Shown here: positions 1-55,094 of the stretch, in pieces
Numbering within the stretch: position 1 is the stretch's first letter
Layout of the letters: every line of letters starts with the position of its first letter
IMG/VR virus record: IMGVR_UViG_3300042997_001345
Span: 1 to 55,094 of that record
From: a virus
Taxonomy: Duplodnaviria > Caudoviricetes
DNA: 55,094 nucleotides
Strand: one strand, 5' to 3'
The notes under the pieces: generated by a model
The model's input: only the letters and a program-made list of their open reading frames with translations
Database searches by the model: none
Told to the model about the DNA's origin: nothing
Made by a program: the position numbers and the translations under genes

Positions 1-1071
1 TCTATCAGCAGTGATGCCAATGTTTCGGCATTTTATGCTCCGGCTGGAAATGTTCAACTTGCTGCCGGCATTGGTGATGCACAAATAGTTGCAAATTCTC
101 TAAATGATTCTAAGACCTGGACCTTTGATACTACTGGTAATTTAAGTGCTCCTGGCAACGTCAGTGCTGTTGGCAACATTGTTGGTGGTAACTTAACTGT
201 TGGATCAGGCACCATAACTGGCGGAAATGTCAATGGTGCAAATTTCAATGGCAATGTAGCATTTGGCACTGGTATAGTAGTAGGTTCTGGCAACATTGCC
301 GGTGGCAACATCTTAACTGCAGGCATTGTTAGTGCCACTGGCAACGTCAGTGCTGGCAACTTGAATATAACTGGAAACATTGTTGACACAGGTGCGTTGA
401 GCATCATCACAGGCAGCAACGGAAATATTGCATTAGCACCAAATGGCACAGGTATAGTCACAGTTTCAAGTAACGTTGGTGTCACAGGTAATGTAACAGC
501 CGCTAACTTTATCGGCAACATTTCAATCACCGGCAATGTCACTGGCACCAGTGCAAACGTCACCTTGGTTGCTGGTAGTTTCAGCACAGTGTTTGACAAC
601 ACTGGTGTTGCCACATTCCCAGGCAATGTTTCAGTCACTGGCAATGTTATAACTCCCAACTTGCCAGCATTTCGCGTGTATGGAACACTCAGCACCGACA
701 TTGCCGCTAATACTACAATTACTGCAACACAAGGTGCTACAGTAGACTACAACCAAGGCAGTTACTACAACAACACCACAGGCATATTTACAGCACCAGT
801 GGCTGGTATCTATAGTTGTTCTGCTACACTACGAGTTGGTAGCACCAGTGGATTAAACCAAGCCAGCATTCAAAAGAACAGCAACGGTTCGGGTGCCAAC
901 GTGGTGGCGTTCTGGGAAGTCACCGGCAACAGCACCAGTCCTGGTTTTGGCCACATGAGCATGGCTGGTATGACCAAGTTAGCAGTAGGCGATACTGTCA
1001 GATTACAGGTCATAGCAGGCAACGTTAACTTTGATGCCAACGACAGCTACAGTGTGACATTCCTAGGATAA
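1..1071 (+). CDS. Tail fibre-like virion protein with C-terminal C1q domain (5' partial)
   Basis: Frame is open from base 1 (the track start at 361 is internal). G-N-I/V-rich fibre repeats; C-terminal PAFRVY...YNNTTGIFTAPVAGIYS...LAVGDTVRL is typical of C1q domains. Confidence 0.8.
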   Translation, partial: SISSDANVSAFYAPAGNVQLAAGIGDAQIVANSLNDSKTWTFDTTGNLSAPGNVSAVGNIVGGNLTVGSGTITGGNVNGANFNGNVAFGTGIVVGSGNIAGGNILTAGIVSATGNVSAGNLNITGNIVDTGALSIITGSNGNIALAPNGTGIVTVSSNVGVTGNVTAANFIGNISITGNVTGTSANVTLVAGSFSTVFDNTGVATFPGNVSVTGNVITPNLPAFRVYGTLSTDIAANTTITATQGATVDYNQGSYYNNTTGIFTAPVAGIYSCSATLRVGSTSGLNQASIQKNSNGSGANVVAFWEVTGNSTSPGFGHMSMAGMTKLAVGDTVRLQVIAGNVNFDANDSYSVTFLG

Positions 1072-1072
1072 T

Positions 1073-1771
1073 ATGATTATCCAAGGTGTCACGCTTAACA
1101 GTGTCAGAGTATTAGATGGTGGCGTCCAGCCCACCAACTTGATACTGTATCTTGATGCCAATAATATTTCAAGTTACTCAGGCACAGGAACTACCTTGAA
1201 CGACTTGTCGGGCAATGGCTATACTCATACACTGAGTAACAGCAATATCTACACTGTCCTTAGTGGTGTAAAATGTTTCAACTGTAGTTCCGCGGGGCAG
1301 ATCGTAACCGCTGTTTCAACCTCAATACAGATACCCACCAACTTTACCTACATTTCATGGACACGGGTGCGGGCATCTACAACAGGTTTTAGAACTTTGT
1401 TACGAGACTATATAGGTGGGCACCCAATAATTATCAATACAGGAACTAACATATTGGGCATGTGGGACAATGCCACCTTAACCGGTTTTAACAGTTCAGG
1501 TTATAACATGAGTGCCTATGGTGATGTCTGGGCACAATGGGCCACAGTGGGTGATGCCTCGGGACAAACATTTTATATCAACGGTCAACAGGTTGGATCA
1601 AGTGTGCCAAAATCAGTTTCGGGCGAATATCACTATGGCTGGGGAAATATTCAGGGCGGCCTGGATCAACCCTGGGGATATGTGGCCAACTTGGAATTGT
1701 ATAGTATCAAACTCACCCTGGAACAGCTACAACAAAACTACTACGGACTAAAAGGAACATTTGGCGTATGA
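1073..1771 (+). CDS. LamG/concanavalin A-like lectin domain virion protein
   Basis: LILYLDANNISSYSGTGTTLNDLSGNG start, FYINGQ, and YSIKLT..QLQQNY end are typical of phage LamG-like proteins. Confidence 0.75.
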   Translation: MIIQGVTLNSVRVLDGGVQPTNLILYLDANNISSYSGTGTTLNDLSGNGYTHTLSNSNIYTVLSGVKCFNCSSAGQIVTAVSTSIQIPTNFTYISWTRVRASTTGFRTLLRDYIGGHPIIINTGTNILGMWDNATLTGFNSSGYNMSAYGDVWAQWATVGDASGQTFYINGQQVGSSVPKSVSGEYHYGWGNIQGGLDQPWGYVANLELYSIKLTLEQLQQNYYGLKGTFGV

Positions 1772-2502
1772 TTGTTCAAGGTGTCTCTCTCAATGGTGTA
1801 ACTGTAGTTGACCAATTACAGCCAGTGATCTCTAACTTGGTTCTTTATTATGATCCGAGTAATACTGCCAGCTATTCTGGCACGGGCACAACCATCAACA
1901 GTTTGGCGTCACCAAACTTGGCCGGTACCATGAGCAACATCACCTACACTGATCCGTACTTTGCCTACAATGGAACATCAAGCCAAGTCAGTGTAACTGA
2001 CACGGCCGCTCTAGAGCCTGGATCGGGTAGTTGGACCATGGAAGTCTGGGTAAATCAAACGGCATCGGGCAACGACGTTGTGCTGGGTAAATTTGATCCG
2101 GGTGGTTTATCAGTTGATGTCAGTTATAGCATACGAACCACTGGTACTTCTTACTATGCTCAATTGGGTAGCGGTAGTGGCTCAGGTTCTACTTTGTTTG
2201 TGAACAGCACAACCTTTGTGGGCACACTGAATACATGGTATCAGTTGGTTTATGTGTTCACCAACGGCGGCACTCAAACATTACAAACATTTGTAAATGG
2301 TTCAAGTATTGGCACAGTGAATCATAGTTTGGCCAGCATCTTAAACACTTCAACCAACTTGTATTTGGGCAGTTACAACAACGGTGAATTTGCACAGTGG
2401 TTTGACGGCAGAATTGGTATAACCAGACTGTATAATGCCGCACTCACAGCTGGACAGGCGTTACAGAATTACAACGCTAACCGTGCTTTATACGGACTAT
2501 GA
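1768..2502 (+). CDS. LamG/concanavalin A-like lectin domain virion protein (paralog of upstream gene)
   Basis: SWTMEVWV, WYQLVYVF, FVNGS and FDGRIGITRLYNAALT motifs; ATGA overlap with upstream gene. Confidence 0.8.
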   Translation: MIVQGVSLNGVTVVDQLQPVISNLVLYYDPSNTASYSGTGTTINSLASPNLAGTMSNITYTDPYFAYNGTSSQVSVTDTAALEPGSGSWTMEVWVNQTASGNDVVLGKFDPGGLSVDVSYSIRTTGTSYYAQLGSGSGSGSTLFVNSTTFVGTLNTWYQLVYVFTNGGTQTLQTFVNGSSIGTVNHSLASILNTSTNLYLGSYNNGEFAQWFDGRIGITRLYNAALTAGQALQNYNANRALYGL

Positions 2503-2561
2503 CCGGCATGATGAGCGTAATGTACACAGTGTCACACAGTGTCTTTGGCACTTAATTAAAC

Positions 2562-2590
2562 AAAAAACCCGCAGAAGCGGGTTTTTCTTT
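2562..2590. terminator. Bidirectional intrinsic terminator
   Basis: AAAAAA-CCCGC-AGAA-GCGGG-TTTTT between convergent genes. Confidence 0.85.
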
Positions 2591-2605
2591 GGATAGACCA
2601 GGAGT

Positions 2606-2836
2606 CTATTTTCTGTTGAATGCCCAATACAGCACAGCAACAGCTACCAAGCCAACAAGTCCTTGGCTACCTAACGCTGTAACCAGCTTGATTACGCCAG
2701 CTACTACATCGATGCCCAAGAAAGGCACTGCGGCTCCAAACAAAATCTGGAGTACAACACCAACAGCGATTAACTTGACGCCGATATCACACACACGGCC
2801 TAGAAAACCGCTAACCATTTCAAATGCTTTGTCCAT
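2606..2836 (-). CDS. Small hydrophobic membrane protein (76 aa)
   Basis: AAGGAG RBS before ATG at 2836; two long hydrophobic segments; TAAATA on minus strand at 2879-2884. Confidence 0.7.
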   Translation of the reverse strand: MDKAFEMVSGFLGRVCDIGVKLIAVGVVLQILFGAAVPFLGIDVVAGVIKLVTALGSQGLVGLVAVAVLYWAFNRK

Positions 2837-2952
2837 AATAGACTCCTTTAAAAATGGGTTCTTTATGCCCATTGAAGTTATTTACGGCCCGATCCACTGC
2901 CAATTGTATAGGTGTATTAACAAGTACGGTTTGGGCTATTCATAAACAGCCA

Positions 2953-2958
2953 TAAATA
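2953..2958 (+). promoter_or_regulatory. Putative late promoter core (TAAATA)
   Basis: Core of the T4 late TATAAATA box; recurs before genes at 8205, 10530, 15231, 17891, 21279, 22265, 23146, 25563, 32032, 32249. Confidence 0.6.
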
Positions 2959-2976
2959 CTCAAAACGAGGAATACC

Positions 2977-5847
2977 ATGGCAAGAGAGATAATTGGCGTA
3001 GGTGCAGTACCCAACGATGGAACAGGCGATCCCTTACGTACTGCTTATATCAAATGTAATAATAACTTTGGCGAGTTGTTTAGCATAGCACAAACCAGTC
3101 CGCCGCCCAGTCTAATCGGCAGCATCGGTGACTTTGCTGGCATGTATGCATATGATGTTAATTATTTTTATTACTGTTTTCAGGATTTTGATGGCAGCAG
3201 TATAATTTGGAATCAGATCAGTGAAATCGGTAACGTGTCAGTTACTCAAATTGCCAGCGGAAACAGCAGTGTAACGTTCTCTGACATTGACGGCAATGTC
3301 ATAATTTCAATTGACGGAACTTCTGATGTAGCAGTCATAACACCCACCGGGCTCAACATCACTGGTGCAATATCTGCCAACAGCAATGTTACAGGTGGCA
3401 ATTTATATAGTCTTGGTTTGGTATCATCAGTTGGTACAGTTACAGCACCGTTTTTTGTAGGTAACGGTGCATTCTTAACCGGCATAACTGCAGTCACTAC
3501 ATATGGTAATGCCAATGTTGCTGCATATTTGCCTACTTATTCAGGAAGCCTTCCTAACTTGTCGGGCAATGTTACCACAGACGGAAACTTAACCGGTGCC
3601 ATGATCTACGGAAACGGCAGTCAGTTGACTGGCATGTACGGCAACGCCAACGTGGCCACGTACCTGTCAGGATCGGTTGGCAACATTATTCCGTCGGCTA
3701 ACGTTACCTACAGTTTGGGTAACGCAACAAATCAATGGAAAGATCTCTGGGTTTCCAATTCTACAATTTATATTAATTCTGTGCCTGTTACAGTTTCAGG
3801 AACTACCTTGCAAGTCAATGGCCAAGCTGTTCTCAGTAACGGAACCAGCAGTGCTGTCAGTACAACAGGAAATGTATCTGCTGCTAATTTAGTGACAACT
3901 GGTACAGTTACAGCTACCTCTACCATTACTGGTGGTAACTTTTCCACTAGCGGAACAACAAGTGCCGCAGGCAATATCACAGGTGGTAATGTATTAACTG
4001 GCGGATTGATTTCAGCTACTGCCACTATTACAGGCGGTAACTTGTCCACCAGTGGCAACTTGTCTGTTAGTGGAACAGCAAGTGCCACCGGTAATATTAC
4101 AGGCGGTAATGTATTGACCACTGGCATTGTATCGGCTACTGCTACTATCACCGGTGGCAATTTATCCACTGGTGGAACAGCAATTGCCACAGGTAATATC
4201 ACAGGTGGTAATGTATTAACTGGCGGATTGATTTCAGCTACTGCTACTATCACCGGTGGCAATTTATCCACTGGTGGCAATTTATCCACTGGCGGAACTG
4301 TATTATCTACGGGCAATATCACTGGTGGTAATGTATTAACCGGCGGATTGATATCAGCTACTGCTACTATCACCGGTGGCAATTTATCCACTGGTGGAAC
4401 AGCAATTGCCACAGGTAATATCACAGGTGGTAATGTATTGACCGCTGGTATTGTATCAGCTTCGGGTAACATAAGCGGTAGTTATTTTATAGGTAACGGT
4501 AGTGCACTTACAGGTATTACAGGTACTATTTCAGGAAATATATCCAGTGCTAATGTCACATACGTAGCACCATATACCGGTTCTGTATCTAGAACAGCTA
4601 ATTCAAAATTCAGTGATACAGTTAGCGTCAAAGATTTTGGAGCAGTTGGCAATGGCATTGCCGACGACCGTGCTGCTATTCAAGCAGCAATTGATACCCA
4701 GAAAAGAGTTTACTTCCCAGAAGGCACATATCGTGTAGGAAGTGCCATTGGATGTTATTATCAAGGTCAAATACTGTACGGTGATGGCCGTAATAGATCT
4801 GTGATCTTGGCTGACAATATCAATTATTCATTTAATCTGTCAGATACAGCAGTTCTTGTATTCACTGCAGGCGAACCAGGCCCTAGTTTACGTGACATGG
4901 GTATAAAATTTGTGCAACCAGTCACTAGTAGCAGAGCTAGCTTAGTTGCATATCCTCCTGCAATTTATGCACAAAATGTGCCAAGGTTCCAAATATTAAA
5001 TTGTAGAATAACCAATGGTATGACTGGAATTGACATGAGACTAAACTCAGGAGGAGCCATTATTGATGGCTTAGAAATGTCCTGCTACAACTACGGCATC
5101 AGAATCGATGGTAGTTTAGACACAGTTAGAATACTAAATTTACAATATTGGCCATTTGATATTGTGGGTACTGCTAACGAATCCATATTCTTTGACAGTA
5201 CTAATCGTGGTGTTGTATCTGGTCGCTGCGACGACCTGAAAATAAACGGTTGTTTGTTCATCAACGGCGGAATTCAAGTAGAGTTGCAAACAACTGCATC
5301 TGGTACTACATTTGGTGCTATCACAGATACTGACTTTGATAATACCGCCAGTTTTAATCAAACAGGTGGTTTTATGACTATCATGGGTTGTTATTTTACC
5401 ATTGGCAATGGTGCATACAATCCAATAACGTTATCCGGCGATGGAATTTTACGTGTTAACTCTTGCGAATTCTCAGCTTCGGTGGCAGTAACCAATGCAT
5501 TTGTCCAAGAGTCGGGCGGATCATCTTACCTGCAAATAGATAATTGTACATTCCGAAACAGTGCAATTGGTGGCGGCTTCATTACTCAAAATGCAGGAAC
5601 TGCAATTGTAAATGGCTGTCAATTTGTTGTTCCACCTAATTTGGCATTTTTAAATCCCTTAGTAGGAGTAGCTGGTGGCAGAATGAGTTTTGTAAACAAC
5701 AGATGCTCTGACAAAGGAACAGGTGCCAGTAATTTAATTACTGTTGTCAGTAACAATTGGCATGTAATAACCAACAATGCAGCAGTAGGCTGGAGTTACA
5801 GTTATCCTGGTACTCAGACACAAATGGTCATAGCCAATAATAGTTAA
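2977..5847 (+). CDS. Tailspike/tail fibre: baseplate-anchor N-terminus, repeat stalk, pectate-lyase-like beta-helix C-terminus
   Basis: N-terminal IGVGAVPNDGTGDPLRTAY..N.NF.EL resembles T4 gp9/gp10 N-termini; VSVKDFGAVGNGIADDRAAIQAAID..VYFPEGTY starts a beta-helix domain; GAGG RBS. Confidence 0.85.
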   Translation: MAREIIGVGAVPNDGTGDPLRTAYIKCNNNFGELFSIAQTSPPPSLIGSIGDFAGMYAYDVNYFYYCFQDFDGSSIIWNQISEIGNVSVTQIASGNSSVTFSDIDGNVIISIDGTSDVAVITPTGLNITGAISANSNVTGGNLYSLGLVSSVGTVTAPFFVGNGAFLTGITAVTTYGNANVAAYLPTYSGSLPNLSGNVTTDGNLTGAMIYGNGSQLTGMYGNANVATYLSGSVGNIIPSANVTYSLGNATNQWKDLWVSNSTIYINSVPVTVSGTTLQVNGQAVLSNGTSSAVSTTGNVSAANLVTTGTVTATSTITGGNFSTSGTTSAAGNITGGNVLTGGLISATATITGGNLSTSGNLSVSGTASATGNITGGNVLTTGIVSATATITGGNLSTGGTAIATGNITGGNVLTGGLISATATITGGNLSTGGNLSTGGTVLSTGNITGGNVLTGGLISATATITGGNLSTGGTAIATGNITGGNVLTAGIVSASGNISGSYFIGNGSALTGITGTISGNISSANVTYVAPYTGSVSRTANSKFSDTVSVKDFGAVGNGIADDRAAIQAAIDTQKRVYFPEGTYRVGSAIGCYYQGQILYGDGRNRSVILADNINYSFNLSDTAVLVFTAGEPGPSLRDMGIKFVQPVTSSRASLVAYPPAIYAQNVPRFQILNCRITNGMTGIDMRLNSGGAIIDGLEMSCYNYGIRIDGSLDTVRILNLQYWPFDIVGTANESIFFDSTNRGVVSGRCDDLKINGCLFINGGIQVELQTTASGTTFGAITDTDFDNTASFNQTGGFMTIMGCYFTIGNGAYNPITLSGDGILRVNSCEFSASVAVTNAFVQESGGSSYLQIDNCTFRNSAIGGGFITQNAGTAIVNGCQFVVPPNLAFLNPLVGVAGGRMSFVNNRCSDKGTGASNLITVVSNNWHVITNNAAVGWSYSYPGTQTQMVIANNS
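3925..4500 (+). repeat. Intragenic tandem repeats encoding GNITGGNVLTGGLISATATITGGNLSTGG units
   Basis: Includes an exact 83-bp duplication at 4135-4217 and 4357-4439. Confidence 0.9.
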
Positions 5848-5870
5848 TTACAAATAGGAATATATTATAA

Positions 5871-8207
5871 ATGGCACAGCCACAGTGGATTACAGCAGCA
5901 GGAAGTTTAGGGACCATACCCGAAGGTGTGTTTTATAGCACACCGATTGAAGCTGTGGCTGCCAACGAAACTGTGTATTATCAAGTAATTGCCGGACAGT
6001 TGCCCACTGGAATTCAAGTAACTACTAATGGCATTATCGAAGGTGTGCCCAGAAGTATTGTGTTGGTACAAGGAGTTCCGACTCCAGTCAGTGAAGATAT
6101 TGTAAGTAAATTTGCAGTCAGGGCCTACACTACCCGAGTAGTCAACGGAGTCATTACAGTTGATCGATTAGCAGACCGCACCTTTACTCTCACTATCACG
6201 GGACAAGATGCTCCAGAATTTATAACTCCTAGCGGTAATGTAGGCACATTTTACGATGGTACCACAGTTGAAATACAAATTGAATACACAGATGTAGATC
6301 CCGACGACCGAGTTGTTACTCAATTAATAAGCGGAGAATTGCCACCGGGATTGTTTGTAAATAATCAAGGTCTCATATCAGGAGTAATTGCACCTTTGGT
6401 GGGCCCACCCGATACGGCCCAGGCTGGATACGACGATAGTCAATACGACCAGTATCCATTTGATTTTAGCACACGCAGTGCTAGTAAAAATTATCAATTT
6501 ACATTAGAAGTTACTGACGGCAAAGAATCAAACATAAGAGTTTTTGAAATCTATGTATACTCTAAGGATTCGATGAGTGCTGATACCACAGACTTCACGG
6601 CCGACAACACATTTATTACAGCAGATGTAGTGCCCACACGCACACCTGTTTTACTGACTCCTTTGCCAGGTTCACTGGGACGTATACGCACAGATAATTT
6701 TTATGCTGTTAAATTTACCGCAGTTGACTTTGACGGTGATCCCATGCAGTATCTGATTGACGATGCACCACCTGGGCTGACCTTGAACACAACCACTGGT
6801 TGGCTATATGGTTACATTCCCAGTCAAGGCGCTACAGAAAATACTTACAATTTTGAAATCACGGTGAGAAAAACTGATCAGCCTGCTATCATTTCAGATC
6901 CCTACAGTTTCTCAATTACCTATATTGGTGACTTAGACACAGTGGTAACTTGGCTTACTGATCCTGATTTGGGAACAATTAACAACGGCAGTGTCAGCAC
7001 CTTGTCAGTGCAAGCTTTCAACACCGTTGGTCGAGAATTACAATATCAGATTGTGTCAGGATCCAACAGTAGATTACCACAAGGTCTAACCTTGTTAAGC
7101 ACCGGAGACATAGCTGGCACTGTGAGTTTTAATACATTTGCATTGGATCAAGGTACAACTACATTTGATAAGAATATACGCACACGCAATATAACTGAAG
7201 AAACAACATTTGATATGAAATTTACATTTACTGTGAATGCCTATGCTCCTGGTTCAGATGCCGATATTATTTCGGTATTCCGTACCTTTACTGTCACTGT
7301 GGTTAGAGCATTTAATGAACCCTATCAAGGTCTCTACATCAAGTGTATGCCACCGCAATCGGATAGGGATTTAATTTTGCAATTGGTTCAAAATCAAGAT
7401 ATTATACCAGAATCTCTTGTGTATAGAAATAGCGATACAAATTTTGGTGTGGCCAGTTCAGTAATATACAATCATGCTTTTGGTCTTACTGCAGCCAGCT
7501 TAGATGAATATGTTGCTGCATTAGAACTGAATCATTATTGGAAAAATTTAACACTGGGGGAAATTTCTTATGCTCAAGCCAGAAACAGTGCCGGCGAAGT
7601 CATTTATGAAGCTGTCTATAGCAGGGTCATTGATAATCTTGTCAATAACGACGGAGTAAGTGTAGACAAATCAGTTTCATTACCTTTTCCGATCAATGAA
7701 GGCGACAGCACCGAAGTTGATAAAGTTTATCCCAACAGCTTGATCAACATGCGTGATCAAGTGGTAGACACAGTGGGGCAAATCAGTACAGCATTACCAG
7801 CCTGGATGACCAGTAAACAGGCCGATGGTAGAGTATTGGGGTTTGTTCCTGCTTGGGTAATTGCTTATGTCAACCCAGGTCAAGGTGCAAGAATAGTTTA
7901 CAATATTCGTGAACAATTTGGAGACCAACTAAATCAAGTAGACTTCAAAGCTGACCGATACGAAATAGATCGCAGAATGACCTATGCTTGGGAACCATAC
8001 AATGACAGTACCATAAGCGGTGAATGGATTCCAGCACCTCCGGAAGCAACCACATTTGATCTGTCGGACTATGTGCCACAAACTCCCACTTCCGGCACTA
8101 TTTTTGACGGAAATTCAACCAGATTCATAACAGCAGCTAACACCTACGCAACAACTGATGCGTTTGATCGTTATATTTTGTTTCCCAAGACAAATATACT
8201 CAACTAA
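5871..8207 (+). CDS. Virion structural protein with putative Ig-like (He_PIG-type) repeats, probable baseplate component
   Basis: Repeated GxLPxGL...G.I.G.P and Y.F.I.V motifs; lies in the structural module. Confidence 0.7.
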   Translation: MAQPQWITAAGSLGTIPEGVFYSTPIEAVAANETVYYQVIAGQLPTGIQVTTNGIIEGVPRSIVLVQGVPTPVSEDIVSKFAVRAYTTRVVNGVITVDRLADRTFTLTITGQDAPEFITPSGNVGTFYDGTTVEIQIEYTDVDPDDRVVTQLISGELPPGLFVNNQGLISGVIAPLVGPPDTAQAGYDDSQYDQYPFDFSTRSASKNYQFTLEVTDGKESNIRVFEIYVYSKDSMSADTTDFTADNTFITADVVPTRTPVLLTPLPGSLGRIRTDNFYAVKFTAVDFDGDPMQYLIDDAPPGLTLNTTTGWLYGYIPSQGATENTYNFEITVRKTDQPAIISDPYSFSITYIGDLDTVVTWLTDPDLGTINNGSVSTLSVQAFNTVGRELQYQIVSGSNSRLPQGLTLLSTGDIAGTVSFNTFALDQGTTTFDKNIRTRNITEETTFDMKFTFTVNAYAPGSDADIISVFRTFTVTVVRAFNEPYQGLYIKCMPPQSDRDLILQLVQNQDIIPESLVYRNSDTNFGVASSVIYNHAFGLTAASLDEYVAALELNHYWKNLTLGEISYAQARNSAGEVIYEAVYSRVIDNLVNNDGVSVDKSVSLPFPINEGDSTEVDKVYPNSLINMRDQVVDTVGQISTALPAWMTSKQADGRVLGFVPAWVIAYVNPGQGARIVYNIREQFGDQLNQVDFKADRYEIDRRMTYAWEPYNDSTISGEWIPAPPEATTFDLSDYVPQTPTSGTIFDGNSTRFITAANTYATTDAFDRYILFPKTNILN

Positions 8208-8233
8208 ATAGTACAAACATTTTAGGAAAGACA

Positions 8234-9115
8234 ATGACGTCAGCAATTAACCCAAACAACATCGACGGAGCTTATCCGGTAGCCGGCCAGGACAACGACA
8301 GTCAAGGATTTCGTGATAATTTCACTAATACCAAGACTAACTTTGAATACGCAGCTGATGAAATTACCGATCTACAAAACAAAGTAGTATTGAAAGCAGC
8401 CCTAACTGGAACTACTTTAGATAATAACATGGCTGGCTCAATCTTAAGTAATGCACAGTTACAAGACATGAGCGAGACCAAAGTTGCTCTTGGTACAGTA
8501 AGTGGCAGTCAGACCATAAATTATGCAGCAGGTCCATATTATACTTTGACCACAAGTGGATCGGTAAGCTTGGCATTTTCAAACTTTTCCGTAGCGGGCA
8601 CAGTGAGTCGTGTTCGTTTACAAATTACTGTGTCCAACACAGCTCATACATTAACCTTGCCGGCAGCAGTCACAGTAGGCACCAGCAACACCCAAGGACT
8701 GGTCAGTAACGTTATAACATTTGGATTAACAGGCACATACGAATTTGAATTTGAAACTAGTGATGCTGGAGCTACCATTAGTGTGTTTGATTTAAATCGC
8801 AATAGAGATCCGATGTACTTGCCCAGTTCAGAAGACTTAGGCGACACAGCAGCCGCAAGTCTTACCAAAACTACCAGCTATTTTTCAACTGCAGCACCCG
8901 AGACAGCCACGTTGGCAGCCGGTTCTCCAGGTCAAGTCAAAGTATTTGCTATGTATGCTGATATTGGTGACATGGTAATTACAGTCACTAACGCAGGATG
9001 GAAATCAAGCGGTACTGGCACTATTACATTTACTGCCATTGGACAGGCCTGTACCTTAATGTACATCAATGCAAAATGGTTCTGTATTGGCAATAATGCT
9101 GCTACATTTGCTTAA
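8234..9115 (+). CDS. Virion structural protein
   Basis: T/S/G/A-rich beta-type sequence, N-terminal YPVAGQDNDSQGFRDNF, TAAATA at 8205 and AGGA RBS. Confidence 0.6.
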   Translation: MTSAINPNNIDGAYPVAGQDNDSQGFRDNFTNTKTNFEYAADEITDLQNKVVLKAALTGTTLDNNMAGSILSNAQLQDMSETKVALGTVSGSQTINYAAGPYYTLTTSGSVSLAFSNFSVAGTVSRVRLQITVSNTAHTLTLPAAVTVGTSNTQGLVSNVITFGLTGTYEFEFETSDAGATISVFDLNRNRDPMYLPSSEDLGDTAAASLTKTTSYFSTAAPETATLAAGSPGQVKVFAMYADIGDMVITVTNAGWKSSGTGTITFTAIGQACTLMYINAKWFCIGNNAATFA

Positions 9116-9124
9116 TCAAAACAG

Positions 9125-9171
9125 TTGACATCCGTGGCCCTTTAGTGCTATTATGCATTAAAGGGCTTTTT
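9125..9171 (+). promoter_or_regulatory. Sigma70-like promoter whose -10 box is the loop of a terminator-like hairpin
   Basis: TTGACA 9125-9130, 18 nt, TG-C-TATTAT 9149-9154; arms 9137-9148 and 9155-9166 followed by TTTTT. Confidence 0.7.
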
Positions 9172-9176
9172 ACATT

Positions 9177-9416
9177 ATGGAACATCCGTTAATTAACAAC
9201 ATTGATAATCTCACTGTAGATGAATTACAAGGCAAGATTTCAGAACTCAATAAAAAACTCAGTTTTGCTCACCGCAGCGGTAATGGCCAATTGTCTGATC
9301 AAATTCGCATGGCAATTGAAACCTTTCGCAACAAGTATCAAGAAAAGATGCAGGCCATACAAGACAATCAAAACAAAAACAATCCCGACTTTTCGGATCG
9401 AATAGACATATCATGA
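9177..9416 (+). CDS. Hypothetical coiled-coil protein
   Basis: 79-aa ORF after promoter; ATGA overlap with next gene. Confidence 0.65.
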   Translation: MEHPLINNIDNLTVDELQGKISELNKKLSFAHRSGNGQLSDQIRMAIETFRNKYQEKMQAIQDNQNKNNPDFSDRIDIS

Positions 9417-10024
9417 ATGTAAAAATTGGATATACCTCGCATTTCATAGCAGGTGTTTGGTGGGATGATCGTTTAATCATGAGCACATATACTGCAACAT
9501 TTAAGATGACCACAGCAACAGACAGCCCTGTAGATACCAATACAGCACTGGATCGACTCAAATACATAGTTGAAGAGTATCTACCAGATTCAGTATTCAT
9601 TAAAGAAACCAACACAGATCAGATTGAACTGTTGCAAGCAGCCGGTATCAAAACCGTTGCAATGCCAGAAGAACCAGTTGACCAAATTATAGGTATGATG
9701 TTATACTCTAAGATTGGTGCTGTCATGGACGGTAGGATTGTATTGCGTAGTGTCATGCTTTCCAGCACTGCTGGCGACGATGTGATTTACGAGCACGACC
9801 TGTCTGAATCCACAGCACCATTTGATCAACCCGGCTGGTGGCAGCAGCCTACTCCTGTTTGTGAACCCGAAACTAAGCATAATTCTGAAACAAATTTGTT
9901 TGTGTTGTCCACAACAAATCCGTGGAGAGAATTGGGATTGGAATGGATCAGCGACACAGACAGCGAAGTTGACAGCGGTAATGTTTTGGTATTTACAGAA
10001 TTCAGAAATGACAAAGACAAATAA
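9413..10024 (+). CDS. Hypothetical protein
   Basis: 203-aa ORF, translationally coupled to upstream gene. Confidence 0.7.
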   Translation: MNVKIGYTSHFIAGVWWDDRLIMSTYTATFKMTTATDSPVDTNTALDRLKYIVEEYLPDSVFIKETNTDQIELLQAAGIKTVAMPEEPVDQIIGMMLYSKIGAVMDGRIVLRSVMLSSTAGDDVIYEHDLSESTAPFDQPGWWQQPTPVCEPETKHNSETNLFVLSTTNPWRELGLEWISDTDSEVDSGNVLVFTEFRNDKDK

Positions 10025-10532
10025 ATTTGGGGAAATGATCTTTGATGAACAAGATCTATGCAGTCTTGTGATGCAGGGTCAAGACATCACAAAATTCGAC
10101 GGTGTATTGGTAGACCCTCCGGTGGATTTGGAAACTGCTGCCCTTATATTAGAAAATGTTCCAAAATTCATCGAATACGACAAGTATGTAGAAGAAAACT
10201 TGAGTGTGGCAGAATTTGATCATCGTAATCAACAGCGTTGGTTTATGCCCGAAGAATACAAACAGTTAGACATTGCTAAACTGGTGCTGGATCTCTGCAA
10301 AACTGATGCAGAACTGCAACGGGTTGGCGAAGAATTATTATTATACCAAGAAAGAAATCTTTTTGATTTGTTGCGATACCTTAAATATCTTGTGGATATC
10401 ATGCAAGCCAATCAGTTAATTTGGGGAGTAGGACGCGGATCCAGTGTATCTAGTTATATACTTTATCTCATAGGTGTACACCGTGTCAACAGCATGTTTT
10501 ATGACTTAGACCCTACAGAATTTCTACGTTAA
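10008..10532 (+). CDS. Stand-alone fragment of DNA polymerase III alpha (DnaE-like)
   Basis: RV.EEL...YL..LVD...WGVGRGSSVSSYILYLIGVHRVN..YDL matches the DnaE GRGS region; ATG 10008 preferred over 9822. Confidence 0.75.
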   Translation: MTKTNKFGEMIFDEQDLCSLVMQGQDITKFDGVLVDPPVDLETAALILENVPKFIEYDKYVEENLSVAEFDHRNQQRWFMPEEYKQLDIAKLVLDLCKTDAELQRVGEELLLYQERNLFDLLRYLKYLVDIMQANQLIWGVGRGSSVSSYILYLIGVHRVNSMFYDLDPTEFLR

Positions 10533-10564
10533 ATATTATTGATATTTTATAAAAGGATAATGAA

Positions 10565-10999
10565 ATGACAAGAAAAATATATCGCACTGCACAAGGAAAA
10601 ATAGTTGACTTGGGTGCTTTGCAATTACAAAATGAACATGTTCGTGCAGTTGGAAATATGAATGTAAATGCTCGAGGAGACTTGTTAGATAGTCAAAACA
10701 AACCTATTGACTCTCGAAATCGACAAGTAGCTCGAAATTATAAAAAACAAATTACAAATGTTAATGATAACACAGTTTATTCTGACAAACAAAAAGCCCA
10801 GAATTTATCAGCTGCAATCGAAGCGGATATTCCAGTACCGCCAGAAGATTTTGACAACAACGTTAGTCGCAAAAGTTTAGAACTTGTTCCGGAACCAGCT
10901 CCTGCTGCAGGGTTGGCAGGTGCCATTGCTCGTGCAAGATCAGTAAAACAAGAGCCGTTGACACCCACCGGCAAGACCACCGGCTTTAAGAAAATCTAA
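10565..10999 (+). CDS. Hypothetical protein
   Basis: 144-aa ORF, AAGGA RBS, TAAATA at 10530. Confidence 0.7.
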   Translation: MTRKIYRTAQGKIVDLGALQLQNEHVRAVGNMNVNARGDLLDSQNKPIDSRNRQVARNYKKQITNVNDNTVYSDKQKAQNLSAAIEADIPVPPEDFDNNVSRKSLELVPEPAPAAGLAGAIARARSVKQEPLTPTGKTTGFKKI

Positions 11000-11007
11000 G
11001 GAACACA

Positions 11008-11391
11008 ATGACAAAACCAGCATTTAGTCCCACTAAAGTAATGAGCCTGCGTCCACTCAAGGACACAATATTAGTCACTGACATGCAGTTTAAAGAACGT
11101 AAACTCAACAGTGGTATTGTGTTGTTGAACGACAACGGTACCACTGCCGGTATAAGGCCACGCTGGGGTCGTGTGTACGCAGTAGGTCCAGACCAAACAG
11201 AATACACAGTGGGACAGTGGATCTGTGTAGCACACGGACGTTGGACTCGAGGGGTTGAGATTGAAGATGCCGAAGGTAACACTGTTACCATTCGTAAAAT
11301 TGACCCCAAAGATGTTTTACTACTATCAGACGAACAACCCAGCGACGACACCATGAGTGACGCTGTACAAGTATCACCTTCAAAACGATAA
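11008..11391 (+). CDS. groES: Co-chaperonin GroES-like protein
   Basis: LRPLKDTILV...SGIVL...GRVYAVGP...VG is the Cpn10 signature. Confidence 0.85.
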   Translation: MTKPAFSPTKVMSLRPLKDTILVTDMQFKERKLNSGIVLLNDNGTTAGIRPRWGRVYAVGPDQTEYTVGQWICVAHGRWTRGVEIEDAEGNTVTIRKIDPKDVLLLSDEQPSDDTMSDAVQVSPSKR

Positions 11392-11399
11392 CATCAATC

Positions 11400-11443
11400 T
11401 TGCACACTAACGCCATACATGTTATAATGCATGTATGGCGTTA
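11400..11443 (+). promoter_or_regulatory. Sigma70-like promoter with TATAAT in the loop of a perfect 14-bp inverted repeat
   Basis: TTGCAC 11400-11405, 17 nt, TATAAT 11423-11428 with TG extension; arms 11408-11421 and 11430-11443. Confidence 0.75.
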
Positions 11444-11460
11444 TTCAATAAAGGTAATCA

Positions 11461-12384
11461 ATGAAACAGTTATGGAAAGACAAGTACAGACCCAAGACAG
11501 TGACCGAGTATGCGTTTTCTGATGAAAATTTAAAGGCCCAAGTAGAATATTGGATCAAGAATGGTAGCATTCCACAACTGCTATTGAGTGGCAGTCCGGG
11601 CACAGGTAAAACTACGTTGGCTCGTGTGTTGATCAATGAGTTAGGTGTAGATCAGTTTGACATCATGGATGCCAATGGCAGTAAAGAAGCACGTAAGATT
11701 GAGTGGATAGACAAGCTGATCAGTTTTTGTCAAACCATGCCCTACGGTGACTTCAAGGTTGTGTTGATCGACGAAGCCGACTATATGAATCCCAATTCAG
11801 TGCAACCTGCACTGCGAGCCTTAATGGAAGATTACAGTGAGTCAGTGAGATTTATTTTGACCTGTAACTATCCCAACAAGATCTTGCCAGCCATACACAG
11901 TCGTTGCACAAACGTACACATTGACAAACCCGATGTCACAGAGTTTACTGCTCGCGCTGCCACTGTATTGGTCACCGAAGGCGTAGAATTTGATTTGGAT
12001 ACCTTGGATCTGTTTGTCAAAGCCACTTACCCAGATCTGCGTAAGTGTATGAATCTCTTGCAAGAAAACAGCATCACAGGAACATTGGTCAAACCCGCAA
12101 CATCAGGGCAATCAACTCAGGACTGGAAGTTGCAAGCAGTTGACTTATTCAAGCAAGGCCGTGTGCAGGATGCTCGCAAAGCTATCTGTAGTCAGGCTGG
12201 TGCCGAGGACATGGACTCCATGTATCGTTGGATGTACGACAACTTGGAACTGTGGAGTCAAGATACACACAAGCAGGATCAGGCCATTGTAATTATTCGC
12301 AATGCCATTGCTAATGTTCCGTTAGTAACTGACCAGGAAATCAATCTAGCAGCTTGTTTAATTGAGTTAGGGCAGTTAGCGTGA
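11461..12384 (+). CDS. Clamp loader AAA+ subunit (T4 gp44/RFC-small-like)
   Basis: WKDKYRPK, Walker A GSPGTGKT, Walker B VLIDEAD, FILTCNY, SRC motif. Confidence 0.92.
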   Translation: MKQLWKDKYRPKTVTEYAFSDENLKAQVEYWIKNGSIPQLLLSGSPGTGKTTLARVLINELGVDQFDIMDANGSKEARKIEWIDKLISFCQTMPYGDFKVVLIDEADYMNPNSVQPALRALMEDYSESVRFILTCNYPNKILPAIHSRCTNVHIDKPDVTEFTARAATVLVTEGVEFDLDTLDLFVKATYPDLRKCMNLLQENSITGTLVKPATSGQSTQDWKLQAVDLFKQGRVQDARKAICSQAGAEDMDSMYRWMYDNLELWSQDTHKQDQAIVIIRNAIANVPLVTDQEINLAACLIELGQLA

Positions 12385-13100
12385 CTGATTGGTTAAGTAG
12401 CAACTCTTGGATCTTCGTCAATTATGTTCCGGGTAGTTTTGGTAGTTTTTTAACCAAGTGTATTGAAAGTAGTACAGGAGTTGCCGGAACTAAAGAAAAA
12501 AATTTCTTTGATCAAGACAATGCCAGTCATTTGGGAATTAGTATTTGGATACACAAATTTCACAGTGGCGATGATTTAAAATATTGGCATGATCTTGATC
12601 ATACACAACGTCTAGAATTTCTTCAATTAAATATTCAACCTACTCAGCACATGCAACGTCGAGTACATAGATTAACAAATCCACGAATCAACAGAGAAAT
12701 ACAACAGTATTTTCCAAATGCCAGATTTGTCAAAATATGTGTACAACCCGATATGTTATCATTTGTTACTAAACAAATGGCTGATAAAACATACACGGAA
12801 TGGATTAAAAAAATTGCAACTATAAATCCGTCGTTGCATCAAGTCATCGACAGGGTTCCAGAAAGTTTATCTAGAAAAAAATACCTAGATGAAAGTCAAA
12901 AATATATCGAAACAATTATTGATAACACAGAAGAATTGCATACATATAATTTTGATGTTGCTAATTTTGTTAATTGGGAAAGATTTACAGCGGCTATAAA
13001 TCGATTGTACAAGTGGCTTGACATTCCACCGGCTGATATACAAGACATTTATACAGAATTCCACAAAAGACATCAACCTTTTGTGGAATCTGTGCTGTAA
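12381..13100 (+). CDS. Hypothetical protein (possible sulfotransferase-like P-loop fold)
   Basis: AT-rich ORF; N-terminal IFVNYVPGSFGSFL resembles ICIVYPSGAHGHFL of 43097..43924. Confidence 0.55.
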   Translation: MTDWLSSNSWIFVNYVPGSFGSFLTKCIESSTGVAGTKEKNFFDQDNASHLGISIWIHKFHSGDDLKYWHDLDHTQRLEFLQLNIQPTQHMQRRVHRLTNPRINREIQQYFPNARFVKICVQPDMLSFVTKQMADKTYTEWIKKIATINPSLHQVIDRVPESLSRKKYLDESQKYIETIIDNTEELHTYNFDVANFVNWERFTAAINRLYKWLDIPPADIQDIYTEFHKRHQPFVESVL

Positions 13101-13196
13101 AATATTTTAATTAGAACAAGTTATAATTTTGACACAAAGATGTAAGTAACATACTACCAAATTTTTATTTGGTAACTTAATTAAACAGAGGAAAAT

Positions 13197-13475
13197 ATGA
13201 GAAAATTAATTGCAGGGGTTACTATGAACCCAGAACAGAATGTTGAATGGTACACAGTTAAATTAAAAAATCAGGACGGCACTTACAATACACTTCTTTC
13301 TGAAAAATTTGATCGTAAAAAATCCTACGGTGTAGATTTTGCCATCGAGACTGCAGAAAGAGTTCTAACAGACCAATTAATTGCTGCGTTAACTACCGAA
13401 GAAATTGCATGGATACGTACTATTGATGCAGTAGAGTATCAAGAAGAAATAAAGACTGCTGGATTGCAAATTTAA
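13197..13475 (+). CDS. Hypothetical protein
   Basis: GAGGA RBS, 92 aa. Confidence 0.65.
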   Translation: MRKLIAGVTMNPEQNVEWYTVKLKNQDGTYNTLLSEKFDRKKSYGVDFAIETAERVLTDQLIAALTTEEIAWIRTIDAVEYQEEIKTAGLQI

Positions 13476-13476
13476 A

Positions 13477-13770
13477 ATGCGATATTTTCTAATCAGTTAT
13501 TACAAAAAGCCCAACGGTCAAATGGACGAAGTTGTTGCTGTTAGCAATAGGTTAAAACACAAAGACCGCCAGACAGCCGCAGTTATACTTGACTTTCAAA
13601 CTCAAAGTGTGCTACAATGTAGTATGAATGGTACTACTGTTCCTAAAGATTGGGATCGTATAGTGTCATTCTATTATCAGCATTATGCTGCCACATTTGA
13701 TAGGTTAGCTAAAGAAAATGGAATTGAATTTAAAACGGCAGAACCCGAACCAGAAGTTAATCTTAGTTGA
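13477..13770 (+). CDS. Hypothetical protein
   Basis: 97-aa ORF abutting upstream stop. Confidence 0.65.
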   Translation: MRYFLISYYKKPNGQMDEVVAVSNRLKHKDRQTAAVILDFQTQSVLQCSMNGTTVPKDWDRIVSFYYQHYAATFDRLAKENGIEFKTAEPEPEVNLS

Positions 13771-14329
13771 TTGCGATGGCGTAATCCTTGATTGGGAGTA
13801 CGCCTTTGATGTTTATATGCAACAGCATGGTTTCAACAAGGTAGAAGGCGGTGGTCTTAAGTACAGTATTGGTGCACGTTACAACATTTCCGACGATCAA
13901 GGTCGTAAACTGATAAAGATCTTTAATGAATCTGCCCATATCGGCTTTTTACCTCCGTTACGCGATGCTATGTACTATGTCAAACGCTTGCACGAAGAAC
14001 ACGGATATGTATTCCATACCATTACCAGTTTAAGCCAAGATCCCAATGCGTGTGAACTACGTAGAATGAACTTGCAGAAATTGTTTGGGAAAACGGCATT
14101 TGAACATTTTGTGTTTTTAGATACTGGTGCTGATAAAGATGCAGCATTAGAACCGTATCGTGATACAGGATACTACTGGATCGAAGACAAGATTACTAAT
14201 GCCCAAGTGGGACGAGACCTTGGACTTCGAAGCCTGTTAATGGAACACGGACATAACATGGACTACACAGATTCTGAGATTCCCCGCGTTCGAAACTGGC
14301 GGGAAATCTACGAGATCGTTACAGGTTAG
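13718..14329 (+). CDS. HAD-family phosphatase, 5'(3')-deoxyribonucleotidase-like
   Basis: ILVDCDGVI (DxDG), ITS, K and WIEDK motifs. Confidence 0.8.
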   Translation: MELNLKRQNPNQKLILVDCDGVILDWEYAFDVYMQQHGFNKVEGGGLKYSIGARYNISDDQGRKLIKIFNESAHIGFLPPLRDAMYYVKRLHEEHGYVFHTITSLSQDPNACELRRMNLQKLFGKTAFEHFVFLDTGADKDAALEPYRDTGYYWIEDKITNAQVGRDLGLRSLLMEHGHNMDYTDSEIPRVRNWREIYEIVTG

Positions 14330-15069
14330 TCTTGGTATATTCCCAACACTGTTGTAATAATTGAGTGACGTTGAATATCTTTTGTACCTAGTTGGCACAC
14401 TTGTAGGCCTTTAGACGGAGTCCGCTCTAACCTAGCAGCGATGTCGATTAGGCCGTTGTTGACCGTGGTTCGATCTGTTTGTTCAACGTCACCCGTGACC
14501 ACTATTCTGCTGCCTACACCTATGCGTGTCAGCAGCATTTTCATTTGGCTGGGAGTCGCATTCTGCATTTCATCGGCGATGATATAGGCAGACTTAAAGG
14601 TACGACCCCGCATGAATGCCAAGGGTGATATCTCAATAATGTGATCTGCAAGCATTTGTGCAACATCTTTAGGCGAATAGTATTCATGTAATACATCCAA
14701 TAAAGGTCTAGTCCAAGGCTCCATCTTTTGATTTAGATCGCCTGGTAAAAATCCATGTTTTTCGTCGTCGACACCGACAGCGGGACGAGTCAATACTATT
14801 TTGTCAATTTCTCCTGTGCGTAAGGCTTTGATAGCAGCTTGCATGGCCAAGTAAGTTTTACCTGTGCCTGCTGGACCTACTGCTATAGTGATATGGGTTT
14901 CCGGATCAAATAAGCTCAATACCAAGCGTTCTTGTGCTCGACTTTTTGGTATAATTTCTATGGCTTTTTGTCGGGTTCTTTTTTCTGGTTGGTTAAAGTT
15001 GATGGTGTTTTCTACTTCGTAATGCTGTTGCTTCTGGCGTTGCGCCTTTACTCCTCTGGCTCTGCTCAA
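14326..15069 (-). CDS. phoH: PhoH-like ATPase
   Basis: GPAGTGKT, LTRPAV, GFLPGDL, PLAFMRGRTF, DEMQNAT, TGDVEQTD; TTG start at 15069 chosen from GAGGAG RBS. Confidence 0.95.
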   Translation of the reverse strand: MSRARGVKAQRQKQQHYEVENTINFNQPEKRTRQKAIEIIPKSRAQERLVLSLFDPETHITIAVGPAGTGKTYLAMQAAIKALRTGEIDKIVLTRPAVGVDDEKHGFLPGDLNQKMEPWTRPLLDVLHEYYSPKDVAQMLADHIIEISPLAFMRGRTFKSAYIIADEMQNATPSQMKMLLTRIGVGSRIVVTGDVEQTDRTTVNNGLIDIAARLERTPSKGLQVCQLGTKDIQRHSIITTVLGIYQD

Positions 15070-15243
15070 ATCAGTTTCTCCTCGGTTGAACACAGTTTTT
15101 CCTCGCTACCCTACACATACTTACACCGGTAATCCAGCGAGTTTAGTGTGCTGTGTTATTGACTGTGATCTGCCATAAGTATTTCTCTAGGCGGCCAATA
15201 TTCAAAAACTCACATGCTTGATGTTTGTTATAAATACAACACT

Positions 15244-15813
15244 ATGGCAAACAACAAACTCGACAAAGACATTTTTAAGAACCACGAAGACTACTGGCTT
15301 GTGGCCGAAAACATCAAAAATTTATACTTGTCAGAAGGCAGTTTGCTGACCCTTCTAGACTTTGAACGAGTATTAGATGACTTAGATTTATACGCATTTA
15401 AAAACTGGGGTCTGGGAGAACTGGTCAGCGGTCCTGACATTGGCAAATACAAAGTAGGGTGCATTTTCATGTGGCCTGAAAAGCTGATGCCGGATCCCAG
15501 AGGTGCCCGTCGTTTGTTGCCGTTTGATTGCGAAGTCAGATTCAAGAAAACTACAATCAAAATCCCAGTAAAGATCGAAGAACCCGATGACTATATTCCT
15601 GGCACACGCAAGGCTCGCTTGATCGAAAGACCAGTTTGGTTGGTTGAAATTGTCATGCCCAAGAGTTTAATGAGCGATATACGTACAGGTTCAATCGAAA
15701 TGGAAGATCAAGACATTGATTTAGAAGAACTAGATCAAGCCTACGAGCAGGATCTGGACCAAGAAGAATTCAAACAAGATGAACAAAATGAACAACCAGC
15801 ACCCACAGTATAA
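15244..15813 (+). CDS. Hypothetical protein with acidic C-terminus
   Basis: Perfect TATAAATA at 15229-15236, 7 nt before ATG 15244. Confidence 0.7.
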   Translation: MANNKLDKDIFKNHEDYWLVAENIKNLYLSEGSLLTLLDFERVLDDLDLYAFKNWGLGELVSGPDIGKYKVGCIFMWPEKLMPDPRGARRLLPFDCEVRFKKTTIKIPVKIEEPDDYIPGTRKARLIERPVWLVEIVMPKSLMSDIRTGSIEMEDQDIDLEELDQAYEQDLDQEEFKQDEQNEQPAPTV

Positions 15814-16342
15814 GCCACTTACAGAAGGTCTAGAATACAAGGACATGGTGGGTATTCTCAAACCCACCATGCACGTGGATGAATTTTCTAGCAAAATGGG
15901 TGATGACGATGATGTCATTGTTGTTAGTTTTTTTGTGCGTAACAAACAAGCAGCACAAGATCTAGCTTCTTGGTTCGAAAAAGGTTATGATTGGGTATTG
16001 GATGCCGATATCAGTCCGGGAGAAATCAAACCCGGACGTTTCTTGGTTTATATTGAACTGCGTCGCAGAAGTTCAGCCGGTAGAAATTTAGCCGTTGCAG
16101 TCGACGATCTTGCCAGTTTAACTGAGCACGAACCCGCAGACTGGATCATGGTCTACAAAGACAACGAAACACCATTTAGCCATGAAGAGTTTGATCTTCG
16201 AGTACCTCTAAGTCCCAAACAATATCGCAAAGAAACTGAAAGTGGTTTGAATGAAATGCGAGCAGCCGCCGGTATTGATCCAAAACAAATTTACAAACGC
16301 GAACGAGATATTCAACAGCTACAAGCCGCAGCTGGTATATAA
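15779..16342 (+). CDS. Hypothetical protein
   Basis: 187-aa ORF; exact start uncertain. Confidence 0.7.
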   Translation: MNKMNNQHPQYKPLTEGLEYKDMVGILKPTMHVDEFSSKMGDDDDVIVVSFFVRNKQAAQDLASWFEKGYDWVLDADISPGEIKPGRFLVYIELRRRSSAGRNLAVAVDDLASLTEHEPADWIMVYKDNETPFSHEEFDLRVPLSPKQYRKETESGLNEMRAAAGIDPKQIYKRERDIQQLQAAAGI

Positions 16343-16365
16343 ACATATTAAACAATTTATTTTAT

Positions 16366-17073
16366 ATGAAACTTAAAAGTTTTGGATGTAGTTTCATCTA
16401 CGGCAGTGACCTTGCTGACGAAAAAACAAGACCTCATGAGCATCGTGCCAGCGAATTAACATGGACTGCTTTGATGGCCAAACAGTTTGGACTTCAATAT
16501 GAATGTTTTGCCAAAGCCGGCTGCGGAAATTTACGAATTTTAGAGAGAATAATTCAGCAATCATGTATATCAGATAAAAATGATCTGTTTGTAATTGGTT
16601 GGTCTTGGATTGATCGTTTTGATTATTACGATATCTATGACAGTAAACAATATCATTATTCAAACTGGAAAACTGTTCTCCCTAAACAAGAAACAACTCA
16701 ATCCGATATCTATTATAGAAATTTTCATGCTCAATACAAAGATAAATTTACAACTTTGCTTTACATACGTGCTGCGATTGACACACTGAACCAAAAACAA
16801 ATTCCGTTTATTATGACCAATATTGACAATCTAATTTTTGAAACAGAATGGCATGTAGCTGATGCAGTATTAGACTTACAAAAGTATGTGGGACCGTGGA
16901 TTACCTCTTTTAACAACAAGACATTTTTAGAATGGAGTCAAGAAAATAAATTTCCCATAAGCGATGCTAATCATCCATTGGAACAAGCACATCGAGCAGC
17001 AGCCGATTTAATATCTAATAAAATACAACAATCCAAGTTGCCCGATAGATTAATATATAGTAAATCTTATTGA
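16366..17073 (+). CDS. SGNH-hydrolase-like hypothetical protein
   Basis: FGCSFIYG (GxS block), AKAGCGN, IGWS and C-terminal HP..AH; AT-rich. Confidence 0.6.
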   Translation: MKLKSFGCSFIYGSDLADEKTRPHEHRASELTWTALMAKQFGLQYECFAKAGCGNLRILERIIQQSCISDKNDLFVIGWSWIDRFDYYDIYDSKQYHYSNWKTVLPKQETTQSDIYYRNFHAQYKDKFTTLLYIRAAIDTLNQKQIPFIMTNIDNLIFETEWHVADAVLDLQKYVGPWITSFNNKTFLEWSQENKFPISDANHPLEQAHRAAADLISNKIQQSKLPDRLIYSKSY

Positions 17074-17098
17074 CTCGTAGATACATTAATGTTATAAT
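17070..17098 (+). promoter_or_regulatory. Sigma70-like promoter for dnaJ-like gene
   Basis: TTGACT-17 nt-TATAAT with TG extension, 6 nt before GTG 17105. Confidence 0.7.
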
Positions 17099-17104
17099 TA
17101 CAGT

Positions 17105-17893
17105 GTGAAAGATTATTACAAAACATTAGGTATTAATAAATCAGCCGCTGCTGATGATATCAAAAAAGCCTACCGCAAATTGGCCAGTCAGCACCACCCC
17201 GATAAAGGTGGTGATACTGCACGATTTCAGGAAATACAAGAAGCCTACGCTGTTTTAAGCGATGTAGAAAAAAGACAGCAGTATGATAACCCCGTGCCGC
17301 ATTTTTCTCAATCAGGCGGAACAAACTTTGATTTTGATGCAATATTCAACATTTTTGGTGCTGATCTTAGAAATCAACGTAGACAGGCACCGCGTCTTAG
17401 CATTTGGATATCGTTAACTGATGTGTTCATTGGTGGTCCTAGAACACTATCATTGCAGTCTGATATAGGAACAAGTCAAATTGAAATTGATATTCCAGTT
17501 GGTGTCAGAGATAACGACAATATTCGTTATCCTGGACTAGGGCCAGGAGGCCAGGATTTAATAATAAATTATCGAATTCGCCCAGATCCCAAATGGAATC
17601 ACGACGGTACAAATATTATTACAGAGATTTCTGTGGATATATGGGATTTAATATTGGGAAGTGATTTGACAATAGTAGACATACTGGGGAAAGAGTTAAT
17701 GGTCAAAATACCTTCAGAAACACAACCTCAATCAATACTAAGAGCACGAGGCCGGGGACTTCCTGCCAGAAGATTAAATGGCGATCGCATTGATTCGCCA
17801 CCCGGTGATTTGCTTATTAAATTGCATGCCAAAATAAACTCTCCAGTGGATCCCACTATCCTACATGCCATTAGGAAATCCCGTGGGCAATAA
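17105..17893 (+). CDS. DnaJ-class chaperone (J domain plus C-terminal domain, no zinc finger; CbpA-like)
   Basis: DYYKTLG...[26 protein letters not shown]; C-terminal GDL motif. Confidence 0.9.
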
Positions 17894-17900
17894 ATACCGT

Positions 17901-18353
17901 ATGGAACTGACACGCCGTACACTACGACTTAAACTAAAGCCAGCCGATCTACACAATCAATGGGCCAATGAAGATCTAGTGATTCGCATGCTTCAAGTCA
18001 TGCACGAACACCACGGCATTGGACTTGCTGCCAACCAAGTTGGCGAAAGAATTCGAATGTTTGTAATGTACATTGACGGACATAGTTGGGGCTGCTTCAA
18101 TCCCGAAATAGTGCAAACTTACAACGACCTTACCGAATTTGACGAAGGATGCTTGAGTTTTCCCGGAGAAACGTGTATAATAAAACGTCCCGACACTATT
18201 GATGTACGTTACTATGATGTAGCCGGGATTGAAGTGGTTGAAAAACTAACAGGGCTGGCCAGTAGATGTTTCCAACACGAACTGGATCACTTAAACGGTA
18301 TTACCATGCACGATCGTTACAAGGAACAAAATGCAGAACAATCCGGAAATTGA
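17901..18353 (+). CDS. def: Peptide deformylase
   Basis: GIGLAANQVG, EGCLS and QHELDHLNG; TAAATA 4 nt before ATG 17901. Confidence 0.95.
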   Translation: MELTRRTLRLKLKPADLHNQWANEDLVIRMLQVMHEHHGIGLAANQVGERIRMFVMYIDGHSWGCFNPEIVQTYNDLTEFDEGCLSFPGETCIIKRPDTIDVRYYDVAGIEVVEKLTGLASRCFQHELDHLNGITMHDRYKEQNAEQSGN

Positions 18354-20619
18354 ACAAATCATCGAACAGTCTGTTCGAATTGCTCGAGACCGACAGCACG
18401 AATATGTGCTAACAGAACACTTACTAATGGCCCTACTGCAACATGCACCATTTAGAGCATGTTTAATCAAATTCGGTGTAGAAATAAATCATTTTGACCG
18501 AGACCTTTCCAAATACCTAGACGGCTTGACTAACTTGGTCAAGGATACACCCGACTTACAGCCCAGAAAAACTAATGGCCTAGAGCGTGTGTTTAATCGT
18601 GCGCTGACACAGGTCTTATTCACTGGTCGTAGAACAGTGACCACAGCAGACTTGTACTTGGCTATTATGGCCGAAAGCAACAGTCACGCTCACTACTTCC
18701 TGCTCAAGTACGGTGTTACTAAAAATGAATTTGTAAAGTTTTGGGACACAAACTACAATCACACTTCGGCCGGCAGCATTACCGATCAGCAGGCCAACGA
18801 GATCTTAGAAGAATACTGCACTAACCTCACAAAGCTGGCCACAGAAGATCGTTTAGAACCGGTAATTGGCCGAGAAACAGAGATTGAAGAAATGGTCACG
18901 GTATTGGCACGAAGATTCAAAGCCAATGTGCTGATGGTAGGTGATCCGGGTGTAGGCAAAACTGCCATTGTGGATGGTCTTGCACAGCGTATTGCTAAAG
19001 ATGATGTTCCCGAATTCTTGAAAGGACACGAAGTCTGGAGCCTAGAAATTGGCTCCTTATTAGCCGGCAGCAAGTATCGCGGCGAGTTTGAAGAAAAGCT
19101 CAAGGATGTGATCAAGGCTTTAGAAAGCAAGAAGAACTGTGTGCTGTTTATTGACGAAGCACACACTATGAAAGGTGCAGGTGCAAGCGGTAACAGCAGC
19201 TTAGACTTTGCCAACATGATCAAGCCGGCTATCACCAAAGGCAGTCTCAAGGTTGTGGCCAATACCACATGGGAAGAATACTACGAATCGTTTGAAAAAG
19301 ATCGCGCACTGATGCGACGCTTTTACAGACTTACAGTGGATGAACCTTCCGCAGAAACCACAGAAAAGATCTTGATTGGACTCAGCCCAAGATTAGAAAA
19401 ATTTCACAATGTCATGATCGACACAGAGGCCATGCTGGCAGCAGTTGAACTGTCGGGACGTTTTATCACTGACAAAAAGAATCCCGACAAAAGCATTGAC
19501 CTGATAGATGCTGCTTGTGCTAGAGAACGTGTCAAAGATGCCGGTACACTCACAGTCACAGCAGACCTAATACGTCAGCAACTGAGCCGTGTAACTGGTG
19601 TGCCTATGGATCGCCTGGAAAATACTACCAGTAAGAAACTCGCAGACCTTGATGCCAATATCAAAGAAAAACTATACGGGCAAGATTCTATAGTTGATCG
19701 AGTGCTGGAGCGTGTGTACATTACCTTTGCTGGTATTGGCAATGAAAAACGACCCATGGCATCATTCTTGTTTATGGGACCAACCGGCACAGGCAAAACT
19801 GAGTTGGCCAAACTGTTGAGCCAAAACTTGGACATGACCTTGCTGAAATACGATATGAGTGAATATCAAGAGAAACACACAGTCAGCAGTTTGATTGGAG
19901 CACCGCCGGGGTATGTAGGCTTCGAAGACGGCAATGTAGGTGGCGGCAAGCTGATATCCGACATCAGCAAGAATCCCTTTAGTATCTTGCTGTTTGACGA
20001 AATTGAAAAAGCACACCCTGATGTCACCAACATCCTGTTGCAGTTGCTGGACGAAGCACGTATTACCAGCAGCAACGGCAAGACTGTAGATTGCAAGAAT
20101 ACCATTGTTATCATGACTTCGAACTTAGGTGCCAGAGACAACGAAAATAATGCGATTGGATTTGGCCAGAGCTTGGAAAAAACTGGTGCCGAAGATCGTG
20201 CCATGAAAGACTTCTTCAAACCTGAACTGCGCAATCGCATTGACTTGGTCTGTAAGTTCAACAAGTTGGATTCTTTGTCGATTAAGAAAGTTGTTGTTAA
20301 GTTTGTGGATGAACTCAAACAGAGCTTAACTAACAAGAATATTCGTTTAAACTTGTCGGAACCTGCTATTGAATACCTAGCAGAACAAGGTTACGATTCC
20401 AAGATGGGTGCAAGACCTTTGAGTCGCAAGATTGATGAGCTAATTCGTGTACCTCTCAGTAAGCGCATCTTGTTTGACAATCTTAAAGACACCACTATCA
20501 CTGTGAATTTAATTGATGGCAAATTGTCATTTGATAACTCTTTTGATCCTAACGAAGGTCGCCCAACTGTAGATAATAATGGATACATTGTCATTGATCG
20601 ATTCAAACCTAGAACGTAA
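18331..20619 (+). CDS. clpA: ClpA/ClpB-family AAA+ chaperone
   Basis: Clp N domain; two ATPase modules (GDPGVGKT/FIDEAH and GPTGTGKT/LFDEIEKAH); KYRGEFEE, GAPPGYVG, GARPL; no ClpB middle domain. Confidence 0.92.
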   Translation: MQNNPEIEQIIEQSVRIARDRQHEYVLTEHLLMALLQHAPFRACLIKFGVEINHFDRDLSKYLDGLTNLVKDTPDLQPRKTNGLERVFNRALTQVLFTGRRTVTTADLYLAIMAESNSHAHYFLLKYGVTKNEFVKFWDTNYNHTSAGSITDQQANEILEEYCTNLTKLATEDRLEPVIGRETEIEEMVTVLARRFKANVLMVGDPGVGKTAIVDGLAQRIAKDDVPEFLKGHEVWSLEIGSLLAGSKYRGEFEEKLKDVIKALESKKNCVLFIDEAHTMKGAGASGNSSLDFANMIKPAITKGSLKVVANTTWEEYYESFEKDRALMRRFYRLTVDEPSAETTEKILIGLSPRLEKFHNVMIDTEAMLAAVELSGRFITDKKNPDKSIDLIDAACARERVKDAGTLTVTADLIRQQLSRVTGVPMDRLENTTSKKLADLDANIKEKLYGQDSIVDRVLERVYITFAGIGNEKRPMASFLFMGPTGTGKTELAKLLSQNLDMTLLKYDMSEYQEKHTVSSLIGAPPGYVGFEDGNVGGGKLISDISKNPFSILLFDEIEKAHPDVTNILLQLLDEARITSSNGKTVDCKNTIVIMTSNLGARDNENNAIGFGQSLEKTGAEDRAMKDFFKPELRNRIDLVCKFNKLDSLSIKKVVVKFVDELKQSLTNKNIRLNLSEPAIEYLAEQGYDSKMGARPLSRKIDELIRVPLSKRILFDNLKDTTITVNLIDGKLSFDNSFDPNEGRPTVDNNGYIVIDRFKPRT

Positions 20620-21289
20620 GGAATGCGGTGATCGGTTATTTTACGATCAGTACCGCTACAGCCTTAAACTGCGTATGAAGGATTTCAGCTGTTTGCGTGA
20701 AATGCGGAAGCCTTTGGTCAGCTTATCGGACGTGATCGAAATTGTTGCTCGCAGATTTGAACAACGTACCAAACTCAGCTATTGGAACCATGACCGGACC
20801 GTACCTGTACGCGATCAATTTGATTTGGTTTGTTTATCGGACTTGTTGACTTTTCTTTGGCCCTTAAAAAATCAGATCAAACTGGTATTTTCTGGAGACT
20901 GGGGATACATCTATTCCAACAACAAAGATTTATTACAGCAAATTGGCAGCAAACATTATATACATGTGTATTATATCAAAGAAGCTGTAGTAGATCGACC
21001 CAAAGACACTATCTTGCTCAAATCCAGTGCCTACAAGTTCAGAAGTTTTTTAAAAGAACGCTTATGGACCTTAGATGACAAGAATCGTATGTTGACTTAT
21101 TTGCAAAATCAACCTGATATCAAAATTGGCAGAGGGTTACAGTATTGGCTTAAATATGAGACACGTTGGCTTTGGACCCGAAGATATCACTACTTTGACC
21201 ATAACGACGCAAAAATAGAGCTGATGTTACAGCTGATTTGTCCTGGAATTGTCAGGACAACAATGCCCATTATTGAGGTAAATAACTGA
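20579..21289 (+). CDS. Hypothetical protein
   Basis: 236-aa ORF overlapping the clpA end. Confidence 0.65.
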   Translation: MDTLSLIDSNLERKECGDRLFYDQYRYSLKLRMKDFSCLREMRKPLVSLSDVIEIVARRFEQRTKLSYWNHDRTVPVRDQFDLVCLSDLLTFLWPLKNQIKLVFSGDWGYIYSNNKDLLQQIGSKHYIHVYYIKEAVVDRPKDTILLKSSAYKFRSFLKERLWTLDDKNRMLTYLQNQPDIKIGRGLQYWLKYETRWLWTRRYHYFDHNDAKIELMLQLICPGIVRTTMPIIEVNN

Positions 21290-21291
21290 CC

Positions 21292-21456
21292 ATGGCAAAA
21301 ATACAAGAAGAAGTAATCGTAATTAAACTAAGCAAGCTAGTTAAAGACAACGGTGACGTTGCCGTCATAGCTACCGATGATATCATCTCTGCTCTGGCAA
21401 GCGTAGCTGAAGAGCTTGCCGGTGCAGGTATTATTGTAGAAGCGGAACGAGCATAA
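21292..21456 (+). CDS. Small hypothetical protein (54 aa, absent from ORF track)
   Basis: MAKIQEEVIVIKLSKLVK...VEAERA; TAAATA at 21279; stop abuts next ATG. Confidence 0.75.
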   Translation: MAKIQEEVIVIKLSKLVKDNGDVAVIATDDIISALASVAEELAGAGIIVEAERA

Positions 21457-21825
21457 ATGAAAACCACCACTCTGCAACTGTTGCCCACCACCACATACGG
21501 CACACCATCGGGCAACTACGATGGCAGTAGCCAAGACTGGGCCGGCGAAGATCAACAGGCTGCCAATTACTATGGCGGGTTTGGTACTCTGCAGACAGTG
21601 GCTTTTTTCCTATTGAATTTTCAAGGCATTATCAAAATTGAAGCTACACTAGATGCTGTTCCTGCTGTGGATTCAGACTGGTTTAAAGTCAGCGAGTTTG
21701 ATTCAGCTTCTAGCGAAATTACTGAAAATTTTTCAAGAAACATAACAGGTTATTTTACCTGGATCCGCGCCAGAGTCGAAGGATTCGAAGCCGGCACTAT
21801 TACCAAACTAACACTAAGTTATTAA
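21457..21825 (+). CDS. Hypothetical protein, probably virion-associated
   Basis: 122 aa, beta-rich, downstream of late-type promoter. Confidence 0.65.
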   Translation: MKTTTLQLLPTTTYGTPSGNYDGSSQDWAGEDQQAANYYGGFGTLQTVAFFLLNFQGIIKIEATLDAVPAVDSDWFKVSEFDSASSEITENFSRNITGYFTWIRARVEGFEAGTITKLTLSY

Positions 21826-21828
21826 CAA

Positions 21829-22260
21829 ATGAATATCTGTTCAATGTCTCTGGTGGCATGTGCTACCGGAGATGATCTTCGATTAGAAATAAAATTAGAT
21901 AATCAAATAAAGTTTAGTCAAATTCTAACAACCAACCCAGAAACAATTTTGTTTGATTTTGCCGACGAAACCGACGATACACATGTCATAGAAATTATCC
22001 TATCTGGCAAACAACAAGATCATACTGTGTTGGACAACGATGGAAACATCGTGTCGGACAGAGTTGTAAATATTTCAGTAGTGAGTCTTGACGGAATACA
22101 ATTGGGACAGTTATTTTTAGACAAAACAGTCTACACCCATAATTTCAATGATACTTCTCAAGAATTGCAAGATCAGTTTTTTGGTGTAATGGGTTGCAAC
22201 GGATGTGTGCGGTTTGAATTTACAAGTCCAGTTTACTTGTGGCTGTTGGAAAATATGTAA
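21829..22260 (+). CDS. Hypothetical protein
   Basis: 143-aa ORF in same operon. Confidence 0.65.
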   Translation: MNICSMSLVACATGDDLRLEIKLDNQIKFSQILTTNPETILFDFADETDDTHVIEIILSGKQQDHTVLDNDGNIVSDRVVNISVVSLDGIQLGQLFLDKTVYTHNFNDTSQELQDQFFGVMGCNGCVRFEFTSPVYLWLLENM

Positions 22261-22275
22261 TTGCTAAATACTAGC

Positions 22276-23136
22276 ATGAAAAAATTAGTTATTGTTCCGG
22301 GTGGATTTCATCCATGGCATGGTGGTCATACAGCACTGTATAACGCCGCACAAGCAGCATTTCCTAGTGCTGAAGTATTTGTAGCATCCACAGACGACAC
22401 TGCTGAACGTCCTTTCCCATTCAGAGTCAAAAAGATTTTGGCACAAGCAGCCGGGGTTCCCGGTAATAGATTTATTCAAGTAAAAAGTCCGTTTCGTGCA
22501 CAAGAAATCACACAAATGTACGATCCTGATACCACACAATTGATTTTTGTGCGTAGCGAAAAGGATCAAGAGGAAATGCCACAACCAGGCGGTGTTAAAA
22601 AGAATGGCGAGTTGGCCTATTTACAACCTTACAAACGAAACGGTCTTGAACCCATGAGTCAACATGGATATATGGCTTATCTACCAGTGGCACAGTTTGG
22701 CGGCGGTATGACATCGGCTACAGAAATACGTGCCAAATGGGCAGGACTGCGTGACGAACAAAAAATTAAACTTGTAAAAGAACTATATCCCAGCACGGTC
22801 AGCAATGATTCAGCAGCTGGCAAGCTTGTTGAAATATTAGATTCTGTATTAACTCAACCAGTTGCAGAAGATTTAGCCCAGCATGTAATTCCTATGGATC
22901 AGCAAAACTTAGTGGCCAATCTAAGCAAAGAATTGGCAAGTTTTGTATCAATGATCAAACGTGGCAATTACATCGAAGCCCAGCAATTACTCAACGGTGA
23001 GATCGCTGCCAGAATGTATGACCTGACACAAACAGACCAACCGTTAGGCAACAGAGCAGAATACACAGAGTTAAGCCCGTTAAGCAATGCCTACAGCAAA
23101 ACTGACTACGTGGAAGAAAAATCTATCGGCCTATAA
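22276..23136 (+). CDS. Cytidylyltransferase-like (HxGH) nucleotidyltransferase
   Basis: IVPGGFHPWHGGH and SATEIR motifs; TAAATA 5 nt before ATG 22276. Confidence 0.8.
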   Translation: MKKLVIVPGGFHPWHGGHTALYNAAQAAFPSAEVFVASTDDTAERPFPFRVKKILAQAAGVPGNRFIQVKSPFRAQEITQMYDPDTTQLIFVRSEKDQEEMPQPGGVKKNGELAYLQPYKRNGLEPMSQHGYMAYLPVAQFGGGMTSATEIRAKWAGLRDEQKIKLVKELYPSTVSNDSAAGKLVEILDSVLTQPVAEDLAQHVIPMDQQNLVANLSKELASFVSMIKRGNYIEAQQLLNGEIAARMYDLTQTDQPLGNRAEYTELSPLSNAYSKTDYVEEKSIGL

Positions 23137-23174
23137 CTCCTCCATTAAATACATACATAATTTAAGAGGAAGTT

Positions 23175-24065
23175 ATGGCTGAACAACAAATCCAAGTAAA
23201 CGTCGACTACTTACGTACTACAAAAGTACATATCTGCATGCCTTGCTACGGTGGCATGCTAACAGAACAAACTTTTATGAGCTATATCAAATGGGCTAAC
23301 ACTTGCCGTCAATTAGGTATTGATTGGACCATAGAAACCATGACCAATGAAAGTCTTATTAGTCGTGCCCGTAATACTTTGGTAGCTAAATTTCTCAATA
23401 ATCCAGATTCAACACATTTAATGTTTGTGGATGCCGACATTGGATGGGAACCGTGGCACTTGTTGGTCATGCTGAATAGAGATGTAGATGTGATCGGTGG
23501 CTTGTATCCTATGAAAACTTTACCAGTCAAGTGGGTCGTGAACGGATTCGACGGTGCCGAAGAAGGTCCAGATGGCCTGCAAGAAGTAAGCAAGACCGGT
23601 ACAGGCTTTATGTTGGTTAAACGTCATGTATTTGAAAAATTAAATGAGCATCCTGCTGTCAAGCCTTTTAACAACGACATTGGTCTCCCGAAAGAATTAG
23701 ATAAACATCTCAAAACTTATTATGATACTGCGGTACGTGAAAATCGTTATTATAGTGAAGATTGGACTTTCTGCGAAAACTGGCGTGACATAGGTGGCAA
23801 AATTTGGGTAGACAAGCGTGTGTTGTTACGCCACACGGGAAGTTATGTGTTTGACTTTGCTGCACAAGAGCCCCTGTACAAGGCCCTGCACGAAATTGCT
23901 GTACAAAATGGCACAGTGCCTGCTGCGGTAGTGGCTGCATCACCACCTGTGGCAGCTACACCTGCTACACAATTGGCTTCCAATGTCACTCCCACAGTCA
24001 TTTCTTCCAACGAGCCAGCCGCTGCTCCAGCAGCTAAAAAAGCCGCCAAGAAAAAAACAGCTTGA
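23175..24065 (+). CDS. GT-A fold glycosyltransferase-like protein with Ala/Pro/Lys-rich tail
   Basis: SLISRARN, HLMFVDADI (DxD), GTGFMLVKR.VF, SEDW.FC; GAGGA RBS. Confidence 0.75.
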   Translation: MAEQQIQVNVDYLRTTKVHICMPCYGGMLTEQTFMSYIKWANTCRQLGIDWTIETMTNESLISRARNTLVAKFLNNPDSTHLMFVDADIGWEPWHLLVMLNRDVDVIGGLYPMKTLPVKWVVNGFDGAEEGPDGLQEVSKTGTGFMLVKRHVFEKLNEHPAVKPFNNDIGLPKELDKHLKTYYDTAVRENRYYSEDWTFCENWRDIGGKIWVDKRVLLRHTGSYVFDFAAQEPLYKALHEIAVQNGTVPAAVVAASPPVAATPATQLASNVTPTVISSNEPAAAPAAKKAAKKKTA

Positions 24066-24069
24066 CCCT

Positions 24070-24645
24070 ATGCAATCTTATGTGATAACATTATTTGAAC
24101 ATGAAAATAGTCAAAGGTTATTACAGGATTGCTTGGCCAGCTGCCGCAAGTGGGGATGGTCAGCAGAGCCATTTCCGGCCACATTAGGCACCGCAGTAAC
24201 AGCCCAGCATTATGAACGTGCTGGGCTTTACCTTAACCCTGCTACCAAAATATATCAACGCCCTGGACATCAAGGTTGTTTCTTCAGTCACTGGTATTTG
24301 TGGCATCGGTGTGTTGAAATAAACGAACCCATTGTCGTACTAGAAACAGATGCTGTAATACAAGGTCCATTGCCGGTGTTGGACCTGTCGAAAGGCATAC
24401 AAAAATTTCATCAAGATCGCGGCACTAAAACAGGTACAACAGGAACTTGGAGCAAAGGAGCACATGCTTATGCACTAAGTCCCGCACACGCCGCAGCATT
24501 GATTAGTGGTATTAAATCAACCGAAGTCAAACCCAGTGACAAGTGTATTGGTACCAGATTTGTGCCGTGGCATCACTGGGATTGGGATTTGGTTGCACTC
24601 AACCTCTCACGTGGTCCTTCGACAACTGCTAAACTTGTTGTTTAG
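24070..24645 (+). CDS. Glycosyltransferase family 25-like protein
   Basis: SYVITL, GCFFSHWYLW, IVVLETDA and GAHAYALSP..A motifs; ATG 24070. Confidence 0.75.
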   Translation: MQSYVITLFEHENSQRLLQDCLASCRKWGWSAEPFPATLGTAVTAQHYERAGLYLNPATKIYQRPGHQGCFFSHWYLWHRCVEINEPIVVLETDAVIQGPLPVLDLSKGIQKFHQDRGTKTGTTGTWSKGAHAYALSPAHAAALISGIKSTEVKPSDKCIGTRFVPWHHWDWDLVALNLSRGPSTTAKLVV

Positions 24646-25543
24646 ACGGGCAGTTATACTGGCATGCCAACACTGGCGATTTTGTTATTTTTTGATAAAA
24701 TTCAATAGTATCGGGTTGTTTTAATAGTTGAGTAATTGTATTCTTTTCTATTTGAAAATTCTTTTGATTTTTACCAAATATTGTTTTATAATAAAATCTA
24801 TGATCTTTCACATAGCAACATGGAACATAATGACCTGTTGCCGATATAAAGTGTTCCCTTCCGCTGGTACACTTTGGATCTATAACAACATTGGTTCCTT
24901 TCATAAGGCTATTTTGTAACGAATATCTCGGTCCGAGAAAATCTGCATCTGGCACAAGATATTGTGTTTTTTCGTCGAATCTGTCACTGGGATCCAGTAA
25001 AAATTCATCTATACCCAAATTCATTGCCAGCTGCTGTGCCTGGTTAATTTGTGTTTGATTAAACGCAAATGGAATAAATTTCCAAACTGTTCGACAACTG
25101 GATTGAGCCATGATTTTAATACCGAGTTCTATGGAAACCCAGTCTGCATTTTTTCTATACTGTGTAAAATTATCTGGAATACCGTCGATAGAAAAATATA
25201 TAGAATCATCTGCAGTTAAAATTTTAGCTGTAATATTCCACCAGTCTGTGTCTTTATAACTACCATTGGTTACCACAGTGATATGGCTGCCGCGATTCTT
25301 TAATTTTTGTAACAAGTCGTGAAATTCTGGATGATATATAGGATCTCCGTAAACTCCGCATAATATAATTTTTAATCCTGTTAAATCAATATCTAAAAAA
25401 TTCATTAAAGAATTGACATTGATACTTTTATTTGTCCAGTGCTGTGGCCATTGGTTAATAAATTGAGTTCTTGCACATCCTTCACACTTTAATGTGCATA
25501 TATTAGTGGGTTCTATATGAAATCCAGTTATTTTATTAATCAT
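24629..25543 (-). CDS. Radical SAM protein with SPASM/twitch-like C-terminus
   Basis: CTLKCEGC (CxxxCxxC), GDP, TNG, FSIDG; C-terminal C...PCC...CQYNC. Confidence 0.85.
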   Translation of the reverse strand: MINKITGFHIEPTNICTLKCEGCARTQFINQWPQHWTNKSINVNSLMNFLDIDLTGLKIILCGVYGDPIYHPEFHDLLQKLKNRGSHITVVTNGSYKDTDWWNITAKILTADDSIYFSIDGIPDNFTQYRKNADWVSIELGIKIMAQSSCRTVWKFIPFAFNQTQINQAQQLAMNLGIDEFLLDPSDRFDEKTQYLVPDADFLGPRYSLQNSLMKGTNVVIDPKCTSGREHFISATGHYVPCCYVKDHRFYYKTIFGKNQKNFQIEKNTITQLLKQPDTIEFYQKITKSPVLACQYNCPSKQQV

Positions 25544-25549
25544 AATGTT

Positions 25550-25568
25550 TATTTAAACGGATTAAATA
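25550..25568. promoter_or_regulatory. Back-to-back divergent TAAATA late-type boxes
   Basis: Minus-strand TAAATA at 25550-25555 and plus-strand TAAATA at 25563-25568 in a 44-bp gap. Confidence 0.55.
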
Positions 25569-25587
25569 CAGTATACAAATAAAGACT

Positions 25588-28500
25588 ATGGACATCAAAG
25601 AGCTCGAAGACTATCGCCTTAGCGATGCTATTAAATTTCACACACATCTGAACCCTCGAATCTGGGGCCGTGACGAACATCTGTTGCCGGAAGTTAGAGA
25701 AAAACTTATGGCCATTGCTGCTGACTTCAAGGAGTTTCTGGGCTTGGATTTAGAAGTTAAAGACATTACCATCTCCGGCAGTAATGCTGCTTACACTTAC
25801 ACAGATCACAGCGACATCGATCTACACTTGGTCACAGACTTGCCCCGAGCAGATGCCAGTGAAATATATCGCGAACTGTTTGATGCCAAAAAATATCAGT
25901 ACAACGATCAGCACAATTTTAAAATTGGCGGATACGATGTAGAACTTTATGTGCAGAACGCCAACGAAAATCCCAAAAGCCAGGGCATTTATTCAGTGCA
26001 GGACAATAAATGGATTAGTGTTCCTAAACGACGCAAACCCGAAGTAGACGACATTTCAGTACGGAGCAAGTACGAAGATCTGGGTCAGCGTATCGAAGCT
26101 GCCATCAAATTGGGCAATCGAGAACAGTTGGATTCTTTGGGCAGAAAGATAAGAGAATTTCGCCAGGCCGGATTAGATAAGACCGGCGAGTTTGGCCCAG
26201 AGAATTTGGCATTCAAAATACTACGCAGCAACGGCACATTGGATCAACTACGTGCTGCCAGATTAGCTGCCCGAGATCAAGAACTCAGTATAGAAGAAGC
26301 CAAGAAAAAGAAAAAGAAGAAAGCATTCCGGTACGGCTTTGGAGGCGTGTTTTTTCCCGGGTATCATTACTATGGGCAAACAGATGCTGCCGCAGACGGT
26401 GGTGGCGGCGATGGTGGTGGTGAAAGTGTAAAAGAATCTGCTGTATTTTTGAATCCCAACGCAGTGATAGTAGGACAAGATCACAATAAACCATTGAATC
26501 TCTCGCCCGACACATTGAAAAAAGTCCAGGCTATAGCTGCTAAACACGGTGCTCGGTACGAAGGCAATGGTAAGGATCGCACTTACACAAAAGGACAGAT
26601 TGACAAATATGTAGGCAGCTGGGACGATGAGGTTGCTAAAACTGCCGGCCCAAATGATCCAAAATGGTTGTATGTTTTGTTTGCCAATGTAGATGAAAAT
26701 AATAGAGTTCAACGAGTTGGTGTTGACGCCCAAGATACAATATTCAATAGATTACTGGCAACTGCCAAGGATAATTCATTCCAAGGAATAGGATTTACAT
26801 CACAAGCACTGCAAAAGTTTTTGTCAATGGCCAGCGAAGGCAAATATGATTTTGTAAATATGAGTCAACAACCTGCTACACAAGAAAATCTCACTCGCTT
26901 TCTCAAAGCAGGAGAGTCCTTGATGTGGCCTAGCAATTGGGAACAATATCCCAACAAGGCAGGAAAAATAGCCAAAGCGGCCACAGTTGATGTTAGAGAT
27001 CAATATCTTGCTACAAGAAAAGCAGGTGTCTACGTCACCGGAAGTGGGCACTTAAAGGCTGTTCAAGATATCACAGGTCAACAAGGTGTGACGGAAGATT
27101 CATACAAAGATACCGGTGGTACTTTTATGGATCGATTGGTTGGCGAGATCATGAATTATCATTCAATGCATGATACATATCCAAAACTCAATGATTTTAC
27201 TAGTGGGGTAAAATCAAAACTGAAATCCTTGGGCAGAGACAAGACAGCTCGACTATTTCAACAAGCACTCAAGCAAGCTGCTGAACAGTCGGGTCAGACA
27301 GGTGTGGCGGAAGAGAGCAAAGGCATACGGGAATCTGCTGACGATCTGCAAACACAGTTGGAAAAGTTTGCTGCATTTTGTGTAAAGAAATTGGGAATTG
27401 AAAATCCTCCTGGCATACAACTAAAACGTGATCCCGAATGGTCACGTCGTAATGCCACATTTGGCCGTTATGTGCCGGGAACCAATGTCATGATCTTGAG
27501 TGTGGCTGATCGTCATCCCATGGACATCATGCGTACCTTGGCACACGAACTGGTACACCGCAATCAGGATGAATATGAACCCATGCCGGTTCATGCCGGA
27601 GAAACTGGCAGTGACTGGGAAAATGAAGCCAATGCTAAAGCCGGCGTGCTAATGCGTGACTTCGGCGAACAGAATCCCGATACCTTTGATAAGAAAGCCT
27701 TGGCGGAAGGTGAGTTAAATGAATATCGCGATGCTCTTTATACTTTTGTAAAGAGTAAATTTCCAACCTGGCCTGAGTATGTGTTAAAAGATTTTTTGTA
27801 TCCACAAGCCAAGGGCATTCGTAACCAAGCCGAGTTGGATGATTTTCTAAAAAGAATTAACCAAGAATTTGGTAATTGTAAATGGACGCTGACTAAACTT
27901 CCAATCACTATGGATATCTTTACACCTAAAACTCAACAAATGATTAAAAGCCGAGAAGGTGGTTCAAGTAATCCTTTTCAAGTACCGCGTGATGCCGAAA
28001 GACATGCACAGCAATCAAAAATGATTCAGCAAAAGGGCGTGAGCACTGAACCAATTATTGTTGCTAAATTATCAAACGGTTATGATTTGATTGAAGGTTG
28101 GCACAGAACTATTCAGCATCTAAAAACATTTCCTGAAGGATACACAGGTCCTGCTTGGGTCTGCACTGGAGCCACATACAAAAGTGAAAGTGTCAATCAA
28201 GGTGTGGCGGAAGCGTCGGAGCAATCACTATCATCAATGGTGGCCCAGGATCAAGCTGAACGCAACGAGTATTCACAATTTGTAAAATCACAAGCAGGTG
28301 GCGACTGGACCAAAGGGGCCAAGATGTATGCCCAACTCAAAAAAAGACCCAGCGATGACATATTCAACGATGCTGCAAGATTAAATCAATTTATGAAAAT
28401 GACGTTTGATTTTGATAAATTCACTGATCAAGATTGGGACAATTATTGGCTATTGGCACAACACAGTGATGACCACCGTGACTTCCAGAAGAATGCGTTA

Positions 28501-31218
28501 TCAATAATTAAAAAATATCAAGGTACGGATCATTTGCACTACAAATATCTGTATGATCGAATCAGTTGCGGATTAACTGGTAAACAAAAATACGGAACGC
28601 AGGATATTTGTGGTACAGACAATCAAGTTGTAGCAGAAGCGTCGGGCTATATTCCTGTAACGGATGCAGAAGCCAAAGACCCACGCTACAGCATGGCCAT
28701 TACACAGGATATCCGACCTGGTGAGGTCAAGCGTCAAGCTGCCAAGCTGGGTTGGAAGACTACCCCAGCTGGCACACCTCCTACTGCTAGAACAAATGGA
28801 CTTGTTGAAGAACTCACACGTAAGTTACAATTAGTTAAAGAAGGACTGGGTTTTCCTTTAGTAAGCGAACAAGAACAAGAGCTAGACGAAGTGGCCATGA
28901 GCCCGTCAGCTCTGCAAGCGTTTGCTGCCAGTCCAGCCGCTGCAGGCATGAAAGCCGGCTTCGAAGCTGAGTTAGTGTTTACCGGCATCGGCGGCGACGA
29001 AGAAGAAGGCGAATGGGAACCTGATTACAGCTATGATCCACGTGCATACAGCCTCGAGAACATTGAAGACTTTTTCAGCTCAGGCGATTTTGCTGAGGGC
29101 TTGTCTCGGCGTCAAAAAAACGCATTAGAAGAAGACTGGATGGACTGGTATGACCAGACCCTGTATGATGAGTTTGATGCACCTGTTGCTGTACGTGAAT
29201 GGATTCAAGAAAACGACTGGGACGAAGAAGACCTTATTGAACGTGCGTTAGATGATGAATACAGCGAAGATCGTGTAAAAGAGATACTGGCAGCCATGGA
29301 ACGACGGGTCAGGGGTACTGGCACTGCTGCTGATGCTGACTTAGTAGAAGAATATGTGGGTGCCAGACAAGAAGTTGAACGACAGCTGGATGAACGTGTA
29401 GATCTGGCCATAGAAGACCAAAACAGCGATTACGAAAGTGCTCTAGACGAATTTAGAGAAAACTGGGACCGGTCCGAAAGCGACTGGTTGCGTGATCGCG
29501 GCTGGACCAACATGAGCGATTTAGCTTATAACTTTGATTTTGCATGGCCACACATGACCATGTCGGGTGGCAGCTCCGAAGGTGGATTCAACGAAGAAGC
29601 AGCACAACAACTGGCTGACAGCTTGAGTGAAGCTCTAGGAGTTGAAACCACTGTCAGCACTGGTTATCACGGTGCTACTCGCGATACAAGTACTTGGATT
29701 TTTGAACCCGACGGCAGCTTAGATGCCGACGATGATGCCAACATGCCGGTGGAGATTGTGAGTCCGCCTATGCCACTAGCAAAAACTCTAGAAATCCTGC
29801 CCAAGTTTTTTGAGTGGGCTGAAGAAAATGGTGCTTATGCCAATAGCTCAACTGGTTTCCACATGAGCGTGAGCATGCCCGATCACGAAGGCAACCTGTT
29901 GGACTATACCAAGTTGGCCTTGTTCCTGGGTGACGAATATGTGCTGCAACAGTTTGGACGCGAAGCCAATACCTATGCCAAGAGTGCCTTACAGAAGATT
30001 CGCGAAAAGAAAGGAAATGTCAATGCCGAAGAAATTCTTAGTACAATGCGAAAACACCTGGGTCATTTTGCTTCACGTGCGTTAGCACAGCCAAGTGGAT
30101 TTGGCAAATACACATCGATTAATCCCAAGACCAATTACATTGAATTTCGTTCAGCAGGCGGCAGCAACTACTTTGAGGACATGGATCGGATACAAAACAC
30201 CCTGATGCGTTATGCTCGTGCCATGGACATTGCGTTTGATCCTGACGCCGACAAACCCGAATACGCCAAGAAACTGTACAAGTTGTTGACCGATACAAAA
30301 ACACAACAAGTAACGGATCCTAAAACTGGTACCAAACGTACAGAAGTTGTGCCTGGGCTTGACAACGATGCTATCAGTATATTCAGTCGTTTTGTAGCAG
30401 GAGAGTTGCCCAAGTCAGAACTCAAAGGGGTTCTCAAGAAACTACAGTACGGTCGCGAAGTGGCCAAAAATCCACCCAAAGAAAAGATTCAGTGGCAAGT
30501 AACTCACCCCAATGGCAGTTCTCTTATTAAGGTATCGGCCAGTTCATCTGAGGAAGCTATTAAGATAGCCAAACAAGAGTGGGGCGATAGTTTGCGAGTC
30601 TGGCCTGATTCTGCTTATCGTGCAGAGCCAGTGGTACCTGCCACACAGACTCCGGCAACTGATCAACTCAATGCACCAGCAGCAGATGATCCCGGTGGCA
30701 ACTATGTGCTGAGACGTAGAGAAGGCAGCGAAGGTGTAGGTCCGGTGGTACATAGATTCTCAGCCCCAAACAACATGGCAGCAGTAGAAGCATCTCGACA
30801 ATGGACCACTGCTCGTGGCGTTGAACGCCGTAGTGTTTGGTTGGATCATATCTCAGGTGTGCCACCTGAGATATTAAATGCAAGACCTGTCAGTGCCACA
30901 CTGGGAGAACCTCGTCCGGCGTTTACTGAGCCACGATCCAGTTCTATTCCTGAAGTACCGCTTGACATAGCACAGAATTTCCAGGAACCACCTGCCAGTT
31001 GGGACAGTGGTTCACCAATTGTGTCAGAACCTCAGAATTTCCCGGCCGCTGGCAATTCTTTCTCCGGTGAATGGAAAGTGGTGGATGGTCTGGGACGAGA
31101 AGTTCATAGATTCGGCGGTATTGGCAACAGTCAAAGCGATGCCAATCGAGTAGCAGCTCAGTGGGCTAGACAAACTGGGTTTGACGGAAATCTGGAAGTA
31201 TATCCAGTGATGAGATAA
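25588..31218 (+). CDS. 1876-aa multi-domain polyprotein: Pol-beta-type nucleotidyltransferase, TraB/Tiki-like, zincin peptidase, ParB-like, DUF6624-like and putative amidoligase modules
   Basis: ISGSNA..SDIDLH; VTGSGHL; TLAHELVH..E.EAN; EPIIV..LIEGWHR; WLLAQHSD..YLYDR..KYGTQ; GFEAE..EPDGSL..EIVSP..TGFHMSV..IEFR. Confidence 0.85.
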   Translation: MDIKELEDYRLSDAIKFHTHLNPRIWGRDEHLLPEVREKLMAIAADFKEFLGLDLEVKDITISGSNAAYTYTDHSDIDLHLVTDLPRADASEIYRELFDAKKYQYNDQHNFKIGGYDVELYVQNANENPKSQGIYSVQDNKWISVPKRRKPEVDDISVRSKYEDLGQRIEAAIKLGNREQLDSLGRKIREFRQAGLDKTGEFGPENLAFKILRSNGTLDQLRAARLAARDQELSIEEAKKKKKKKAFRYGFGGVFFPGYHYYGQTDAAADGGGGDGGGESVKESAVFLNPNAVIVGQDHNKPLNLSPDTLKKVQAIAAKHGARYEGNGKDRTYTKGQIDKYVGSWDDEVAKTAGPNDPKWLYVLFANVDENNRVQRVGVDAQDTIFNRLLATAKDNSFQGIGFTSQALQKFLSMASEGKYDFVNMSQQPATQENLTRFLKAGESLMWPSNWEQYPNKAGKIAKAATVDVRDQYLATRKAGVYVTGSGHLKAVQDITGQQGVTEDSYKDTGGTFMDRLVGEIMNYHSMHDTYPKLNDFTSGVKSKLKSLGRDKTARLFQQALKQAAEQSGQTGVAEESKGIRESADDLQTQLEKFAAFCVKKLGIENPPGIQLKRDPEWSRRNATFGRYVPGTNVMILSVADRHPMDIMRTLAHELVHRNQDEYEPMPVHAGETGSDWENEANAKAGVLMRDFGEQNPDTFDKKALAEGELNEYRDALYTFVKSKFPTWPEYVLKDFLYPQAKGIRNQAELDDFLKRINQEFGNCKWTLTKLPITMDIFTPKTQQMIKSREGGSSNPFQVPRDAERHAQQSKMIQQKGVSTEPIIVAKLSNGYDLIEGWHRTIQHLKTFPEGYTGPAWVCTGATYKSESVNQGVAEASEQSLSSMVAQDQAERNEYSQFVKSQAGGDWTKGAKMYAQLKKRPSDDIFNDAARLNQFMKMTFDFDKFTDQDWDNYWLLAQHSDDHRDFQKNALSIIKKYQGTDHLHYKYLYDRISCGLTGKQKYGTQDICGTDNQVVAEASGYIPVTDAEAKDPRYSMAITQDIRPGEVKRQAAKLGWKTTPAGTPPTARTNGLVEELTRKLQLVKEGLGFPLVSEQEQELDEVAMSPSALQAFAASPAAAGMKAGFEAELVFTGIGGDEEEGEWEPDYSYDPRAYSLENIEDFFSSGDFAEGLSRRQKNALEEDWMDWYDQTLYDEFDAPVAVREWIQENDWDEEDLIERALDDEYSEDRVKEILAAMERRVRGTGTAADADLVEEYVGARQEVERQLDERVDLAIEDQNSDYESALDEFRENWDRSESDWLRDRGWTNMSDLAYNFDFAWPHMTMSGGSSEGGFNEEAAQQLADSLSEALGVETTVSTGYHGATRDTSTWIFEPDGSLDADDDANMPVEIVSPPMPLAKTLEILPKFFEWAEENGAYANSSTGFHMSVSMPDHEGNLLDYTKLALFLGDEYVLQQFGREANTYAKSALQKIREKKGNVNAEEILSTMRKHLGHFASRALAQPSGFGKYTSINPKTNYIEFRSAGGSNYFEDMDRIQNTLMRYARAMDIAFDPDADKPEYAKKLYKLLTDTKTQQVTDPKTGTKRTEVVPGLDNDAISIFSRFVAGELPKSELKGVLKKLQYGREVAKNPPKEKIQWQVTHPNGSSLIKVSASSSEEAIKIAKQEWGDSLRVWPDSAYRAEPVVPATQTPATDQLNAPAADDPGGNYVLRRREGSEGVGPVVHRFSAPNNMAAVEASRQWTTARGVERRSVWLDHISGVPPEILNARPVSATLGEPRPAFTEPRSSSIPEVPLDIAQNFQEPPASWDSGSPIVSEPQNFPAAGNSFSGEWKVVDGLGREVHRFGGIGNSQSDANRVAAQWARQTGFDGNLEVYPVMR

Positions 31219-31220
31219 CA

Positions 31221-31421
31221 ATGAGAGCAAATGAATTTGTAACTGAAAACTTTGCAGATGGCAAGGTCCGAGGCAAGAGTCGTCCTGGGCGTGTGAAACG
31301 TGCAGGTGCCAGTTGTTCTGGTTCTGTAACTGCCTTGCGTAAGCGAGCCAAAAATTCTTCTGGTGAACGTGCAAAGATGTATCACTGGTGTGCCAATATG
31401 AAGTCAGGTAAAAAGAAATGA
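31221..31421 (+). CDS. Small basic protein, putative internal head protein
   Basis: N-terminal MRANEFVTE; K/R-rich with 2 Cys. Confidence 0.75.
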   Translation: MRANEFVTENFADGKVRGKSRPGRVKRAGASCSGSVTALRKRAKNSSGERAKMYHWCANMKSGKKK

Positions 31422-32029
31422 GAGCAAACGAGTTAACAGAATACAGCAAAACCAGTAACAAGATCGACAAGATCCTGAAAGCCAAAGGTTACAAACGACT
31501 GGGTGCCGGTGTTGATCAAACAGCTTACTTAGAGCCTGGCACAGGATACGTACTCAAAGTATTTGGCACAAAAGGCGGCGAATCATTCAGTGCTGACCAT
31601 AAAATGTTTTTTGCCTGGGCAAAATACTGTATGAAAAACGCCGACAACCCGTTCCTGCCACGCTTTGGTGGTTACGAAAGTTTTGTACTTGACGGCGATC
31701 GGTATCTACAGATACGTCAAGAACCACTCAAGCCCCTGGGAGTTGTCGGGCACGTACTGGAATTGTTGGCAACTGCAATTGAGGACAACGGCATTCGAAC
31801 GTTAGAAGAGGCCGAGGAGTTCATCGAAGACTTTAATGAAGGTTATGTTCCAGCTTTAAAAAAGTTAAAGCAACAACTGGGCCCAGGTGGTGTAGAATTG
31901 ATGTTCAGCACCATACTGAGATTGTATTTGGTTGGCAAAAAAAATGGTTGGTTGTTTGACCTGCATGCTGGTAACTTTATGCGGCGTGCCGAAGGTACTC
32001 CAGTGATAGTGGATCCCTGGGTGCTGTAA
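31418..32029 (+). CDS. Protein-kinase-like fold enzyme, putative packaged protein
   Basis: LGAG Gly loop, VLKV, DLHAGNFM catalytic loop, VIVDP; N-terminal MRANELTE. Confidence 0.75.
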   Translation: MRANELTEYSKTSNKIDKILKAKGYKRLGAGVDQTAYLEPGTGYVLKVFGTKGGESFSADHKMFFAWAKYCMKNADNPFLPRFGGYESFVLDGDRYLQIRQEPLKPLGVVGHVLELLATAIEDNGIRTLEEAEEFIEDFNEGYVPALKKLKQQLGPGGVELMFSTILRLYLVGKKNGWLFDLHAGNFMRRAEGTPVIVDPWVL

Positions 32030-32041
32030 ACTAAATACATC

Positions 32042-32251
32042 ATGCGTATTTTTGAAATTGCACAACCTAAGAAATCTAAAATCAAATCTTACTCAGTTAA
32101 GATTAAAATACCTGGGCTTGGCGGGTATGTCAATATAACTGACACTATTGTAATGGCAGTAAATCCACAAATGGCACGTAAATTAGTACAGGTACAATAC
32201 AATGTTCCTCATGCCATGATTGGTCAACCGCGTGAAGTAAAACTACGCTAA
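32042..32251 (+). CDS. Small basic hypothetical protein
   Basis: MRIFEI start, TAAATA 4 nt upstream. Confidence 0.7.
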   Translation: MRIFEIAQPKKSKIKSYSVKIKIPGLGGYVNITDTIVMAVNPQMARKLVQVQYNVPHAMIGQPREVKLR

Positions 32252-32258
32252 ATACAGC

Positions 32259-32549
32259 GTGACCAAACAATTTATCAAAGCCCAAATCGACATTCACTGT
32301 AAACACAAAGGCAAAGAGTCGCCTTCTTATCGTGTGTTTGTCAACGACGAATTATTTGTCGAACGTACATGGATTTGGCCAGGATATTATCTTAGCGAAA
32401 TGCTACAAATTGAAGCCGAACCCGGTGAATATCATGTGCGAGTAGAGGCAGTTCAGCCCATTGGTGGAAAATTTAAAACACGTAACCATCGTGTAGAATA
32501 TGGTCCTGCACGTTGGATCGATGAACAAACATTGGAAATACTAACATGA
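32259..32549 (+). CDS. Hypothetical protein
   Basis: GTG start 4 nt after TAAATA. Confidence 0.65.
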   Translation: MTKQFIKAQIDIHCKHKGKESPSYRVFVNDELFVERTWIWPGYYLSEMLQIEAEPGEYHVRVEAVQPIGGKFKTRNHRVEYGPARWIDEQTLEILT

Positions 32550-32701
32550 GAGCCAAAGAATTTGTTAGAGAAAACGCATCAGCAGGTGCCACAAGTAGCG
32601 GTAGTGTTGCTGCAGTAGCACAACCCATGGGTGCAGTAATTACTCGCACACAAAACCGCAAACCTGGTAAATATAAAAACAGTTTAACACGGACCAAATA
32701 A
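32546..32701 (+). CDS. Small protein (51 aa, absent from ORF track), putative internal head protein
   Basis: MRAKEFVRENASAGATSSGSVA...LTRTK; ATGA overlap upstream and ends 1 nt before the dps start. Confidence 0.75.
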   Translation: MRAKEFVRENASAGATSSGSVAAVAQPMGAVITRTQNRKPGKYKNSLTRTK

Positions 32702-32702
32702 C

Positions 32703-33146
32703 ATGTTATCAGACGATCTAAAAACTTTATTGGCTACACAATATGCATTTGCGGTAAAAGCACAGTACTCTCATTGGAATGTGGAAGGACCTGATTTTGC
32801 TCAACTGCACAAGTTCTTTGGTAAACTGTACGAGGAAGTCAACGACAACAGCATTGATCAAACAGCAGAATTCATACGTGTGTTGGACGAATACACTCCA
32901 GGTAGTTTTGAACGTTTTCAAGAACTGAGTCTGATTCCGGGACAGACTAAGGTACCCCGTGCTCGACTCATGATCGAAGAACTCTTAGCCGACACCCAGG
33001 TCTTGATCGACCTGCTAAATCAGTGTTTTGTGTCAGCTGAACAAGAAAACCAGCAGGGCATTGCTGACTTTGTGAGTCAACGCCTGGCGGCCATGGGCAA
33101 ACATGCTTGGATGTTGCGTAGCTTCCTGAAGGACAACAGAGCATGA
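32703..33146 (+). CDS. dps: Dps/ferritin-like DNA-protection protein
   Basis: HWNVEGPDFAQLHKFF..LYEE...D..AE and KHAWMLRS. Confidence 0.9.
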   Translation: MLSDDLKTLLATQYAFAVKAQYSHWNVEGPDFAQLHKFFGKLYEEVNDNSIDQTAEFIRVLDEYTPGSFERFQELSLIPGQTKVPRARLMIEELLADTQVLIDLLNQCFVSAEQENQQGIADFVSQRLAAMGKHAWMLRSFLKDNRA

Positions 33147-34354
33147 AGATAAAAAATCTGTTTGAGGGGTTAAATGCTCAACAGCGTTCGGTACCTCAAT
33201 TGCCTGCTATGGCCAAAGCTAAACATATCAGTGTGTTGGGTGCTAAAACAGATCCTCAGCATCCATTTGCAGGATATGCTGTTGGTGCTGACGAAAGTGC
33301 CGAGCCAGATCGGAAAAGCATTGGTCCAGACCGGAACGATCCTTTTGAGAAAGGCTGGCGTGCTCAACCCGATGCTACTAACCCTTATGCAGCTGGCACA
33401 CCCGAACATGCAAAATGGCAAGACGGCCGAGATGAGCGTGAGGCACAGCCTAATCATTACGACGAAGATGTAGCGGAGGCAACAGGTGACGTAAAATTTG
33501 ATAAGATGCTTAAAGGTATCACCGGTAAAAAAGCAGTAGCTAAACAACAAAAAACAGACACAAAGCAACAGGTACGTGATGCGTTTGGTGGTATGTTTGG
33601 TGGAGGTAATCCTGCTGATAAACTCAGCATCAGAAACAAAGGTGTGGCGGAAGCTGAGCGTAATGAAATGGATACCCCTGCTGTGCAAGCAGCATTGGCC
33701 AAAATGGCCGAGCGTCACCGAGGTGAGAAGTGGACCAAAGAACAGTTAGCAGCCTTAGGCAAACGTATAGCTGCACGTGGACAAGCCAAGAAAGATGTAG
33801 ATGAAACTGTGTCTACGCACAAAGGCGGAAAAATAACCAAGACCCCCACTGGTATTAAACATCAAGCTGCACCCGGTAATTATGGAGGGTACGAACCCGA
33901 ATTTGACCATTTGCAAACTCTTGATAAAAATACCACAGGCAGGATTGAAAGATCAATGGATATTAAACACAAGAGAGAAAAAGCCTGGCAAGGTGGAATC
34001 GAGTTAGACGAAGCTGTAACCAAAGAAGATATCATCAGTAAACTAAAAGCCCGGTTAGGCGATTACCTGTCAGACATTTCTAAAGAAATCAAAAAAGATC
34101 CTGACCTGATCGACAAGTTGGCAGCTAAACCTGCTGGAGATCAAATGGGTCCTCCAGTTAAAACCGTCACCACAGACGACGGCCACCAAATCTCAATTCA
34201 CGGCAACGAAGATGACGGATTCCGTATCTCGATCAAGAACAAGCAGGCACCCAGCCAGTTTGCCAACTTGGATGAAGCTGTAATGGCCTGCGAAATGTAC
34301 TGTGCTCGACGCCGTACTCAAGCATTGAACGCTGACTATGTAGAGGAAGCCTGA
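33143..34354 (+). CDS. Modular hypothetical polyprotein, putative internal head protein
   Basis: MKIKNLFE start; short blocks separated by DVAE, GVAE, DVDE and ELDE. Confidence 0.7.
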   Translation: MKIKNLFEGLNAQQRSVPQLPAMAKAKHISVLGAKTDPQHPFAGYAVGADESAEPDRKSIGPDRNDPFEKGWRAQPDATNPYAAGTPEHAKWQDGRDEREAQPNHYDEDVAEATGDVKFDKMLKGITGKKAVAKQQKTDTKQQVRDAFGGMFGGGNPADKLSIRNKGVAEAERNEMDTPAVQAALAKMAERHRGEKWTKEQLAALGKRIAARGQAKKDVDETVSTHKGGKITKTPTGIKHQAAPGNYGGYEPEFDHLQTLDKNTTGRIERSMDIKHKREKAWQGGIELDEAVTKEDIISKLKARLGDYLSDISKEIKKDPDLIDKLAAKPAGDQMGPPVKTVTTDDGHQISIHGNEDDGFRISIKNKQAPSQFANLDEAVMACEMYCARRRTQALNADYVEEA

Positions 34355-34668
34355 TGAGATTTAGAGAAATTACCGAAGCTTGCTGGTCAGGATATGAACA
34401 GAAAGGCATGAAGAAAAAAGGCAATAGACAAGTTCCAAATTGTGTAAAGAAAACTGACGAAAGCCTAGAGAAGTATGTGGATAAGGGCGAGTGTCCCAAC
34501 TGCGGTGGTGAAATGGTCGCAGAAGACCAGATCACGGAAAAACAAGATGCCTGTTATCACAAGGTCAAAGGCCGTTACAAGATTTGGCCATCAGCTTATG
34601 CATCCGGTGCGCTAGTTCGTTGCAGAAAAGTAGGTGCTGCCAACTGGGGTAACAAGAGCAAAAAATGA
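34354..34668 (+). CDS. Small Cys-containing basic modular protein
   Basis: MRFREITE start; three blocks each with a Cys pair. Confidence 0.75.
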   Translation: MRFREITEACWSGYEQKGMKKKGNRQVPNCVKKTDESLEKYVDKGECPNCGGEMVAEDQITEKQDACYHKVKGRYKIWPSAYASGALVRCRKVGAANWGNKSKK

Positions 34669-35327
34669 GAGCCGCAGAATTCATCTCCGAAAAATGGAGT
34701 CAGAAGTACAAGAGCTCGATCAATTGTGCCAATCCCAAAGGCTTCTCACAAAAGGCACACTGTGCTGGCCGTAAGAAAAACGAGGACCTTGCTGAGAATC
34801 TGCGAGACTGGTTCGGCAAAGGCAAAGGCGGCGGAGCCGGTGGCGGTGGCTGGGACAGATACAACACCAAGGGCGAAAGAATTGGCAAATGCGGTGATCG
34901 CAAACCAGGCGAAGGCAAACCCAAATGCCTGAGCAAGAGTCGTGCTGCCAGCCTACGTGCTTCGGGCGGCAAGAGTGCTATAGCCGCAGCAGTGCGTCGT
35001 AAACGTGACAAAGATACCAATCCCGAACGATCGGGTGCAGCACGAAACGTACCAAATAAAAAACAAAACGAAAACAAAGATATAGAAACAGAATTATTAA
35101 AAAAACAGTTAATGGCACGTCATCCGCAGGCAAAGAATCTCAGTAATGCAATGGCGTTAGATTATTTTAAAAGTCAACAACAGGATCGCCGAGATATTGT
35201 TCGATTAGATCGCGAAAATGATCAAGAGGAAGCAGAAATTGAAAGACTTGACCAAGAAAACGATCAAGAAGAAACAGAAATTGAACGTCTTAAAAGAACT
35301 ATCAATCAACTTACACGAGGGAGTTAA
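34665..35327 (+). CDS. Basic modular protein with acidic coiled-coil tail
   Basis: MRAAEFISE start; duplicated RLD(R/Q)ENDQEE(A/T)EIE at the C-terminus. Confidence 0.75.
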   Translation: MRAAEFISEKWSQKYKSSINCANPKGFSQKAHCAGRKKNEDLAENLRDWFGKGKGGGAGGGGWDRYNTKGERIGKCGDRKPGEGKPKCLSKSRAASLRASGGKSAIAAAVRRKRDKDTNPERSGAARNVPNKKQNENKDIETELLKKQLMARHPQAKNLSNAMALDYFKSQQQDRRDIVRLDRENDQEEAEIERLDQENDQEETEIERLKRTINQLTRGS

Positions 35328-35330
35328 TAC

Positions 35331-35555
35331 ATGAAACCTATTCTTATAGTATTAGCAGCGACAGCAGCATTAACAGGTTGCGTGATATCAGATCCTTACT
35401 ATGTACAACCACAGACAGTATATGTTCAACCGCGTCCAGTGTACATTCCACCTCCGGTATATTATAGACCACCGCCACCAATACCACAGTGCTATTGGGT
35501 ACAGCGTTGGAATCCACAGTATCGCACGTATCAGAATGTCAGGGTATGTAGATAA
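35331..35555 (+). CDS. Small proline-rich lipoprotein
   Basis: MK plus hydrophobic core plus LTGC lipobox; Pro/Tyr-rich mature part; GAGGG RBS. Confidence 0.75.
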   Translation: MKPILIVLAATAALTGCVISDPYYVQPQTVYVQPRPVYIPPPVYYRPPPPIPQCYWVQRWNPQYRTYQNVRVCR

Positions 35556-35622
35556 TGCCATATCCTGTATATCCAGAACTTCCAGTTGACAGCGATTGGA
35601 AACGCAATCCTTACGCACCCAC

Positions 35623-35832
35623 ATGACCAGAGAATATAGAATACGTTCAGAGTCCTACAGCAAAGATACCACAGATGACTGTTATCTCGATCCCAGCGAT
35701 CCCATATATGAGATAAAACAGCAAGCAGGATTGAAAGATCGAGTAGTCAATAAATTTACTACGCAAGAAATACAAGATCAAGGACTACAACCCGGTACTA
35801 CCAAGTGGTTCCAAATGATGTTTGGAAGATAA
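35623..35832 (+). CDS. Hypothetical protein
   Basis: Short ORF filling the gap; start uncertain (TTG 35596 or ATG 35623). Confidence 0.55.
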   Translation: MTREYRIRSESYSKDTTDDCYLDPSDPIYEIKQQAGLKDRVVNKFTTQEIQDQGLQPGTTKWFQMMFGR

Positions 35833-35833
35833 C

Positions 35834-36025
35834 ATGAGAGCAACAGAATTTGTTTCCAAACGCAGAAAAAAAGTCAACGAATTAGATTTCTTAGGCAGTC
35901 CTTGTACCAAAGACTGTTCGGGTCATCGTGCCGGATATGCATGGAGTAAGCGTAAAGGAACAGTGCCTGCTAGCCGTAGCCCCAGTTTCAACAAAGGTGC
36001 AGCATTACAGGCGGCAGGAAAATAG
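35834..36025 (+). CDS. Small basic protein, putative internal head protein
   Basis: MRATEFVS start (ATG 35834); CTKDCSGH motif. Confidence 0.7.
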   Translation: MRATEFVSKRRKKVNELDFLGSPCTKDCSGHRAGYAWSKRKGTVPASRSPSFNKGAALQAAGK

Positions 36026-36029
36026 AATA

Positions 36030-36126
36030 CACTTAGGACCGTCACAGTTTACTGTGCCTAAGGCGTCTGGGTGCCCGGCTACCCGTGAATTGGACTCGCT
36101 ACCCTAATTTTACAAAATGCCGGGAC
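36030..36126 (+). ncRNA. Candidate structured RNA or cis-regulatory element (family unrecognised)
   Basis: GC-rich intergenic stretch with stems CTTAGG/CCTAAG, CACAG/CTGTG and CCCGGC/GCCGGG. Confidence 0.45.
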
Positions 36127-36141
36127 TTTGCCAAATATCTA

Positions 36142-36169
36142 TTGCATTCTACAACAACTCATGTATAAT
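36142..36169 (+). promoter_or_regulatory. Sigma70-like promoter for the replication operon
   Basis: TTGCAT-16 nt-TATAAT. Confidence 0.5.
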
Positions 36170-36193
36170 AACACTTTAACACTGGAGTTATAC

Positions 36194-36454
36194 ATGTCAG
36201 ATCGCACATTTTCCACAGAACAAAAAGCTAAACTCACTGCCATTATCAACGAAGGCATGCAGGTCATGCACGAAGTAGAAACACTCAATGCCGGCTTGTC
36301 AGACACCATCAAGGCCATTGCTGAAGAAATGGAAATCAAACCCAACATCCTTAAAAAAGCCATTCGTTTGGCACACAAAGCAGAATTTGGCAAAGAACAA
36401 CAGGACCACGAACTGTTGGAAACAATCTTGACCACAGTAGGAAAAACTCTGTAA
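36194..36454 (+). CDS. Small helical DNA-binding protein (T4 DsbA-like)
   Basis: GGAG RBS; helical pattern IKAIAEEMEIKPNILKKAIRLAHK recalls T4 DsbA; function inferred. Confidence 0.6.
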   Translation: MSDRTFSTEQKAKLTAIINEGMQVMHEVETLNAGLSDTIKAIAEEMEIKPNILKKAIRLAHKAEFGKEQQDHELLETILTTVGKTL

Positions 36455-36753
36455 TGGATCAGGCATCCAATGTTGCCAGTGACGTCTATGCATGGATCAA
36501 AAAGGACTTTCGCGAATGGCCCTTGCGTTTTGTGCTGGAAGTCACGGCTTGGATAACCAGCATTGCCTGTTCTACAATTATGGCGTTTACTTTGCCGCAT
36601 CCACCATTCTTGTTACTGTATCCCATGTTCATTGCTCAGTGCAGTATATTTGCCTGGGCTGCATGGACTCGGCAAAGTCTTGGAATGTTGGGCAATTATA
36701 TTTTGCTAATAAGTATCGATATAGCAGCCTTGATTAGATTAGTCACGCTGTAA
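36454..36753 (+). CDS. Small membrane protein
   Basis: Three hydrophobic segments; TAATG coupling. Confidence 0.7.
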   Translation: MDQASNVASDVYAWIKKDFREWPLRFVLEVTAWITSIACSTIMAFTLPHPPFLLLYPMFIAQCSIFAWAAWTRQSLGMLGNYILLISIDIAALIRLVTL

Positions 36754-36816
36754 GCGTCGCCCACTCTACGGGCAAGTACACGGCTAGGTGAGCCACAAGT
36801 CACTGGGAGAAGCAAA

Positions 36817-39483
36817 TTGAGTTATGTAGATGCCCTGTTCGATCGAGACAAAGATCGAATCCACGTAGTTGAACGCATCAACGGCGTTCGCAAATATCAA
36901 GAGTATCCAGCAAATTATATTTTCTATTACGACGACCCCCGCGGTAAGTTTCGTAGTATCTTCGACACACCGGTTGCACGTTTCAGCACAAGAAACAACA
37001 AGGAGTTTCGCAAAGAAATTCGCATGCACACCGGCAAACAACTCTTCGAAAGCGATATCAATCCTGTATTCCGTTGCCTAGCAGAAAACTTCCTAGGTGC
37101 TGATGCTCCTAAGTTACACACAGCATTCTTCGACATTGAAACAGACTTCGATCCTGTGCGTGGATTCTCCAGCACAGAAGAAGCTTTCAACAAAATCACA
37201 GCCATTACAGTTTACTTGGATTGGTTGGATCAACTGGTTACACTAGCTATCCCACCCAAGTCAATGAGCATGGAGACTGCTAGAGAGATTGCAGCTGAAT
37301 TTGACAACACATTCATGTTTGAAAAAGAAGCAGACTTGTTGGATTCGTTCCTGCATCTAATTGACGATGCTGATGTGCTGTCGGGCTGGAACAGTGAAGG
37401 TTATGATATTCCTTATACTGTGAATCGTGTTACACAAGTATTGAGCAAGGATGATACCAGACGTTTTTGTCTATGGGGACAGATGCCCAAGGCTAGAACC
37501 TTTGAACGCTTTGGTAAAGAAAGTCTAACATTCGACTTGGTAGGTCGTGTGCATATGGACTATATGCAACTGTATCGCAAGTACACATATGAAGAGCGTC
37601 ACAGTTACAGCTTGGATGCCATTGGCGAGTACGAAGACCTTGGTTCAAAGACCGCATTCGAAGGCACACTGGATCAACTGTACAATCAAAACTTCCGCAC
37701 GTTTATTGAGTACAACAGACAAGACGTGTTGCTGGTTAACAAGATTGATAAGAAACTAAAGTTCTTGGATCTTGCCAATACCATTGCACACGAAAACACA
37801 GTGCTGTTGCCAACCACAACAGGTGCGGTTGCAGTAACCGAGCAGGCCATCATTAACGAAGCTCATGCACGTGGCATGGTTGTTCCAAATCGTCGCAGCT
37901 ACGGTGATGATGACAACACTCAAGCAGCTGGTGCTTATGTGGCATATCCTAAAAAGGGTCTATGGCAAGACATTGGATCCATTGACATCAACAGCTTGTA
38001 TCCATCAGCTATTCGTGCCTTGAACATGGGACCAGAAACCATTGTGGGGCAACTGCGTCCCACAGCTACAGATGCCTTAATCAATGAACGCATGAGCAAG
38101 GGCATGAGCTTTGCAGCAGCCTGGGAAGGTTTGTTTGCAACCTTGGAATATACCGCTGTGATGGAACAGAATCGCGGCTTTGAACTCACTGTTGATTGGC
38201 AAGATGGCACCAGTACCACCATGTCAGCTGCGGAGTTTTGGCCCATTATATTCAACAGCAACAAGCCCTGGATCATCAGTGCCAATGGCACTATCTTCAC
38301 ATACGACAAGGAAGGAATCATTCCGGGCTTGCTGGCACGTTGGTATGCTGAACGCAAAGAAATGCAGGCTACACTTACTCGAGTAAAGGAAGAAGGCAAT
38401 GCTGAACTGGAAGAATACTGGGACAAACGTCAGCTTGTTAAAAAGATTAACCTCAACAGCTTGTATGGTGCTATTCTTAATCCTGGTTGTAGATTCTTTG
38501 ACAAACGCATTGGACAATCAACAACACTGACTGGTCGGAGCATTGCCAAACACATGGATGCTTATGTGAATGAGTGTATCACTGGCCGATATGATCACGT
38601 AGGCGACGCCATCATTTACGGCGACACAGACTCGTGCTACTTTACAGCATATCCTGTACTGAAGAAAGAAATAGATGCAGGCCGCATGGTCTGGAACAAG
38701 GATACAGCCATTGCGTTGTATGACAGCATTGCTGATCAAGTCAACATCAGCTTTCCTGGCTTCATGGAACAGGCTTTTCATTGCCCCCGTGAGATGGGTG
38801 CTATCATCAAGGGTGGTCGAGAAATTGTTGCCAGCAAGGGCTTGTTTATTACCAAGAAGCGTTATGCTGTGTTGTTCTATGACAAGGATGGCAAACGCTA
38901 TGATGTGGGTGGCAAACCTGGCAAGGTCAAGGCCATGGGCCTGGATCTCAAACGTAGCGATACTCCTAAGGTAATTCAGGACTTCTTAAGCGATATTCTC
39001 AACGATGTACTCAACGGCGTTGGGCGAGATCCTATTATAGAAAAGATTCGTGATTTCAAATATCTTTTCAAAGAACGTCCAGGTTGGGAAAAAGGTTCGC
39101 CTAAGCGTGTCAACAACTTGACCATGTACGGCAATAAAGAAATCAAAGAAGGAAAAACCAACATGCCTGGTCACGTGCGAGCAGCTATTAATTGGAATAA
39201 TCTTCGACGCATGAACAGTGACAACTACAGTCTAGCAGTCACAGACGGTATGAAAGTTATTGTGTGTAAATTAAGGCAAAATCCCTTGGGGTGGACGTCA
39301 ATTGCTTATCCCACAGATGAACAACATTTGCCCAAATGGTTTACAGAACTACCATTCAATGATGCCGAAATGGAAGCCACTGTTATTGACGGAAAGGTAG
39401 ACAACTTATTAAGTGTATTGGAATGGGACTTGGCATCCGCAACTAACACAGATAATACTTTTGAAAATTTATTTGAGTTCTAA
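36817..39483 (+). CDS. Family B DNA polymerase
   Basis: Exo I FFDIET, Exo II GWNSEGYDIPY, Exo III YNRQD; DINSLYPS, KINLNSLYG, YGDTDS, KKRY; TTG start with GGGAG RBS. Confidence 0.96.
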   Translation: MSYVDALFDRDKDRIHVVERINGVRKYQEYPANYIFYYDDPRGKFRSIFDTPVARFSTRNNKEFRKEIRMHTGKQLFESDINPVFRCLAENFLGADAPKLHTAFFDIETDFDPVRGFSSTEEAFNKITAITVYLDWLDQLVTLAIPPKSMSMETAREIAAEFDNTFMFEKEADLLDSFLHLIDDADVLSGWNSEGYDIPYTVNRVTQVLSKDDTRRFCLWGQMPKARTFERFGKESLTFDLVGRVHMDYMQLYRKYTYEERHSYSLDAIGEYEDLGSKTAFEGTLDQLYNQNFRTFIEYNRQDVLLVNKIDKKLKFLDLANTIAHENTVLLPTTTGAVAVTEQAIINEAHARGMVVPNRRSYGDDDNTQAAGAYVAYPKKGLWQDIGSIDINSLYPSAIRALNMGPETIVGQLRPTATDALINERMSKGMSFAAAWEGLFATLEYTAVMEQNRGFELTVDWQDGTSTTMSAAEFWPIIFNSNKPWIISANGTIFTYDKEGIIPGLLARWYAERKEMQATLTRVKEEGNAELEEYWDKRQLVKKINLNSLYGAILNPGCRFFDKRIGQSTTLTGRSIAKHMDAYVNECITGRYDHVGDAIIYGDTDSCYFTAYPVLKKEIDAGRMVWNKDTAIALYDSIADQVNISFPGFMEQAFHCPREMGAIIKGGREIVASKGLFITKKRYAVLFYDKDGKRYDVGGKPGKVKAMGLDLKRSDTPKVIQDFLSDILNDVLNGVGRDPIIEKIRDFKYLFKERPGWEKGSPKRVNNLTMYGNKEIKEGKTNMPGHVRAAINWNNLRRMNSDNYSLAVTDGMKVIVCKLRQNPLGWTSIAYPTDEQHLPKWFTELPFNDAEMEATVIDGKVDNLLSVLEWDLASATNTDNTFENLFEF

Positions 39484-40848
39484 ATGAAACTAAGTGAAAT
39501 TATTGCCTATAAAAATTTATTAGAAGGAATTACTCCTTTAAATTCTACGCCATTGGTACACGAAATATTAAATCCAGTATTGAAAGTAATAGAAAACAAT
39601 GAAATACAATTTCAATACCTTACGCAACAACTACAAGAAAATTATCATTGCGTACATAGAACGTTAAATGATTTTGAAAATACAATAGAAAACATTAAAA
39701 TTTCAATACTCAAATTAATTGAACAACAGGAAAAATCTTATTATAGTAACTGTGCTGATTTATATACCACAAGTACAAATTTTGAAACGACCGAATACAT
39801 TTTAAATCGTAAATTACCAGTATTTAAAGAAGTCGTCGGCCAATTGGTTACACGTATTCAATCACTTAACAACTGGCAACACGCAGGAATGATTATACGA
39901 CCTGGCCACGAAGAGTGGATCAAATATTTGGTTGGCTGCGATCCGTTGTATTTGGTAGATTATTCTGATGAATTAATCGAGCCAGCAGTATTGAGATTCA
40001 ATGATCAATATCAAAGACGATTGCGTACCTATGTAATTCAGGAATCGTCACACGCTCCTATGTTTAGTTGTATTCCAGATGCTCAATTAGGCGTTTGTTT
40101 AGTTTGGAATTTTTTTAATTATAAACCTATTGATATCATAGAACAATATCTTAAAGAACTATACAATAAGTTAAAACCAGGCGGAACACTAGCCTTAACC
40201 TTTAATAATTGCGATCGTGCTGCCGGAACAGAATTGTTTGAACGTCATTTTATGAGTTATACCCCAGAAAGGGAAGTTTTAGCTAGGGCTGAAGCAATTG
40301 GTTATATTGTTACCTATAATTTCAGAACTGATTCCAGTAATACTTGGTTAGAATTGCAACGTCCAGGACAGTTAAGTTCCATTAAAGGTGGACAGTCATT
40401 AGCAACTGTAATAGACCCAGCTGATGAAATACGTAAACAACAAGACGAAATACGTAAACAACAAGACGAAATACGTAAACAACAAGAGCAGCAACTACGC
40501 AACGAAGAATTACGAAAAGATGCAAAAAATCTAAATATAACTGATTGGGAAACATTACCAATTGATGAATTAAAATTATTAATTAGACAGAAAGAACAAG
40601 TTATTTTTGAAACAGAACAAAAAATTCGCCGCGAAGCCCAACATCTAAAAATATCCGAATGGGAAACATTACCTATGGATGAATTAAAGCAAAAAATGCA
40701 AGCGGCATATGATCTTAATGAGATCAATGAGCTCAGAAAGAAGGCCATAAGGTTGCAACTTGATCGGACTGAGCGTATACTAAGCAGTAAGTATTATCCT
40801 TTAGAAAAACTAAGAGAACTTATTAACCAATGGAGAAAAACACAATGA
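39484..40848 (+). CDS. Methyltransferase-like domain protein with coiled-coil, repeat-bearing C-terminal extension
   Basis: FFNY..I..YLKELYNKLKPGGTLALTF resembles class I MTase motifs; glycine-rich motif I is degenerate. Confidence 0.55.
   Translation: MKLSEIIAYKNLLEGITPLNSTPLVHEILNPVLKVIENNEIQFQYLTQQLQENYHCVHRTLNDFENTIENIKISILKLIEQQEKSYYSNCADLYTTSTNFETTEYILNRKLPVFKEVVGQLVTRIQSLNNWQHAGMIIRPGHEEWIKYLVGCDPLYLVDYSDELIEPAVLRFNDQYQRRLRTYVIQESSHAPMFSCIPDAQLGVCLVWNFFNYKPIDIIEQYLKELYNKLKPGGTLALTFNNCDRAAGTELFERHFMSYTPEREVLARAEAIGYIVTYNFRTDSSNTWLELQRPGQLSSIKGGQSLATVIDPADEIRKQQDEIRKQQDEIRKQQEQQLRNEELRKDAKNLNITDWETLPIDELKLLIRQKEQVIFETEQKIRREAQHLKISEWETLPMDELKQKMQAAYDLNEINELRKKAIRLQLDRTERILSSKYYPLEKLRELINQWRKTQ
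40423..40485 (+). repeat. 21-bp tandem repeat x3 (DEIRKQQ)
   Basis: GA(T/C)GAAATACGTAAACAACAA three times, in frame. Confidence 0.95.
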
Positions 40849-41576
40849 GAGATCACCTGTTAGATTTAGTAGAACACACATATGACCTGGGCTGTATCGA
40901 CACCATCAAGATCACTGGCGATGCCACAGAAACCACAATCAGCGGTGCAGCAGAAGACCGTTCAGTTGTGATCAGCAGCAAGTTTTTAGTGCCAGTAGCA
41001 GACTTTGTTGGCGTATTTGGTATGCCTAACTTGAGCAAACTCAAAGTGCTATTAAACTTAGGCGAGTACAAAGAAAATGCTCAGATTGCTGTAGTGCGTC
41101 AAGATCGCAATGGTGTACAGCAACCCGTGGGCTTGCACTTTCAAAATGCTGCTGGCGACTTTAAAAACGACTATCGCTTTATGACTGCGGAGATTGTGGA
41201 AGAAAAACTCAAGACTCCCAAGTTCAAAGGAGTCACGTGGCACATTGAATTTGAACCCACTGTGGCTGGTATTCAGAGATTGAAGATGCAAGCACAGGCT
41301 AACGCAGAAGAAATGAATTTTAAAGCCAAGACAGATGGCACAGACTTAAAGTTTTTCTTTGGCGATCATTCTACACACGCAGGCGAGTTTGTGTTTCAAC
41401 CCGATGTTACTGGCGTATTAAAACATGCTTGGTCGTGGCCGGTCAAACAGTTTATCAGCATTATGGATCTCACTGGCGACAAAACAGTTAGAATCAGCGA
41501 CGACGGTGCTGCACAGATTACTGTGAACTCGGGCATTGCTGAATACAACTACATCTTGCCTGCACAGCAAAAATAA
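40845..41576 (+). CDS. Probable DNA sliding clamp (gp45/PCNA-like)
   Basis: About 243 aa, near PolB, C-terminal ISDDGAAQITV...YNYILPA resembles clamp C-termini; clamp loader present in window; GGAG RBS. Confidence 0.65.
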   Translation: MRDHLLDLVEHTYDLGCIDTIKITGDATETTISGAAEDRSVVISSKFLVPVADFVGVFGMPNLSKLKVLLNLGEYKENAQIAVVRQDRNGVQQPVGLHFQNAAGDFKNDYRFMTAEIVEEKLKTPKFKGVTWHIEFEPTVAGIQRLKMQAQANAEEMNFKAKTDGTDLKFFFGDHSTHAGEFVFQPDVTGVLKHAWSWPVKQFISIMDLTGDKTVRISDDGAAQITVNSGIAEYNYILPAQQK

Positions 41577-43100
41577 ATGACCGAACAACACAATCTCACA
41601 GCTAACCAAAAAGACTACGCTGTATTCCTTCCGGCCATCAGCAGTTTCTATGCCAATTATGTGGGCCGTCAACGTACTGAAAACTACATTGACGCCACAC
41701 GTATGCCTGCTGGCATTCCCGACATGGAACAACTCAACTGGTTAAATCCACAGAAAGGTCTGTTCCCGTACAGGTACAGTTTGTATAGTGCAGGACACGC
41801 AGACTTGGATTTGACCAAGTTTGTGCCCAAAGAAGACATGGTTCGCAACAGAGACCCCAACACCATCATGTTGGCTGACTCAGGTGGGTTCCAGATTGCC
41901 AAGGGTGTATGGCCCGGACGTTGGGCTGATCCTACAGATAAGGCCGCAGAAAAGAAACGCGAAGCTGTGCTTAAATGGCAGATGGGCATTGCCACACACG
42001 GCATGACCATGGATATTCCCACTTGGACTTATCGAGATCCCAAAGCCGCTGCCTTATGTGGTATCCACAGTTATGACGATGCGGTCAATGCAACCAAGTT
42101 CAACAACGAATACTGGATGGCCAATCGCTACGGTGAAACCAAGATCCTAAACGTGTTGCAGGGTGGTAACCATACGGAAGCAGATCTTTGGTATGACACA
42201 ATGAAAGACTACTGCGATCCCAGCAAGTACAAAAAGCATTTCAACGGCTGGGGTATGGGAGGTCAGAACATGTGCGACGTCGAACTGGTTCTCAAACGCT
42301 TGGTACACTTGATTCATGATCGTTTGCTGGAGCCTGGCATACACGACTGGATGCACTTCTTGGGTACAAGTAAATTGGAATGGGCTGTGTTGTTGACAGT
42401 TATTCAACGTAGTGTTAGACAGTATCACAACCCTGGCTTTACCATCAGCTTCGACTGTGCCAGTCCGTTCTTGGCCACAGCTAACGGTCAGTTGTATCAC
42501 AACATTACAACTGAAAATCGTAAAAAGTGGAGCTACAACATGAGCCCCACAGCCGATGATAAGAAGTATGCGGTAGACAACCGTTTGTTTGGCGACGCAG
42601 TAAGACAAGACGGCATTCATCCCATGTTTGAAGACAGTCCTTTAAGCAGCCGTTTGAAGATTTCGGATATCTGTTATTACAAGCCTGGAGACCTAAACAA
42701 GATTGGCAAAGAAGGTCGGACCAGTTGGGACAGTTTCAGTTATGCTCTGCTTATGGGTCACAATGTTTGGACACACATTGAAGCTGTACAACGTGCCAAT
42801 CGTATGTTTGATTCGGGTGTATGTCCGGACATGATGGTGCATCCGATCAATCCCGATTATGACGTGGCCAAGGTTATTGATCGTGTTTTCGCTGCTCGAG
42901 ATCGCTCAAAGAGCTTGCAAATTATTGCAGACCATGCTAAAGTATGGGAACGGGTAGTAGGAACACGTGGGTTTACTGGCAAGCGAGCAGTTAACTCACA
43001 CAGTCAATTCAACAACCTATTTGACATGGAAGAAGAGGAAATCCCAGTGGATGATCTCGATGAAGGTCAATTAGACAAACTAGAAAATAGTATAGAGTGA
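41577..43100 (+). CDS. tRNA-guanine transglycosylase-fold protein (DpdA-like DNA base-exchange candidate)
   Basis: MLADSGGFQ, MDIP, VLQG, HFLG and SFDCAS are TGT motifs; FolE and QueD-like genes nearby. Confidence 0.8.
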   Translation: MTEQHNLTANQKDYAVFLPAISSFYANYVGRQRTENYIDATRMPAGIPDMEQLNWLNPQKGLFPYRYSLYSAGHADLDLTKFVPKEDMVRNRDPNTIMLADSGGFQIAKGVWPGRWADPTDKAAEKKREAVLKWQMGIATHGMTMDIPTWTYRDPKAAALCGIHSYDDAVNATKFNNEYWMANRYGETKILNVLQGGNHTEADLWYDTMKDYCDPSKYKKHFNGWGMGGQNMCDVELVLKRLVHLIHDRLLEPGIHDWMHFLGTSKLEWAVLLTVIQRSVRQYHNPGFTISFDCASPFLATANGQLYHNITTENRKKWSYNMSPTADDKKYAVDNRLFGDAVRQDGIHPMFEDSPLSSRLKISDICYYKPGDLNKIGKEGRTSWDSFSYALLMGHNVWTHIEAVQRANRMFDSGVCPDMMVHPINPDYDVAKVIDRVFAARDRSKSLQIIADHAKVWERVVGTRGFTGKRAVNSHSQFNNLFDMEEEEIPVDDLDEGQLDKLENSIE

Positions 43101-43924
43101 TTTGTATTGTTTACCCCAGTGGTGCACACGGACATTTTTTGAAGCTCATGCTGAATTCAATGGTCGGGGTCGACTATAGTGTAGCAAATTCTAGAGTATA
43201 CGATTTTGTTAAATTCAAAGGAAATGTTGAGTTTGTTACCAAAGACCATTATGATCCCACGTCCGATGATCATATTATTAATATACAGGTAAGCCCCAGT
43301 TCGTACCTAAAGTATGCAGCCATGTGTTTGACTAGAACATCTGGTTTGGATATAGTATTAGAAAGTTTATCAATCGACACTTTTAAAAAACTAGAACAGC
43401 ACTGTATATTCAGTCATTTTTTGCCGGCATTGTCTTCAATCAGTGGAAAACTATCTGGCGATGTAGACATTATGTATTTGAGAGAATGGACAAGACTTGT
43501 ATTGTTTGCTGATAAAGGTATTACTATTTCTCAATGGATAGCACCTGATGTTGCAATCGATGCAGATTATGTAGTAGATTTTGAAAGTTTTTATAATGGT
43601 ACTCTAGAGGATACTTGCAGTCAGATTTTAACACATTATGGATTTGCTGTATCTTCTGATAAGATTAATTCTTTGTTAGAACACTTTGATCAGAATAACA
43701 GATATCGTTTGATTGATTCAGATATACCAGCTATTTTAGAACATATTAAGATGGGACAATCTTATCCAATCAAAAATACTAATTTTTTATCTCAAGCATA
43801 TATTGATAATTGGTTGGTTGAAAATTACTATGTTGATCCTTTGCTACGCAATGAATACTTTACTGATACCAAAGAAATTATTGAAACTTATGGTCTTTTG
43901 ACTAAATCAAATGTTGCTTATTAA
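43097..43924 (+). CDS. Hypothetical protein (possible sulfotransferase-like P-loop fold)
   Basis: AT-rich; N-terminus similar to 12381..13100. Confidence 0.55.
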   Translation: MICIVYPSGAHGHFLKLMLNSMVGVDYSVANSRVYDFVKFKGNVEFVTKDHYDPTSDDHIINIQVSPSSYLKYAAMCLTRTSGLDIVLESLSIDTFKKLEQHCIFSHFLPALSSISGKLSGDVDIMYLREWTRLVLFADKGITISQWIAPDVAIDADYVVDFESFYNGTLEDTCSQILTHYGFAVSSDKINSLLEHFDQNNRYRLIDSDIPAILEHIKMGQSYPIKNTNFLSQAYIDNWLVENYYVDPLLRNEYFTDTKEIIETYGLLTKSNVAY

Positions 43925-43942
43925 CACAAATTCTGCTACAAT
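43914..43942 (+). promoter_or_regulatory. Sigma70-like promoter
   Basis: TTGCTT-17 nt-TACAAT with TG extension. Confidence 0.55.
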
Positions 43943-43972
43943 TAGATATCAATCACTATTAAATTAATTAAA

Positions 43973-44494
43973 ATGAATAGAAAAGGCCACGAAGATGTAA
44001 AATTCTTCATAGGTGCCGAAGTTGAACAGACTCCTGCATTTGGTGCCAACACATTGTTTGTGATAGGTGTTCAGCCCAATGGTGATATCATGCATCATGT
44101 ACAAACGCACCCTATAAGGATTGAGCATATCTATTTTGGTGCCAACATGAGTTTTCCTAATCCTGCTACCAATGATTTTCACACATGGAATTCATGGGAA
44201 GATATGATTTGCCCTTTTCTAGAGGCAGGCATGTGGTGTACGCTAGACTTGGATGTTAAGTCAGTAGAGGGATTGGCGGAATCACGCATGATCGAATATC
44301 ATCACTTTATTCCCATGATCTCTGTCAAGTTACCTTATATCAAGCAGCTGGGATATAACGCTACAATCAAGCTGGATGATCGAGATTTTGCAGCAACCAA
44401 TCCCGGTGTATGGTGTCACAGCTTACACACTCTACAAAATCGTGAGGTGTTTACACCTTGGTCTCGATACACAAAGGACACGGTAATCAAATGA
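43973..44494 (+). CDS. Hypothetical protein in deazaguanine cluster
   Basis: 173 aa; GAEVEQTP..G..TLFV and HIYFGAN motifs loosely recall a QueE-like start, but no CxxxCxxC is present. Confidence 0.65.
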   Translation: MNRKGHEDVKFFIGAEVEQTPAFGANTLFVIGVQPNGDIMHHVQTHPIRIEHIYFGANMSFPNPATNDFHTWNSWEDMICPFLEAGMWCTLDLDVKSVEGLAESRMIEYHHFIPMISVKLPYIKQLGYNATIKLDDRDFAATNPGVWCHSLHTLQNREVFTPWSRYTKDTVIK

Positions 44495-44859
44495 AATTTT
44501 TCGATCGATGGTTTTATCGTAAAGCACGTTGGTGCTGGCATCGTGCAGGAGTTGAGCACCCTGAACTCAAAGCCGAACAGGATTACCTGGACAAGAAGAT
44601 CAAAGGTCTAAACAGTATAAACAGCGACATGCTGGAAAGAGACTGTGTTGTTTCTACCAGTGACGATATTGACCTGGCACGTCCTATCCGTTTCAAAGTG
44701 GCAGCAGCTGAAGGTGGCATGATTGTAGAAGTACAAACATATGACAGCAAGAAAGATCGCAGCATTACCAAGCATCACATTATCCCAGACGAAACTGAGG
44801 ATAAAGCTGCTGCTATTGCTCGAATTGTATCCTGGGAATTTTTACGGAGACCTGACTAA
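44491..44859 (+). CDS. Hypothetical protein
   Basis: ATGA overlap at 44491 with AAGGA RBS. Confidence 0.65.
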   Translation: MKFFDRWFYRKARWCWHRAGVEHPELKAEQDYLDKKIKGLNSINSDMLERDCVVSTSDDIDLARPIRFKVAAAEGGMIVEVQTYDSKKDRSITKHHIIPDETEDKAAAIARIVSWEFLRRPD

Positions 44860-45323
44860 TGATTAATACAGAACGTGAACAAATAGAACGTATTAAAGAA
44901 GCAGCACAGCGACAAATCTGGGTAACCTTCCAAAAAGAAGGCATTCATAAATATCCTGCGGCCTTGACAGATCCCATGTTGGCCACAGGAGATGAATATG
45001 ATGTATCGTTTCTTGGCTATCCTCATCGCCACATCTTTCATTTCAGGGTGTGGATCGATGTATGGCACAACGACAGGGATCTCGAGTTTATCCAATTCAA
45101 ACGCTGGTTGGAGAACCTTTACCGTACAGCCGATAACAATACTGCGAATACCGTTTTAAGTTTAGATTACAAATCATGCGAAATGATTGCCGACGATCTG
45201 TATCTACAGATTGCCGCACGATATTCCGGACGCAGTGTCTGGATAGAAGTAGCCGAAGATGGTGAGAACGGCTGCTTGATAAAATACAATACTCACCGCC
45301 CTAACCAAATCGTTTCAATCTAA
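44859..45323 (+). CDS. QueD/PTPS-like T-fold protein
   Basis: H in EGIH, HRH.FHFRVWI, EFI..K, SCEMIA and EV.EDGENG fit the 6-pyruvoyl-tetrahydropterin synthase fold. Confidence 0.65.
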   Translation: MINTEREQIERIKEAAQRQIWVTFQKEGIHKYPAALTDPMLATGDEYDVSFLGYPHRHIFHFRVWIDVWHNDRDLEFIQFKRWLENLYRTADNNTANTVLSLDYKSCEMIADDLYLQIAARYSGRSVWIEVAEDGENGCLIKYNTHRPNQIVSI

Positions 45324-45332
45324 GGAAGTCGA

Positions 45333-45545
45333 ATGGCCAAGCCATCAATTAAAACCAATCCCAAAGTAGCACAAATTTTTGAAGACCTAGAACAATATCT
45401 AGACTTTTGTCGCAGATACGGTTATAAGTTTAACGAAGCTGATCTGTACAATTGGAAAAGCTATGCCTATCAACAATTCAACAAGAGTCTGCAGGGCAAA
45501 CATGTCAAAGACATGTGGTTCCAAGACAGCCCACGGAGCCGTTGA
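45333..45545 (+). CDS. Hypothetical protein
   Basis: AAGGA RBS, 70 aa. Confidence 0.7.
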   Translation: MAKPSIKTNPKVAQIFEDLEQYLDFCRRYGYKFNEADLYNWKSYAYQQFNKSLQGKHVKDMWFQDSPRSR

Positions 45546-46771
45546 TGCGTAAACTCTACTACATGGGTTTGGAGTCTTACGAGGCTCGTTATACCCTACA
45601 ACTGACAGAATGGAATCAACGTGTATTCGAACGTCGAGGACTTGATGTAGTTTATGTACCGGGTGTTAATCTTGACAATACTAAGAAGATTAGTGTAGGC
45701 CAAGTCCTAGACGCACATGGCCGCAGTTACTTTGGTATGAGTCAGATGATGAATCTGGTCAAACTGATGCAGCAAGGTGAAGTTACCAATGAAGATGTCA
45801 TCTACTTTGAGGACATGTTTCAACCTGGCATTGAAAGTTTGCCTTACATTATGGACCAAGTTCCTGAACAGCACCGCCCTCGCATATACGTTAGATGTCT
45901 TGCACAGAGTATTGATCCTGATGACTTTGTTCATGTGTGCGGTATGCAAAAGTGGATGGGACTATATGAAAAAATGGTCAATGAGTTTGTAACAGGTGTA
46001 CTTGCCACCAACGAAGAAATGGTAGCACACATGAAGATTGCAGGTTGGACAGCTCCAATCTATAATATTTCAGGCTTGGCCTTTGGCAAAGACGAAGTGC
46101 TGGAACGCATCGGTGGTGCAGCTAACATTCGACCATTTGCAGCACGTCGACGCAGAGTAGGCTTTGCTGCTCGTTTTGATCAGGAAAAGCAGCCCGGGTT
46201 CTACATGGACTTGGCCGAACGTTTCCAGGAAAATAATTCAGATGTAGTATTTGCTGTGTTCTCCGGCGGTCCATTGCGTAGTAACAATCCAGAATATGTC
46301 AAGCGAGCTCGTGCCATGGAAGCAGCGGGCAAGTTGGAAATTCACGAGAATCTAAGCAAGAATCAATACTACGAGTTGGTCAACGACAGTCGTGTGCTGT
46401 TTAACTGTGCATTGCAGGACTGGGTTTCCAATACTGTAAGCGAAGCTGATACCCTGGGTTGTAATGTGTTGTATCCTGCGTATAGATCATTTCCGGAAAC
46501 CTTTGCCAATGATCACGAACGCATGTATGTGCCTTGGTCAATGGAGGATGTTACTGCTAAGTTGACTACGTTGTTAAATTCTCCGCATCGTAACATTGGC
46601 TTGATTAGCGACTGGAACAACGGCACAATTGATCGCGTTGTTGACATATTAGTAGGACTTGATCCTCTTAGCAAAGATGCCCGCGATCGAGCCTTTAAAT
46701 GGATACGTTCAGATACAAAGTATCGCGACCATGTTGCCAAGGCCAAGTACCCGCTTATTAAGAAATCGTAA
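45545..46771 (+). CDS. GT-B fold glycosyltransferase (candidate DNA-modifying)
   Basis: FAARFDQEKQP, LSKNQYYELV..SRVLFN...D......EA..LGC.VL.P..SFPE; TGATG coupling gives start 45545. Confidence 0.75.
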   Translation: MRKLYYMGLESYEARYTLQLTEWNQRVFERRGLDVVYVPGVNLDNTKKISVGQVLDAHGRSYFGMSQMMNLVKLMQQGEVTNEDVIYFEDMFQPGIESLPYIMDQVPEQHRPRIYVRCLAQSIDPDDFVHVCGMQKWMGLYEKMVNEFVTGVLATNEEMVAHMKIAGWTAPIYNISGLAFGKDEVLERIGGAANIRPFAARRRRVGFAARFDQEKQPGFYMDLAERFQENNSDVVFAVFSGGPLRSNNPEYVKRARAMEAAGKLEIHENLSKNQYYELVNDSRVLFNCALQDWVSNTVSEADTLGCNVLYPAYRSFPETFANDHERMYVPWSMEDVTAKLTTLLNSPHRNIGLISDWNNGTIDRVVDILVGLDPLSKDARDRAFKWIRSDTKYRDHVAKAKYPLIKKS

Positions 46772-46846
46772 TCCTTGGAGCCATATATTATTTGGTTAAA
46801 TACCCATGCAATTATCTTGCACCACTTCCAAAAAACTGAATAATAA

Positions 46847-47875
46847 ATGTATACATCCGCAACTGTAGTTCATTGGTTAAAACACCCCAGGGACAAAGTT
46901 ATACTTCCTGCATCAGTAGACATTGATCTTACAAATATTTGTAATCAAGATTGTTTTTACTGTAACAGCGCAGAATTTAGGGCCGAATCACCGGGAGGTC
47001 CTGGATATCAAACTTATATCAAATTGCTGGATCAATTAGCGACGTGGCGAGCTCATAGTCCAGATAGTGTGGGCAGTTTGCAGACTGTTACTTTTCCTGG
47101 CGGTGGCGAACCAACACTACTTAAAGGTTATGAATATGTATTAGAAGCAGCAGTTGATCATGATTTCCTTACCAGTATAACTACCAATGGATTTAAATTA
47201 GATCAACTAATTGATAATGTATCGCATGATAAATTAAGACGACTAGGATGGATAGGCATTGATGTTGATGCTGGTAGTGCAAGTCTGTACGAAGAAATTC
47301 GCAGGACTATTACTGGTAAAACAATATTTTATCAAATGCAGGATAATGCCCGGACATTGCGGAAGATAGGAGTCAATGTAGACTTTAAGGTTTTATTATG
47401 CGAACTTAATACCAGTGAATCGGCACTGCGAGATATCTTCAAAATGGCCAGAGATGTTGATATACGTTTGTTATACTTTAGATCAATGATCTTAAATTAT
47501 AAAACATTTCCGGTTAGTGACGAATTGTTGGCATTGATCAATCAATTAAGTCAAGAGTATGGCCAACCTATCAAGGTAAACTTGGGTAAAAGTGATACTA
47601 GAAATTACAGCAGATGCCACCAGATGTTTCAATTTCCTGTATTTTGTGCAGACGGAAACATTTACACTTGTTGCGAGAATAAGGGTAATCCGCAATTCAG
47701 TATTGGAAGTTGGCTGGAAGGTGATTTTAGAGACTTGTGGCTTTCTGACCGGCATTGGAATGTGTACAATAGCATTAATACTCATCTATGCCCTCCGTGT
47801 CGTCCCAATGGCGACAATATAGAAATACAAAATATTATGAACAATCCAATTTTAATAGAGAAGCTTTATCTATGA
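46847..47875 (+). CDS. Radical SAM/SPASM protein
   Basis: CNQDCFYC, GGGEPTL, TNG; C..ADGNIYTCC...C..C. Confidence 0.88.
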   Translation: MYTSATVVHWLKHPRDKVILPASVDIDLTNICNQDCFYCNSAEFRAESPGGPGYQTYIKLLDQLATWRAHSPDSVGSLQTVTFPGGGEPTLLKGYEYVLEAAVDHDFLTSITTNGFKLDQLIDNVSHDKLRRLGWIGIDVDAGSASLYEEIRRTITGKTIFYQMQDNARTLRKIGVNVDFKVLLCELNTSESALRDIFKMARDVDIRLLYFRSMILNYKTFPVSDELLALINQLSQEYGQPIKVNLGKSDTRNYSRCHQMFQFPVFCADGNIYTCCENKGNPQFSIGSWLEGDFRDLWLSDRHWNVYNSINTHLCPPCRPNGDNIEIQNIMNNPILIEKLYL

Positions 47876-48852
47876 TATTTCCTGCAATTGAACTGATTGA
47901 CCGTTATGCAATTGCATTAGTTAAATTTGAAAAGACTAGTGCCAACTCCGACGAACTAAAATTTTATGTTGAACAATTACAACACATGCCACAAAATGTG
48001 GTTGAATTATATACACAACAGCTAGTTAGTATACACAAAGAAATTTGGAGCTTAGAGGCAGAACTTAAAACATTTAACGAGCAACATTTGCCGTTAGAAG
48101 AAATAGGTCGTCGAGCTATCCTAATACGCAATTGGAATGCCAAACGCATCGAAATTAAAAACAAATTTGCCGAGGCGGTTAACTGCATAGTTAAAGAGAC
48201 CAAAGTTTCTCACTTGAGTCAGAATAACCCAACTGTTGCTTTCCTGCCCAAATTCAACATGACTGGAAATAGTATAATGTACAGTAAACTTTTCAATTTT
48301 GAAAAAGCATTAGCTGAGTACACCGGTGCCCCTTATGTAGTTGCAACCGACGGATGTACTCATGCTATGGAATTATGTTTACAGTACGATCAAGTTAAAG
48401 AATGTTCACTTTCAGCATATACCTATCTTAGCATACCGATGCTAGTACATCGACTAAATATTAGCTATACATTAACTGATGAGCAATGGGTTGGCGAATA
48501 TCAATTGCATGGTACCAGGATCTGGGATAGCGCACGTAGATTAGAGCGAGGTATGTACAGATCAGGTCAAATGCAATGTTTGAGCTTTGGTAACACAAAA
48601 CCATTGCAATTAGGCAAAGGAGGTGCTATACTATTAGATGACGCCAATGCTTATAAAGAACTAAGTATGATGCGAGGCGATGGTAGAGATTTTAACATTT
48701 CTCCGTGGCCACAGCAGAAAATATTCAAAGCTGGATATCATTTTTGTCCAACGTTAGAATTATGCGAGCTAGGCACTAATTTATTACCTTCTATTAACAA
48801 AGCCCCCGAAGCTGTTTCATACCCCGACTGTAGGTTACTTACAATTTTATGA
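47872..48852 (+). CDS. Helical N-terminal domain fused to a compact DegT/DnrJ-type PLP aminotransferase-like domain
   Basis: FEKALAEYTGAPYVVATDGCTHAM, IWDSA and SFGNTKPL..GKGGAIL; ATGA overlap gives start 47872. Confidence 0.75.
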   Translation: MIFPAIELIDRYAIALVKFEKTSANSDELKFYVEQLQHMPQNVVELYTQQLVSIHKEIWSLEAELKTFNEQHLPLEEIGRRAILIRNWNAKRIEIKNKFAEAVNCIVKETKVSHLSQNNPTVAFLPKFNMTGNSIMYSKLFNFEKALAEYTGAPYVVATDGCTHAMELCLQYDQVKECSLSAYTYLSIPMLVHRLNISYTLTDEQWVGEYQLHGTRIWDSARRLERGMYRSGQMQCLSFGNTKPLQLGKGGAILLDDANAYKELSMMRGDGRDFNISPWPQQKIFKAGYHFCPTLELCELGTNLLPSINKAPEAVSYPDCRLLTIL

Positions 48853-49778
48853 AAATATTCATTACTGGTTCTTCTGGATTCATTGGTTCGCACCTTAGCC
48901 CATTGCTAATGCCTACAAATGAAATACATAACATGGTTAGTGATTTAACTGATCATGATAAAGTACAACAAGAGATCTTAGAGTTTAATCCTGACATTGT
49001 CATCCATTTGGCTGCTAGGACTGAAGTCGAGAAGAGTTTTTACGAGCAAGTAAGTTTTAGTGATGTTAACTATGTTGGCAGTGTTAACTTAATCGAAGCT
49101 GCTAAAAAATGCACAAATCTTAAAAACTTTATATTTGCTAGTACAATGGAAGTGTACGGATGGCAACCAATCAGCGACGAAGTCGAAGGAATTGGTAGAC
49201 CAGAAACTCCGATTGCATTTGATGAACATACCGCACCAAATCCAAATGCACCATATGCAGTTGCAAAATATGCTGTGGAAAAATATTTAGAGTATATGCA
49301 TCGTAGCCAAGGGTTTCCCTTTACTGTTATTAGACAAACTAATGCATATGGTCGCAAGGATAATAATTTTTTTGTTACTGAACAAATTATTACCCAGATG
49401 CTTGAAAATCCCATTGAGATCAACTTAGGCTATGGCGAACCTTATAGAAACTTTATTTTTATTAGTGACTTGCTTAACGCATGGGTCGAAGTTATCAATA
49501 ACTATGAAAAGTGCCAAGGATTAATTTTTACTCTAGGCCCCGACCAGCCGATCAAGATCAAAGATTATGTAGATATCATTGCCAAAAAAGTTGGCTGGAC
49601 TGGTACAGTTAACTGGAATACTAAGCCTAAACGCCACGGCGAAATTTATTGGTTAAACAGTAACAATAATCTTATTACAAAAACACTAGGATGGCAACCT
49701 GTAGTTAACCTTAGCGATGGGCTAGATTATACGATTAAGATTTGGAAAGACAAGTATGATAACGCAAGGAAACATTGA
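48849..49778 (+). CDS. NAD-dependent nucleotide-sugar epimerase/dehydratase
   Basis: ITGSSGFIG, HLAA, ASTMEVYG, YAVAK (YxxxK), R..NAYG. Confidence 0.92.
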   Translation: MKIFITGSSGFIGSHLSPLLMPTNEIHNMVSDLTDHDKVQQEILEFNPDIVIHLAARTEVEKSFYEQVSFSDVNYVGSVNLIEAAKKCTNLKNFIFASTMEVYGWQPISDEVEGIGRPETPIAFDEHTAPNPNAPYAVAKYAVEKYLEYMHRSQGFPFTVIRQTNAYGRKDNNFFVTEQIITQMLENPIEINLGYGEPYRNFIFISDLLNAWVEVINNYEKCQGLIFTLGPDQPIKIKDYVDIIAKKVGWTGTVNWNTKPKRHGEIYWLNSNNNLITKTLGWQPVVNLSDGLDYTIKIWKDKYDNARKH

Positions 49779-50262
49779 AGTTACTTGGTCAAAAGCCGAC
49801 GTCGAAAATATTCCGTATGTAACTAGATACTACACCGATGCATTGGCAATGCCTGCGTCAACTGCACTTGACCAATATAAAGAGATGACAATAGTTGATC
49901 ACTATTCATCTGATCAACTATATTCAAAATTTATCAAGCCAGAGTATTTTACTTGGCTAACAAATAAAGTAGGTGCTATACATAGAATGCAACCTGGGTA
50001 TGTGTTGCCGTGGCACGAAGATAACTATGTTCGTTATAGACAATCGCATGGCATACAAGACGTAAATCAAATTATACGTGTTATTGTATTTCTCGAAGAT
50101 TGGAAAATTGGTCATATCTTCCAGCTGACAGATCGTTTGCTAAGTGGATGGAAAGCAGGCGACTGGATATGCTGGGCCGGCAATAACCTACATTTGGCTG
50201 CAAACTTAGGCATAGAGAATAGATATACATTTCAAATTACTGGATTTTTAGCCGCTCAATGA
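49756..50262 (+). CDS. 2OG-Fe(II) oxygenase/cupin-like protein
   Basis: PWHED (HxD), distal H in LHLAAN, RYTFQITG. Confidence 0.7.
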   Translation: MITQGNIEVTWSKADVENIPYVTRYYTDALAMPASTALDQYKEMTIVDHYSSDQLYSKFIKPEYFTWLTNKVGAIHRMQPGYVLPWHEDNYVRYRQSHGIQDVNQIIRVIVFLEDWKIGHIFQLTDRLLSGWKAGDWICWAGNNLHLAANLGIENRYTFQITGFLAAQ

Positions 50263-52043
50263 GAAACGTGTATCTGTTTCAGCCTCAGTATGCAGTAGAA
50301 TTCAGACAAGAAATTAATTATTGGTTACCATATAGTGCGGCATGTGTATGGACGTATGCCGCACAACATGCCGACATAACAGATAACTTTAATCTTAAAG
50401 ATATTTTCTTTAAACGTACCCCCATTGACAATGTGTTGGATCAACTCGACAATCCTGCTGTATGCGGTTTTAGTTGTTATATGTGGAACGAACAATACTG
50501 CTTAGAGATGGCTCGATGTATTAAAGACCGTTGGCCCAATTGCATAATAGCATTTGGTGGTGCACAAACTAGTTCAGCAATGTTAAAGCATCAATACATT
50601 GATTGCATTATGTTAGCAGAAGGGGAGAAAAGCTTTCTTAGTTTGTTACGTGCAATACTAACTGGTACCGTACCGGACACAATATATCCGCAGGCAAGAC
50701 TAGAAGATCTTAACATTCCTAGTCCATATTCTACAGGAGTCTTTGACAAAATTATTGCAGAAAATCCCGATGCAATTTGGGCAATGTCCTTAGAAACTAA
50801 TCGCGGATGTCCGTACGCTTGTACTTTTTGTGACTGGGGTGGCACCACATACAGCAAAGTTAAACGATTTAATCTAGATCGCATCGAAGCAGACTTACAC
50901 TGGGCAAAAACACACAACGTTGCTTACATATTTGTAACCGACGCTAACTTTGGAATCTTTAAAGAAAGAGATTTAGAAATAGCCAAGATGATGCGAGCAG
51001 CAGCAGAGGGATCATGCATCGAGTCTATTAATTTACAGTACGCAAAAAATAGCACAGATGTAGTCTTTGAGATTGCTAAAATCATCGGTCCATACGGTCG
51101 AGGAGTTACAGTTAGTGTACAGAGCATGAACGAACTTACTTTAGAGTCTATTAAACGAAAGAATTTAGACATCAATAATATAGCAGAGTTAATGCAGTTA
51201 AGCCATCGGCATAATGTAGGTACGTATACCGAAGTGATCTTAGGGTTACCAGATGAAACTAAAGATACTTGGATCAATGGATTAAATCAATTGCTTGAGC
51301 TAGGCCAACATCAAAGTATCGATATTTGGTTTGCACAGCTACTCGAAAACTCTGAGATGTCCACTATCAACAGTAGGCAAATGCATGGCATAAAAAGTAT
51401 TCGAGTCAAAGACTATATGAACCTGGACCAAACTAAGGATACTGTTAGCGAATATACTGAAATTGTAAATGCTACTAAAAGTATGTCAACAGATGATATG
51501 ATAGAATGTTACATGTATGCGTGGATGATTATTCAATGGCACATATCTGGTTACACACAAATTATAGCTAGGTACAATCGTGTTCTAAATAGAGTTGCAT
51601 ATAGAGATTTCTATGATCAATTATATGTTGTAATTCAACAAGATCCAGTTTTCAAAGATCACTTTAGAGAACTAAGAGCAGTAGTTGCAGAGTATTTAAC
51701 TAACGGACAGTTGCCATCTGAGTTTGTCGGCGGTCATGCGATTCATGCGTTTTCATTTAAGTTTATGTTTGATAATCGACACTCTGCAATGAAACTAGCA
51801 GTTGATACGTTAACGGATCATTGGTCAGGCTCAAATTCGTTGCATCTATTACAAGACTCGTTTATAATAAATTTTGAACAGCAATATCCATATACAATTA
51901 TTACTGATTTTAATATCGAAACTGGGCAGCGTATAGAAACATCGTATCAGATTACACAACGTATGCACAATGAAGATTGTAAGGAAGATTTTTACACGCT
52001 AAGGAGAAACGGGTTAATTAAAAACCTGTTAACAATATTATGA
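50259..52043 (+). CDS. Cobalamin-binding-domain radical SAM protein
   Basis: GFSCYMWN, FGG, EGE, ETNRGCPYACTFCDW, DANFG, ILGLPDET. Confidence 0.88.
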   Translation: MRNVYLFQPQYAVEFRQEINYWLPYSAACVWTYAAQHADITDNFNLKDIFFKRTPIDNVLDQLDNPAVCGFSCYMWNEQYCLEMARCIKDRWPNCIIAFGGAQTSSAMLKHQYIDCIMLAEGEKSFLSLLRAILTGTVPDTIYPQARLEDLNIPSPYSTGVFDKIIAENPDAIWAMSLETNRGCPYACTFCDWGGTTYSKVKRFNLDRIEADLHWAKTHNVAYIFVTDANFGIFKERDLEIAKMMRAAAEGSCIESINLQYAKNSTDVVFEIAKIIGPYGRGVTVSVQSMNELTLESIKRKNLDINNIAELMQLSHRHNVGTYTEVILGLPDETKDTWINGLNQLLELGQHQSIDIWFAQLLENSEMSTINSRQMHGIKSIRVKDYMNLDQTKDTVSEYTEIVNATKSMSTDDMIECYMYAWMIIQWHISGYTQIIARYNRVLNRVAYRDFYDQLYVVIQQDPVFKDHFRELRAVVAEYLTNGQLPSEFVGGHAIHAFSFKFMFDNRHSAMKLAVDTLTDHWSGSNSLHLLQDSFIINFEQQYPYTIITDFNIETGQRIETSYQITQRMHNEDCKEDFYTLRRNGLIKNLLTIL

Positions 52044-53191
52044 GTTATCATACCCCGCTAGATCCAACCGAAGAAATGTTTGATAATAAAACACTTGAGT
52101 ACGATTTAAGTAAGTTTCCTCTACCGGCAATTGTTCTTAAGACTATTCAAAAGTTTTACCCGGCCGTAATATCACTTGATACAATACACGAAATTGTACC
52201 TTCGGGAGATATACAACAGTTGATGAGCAATACAACTCAAGAATTACTCAAGGGAGAGTTCTATGACTACTATGATAAAATGGTACAAGAAAATGTCGTC
52301 CCTAAGTTAGGCAAAGATGTGCTAATACAAAAGTTTGGTAATTTGAGAATTCTTGTCCCAGATCAGGATAAGATTGGTGCAGTATTGTTGTATCATCAGG
52401 GTCGGTGGGTCGGTAATGGATTAGGTTTAAGAACTATTTGGATGCCGTTCACTGACTGCTTTGAGTCTAACACAATGCAAATTATGGATCTGGACATTAG
52501 TCGTGATGTGACTCGCGAATCAGTTAGAGACAAGTGGAGTTATGAAAAGCTTAACGACTATTGTGTAGAAAATTCTTGGCCTATTACATTAAAACCTGGA
52601 CAGGCACATATGTTTTTTCAAGAGCATATCCATGGTAATATCCCAAACAGAACAAACAAGACTCGTGTAAGTATCGACATTCGTTTGCTAATCAAAGACG
52701 GTCAACCGCATCGCAAATGGCCAGGAGCATATTTTAGAAAACTTTTTGATAAGAAATATAACCAAGTTGTTGAGATTCTTCCTCACGAAAATGTGGTTAC
52801 ATACGGAGAGTACGAAGGTATTAAAACCAAACATATCGATTTGCACTTCCAAACACTGGTTGTTAAAAATTATTGTAAAACTAGAAATTACAAATATCCA
52901 TACCAACACGGAGAAAACGAAGGTTTACATTATGCTCATATGGAATACTTAATTTCTAAAGCCGGTGTTGACCATTTGATGTTGTTTAGTATTTTTAGTT
53001 TGCCAGATGATCCAATACACCGAACAGCGATTATGAAGTCAGCATTAGCAAGTAAGTGTCGATTACATTTTTGCAATGAGGAACTGGTTTTAGAAAACGA
53101 ACAGGATCTTGAAAAAATTGAATACCTTCGATCATTTACTAATGATTGGTCAAGTCCAGTTGATAGTCTTAATAACGAATTGGGCATTTAA
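52040..53191 (+). CDS. Oxygenase-like (2OG-Fe(II)/PhyH-type) domain fused to a small carbohydrate-cluster-associated domain
   Basis: TIWMPFTD, HIHGN..N.T..TRVSIDIR; C-terminal FSIFSLP...LHFCNE.L. Confidence 0.6.
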   Translation: MSYHTPLDPTEEMFDNKTLEYDLSKFPLPAIVLKTIQKFYPAVISLDTIHEIVPSGDIQQLMSNTTQELLKGEFYDYYDKMVQENVVPKLGKDVLIQKFGNLRILVPDQDKIGAVLLYHQGRWVGNGLGLRTIWMPFTDCFESNTMQIMDLDISRDVTRESVRDKWSYEKLNDYCVENSWPITLKPGQAHMFFQEHIHGNIPNRTNKTRVSIDIRLLIKDGQPHRKWPGAYFRKLFDKKYNQVVEILPHENVVTYGEYEGIKTKHIDLHFQTLVVKNYCKTRNYKYPYQHGENEGLHYAHMEYLISKAGVDHLMLFSIFSLPDDPIHRTAIMKSALASKCRLHFCNEELVLENEQDLEKIEYLRSFTNDWSSPVDSLNNELGI

Positions 53192-53205
53192 TATTTCTAA
53201 CGACA

Positions 53206-53234
53206 TTGACACTAATCTAAATAACCTTTATACT
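53206..53234 (+). promoter_or_regulatory. Sigma70-like promoter for folE with a nested TAAATA
   Basis: TTGACA-17 nt-TATACT; TAAATA lies in the spacer. Confidence 0.7.
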
Positions 53235-53278
53235 ACAACATGACTGGTCATCCTCGACCCTATAACTCGGAGAATACA

Positions 53279-53998
53279 TTGGCAAATTTACATTACAACA
53301 AAGAAGATGGTACACCACTTAGCGTGTCCATTCGTGAAAGACTCAAGAAAGGCAATAAACGTTTCTGGGCCGGCGACAATATCAGCGAATACGTCAGCGA
53401 TATTGAAAAAGATGCCCTAATCAACGAAGCTACACAAGCATTTGAACAAGTATTAGATACACTATTAATTGATCGCGAAACTGATCCCAATAGTCAAGGC
53501 ACAGCAAGACGCTTGGCCAAGATGTACTTCAACGAAATTATGGCAGGTCGTTACGAACCTGCTCCGGATGCAACAGCGTTTCCTAACGATAGCAAGGATA
53601 GATATGAAGGTATGTTGGTTGTGCGTAGTGAATTACGTAGCATGTGTAGTCATCATCACCAGCCTGTTAGTGGTGTCGCCTATATTGGGATCATCGCAGC
53701 CTCCAAACTTATTGGGCTTTCTAAGTATACTCGCATCGCTCAGTGGTGTGCTCGCCGTGGCACACTCCAGGAAGAACTCTGCAACGACATCGCACGAGAA
53801 ATAATGCGGGCCACAGATAGCGAGAACGTGGGTGTGTACATTCAAGCCACACACGGCTGCTGTGAGAATCGCGGAATTATGGCACACAGTAGTCTAACAC
53901 AAACCACAGTCTTGAAAGGTGCGTTTAAAGACGATCCAGCAACTAAGAAAGAGTTCATGGATAATATTAAATTGCAACAAGACTTTGCCCCAAGATAA
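53279..53998 (+). CDS. folE: GTP cyclohydrolase I
   Basis: TARRLAKMY, SMCSHHHQP, GLSKYTRI, LQEEL, HGCCENRG; TTG 53279 has a GGAGA RBS (in-frame ATG 53240 is the alternative). Confidence 0.95.
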   Translation: MANLHYNKEDGTPLSVSIRERLKKGNKRFWAGDNISEYVSDIEKDALINEATQAFEQVLDTLLIDRETDPNSQGTARRLAKMYFNEIMAGRYEPAPDATAFPNDSKDRYEGMLVVRSELRSMCSHHHQPVSGVAYIGIIAASKLIGLSKYTRIAQWCARRGTLQEELCNDIAREIMRATDSENVGVYIQATHGCCENRGIMAHSSLTQTTVLKGAFKDDPATKKEFMDNIKLQQDFAPR

Positions 53999-54004
53999 TT
54001 TTTC

Positions 54005-54883
54005 ATGTTTATTGAAAATAATGATGCACTAGTAACTATAGTGTGCAGCAGAGATCAAGCCATACAAGAGTTGCAATCTCATAGCATAGACAGATTCGTA
54101 AGAAAACCATGCGATCATTATGTTATTATTGAAGATTCGGCTATGTCATTAAGTCAATGGCATTCCTTACTTAATCCCTACTACACACGCCATCGGTTGA
54201 TTTTGTTAGAAACTTTGTTGCCAAAGAGTTGTTATCAAAATGATACTCCTACTAAATATGGTTGGCACAGGCAGGCATTGCTAAAACTAGTTGTTGCAGA
54301 AAAGGTTTTGCAAGATCGTTATTTGATTTTGGATACCAAGAACTTTTTTATAAAAGACACAGTATTACAAGATTGGCCATGCACTGAAGGCAATAATATT
54401 GTAAAGGATATCAATAAGGTTATGCCTACATGGCCAAATCTAGGTAAATTTTGTCAAGATTACAATATACCTATGCCTGAGAAAACATGGAGTCCGACAA
54501 CCCCATTCATGGTAAAAACCAACACAGTTCGAGATTTAATAAAATATAAAGACCTCTATTCTATGTTTTTATCTAATTTTGGATACTCAAGTGAACTAAT
54601 TTTATACTCAGTTTTTGCACATCATCGCGGATGTTTATTGCAAGAGGGTCCGACTGCAAATATAACTTTTTGGAATAACGAAAGAGATTTAAATAAAACA
54701 ACATTAGAAGAATTTTACAGCTGGCCGGAGTTAAAAACTATAGGACTGCATCGCTATATTTTTAAACACTTTGATGATTTGTCTAATCTGATAGATTGGT
54801 CAGTGGAAAAAGGGTTAGATAGAATTACAGTAGAAAAATGTTTGGTTAGATATCAACAAGATACTATCAACAGGCAACATTAA
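54005..54883 (+). CDS. Hypothetical GT-A-like (DUF6492-like) protein
   Basis: GWHRQALLKL..YLILDTKNFF pattern; AT-rich. Confidence 0.55.
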   Translation: MFIENNDALVTIVCSRDQAIQELQSHSIDRFVRKPCDHYVIIEDSAMSLSQWHSLLNPYYTRHRLILLETLLPKSCYQNDTPTKYGWHRQALLKLVVAEKVLQDRYLILDTKNFFIKDTVLQDWPCTEGNNIVKDINKVMPTWPNLGKFCQDYNIPMPEKTWSPTTPFMVKTNTVRDLIKYKDLYSMFLSNFGYSSELILYSVFAHHRGCLLQEGPTANITFWNNERDLNKTTLEEFYSWPELKTIGLHRYIFKHFDDLSNLIDWSVEKGLDRITVEKCLVRYQQDTINRQH

Positions 54884-54953
54884 CAAGTAAGTATATAATT
54901 AATGTTTTACAGCGGCCATTATGGCATTCATCCCGCTTTATAAATTCTGCAAG

Positions 54954-54978
54954 CCTATGCTATAATTTAACATAGGAG
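54954..54978 (+). promoter_or_regulatory. Extended -10 (TGCTATAAT) inside a hairpin whose 3' arm covers the RBS
   Basis: CCTATG 54954-54959 pairs with CATAGG 54971-54976; TATAAT 54961-54966; AGGAG RBS. Confidence 0.55.
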
Positions 54979-54984
54979 AAATAA

Positions 54985-55094
54985 ATGATTCATTATAATG
55001 AAACTGATTTAATAAAGTCTATTAATCAGCAAACACTTTTGCAATCTAGGCAATACAAGTATACCAGTACTAAAGAATACGTGGATGCTTTCCC
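54985..55094 (+). CDS. 3'-truncated CDS, probably QueD (6-carboxytetrahydropterin synthase)
   Basis: Strong RBS; ...YKYTSTKEYVDAFP resembles the start of phage PTPS/QueD proteins; follows folE; only 36 codons visible. Confidence 0.5.
   Translation, partial: MIHYNETDLIKSINQQTLLQSRQYKYTSTKEYVDAF

Follow-up and report, generated by a model that had tools for sequence, protein, structure and literature searches.

A GVAE-encoding DNA motif at module boundaries of candidate packaged polyproteins in uncultured T4-superfamily jumbo phages

Why should unrelated protein modules be joined, in more than one gene, at the same DNA letters? The question is raised by a stretch of 55,094 nucleotides (IMG/VR record IMGVR_UViG_3300042997_001345; hereafter the window), which covers part of the genome of an uncultured jumbo phage in the T4 superfamily, the record being 14% complete and without a head module. 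The 14-mer AGGTGTGGCGGAAG has three exact copies here, at 27300, 28200 and 33640, and one copy with one mismatch at 27084, all on the + strand, against a chance expectation of 0.25 copies (0/100 shuffles attain four). All four share one frame, in which the core reads GGT GTG GCG GAA (GVAE) or, at 27084, GGT GTG ACG GAA (GVTE); they encode GVTE at aa 500-503 and GVAE at aa 572-575 and 872-875 of the protein P0001, and GVAE at aa 167-170 of P0002. A first-pass annotation of this DNA had reported these copies in two genes and one frame, and both coordinates and frames were verified; its degenerate copies stand as peptides (ALAE 27697-27708, VVAE 28627-28638, DVAE 33467-33478) but are too diverged as DNA to qualify as copies of the motif. 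Its remark that GCG is uncommon and that the DNA is conserved beyond the need of the peptide held up: across 65 window ORFs GCG makes up 5.8% of Ala codons, GTG, GGT and GAA having shares of 22%, 39% and 80%, which gives p = 0.004 for one GVAE using these codons, and the window's only three GVAE in 17,002 aa carry the canonical codons in 3/3.

P0001 (25588..31218, + strand, as are all features given below) is a polyvalent polyprotein of 1876 aa with a T4-late-promoter-like TAAATAC box (25563..25569) 19 nt upstream of its start; by eye, the window and 20/20 orthologues displayed have a TAAATA box in the stretch of about 30 nt that precedes the ATG, and the T4 late promoter consensus is given as TATAAATA (PMC1524935). 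Its N-terminus, MDIKELEDY, has no CTS-like leader. The nucleotidyltransferase-like module at aa 1-235 (25588..26292) matches phrog_36119 (E 3e-40) and, weakly and below the cut-off, Pfam NTP_transf_2 (E 0.0018), and tblastn finds it as a free-standing gene in cyanophages, Maribacter and Lak phages. Cassette block 1 (aa 284-582, 26437..27333) is bordered on the left by an SVKE site (aa 280-283, 26425..26442) and on the right by a GIRE site (aa 579-582, 27322..27339), each with one copy of the 9-nt repeat GAATCTGCT (26434-26442 and 27331-27339), and it contains the one-mismatch core encoding GVTE (27085..27096) and the canonical core GGTGTGGCGGAA encoding GVAE (27301..27312). The zincin metallopeptidase module that follows (aa 583-707, 27334..27708) ends in the ALAE peptide and carries HELVH at aa 653-657 (27544-27558); its domain at aa 590-699 is predicted by AlphaFold at pLDDT 91-98, with minimal zincins 4jiu/4jix (E 5e-3, prob 1.0), IrrE and Wss1 as the best Foldseek matches. 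Next come a cassette at aa 708-875 (27709..28212), for which the name ParB-like is tentative (Spo0J E 1.1; the atlas leads to ParB_N and ParB-CE) and which ends in the canonical core at 28201-28212, and a cassette at aa 876-1017 (28213..28638), which ends in VVAE and has GAAGCGTCG on both sides, at 28210 and 28636. The conserved C-terminal backbone (aa 1018-1876, 28639..31215) begins with ASGYIP and holds a Pfam Amidoligase_2 domain (aa 1339-1450, 29602-29937). P0001 therefore has what defines polyvalent proteins, namely nucleotidyltransferase-like, zincin peptidase, Amidoligase_2 and weak ParB-like modules in one polypeptide, with a zincin-like MPTase hub bearing HExxH.

P0002 (403 aa, 33143..34354) has conserved ends, about 60 aa at the N-terminus (starting MKIKNLFE) and about 115 aa at the C-terminus, and a variable middle with the DVAE peptide and a canonical core at 33641-33652; both ends are common to the 29 members of the family, in which the middles range from 0 to 501 aa. 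Homology to orthologues stops at the motif sites, in agreement with the earlier placing of the motif at domain boundaries. An AlphaFold model of aa 490-1040 of P0001 gives pLDDT <50 at aa 498-510, 569-583, 703-711 and 996-1024, and the GVAE at aa 872-875 lies inside a long low-confidence stretch (aa 810-885).

We compared the window with 80 related loci, retrieved by likeness to P0001 or P0002 or via the motif; these loci and the indel events among them share ancestry, so counts from them are not independent. The core GGTGTGGCGGAA occurs in this set as 52 exact 12-mers in distinct contexts, all on the coding strand and in frame as GVAE, with 0 reverse-strand copies in the window and loci, so that the frame and strand pattern noted for the window extends to its relatives. 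Of these contexts 51 are non-redundant with flanks that are random beyond about 20 nt, and the core ranks first among 12-mers by distinct contexts (44 vs 12 for the next unrelated word). Canonical codons are used in 51/94 GVAE peptides vs 0.4% expected (binomial p 4e-96, which overstates the significance as motif copies are related), and conservation reaches the synonymous positions beside the core, which again confirms that it goes beyond the peptide. The canonical version spans about 20 nt, NAG CAA GGT GTG GCG GAA GGC, the commonest linker form as peptide being (K/E/Q)-Q-G-V-A-E followed by G; codon -2 is NAG in 29/36 cases with a varying first base, and the glutamine codon is CAA rather than CAG by 37 to 1. 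Near-complete relatives carry only 0-3 exact copies each, and there is no canonical copy in the closest orthologue of P0001 (in locus L005). In three pairs of near-identical relatives the motif differs more than its flanks (3/54 vs 5/720 nt; p 0.014 by Fisher's test on only these three pairs); neither this nor the varying first base of NAG is explained by a simple master-copy model. An 18-mer scan of IMG/VR returned at least 120 stretches, with 99/100 distinct contexts in frame, and 596 Gb of cellular genomes gave 56 stretches in mixed frames, mostly from high-GC genomes by eye, one phage-like contig (L260) among them.

Comparison of orthologues supports a turnover of modules, by gain, loss and swapping, at the motif and its hydrophobic-x-Glu relatives, as the first-pass annotation had anticipated for aligned polyproteins. 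Two blocks of P0001, bordered by SVKE/GIRE and ALAE/VVAE, are missing from the orthologues in L005, L006 and L007, the ParB-like cassette among the missing parts, and the empty site of block 1 in L005 reads ESVKE followed by SAD. Of the ends of 128 indel events, 86 left and 101 right ones have a hydrophobic-x-E no more than 6 aa away vs 31.7 expected, whereas control residues are not enriched (D 26/25 vs 37.8; K 25/26 vs 30.9). In lake-metagenome contigs (24 runs among the matches listed, all assembled contigs and not raw reads) block 1, the ParB-like cassette or aa 876-1017 is missing, and the sequences on either side meet at a linker: the joints are 26407/26428 to 27326 for block 1, with a loose end at 26443, 27657 to 28205 for the ParB-like cassette, and 28217 to 28681 for aa 876-1017 in run X2, where 37 intervening letters encode GYIPVNDKEARD. 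Repeats around a cassette with a single repeat at the empty site in a close relative were found in L035 vs L084 (motif, 121 aa and motif vs a single motif, with flanks 93/94% identical) and in L052 vs L040, and the 9-nt repeats and empty-site contigs of the window agree with this pattern. The synonymous sites are mosaic as well: block 1 compared with L011 has 47/83 4-fold sites identical and the N-terminal module 17/53 (Fisher p 0.008), and the zincin module is a mosaic, with 59% identity and 9/30 4-fold sites for L005 and 71% and 24/42 for L006. The 53 canonical sites form 48 junction types, and 6/39 downstream and 4/44 upstream module clusters have at least two unrelated partners. A near-canonical copy (at most two mismatches) stands at either end of only 12/128 indels and at both ends of three, and the two cleanest events of the window use 9-nt microhomologies; therefore, the canonical DNA is not required for module turnover. 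The proposal that the motif is a DNA insertion or recombination site is thus partly supported: modules are exchanged at it, but most indels lie at non-canonical linkers.

Neighbouring ORFs suggest what such proteins may be for. A leader of the form M-[RK]-x(1-3)-[EQ]-[FL]-hydrophobic-x-E begins 112 distinct ORFs in the window and loci, three of them in the window, where the neighbouring-gene form M-R-A-x-E-F-I-x-E is close to the T4 capsid targeting sequence, given as MKTYQEFIAE (PMC8442874). The three are ORFs of 66 aa (31221..31421; T4-CTS-like MRANEFVTE, then NFADGK), 51 aa (32546..32701; MRAKEFVRE, then NASAGATSSGS) and 220 aa (34665..35327; MRAAEFISE, then KWSQKYK), and variants occur in ORFs of 203 aa (31418..32029; MRANELTE) and 104 aa (34354..34668; MRFREITE), the MKIKNLFE of P0002 being a variant of the leader only. 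The L005 orthologue of the 220-aa ORF has an additional 99-aa cassette ending in NVAE. The ParB-like, NFADGK and KWSQKYK modules are found behind a leader and also behind internal hydrophobic-x-Glu linkers, the ParB-like one as a separate leader-bearing gene in L009, L011 and L028. Peptidase_S77 (gp21-type prohead protease) and Gp23 are present in 5/5 near-complete relatives with P0001 orthologues, whose capsid protein reads YL(K/A)E followed by (N/S)A near aa 40-43; T4 gp21 is described as cleaving after L/I-x-E (PMC9026906). The motifs at module borders are V-A-E, V-T-E, L-A-E, I-R-E and V-K-E, so that P3 of the canonical motif is Val vs Leu or Ile in the published T4 motif.

Taken together, the locus looks like an expanded form of the T4 locus for internal proteins, and P0001- and P0002-type proteins are probably head-packaged. 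Given the module turnover, the gp21-type protease and the CTS-like leaders, packaged polyproteins of stacked cassettes that are cut apart in the head would be the most economical reading. Observed are the motif statistics, the mosaic of modules and the breakpoints; cleavage, packaging and late expression are what we infer from the sequence features, with the late-promoter-like box as the one hint of presence in virions. The whole reading, an expanded internal- or ejection-protein locus with gp21-type cut linkers and recombination at the linkers, we put at a probability of roughly 0.55. The products of the locus would be made late and then taken into the prohead, either as single modules behind a T4-like leader or as strings of unrelated modules (nucleotidyltransferase-like, zincin peptidase, ParB-like, amidoligase and many unknowns), and the prohead protease would cut the strings after Glu at hydrophobic-x-Glu linkers. 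Since modules always meet at a linker that is short, flexible and in frame, recombination there would yield viable new proteins; the general recombination machinery of the phage would act on 9-20 nt of identity at linkers, and modules may thereby move between genes and between phages. We infer that recombination is also the reason for the nucleotide identity, and the best reading of the fixed DNA letters is a portable crossover site for general recombination, a version of about 20 nt that would travel with the cassettes and decay once they stop moving. That most indels lie at non-canonical linkers runs against the portable-crossover reading.

Several features of the motif would suit a recognition site, namely its length of 18-20 nt and the position-specific pattern (NAG, CAA, and GTG/GCG against usage), and a dedicated sequence-specific enzyme (homing-type nuclease, recombinase or guided system) might recognise the ~20-nt site and drive the cassettes; because such a site must be translated, it would double as a cleavable linker. 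This is unlikely in our view, even though shared junctions are bimodal (the motif is exact or another peptide stands in its place) and motif changes are clustered in near-identical relatives, since no recombinase, nuclease or invertase was found with Pfam and/or PHROGs among 52 window ORFs, many of them without a family match, which bears out what had been noted on recombinases. All copies are direct, without inverted repeat or flanking structure, most indels are at non-canonical linkers, and T4-type phages are reported to shuffle PeSL cassettes without such an enzyme (PMC2839356). It is similarly improbable that the motif serves a dedicated system making domains mobile between genes and co-infecting jumbo phages, with the joint doubling as a maturation-protease site. 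The polyvalent proteins suggest another cutter: as the zincin module is present in P0001 and nearly all its orthologues, and MPTase domains were predicted by Iyer et al. 2017 to process polyvalent proteins (PMC5512222), the linkers might be cut by this module, before or after injection, with the prohead protease uninvolved. We consider this quite unlikely, given that the signature published for gp21 is a cut following Glu in hydrophobic-x-E, that the same linkers occur in peptidase-less proteins (P0002 and many others), that their position corresponds to that of the ends of T4-like targeting leaders, and that the capsid and scaffold proteins of relatives carry the same kind of site.

Selection could instead act on the nucleotides themselves, for a role in RNA or translation where domains meet that would aid module folding, linker shuffling being separate. 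Candidates would be a ribosome pause (an SD-like AGGUG together with rare codons) or an element rich in G; by sequence reasoning, the preferred CAA plus GGT create AGGUG, GG doublets arise from GTG and from the rare GCG, and the host would read SD sequences because the head genes of relatives have strong AGGAG ribosome sites. We give this role little credence: the motif is absent from these boundaries in the closest orthologue, and 21/30 one-mismatch copies are synonymous variants. There was also no conserved fold at the motif (mean z -0.59 vs mononucleotide shuffles; core paired 0.58, flanks 0.50), no G-quadruplex prediction for the one copy tested and no match in Rfam. Finally, the DNA might be nothing special, GVAE being a favoured linker peptide with identical codons from recent duplication or common descent, as the tandem duplicated modules of L082 (four repeats, with the motif at the start of each) and the existence of synonymous variants would allow. 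This is very improbable in view of the 51 non-redundant contexts with unrelated flanks and 100 more from the independent IMG/VR scan, the 51/94 canonical codon sets, and the conserved neighbouring synonymous positions.

If the preferred reading of cut linkers and linker recombination is true, widespread lake jumbo phages have made the T4 internal-protein idea modular: any domain between two cut-type linkers would become a packaged, injectable effector, and domains could be added, dropped or swapped with the reading frame intact. This would explain the fast diversification of polyvalent proteins and would offer a natural design for multi-cargo loading of T4-type capsids, and the linkers, because they delimit modules, would allow injected anti-defence proteins of uncultured phages to be sought by a simple rule on the sequence. 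That hundreds of different junctions carry the same DNA letters points to a shuffling of modules at the level of protein domains. Few protease sites have 18-20 nt of coding sequence that are letter-identical at hundreds of unrelated junctions, and such identity points to either a new kind of recombination site or a translational signal.

Among known systems, integrons and the shufflon/Min-type systems share a short repeated site at cassette boundaries. Shufflons place repeated sites in frame inside a gene. All copies here are direct, unlike in shufflon/Min-type systems, and no invertase was found; in contrast to integrons, no integrase was found among the 52 window ORFs scanned, the motif has no attC-like inverted repeat and no excess folding, and the cassettes form one fused reading frame instead of sharing a common promoter for their expression. 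The term integron, which the first-pass annotation had used, is therefore an analogy and not a membership.

The T4 internal proteins (IPI-III and Alt) are similar in the T4-type head genes of the relatives, the leader form of neighbouring ORFs, which ends in hydrophobic-x-Glu, the highly diverse cargo after a conserved leader, and the two loci per genome, reported for T4 (PMC12373910) and seen in relatives here. The IP loci of T-even phages are reported to vary strongly, with >30 variants and with repeat elements on the flanks (PMC2839356). Here, however, many modules stand in polyproteins of up to ~2000 aa with several internal cut-type linkers, the exchange point is the linker and not an intergenic promoter/stem-loop element, and one linker form is fixed at the nucleotide level. 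PeSL cassettes of T4-type phages (Arbiol et al. 2010; Comeau et al. 2014) likewise have flanking direct repeats, a single repeat at the empty site and no dedicated recombinase involved; mini-circles were demonstrated for them, and their authors draw the integron analogy themselves (PMC2839356). They are intergenic units of early promoter and stem-loop terminator that move whole genes, whereas the repeat here is 18-20 nt, inside ORFs, in frame and translated.

Polyvalent proteins (Iyer, Burroughs, Anand, de Souza, Aravind 2017) also unite unrelated conflict-type domains (zincin MPTase, Pol-beta-type NTase, ParB-like) in one polypeptide, the prediction being delivery together with the DNA and processing into units (PMC5512222). 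MPTase autoprocessing was proposed there, vs gp21-type cutting here, and the available text describes no defined repeated gp21-type linker or DNA conservation ('linker' is absent, 'prohead' occurs once). In phiKZ, 201phi2-1 and SPN3US many packaged proteins are reported to be cut after Glu at S/A-x-E by a gp21-like protease (PMC9026906); that lineage and motif are different, and the term 'polyprotein' does not occur in the available text of the papers checked for the word. Coding-sequence motifs that separate variable segments are further known from the glycine-rich motifs of gp38 and the conserved boxes of gp37 (Tetart 1998; Trojet 2011), with genetic exchanges reported within or near the conserved motifs (PMC3157838). 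Those are structural and sit at fixed positions in one protein family, whereas the linker described here joins unrelated domains in many genes and resembles a protease site.

The 14-mer AGGTGTGGCGGAAG occurs exactly three times in the window (27300, 28200, 33640) and once with one mismatch (27084). All four copies are on the + strand and in one common reading frame, in which the core GGT GTG GCG GAA encodes GVAE and the mismatched copy at 27084 (GGT GTG ACG GAA) encodes GVTE. Three of them lie in P0001, an ORF for a 1876-aa polyprotein (25588-31218), and one lies in P0002, a 403-aa ORF (33143-34354); the first-pass annotation likewise had the copies in two genes. By chance 0.25 matches were expected, and four copies were reached in none of 100 shuffles. 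Codon shares in 65 window ORFs were 0.39 for GGT, 0.22 for GTG, 0.058 for GCG and 0.80 for GAA, and therefore the canonical codon set is expected for 0.4% of GVAE peptides; it was used by all three GVAE peptides, the only ones among 17,002 window residues, which bears out the earlier remark that the codons are identical although GCG is rare. Of the supposed degenerate copies, ALAE, VVAE and DVAE do exist at the peptide level, yet in the DNA they cannot be recognised as copies of the motif.

The window is the entire IMG/VR record (14% complete, G+C 41.7%). Megablast of the motif region against cultured phages gave no match, and the family-B DNA polymerase of the window shared at most 51% identity with cultured phages; it came nearest to those of Sinorhizobium phage Phosso and Agrobacterium phage Atu_ph07, with the ~350-kb Rak2-like group next. 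In IMG/VR, P0001 has 59 related loci and P0002 has 21, and the contigs that carry them reach 355 kb. Genes for a gp23 capsid protein and for a prohead protease of the T4 gp21 type (Peptidase_S77) are present in all five near-complete relatives (316-355 kb), with a gp22-like scaffold gene between the two. We therefore assign the phage to a branch of the T4 superfamily that has no cultured member. All of the 24 listed sequencing runs containing the region are metagenomic, and no RNA run was among them; the label is lake water for 23 and just "metagenome" for the other.

In the window and the related loci L005-L084, the core 12-mer was present in 52 distinct contexts (51 non-redundant, flanks <70% alike), each in frame inside a long ORF, and no reverse-strand copy was found in these loci or in the five near-complete genomes. 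The conserved span is about 20 nt, NAG CAA GGT GTG GCG GAA GGC, or (K/E/Q)-Q-G-V-A-E-G, outside which the flanks are random. Codon -1 was CAA in 37 cases and CAG in one (CAA share in the window, 68%), and at codon -2, 29 of 36 K/E/Q codons ended in G with a variable first base (window fraction 0.275). Ranked by distinct contexts per 12-mer, the motif had 44 and the next unrelated word 12. The exact 18-mer was found in at least 120 stretches of IMG/VR, and QGVAEG was in the longest open frame in 99 of 100 distinct contexts (80 loci among the matches listed). In 596 Gb of cellular genomes it occurred in 56 stretches, by eye mostly from high-GC genomes and in mixed frames. A chance origin is ruled out by the shuffles, the in-frame contexts in IMG/VR and the comparison with cellular genomes taken together. 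One of the genome contigs, L260 (8.9 kb, 39% GC), is phage-like with three in-frame 18-mer copies and is probably a phage fragment; it was binned with a MAG of an uncultured lake Bacteroidetes, at best a weak host hint.

The conservation of DNA letters in excess of what the peptide needs, proposed in the first-pass annotation, is real. The canonical codons were used by 51 of 94 GVAE peptides in the window and its relatives, against the 0.4% expected. Of 30 one-mismatch copies, 21 were synonymous, and therefore the peptide is also under selection and synonymous change is tolerated. A first comparison of orthologous junctions gave 48 of 48 synonymous positions identical, but it was biased by the use of canonical queries, and several pairs shared one flank only; an unbiased comparison comprised only eight pairs and gave no excess of synonymous conservation. 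Each near-complete relative had only 0-3 exact 12-mers in a genome of 316-355 kb; therefore the motif is not a genome-wide signal, and a genome-wide regulatory motif is ruled out.

When P0001 was aligned with its closest orthologue L005 (82-91% identity in shared parts) and with L006 and L007, two additional blocks were observed. Block 1 (aa 284-582) is bordered by SVKE and GIRE, and a 9-nt sequence, GAATCTGCT, is directly repeated on its two sides (26434 and 27331). Block 2 (aa 708-1017) is bordered by ALAE and VVAE; at this place L005 reads PISE and then ASGYIP. These inserted blocks hold all three motif copies of P0001 (two exact, one GVTE), and the conserved backbone holds none. The main module of block 1 had 80-85% identity to modules that more distant phages carry in other genes, and compared with the related locus L011 it shared 47 of 83 4-fold sites, against 17 of 53 in the backbone (p 0.008). 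The zincin module is a mosaic (59% identity and 9/30 4-fold sites against L005, 71% and 24/42 against L006). Among 128 module indels from an all-against-all comparison, a hydrophobic-x-E linker was within 6 residues of 86 left and 101 right ends (expected 31.7), and controls with Asp or Lys replacing Glu had no enrichment at the ends of the same indels. The P0002 family (29 members) has common ends and middles of 0-501 aa. The 53 canonical sites had 48 junction types. Among module clusters, 6 of the 39 on the downstream side and 4 of the 44 on the upstream side had one module linked by the motif to unrelated partners. The cleanest case was L084, with one motif (CAG CAA GGT GTG GCG GAA, then GCA), and L035, whose flanks are 93/94% identical to it and which has CAA AAC GTG GCG GAA GGC, 121 aa, and AAA GGT GTG GCG GAA, then GCA.

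Variants were also searched for among contigs from other lake runs at 90% likeness. Block 1 was missing in contigs of runs X4 and X11, and one contig reads through a lone copy of GAATCTGCT; the ParB-like cassette was missing in an X11 contig, in which the sequence picks up within the motif at 28205; aa 876-1017 were missing in an X2 contig, with GVAE-AS fused to GYIPVNDKEARD; and at 28213 and 28220, directly 3' of the motif, further lake contigs diverged. As these contigs come from related strains, they show only that the variants are present. The stretch shared at the repeat (at most 20 nt) falls short of the k-mers normally used in assembly, and by this reasoning a chimeric joint made there by the assembler is unlikely.

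Previous studies reported that gp21 cuts after Glu at L/I-x-E (PMC9026906, section 2.5). Several features here agree with this specificity. In the relatives, the capsid protein has YL(K/A)E followed by (N/S)A around aa 40-43, and sites of the hydrophobic-x-Glu type are numerous in the scaffold. In the predicted structure the linkers fall in low-confidence stretches separating folded parts. Moreover, homologous modules start directly behind the Glu of an N-terminal leader or that of an internal linker: the ParB-like module follows MRAHEFIVE in L009 (then YRDRLLQYV) and KALAE in the window (then GELNEYRDALYTFV), and the NFADGK and KWSQKYK modules likewise stand behind either. This positional equivalence is the best, if indirect, indication that internal linkers may be cut like leaders. 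The embedded zincin module (HELVH, + strand) is a rival candidate for the protease acting on the linkers; its predicted fold has a pLDDT of 91-98 and matched minimal zincins, IrrE and Wss1 in Foldseek.

The leader, M-[RK]-x(1-3)-[EQ]-[FL]-hydrophobic-x-E, starts 112 distinct ORFs in the window and 80 related loci, and the proteins behind it are quite different. Its usual form, M-R-A-x-E-F-I-x-E, is very like the T4 capsid targeting sequence (CTS), given as MKTYQEFIAE and removed by gp21 in the cited accounts (PMC8442874; PMC9026906). Strict leaders start the window ORFs 31221-31421, 32546-32701 and 34665-35327, and variants are at 31418 (MRANELTE), 34354 (MRFREITE), the start of P0002 at 33143 (MKIKNLFE) and about 35834. 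The leader DNA word ATGAGAGC...GAATT... was second in spread only to the GVAE motif. Its strict DNA pattern was found at 13 places in four of the five near-complete relatives, at two loci per genome, and the reversed control had no match in them. A TAAATA(C) box was seen by eye a few bases 5' of the start of P0001 and all 20 orthologues examined, and ahead of the first head-cluster gene in three relatives examined; in the window such boxes are at 25563-25569, 2953, 23146, 32032, 32249 and 46797, ending about 5-25 nt ahead of start codons. The T4 late promoter consensus is quoted as TATAAATA (PMC1524935), and boxes so near to start codons suggest that late mRNAs would be nearly leaderless. Given the CTS-like leaders and late-type boxes, we read the region from 25588 to about 36000 as a putative expanded internal-protein locus, whose late transcription and the packaging of whose products we infer from sequence. 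Behind its leader, the 51-aa ORF at 32546-32701 has NASAGATSSGSVAAVAQPMG. In the major capsid protein of the relatives, the N-terminus predicted for the mature form (YLKE, then NASAGSTSAGNIATLNRV) is similar, and the product of this ORF may be a small capsid-arm mimic. A ferritin/Dps-like gene (32703-33146; PF00210, E 3e-19) lies within the locus and its 3' end overlaps the start of P0002.

The best reading of the fixed DNA letters is that the canonical motif may be a crossover site travelling with the cassettes. Cassettes have motif copies on both sides and empty sites have one, the motif is exactly where homology stops, canonical copies are in mobile material, and old junctions hold decayed versions. 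Such shuffling without a dedicated enzyme has been described for the PeSL cassettes of T4-type phages, with formation of mini-circles (PMC2839356). The first-pass annotation's remark that no recombinase is visible agrees with our scan of 52 window ORFs, in which no nuclease or recombinase was found. Other findings suggest that crossover may not be the full explanation. A copy with at most two mismatches was at either end of only 12 of 128 indels (above the expected 2.4 per side), so modules can turn over without the canonical DNA, and the events in the window rely on other 9-nt identities. The conserved G at codon -2 with a free first base resembles position-specific recognition, and in three near-identical pairs the motif diverged more than its flanks (3/54 vs 5/720 nt, p 0.014). 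In near-identical relatives the motif alone differed, with GTG GCG vs GTC GCA (L143:5408 vs L180:821) and GGT vs GGC (L019:14643 vs L016/L018), a hint that the site may be turned over faster or undergo conversion. As for signals in RNA or DNA structure, Rfam gave no match in window 25000-35500 at E up to 1, the 52 contexts had no excess of RNA structure, and no G-quadruplex was predicted for the one copy examined.

With several unrelated modules in one protein, P0001 counts as a polyvalent protein as defined by Iyer et al. 2017. Its modules include an N-terminal nucleotidyltransferase-like one (+ strand), found as a separate gene in cyanophages, Maribacter phages and Lak phages, the zincin metallopeptidase, a weakly ParB-like module, an amidoligase and several modules with no family match; Pfam names just two of nine. 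Immediately ahead of block 1, at 26302-26322, seven consecutive Lys codons form an A-rich run with a Gly-rich stretch behind it, and mapped reads are cut at the repeat 26296-26326.

The components, namely T4 internal proteins with targeting leaders, gp21 processing, hyperplastic internal-protein loci, polyvalent proteins and repeat-mediated modular shuffling, are already known. What appears new is the combination of putative internal-protein polyproteins made of cassettes, each between putative cut-type linkers, with one linker form kept identical in DNA at hundreds of unrelated junctions; packaging, cleavage and the maintenance of the DNA identity would be the central functional steps. As with the T4 internal proteins, the CTS-like leaders here precede diverse proteins and lie at two loci per relative genome, as judged from sequence. 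No account combining cassette-built internal-protein polyproteins, cut-type linker borders and a letter-for-letter linker was found in the literature seen, and the architecture supplements of Iyer et al. 2017 may hold similar proteins; nothing related was found for "QGVAEG", nor was "polyprotein" mentioned in the literature found on the prohead protease and internal head proteins of giant phages.

Elsewhere in the window there is a phage-borne proteostasis cluster at 11008-11391, 14326-15093(-), 17105-17893, 17865-18353 and 18331-20619, with Cpn10-like, PhoH, DnaJ, peptide deformylase and ClpB-like ATPase products. A GTP cyclohydrolase I (53240-53998), a radical-SAM/SPASM protein with a weak QueE-like PHROG match (24629-25543, -) and a 2OG-Fe(II) oxygenase-like ORF (23983-24645) may be parts of a base-modification pathway. 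The 5' end of the window (1-2502, 2977-5847) has C1q-domain and Laminin_G_3 (concanavalin-like) ORFs and a tail-spike-like 956-aa ORF, which are probably fibre or receptor-binding proteins.

Follow-up and report, generated by a model that had tools for sequence, protein, structure and literature searches.

A T4 capsid-targeting-like leader on six clustered genes of an uncultured jumbo phage and its relation to polyprotein linkers

The DNA analysed here, referred to as the window, is a 55-kb contig of 55,094 nucleotides from an uncultured giant relative of phage T4. Within 4.8 kb of this contig (31221..36025), six plus-strand genes open with the motif MR[AF]xE[FLI]..E, which is found at the start of no other gene of the contig (Table 1). 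Neighbouring genes overlap by ATGA or are spaced by 1-2 nt, and no late-promoter signal could be established at the locus. The eight N-termini quoted in the initial annotation were all recovered at their positions. Their fit to the tag is uneven: the final Glu is replaced by Lys in tagged gene 6, the start at 32042 looks decayed, and two tags (VTE and VRE at the leader end) carry Val instead of Leu or Ile at P3. The strict core EF[IV]xE is present in three of the six leaders, those of tagged genes 2 and 4 being one residue shorter, and three leaders end in L/I-X-E (LTE, ITE and ISE). For tagged gene 6, the ORF call gives a TTG start at 35822, and the homologues in L280 and L282 begin at the MRATEFV methionine; the L280 homologue, which is 95% identical, reads MRATEFVSE. 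In the window copy, a second site (VNE) lies seven residues past VSK, directly before a conserved module. Since homologues of the 32042 gene begin with MRLIEIAQP (L282) and MRAQDFIKT (L300), its MRIFEIAQP is probably a decayed tag.

Table 1 Coordinates of the tagged genes, linkers and neighbouring features in the window.
Feature	Position	Strand	Details
ClpA-type ATPase gene	18331-20619		Clp_N, AAA, AAA_2, ClpB_D2-small
Adjoining multi-module ('polyvalent'-like) protein gene	25588..31218	+	1876 aa
Linker RDQELSIEE	26272-26298	+	1876-aa protein; vestigial tag
Linker GVAEE	27301-27315	+	1876-aa protein
Linker ALAEGELNE	27697-27723	+	1876-aa protein
Linker GVAEA	28201-28215	+	1876-aa protein
Linker VVAEA	28627-28641	+	1876-aa protein
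Tagged gene 1	31221..31421	+	66 aa; tag MRANEFVTE 31221-31247
Tagged gene 2	31418..32029	+	203 aa; short tag MRANELTE 31418-31441
Probably decayed tag gene	32042..32251	+	MRIFEIAQP, without terminal Glu
Tagged gene 3	32546..32701	+	51 aa; tag MRAKEFVRE 32546-32572
Variant-leader gene	33143..34354	+	403 aa; MKIKNLFE 33143-33166
Linker DVAEA	33467-33481		variant-leader protein
Linker GVAEA	33641-33655		variant-leader protein
Tagged gene 4	34354..34668	+	104 aa; tag MRFREITE 34354-34377
Linker MVAEDQITE	34513-34539		tagged gene 4
Tagged gene 5	34665..35327	+	220 aa; tag MRAAEFISE 34665-34691
Linker DLAE	34785-34796		tagged gene 5
Tagged gene 6	35834..36025	+	63 aa; MRATEFVSK 35834-35860
Second site VNE	35873-35881		tagged gene 6

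In order to place the motif in its background, the regular expression M[RK]x(1-3)E[FLIVM]x(0-2)[EDS] was applied to every ATG on both strands of the window. It returned seven matches, six of which are the tagged gene starts; the seventh belongs to a 32-aa out-of-frame ORF within the gene of the 1876-aa polyprotein. The scan of N-termini covered the window and related records. Five of the tag starts had been noted to share one DNA string, and this string, ATGAGAGC, indeed occurs five times in the window, each time at a tagged gene start and nowhere else. In shuffled sequences 1.25 copies were expected and five were reached in 2 of 100 shuffles; the longer pattern ATGAGAGCNNNNGARTTYRTNNNNGAR has three copies in the window compared to none in 100 shuffles. 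When the first nine residues were removed, no pair among the six proteins aligned at E < 0.08, in agreement with the initial description of the downstream parts, and by this measure the six proteins are unrelated past residue 9. Without the tag, the products are short and for the most part basic, with a predicted mature pI of 9.4-11.8 in five of six and of 7.9 for the kinase-like product of tagged gene 2.

The cargo behind the tag differs from gene to gene. Behind the tag of tagged gene 1 lies the 'NFADG' module, which is very basic (mature pI predicted at 11.4) and is found internally in proteins of other phages, where it is preceded by SLNE, SIAE, DIEE or VGE. Tagged gene 2 matches phrog_15752 (E 1.1e-9), and its AF2 model has a mean pLDDT of 90.4, with residues 1-7 below 50, i.e. 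the tag residues of this protein are predicted to be disordered. A Foldseek search of the PDB with this model gave 137 matches at E <= 0.001, with TM-scores of only 0.32-0.45; the matches listed are nearly all protein kinase domains, one being a 5-methylthioribose kinase. A profile search of PDB sequences returned no match. On the basis of the model, the cargo is predicted to be a minimal protein-kinase-like enzyme with a bilobal kinase fold. Residues K47, D181, N186 and D199 are invariant across 38 homologues, and we read them as the putative catalytic Lys (K47), the catalytic-loop Asp/Asn (D181/N186) and the metal-binding Asp (D199). In 114 of 115 homologues, the kinase module is preceded by [LIV]xE. 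Tagged gene 3, which matches phrog_17311 and whose family is kept upstream of the DNA polymerase gene in relatives, resembles beyond its tag the N-arm of the T4-type major capsid protein (MCP) of the relatives, including the LKE|NASAG junction (BLASTP against the G003 MCP: E 1e-5, 12/31 identical).

Tagged genes 4 and 5 and the gene with the variant leader each contain more than one part. The two Cys-rich basic modules of tagged gene 4 are separated by the linker MVAEDQITE; the first is preceded by QLDE or NLDE in L043 and L292, the second forms a tagged gene of its own in L183, and cyanophage homologues of the gene carry the annotation 'structural protein'. In tagged gene 5, DLAE splits the basic modules, the C-terminus is an acidic coiled repeat, and the N-module equals gp122 of cyanophage Bellamy, whose start reads MKSFKQFQE. 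The variant-leader gene has two internal linkers, and its homologues show LVE|GLN or VEE|GLD at the corresponding place.

The gene of the 1876-aa protein ends 2 nt upstream of tagged gene 1. Amidoligase_2 is its sole domain above the Pfam cut-off, phrog_36119 matches aa 15-234, and a HELVH motif lies at aa 653, in a putative zincin-like module for which no profile match was obtained. The sequence [GVD]VAE[AE] occurs five times in the polyprotein and the locus (3450 aa) compared to none in the 13,901 aa of the other window genes. Homologues that carry single segments of the 1876-aa protein demonstrate its modularity, and in other records (L018, L110, L144 and others) its modules stand alone as tagged genes. 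In the L282 homologue, modules are swapped exactly at ALAE| and VVAE|. At internal module junctions, Glu is found at position -1 in 17 of 17 cases and [LIV]xE in 14 of 17, or 13 of 15 when two near-identical pairs are collapsed; for the 'SGYIPV' module, [LIV]xE precedes all four internal occurrences. The idea that the tag corresponds, at the N-terminus, to the GVAE linkers is thus borne out, as modules tagged in one phage are internal in another, following ..[LIV]xE. In front of some modules (ENFADG; L[DT]E[YFW]S of the kinase), the Glu or even the full LxE could belong to the module fold and not to a site.

Beyond the window, the claim that the tag is portable was substantiated in IMG/VR, where it heads at least 264 proteins with distinct first 40 residues (at least 283 matches at at least 249 loci). 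The pattern forms with AGA-Arg and CGN-Arg were found at at least 127 and at least 122 loci, respectively, and a reversed control pattern at none. An in-frame stop lies at most 25 codons upstream in 248 of the 283 matches listed. Related DNA totalling 1.48 Mb has 44 ORF starts that begin with 'MRA'; 22 of them carry the full tag, with Phe at position 6 in all 22. Across hundreds of genes, Arg2 is encoded by AGA, CGA, CGT, CGG or CGC, residues E5, F6, [IV]7 and E9 are fixed, with positions 4 and 8 free to vary. Judged from these data, the tag is a protein-level signal with the consensus MRAxEF[IV]xE. It also heads proteins of other kinds: in L010 and L051 it is followed by a Tat-like signal (RRGFL..AxA) and in L010 then by a GH19 hydrolase domain, the tagged proteins of L248, L107 and L196 have hydrophobic, membrane-type segments, and that of L054 shows a weak ART-PolyVal match (E 4.4e-6, below the Pfam cut-off). 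The sole tagged pair of G011 is flanked on one side by tail tube/head closure genes and on the other by the gene of a virion structural protein, and module homologues in cyanophages are either annotated as 'structural protein' or located between tail fibre and TerL genes. The exact tag is absent from four cultured jumbo relatives and from cyanophage Bellamy.

No protease, scaffold or MCP gene is present on the window contig, and all evidence on head genes is drawn from relatives that share at most 74% identity in their DNA polymerase. All five large tag-bearing records (98-100% complete) encode both a Peptidase_S77, i.e. a T4 gp21-type prohead protease, and a Gp23 MCP. Of 15 records tested, all related or tag-bearing, 11 have Peptidase_S77, and the four without it are 15-40% complete; this co-occurrence is expected in any phage with a T4 core and is non-discriminating. 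The scaffold of G003 contains 22 [LIV]xE sites in 361 aa, or 60.9 per 1000 compared to 12.7 per 1000 in 338 ORFs, a 4.8-fold enrichment. The MCPs of the relatives read ..YLKE|NASAG or ..LAE|S.S.G and their proteases start with M..YL[KRQ]E. Judging from these sites, the relatives appear to keep a [LIV]xE protease specificity.

The initial annotation had likened the tag to the capsid targeting sequence (CTS) of T4, quoted as MKTYQEFIAE, a sequence that is given identically in PMC8442874. A single degenerate pattern, M-[KR]-x(2-3)-E-F-[IV]-x-E, picks only ipII, ipIII and gp61.1 in the whole of T4, and ipII and ipIII are annotated internal virion proteins. T4 residues E6, F7, I8 and E10 align with the invariant E5, F6, [IV]7 and E9 of the tag described here. 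According to PMC9026906, residues 4 and 7 of the T4 CTS serve targeting and residues 8 and 10 processing, and gp21 cleaves after L/I-X-E. These results suggest, with somewhat better than even confidence on our part, that the MRAxEF[IV]xE leader is a variant T4 capsid targeting sequence that is cut by the prohead protease, and the six tagged genes probably encode packaged and injected proteins. We infer core binding, cleavage, packaging and injection as follows. During prohead assembly, the leader would attach the new protein to the scaffolding core, and the gp21-type protease would cut after the final Glu of the tag. The mature proteins, here mostly small basic proteins and one kinase-like enzyme, would remain in the head and enter the host along with the DNA. 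The GVAE/LxE linkers of the 1876-aa protein and of the small proteins with several modules would be the same kind of cleavage site within the chain, so that cargo could be loaded either one tagged module at a time or strung together like beads.

Other roles for the leader were considered. It might be a signal for the phage's own AAA+ protease, a degron or unfolding handle that times protein life and has no part in the capsid. A ClpA-type ATPase is encoded 11 kb upstream of the tags, each of the five complete tag-bearing relatives has such an ATPase and two ClpP genes, and in G003 the ATPase gene sits among tagged genes. We nevertheless regard this reading as unlikely: T4, which uses the same motif, is not known to encode ClpA or ClpP, and processive degradation explains neither the [LIV]xE at internal module borders nor the likeness of tagged gene 3 to the MCP maturation junction. 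Alternatively, all [LIV]xE sites, including the leader, might be cut by another protease, either the HExxH zincin-like module of the 1876-aa protein or a host enzyme, in the producing cell or after release and with no capsid loading. Zincin processing has been proposed for polyvalent proteins (PMC5512222) and the polyprotein has its HELVH motif, but the zincin module lacks a profile match, cutting after the Glu of L/I-X-E is the documented specificity of gp21 (PMC9026906), and the G003 scaffold is enriched in the motif, all of which makes such a protease improbable.

The shared start could also be a remnant of how the genes arose, through duplication or recombination at a common cassette, or a start optimised for translation, without any addressing role. 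The string ATGAGAGC common to five of six tags, the short overlaps and gaps, which suggest translational coupling, and the module swaps at tag and linker sequences would fit. However, the Arg2 codons vary while E5, F6, [IV]7 and E9 are fixed, and the motif class recurs inside proteins, where there is no initiation; we give this explanation little credence. Targeting elsewhere, e.g. to the cell envelope or for export, could be read from the Tat-like proteins of L010 and L051 and the hydrophobic segments in L248, L107 and L196. It seems very improbable, since the leader is charged and short, most of the cargo is soluble and basic, and in other phages ejection proteins can have membrane helices, as described for SPN3US gp47 (PMC5694885).

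Taking the leader as a capsid targeting sequence, the way in which it is tied to the linkers suggests that modules are exchanged at the very sites of cleavage. Tentatively, and at slightly less than even chances, we propose that a cosmopolitan uncultured clade of jumbo phages with a T4 core uses a two-part cargo grammar, the MRAxEF[IV]xE leader plus internal [LIV]xE linkers, by which any module could be loaded into the prohead singly or as polyprotein beads, released by the prohead protease and shuffled at the cleavage sites. If so, the injected proteome could be read straight from sequence and would include kinase-like, ART-like and GNAT-like enzymes, a GH19 hydrolase, Cys-rich basic modules and the 1876-aa polyvalent protein. 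T4 internal proteins are first-response anti-defence factors, with IPI blocking GmrSD and IPIII being needed on E. coli ECOR17 (PMC3012670, PMC9391042). If the leader does mark packaged cargo, it would point to hundreds of candidate effectors injected by uncultured jumbo phages that are abundant in aquatic habitats. It would also account for the way polyvalent proteins are divided into functional parts and give phage engineering a second natural packaging tag.

Compared with known systems, the arrangement is closest to the CTS of T4 IPI, IPII and IPIII, with which it shares an N-terminal leader of about ten residues that one DNA pattern recovers in both, an E-F-I-x-E core ending, at least in part of the leaders, in a prohead-protease motif, unrelated and mostly basic small proteins behind it (T4 IPs are called 'highly basic' in PMC8442874) and, in relatives, T4-type protease, scaffold and MCP genes. 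It differs in that the leader has nine instead of ten residues and begins with M-R-A where T4 has M-K-T-Y, position 4 is variable and offers no fixed equivalent of the T4 targeting residue Tyr4, and P3 is often Val, in contrast to the published L/I-X-E. Moreover, the tag described here spans hundreds of uncultured jumbo-phage contigs, it is found on enzymes and multi-module proteins and tied to internal LxE linkers, and elsewhere it is also carried by Tat-like GH19 and membrane-segment proteins, unlike T4 internal proteins. T4 Alt, a packaged ADP-ribosyltransferase whose short N-terminal propeptide is removed by gp21 (PMC9026906), is a precedent for enzyme cargo with a leader, comparable to the kinase-like enzyme and to the weak ART-PolyVal match in L054; the window enzyme, however, is from another family and is only a candidate for packaging. 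In the phiKZ-like giants SPN3US and 201phi2-1, a gp21 homologue likewise cleaves behind the Glu of a three-residue motif to remove propeptides thought to target proteins into the prohead (PMC5694885), but these propeptides are 20 to more than 100 residues long, share no portable peptide and use A/S/G-X-E. For the polyvalent proteins known from phages and conjugative elements (Iyer et al. 2017, PMC5512222), packaging and injection are predicted, and the 1876-aa protein similarly appears to string together unrelated modules (NTase-like N-domain, HExxH, Amidoligase_2 and others). In contrast to the zincin-like autoprocessing proposed in that paper, the module borders here carry a gp21-type motif, and the modules also exist as single genes with a CTS-like leader.

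Six small genes had been described in the initial annotation as sharing an N-terminal tag likened to the capsid targeting sequence (CTS) of phage T4; all six N-termini, which lie behind the polyprotein gene and have the consensus MRAxEF[IV]xE, were recovered. The proposed scan of N-termini, run as a regular expression at every ATG of both strands, returned these six starts in the window, one 32-aa out-of-frame ORF and no others, and the common DNA start ATGAGAGC is indeed present in five copies, each at a tagged start. A 27-nt degenerate pattern of the tag matched three times in the window versus 0 in 100 shuffles. The parts downstream are unrelated, as had been claimed: with the first nine residues removed, no pair among the six matched at E < 0.08. 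The tagged genes lie head-to-tail, with ATGA overlaps or gaps of 1-2 nt, immediately behind the 1876-aa gene.

Table. Coordinates of the tagged genes, their neighbours and compared features in other records (tagged genes are named by their start).
Record	Position	Strand	Feature
Window	18331-20619		ClpA-type ATPase, full-length
Window	25588-31218		polyprotein, 1876 aa
Window	31221	+	MRANEFVTE, then the NFADG module
Window	31418	+	MRANELTE, kinase-like
Window	32031-32037		CTAAATA, 4 nt before start of 32042
Window	32248-32254		CTAAATA, 4 nt before start of 32259
Window	32546-32701	+	MRAKEFVRE, 51 aa
Window	32703-33146		Dps/ferritin-like, untagged; Pfam Ferritin E 2.7e-19
Window	34354	+	MRFREITE
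Window	34665	+	MRAAEFISE
Window	35160-35300		C-terminus of 34665: near-perfect tandem peptide repeat DRENDQEEAEIERL / DQENDQEETEIERL
Window	35331-35555		untagged, 74 aa; lipoprotein-like signal (..LTGC), Pro-rich PXPV-type repeats
Window	35834	+	MRATEFVSK
Window	36817-39483		T4-type family B DNA polymerase
L010	1179-1796		tag, Tat-like RRGFL..AxA, GH19 peptidoglycan-hydrolase-like domain
L276	1342-2559		stretch compared with 32546
L383	8101-8855		tandem tagged proteins of G011, about 125 aa; YRFGVA.AGA, DR.Y.LNR.MMA.A..DG
NC_000866 (T4, L368)	18966-19130		gp61.1, adjoining the primase gene; CTS-like start MKTFKEFIKE

Nearly all genes of the 55,094-bp window, which spans the entire record, are on the + strand, and besides the polymerase they encode a clamp loader, PhoH, peptide deformylase, the ClpA-like ATPase and several virion structural proteins; no head genes were found within it. 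No cultured phage has a polymerase more than 50.7% identical to this one; the nearest are those of two jumbo phages, Sinorhizobium phage Phosso and Agrobacterium phage Atu_ph07. In IMG/VR it has more than 612 relatives (71-97% identity across 80 of these). The contig is therefore part of the genome of a jumbo phage that has a T4 core and is abundant but uncultured.

The tag pattern with AGA for Arg2 was found at no fewer than 127 IMG/VR loci and the CGN form at 122 or more, which pooled gave at least 283 matches at at least 249 loci; the reversed pattern, used as control, had none in the whole collection. Among the matches listed, an in-frame stop lay within 25 codons upstream in 248 of 283, and 121 of the 122 tagged ORFs ending inside their own locus were at least 40 aa long (median 124 aa). 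Behind the tag stood at least 264 distinct first-40-residue sequences, and at least 32 loci carried tandem tags, two or three each. Of the ORF starts reading MRA in 1.48 Mb of related DNA, half (22/44) had the full motif and about ten of the remaining 22 were near variants of it; position 6 was Phe in 22/22 full motifs, with five alternatives permitted by the pattern, and positions 4 and 8 were free. Exact tags numbered 2-5 apiece in five large records (reversed control 0) and 1-5 apiece in a second set of five, and seven tagged ORFs, 123-542 aa long, were counted in the whole 352,754-bp record G003. Judged from these sequences, the tag is a widespread signal at the protein level.

The tag had also been proposed as the N-terminal counterpart of the GVAE linker, and this held, as modules that are tagged genes in one phage stand internally after Glu in another. 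The NFADG module is elsewhere preceded by SLNE, SIAE, DIEE or VGE, and also by FEE and EHE, which lie outside the motif; the two modules of 34354 are preceded by QLDE, NLDE or QITE, the module of 35834 by VNE or QLDE, and the middle module of 34665 by DLAE, this last being a tagged gene in L285. Conversely, L110, L144 and L018 have as tagged genes two segments that in the 1876-aa protein follow SIEE and ELNE. Altogether [LIV]xE was present at 14 of 17 internal junctions (13 of 15 once two near-identical pairs were collapsed), with Glu at -1 in all 17. Junctions of the zincin module, with [LIV]xE near the border in about five of seven, were left out of these counts since their borders, extrapolated from BLAST starts, are imprecise by perhaps 1-2 residues. 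A further module, 'SGYIPV', has four different partners on its upstream side and is preceded by VVAE (twice), VIAE or VVE. Of 299 matches to the kinase-like family of 31418 we took the best 120; the module start was locatable in 115 and preceded by [LIV]xE in 114. It lay within the first 12 residues in 60 of these proteins, at 13-30 in 48 and beyond residue 30 in seven, in which it sits behind NTase, ParB-like or zincin-like modules. The polyprotein and gene 33143 together have five copies of the motif [GVD]VAE[AE], versus 0 in 13,901 aa of other window genes, and in the polyprotein of the 90%-related L282 modules are swapped exactly after ALAE and VVAE. Tags and internal linkers would thus be the same thing, although the conserved LxE of some modules could instead be part of the fold.

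All five large tag-bearing records encode both Peptidase_S77, the family of T4 gp21, and a Gp23 major capsid protein (MCP); the peptidase was present in 11 of 15 records tested, and the four without it are 15-40% complete. This co-occurrence is required by the model, yet expected for any T4-core phage. More telling is the scaffold of G003, with 22 [LIV]xE sites in 361 aa (60.9 per 1000 residues versus a mean of 12.7 for 338 ORFs of that record), as expected if such a protease chops the scaffold up; it contains no copy of the stricter E[FLIMY][IVL]xE, and the shorter [LIV]xE alone is enriched. The proteases of the relatives start M..YL[KRQ]E, and their MCPs read RKYLKE followed by NASAGSTVSGNIATLN, or LAE followed by S.S.G, in a stretch that phmmer aligns with the start of mature T4 gp23. 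The product of 32546, in which MRAKEFVRE is followed by NASAGATSSGSVAAV, is similar to the G003 MCP over the same junction (E 1e-5 in a single comparison). Its post-tag part resembles an N-arm copy of a T4-type MCP (NASAGxTxSGxxA..PMG..R; compare L276 and the MCP of L382). The family consists of basic proteins of 51-67 aa whose gene, in many relatives, is conserved upstream of that for DNA polymerase; in cultured phages, tblastn with the 51-aa window protein found no counterpart. The protein may mimic or compete with the MCP N-arm or the MCP maturation site.

Five of the six predicted mature tagged proteins are basic (pI 9.4-11.8). The structure model of 31418 is confident (mean pLDDT 90.4), falling below 50 only at residues 1-7, the tag; among the Foldseek matches listed for this model nearly all were protein kinase domains, with modest TM-scores, and the family profile gave chance-level matches only against PDB sequences. 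Outside the window, the tag also begins a GH19 hydrolase that has a Tat-like signal, proteins weakly matching ART-PolyVal and GNAT, multi-module proteins with DUF6321, and membrane proteins. Tag and Tat-like signal are seen in L010 and L051, the GH19 domain in L010 only, an unexpected combination for a protein inside the capsid. Homologues of the Cys-rich modules are annotated as virion 'structural protein' in cyanophage S-B68 and lie between tail fibre and terminase genes in cyanophage Bellamy. In G011, the closest complete relative, the sole tagged pair is flanked by tail tube/head closure genes on one side and by the gene of a virion structural protein on the other. Such tandem pairs are the commonest cargo in relatives among the matches listed (L006, L031, L050, L069, L070 and others) and absent from the window; neither protein has a PHROG match. 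In relatives at 75-90% polymerase identity the order is conserved as polyprotein, NFADG module, 32042, 32259, 32546, Dps-like gene, 33143 and, further on, 35331, 35834 and DNA polymerase. Genes 34354, 34665 and that of the kinase are present in some relatives and missing from others, and the fusion partners of the NFADG module differ. The Dps-like gene directly follows the MCP-N-arm-like gene in L282, L285, L300 and L343, and 35331 is kept in L280 and L282.

With regard to promoters, the T4 late element TATAAATA occurs once in the window versus 3.3 expected and CTAAATA ten times versus 9.0, without window-wide enrichment; the region 24500-37500 shows no excess of sigma-70-like promoters or terminators. 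Among the matches listed, 44 of 266 tagged starts have TAAATA in the 40 nt before them, versus 110 of 7311 other ATGs, a count we did not take as evidence because the element is mostly only 4-5 nt from the ATG. It also precedes the head operon of G003 and of G011 by about 35 nt (L382, L383, L271), and CTAAATA/TAAATA may be a T4-like late promoter element.

A shared start could reflect a pure DNA or translation-start cassette, which is unlikely because the codons of the tag vary freely. The leader might instead be a degron for the phage's own ClpA-like/ClpP system: the same genomes encode the ATPase, and two ClpP genes are present in all five complete relatives (G001-G004, G011), which would amount to a phage-borne ClpAP system. 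We consider this improbable, as it leaves the internal junctions, the MCP-like junction and the match to T4 unexplained. For the polyprotein, self-processing by its HExxH module is possible; such autoprocessing has been proposed for polyvalent proteins (PMC5512222, in excerpt). The reading of the tag as a portable, CTS-like putative packaging signal is supported at the level of sequence, which makes the tagged proteins candidates for packaging, cleavage and injection.

In open-access texts, seen partly in excerpt, a CTS is described for T-even phages only and longer propeptides for phiKZ-like phages; CTS searches there yielded work on T4, phiKZ-like phages and P1 only, and no phage paper with the tag strings was found. 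Among cultured phages, the exact tag is absent from Phosso, Atu_ph07, Vibrio phage 2.275.O and XaC1 with either Arg codon class, and from Bellamy in the CGN form, the only one searched there. Bellamy gp122, a homologue of the first module of 34665, starts with an intermediate form, MKSFKQFQE. The pattern M-[KR]-x(2-3)-E-F-[IV]-x-E occurs at three places in the T4 genome, namely ipII, ipIII and the 54-aa hypothetical gp61.1. It has no match in the four cultured phages first named above, and its CGN form none in these or in Bellamy. The T4 CTS quoted initially, MKTYQEFIAE, agrees with the consulted part of PMC8442874, which places a single cut of the internal proteins beside this sequence. According to excerpts of PMC9026906, gp21 cleaves after L/I-X-E and packaging needs no more than the ten N-terminal residues of IPIII; positions 4 and 7 of the CTS are important for targeting and positions 8 and 10 for processing, and Asp at position 10 abolishes processing while targeting persists. 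T4 Tyr4 has no fixed counterpart in the tag, whereas, with the final Glu aligned, the invariant residues E5, F6, [IV]7 and E9 correspond to T4 E6, F7, I8 and E10.
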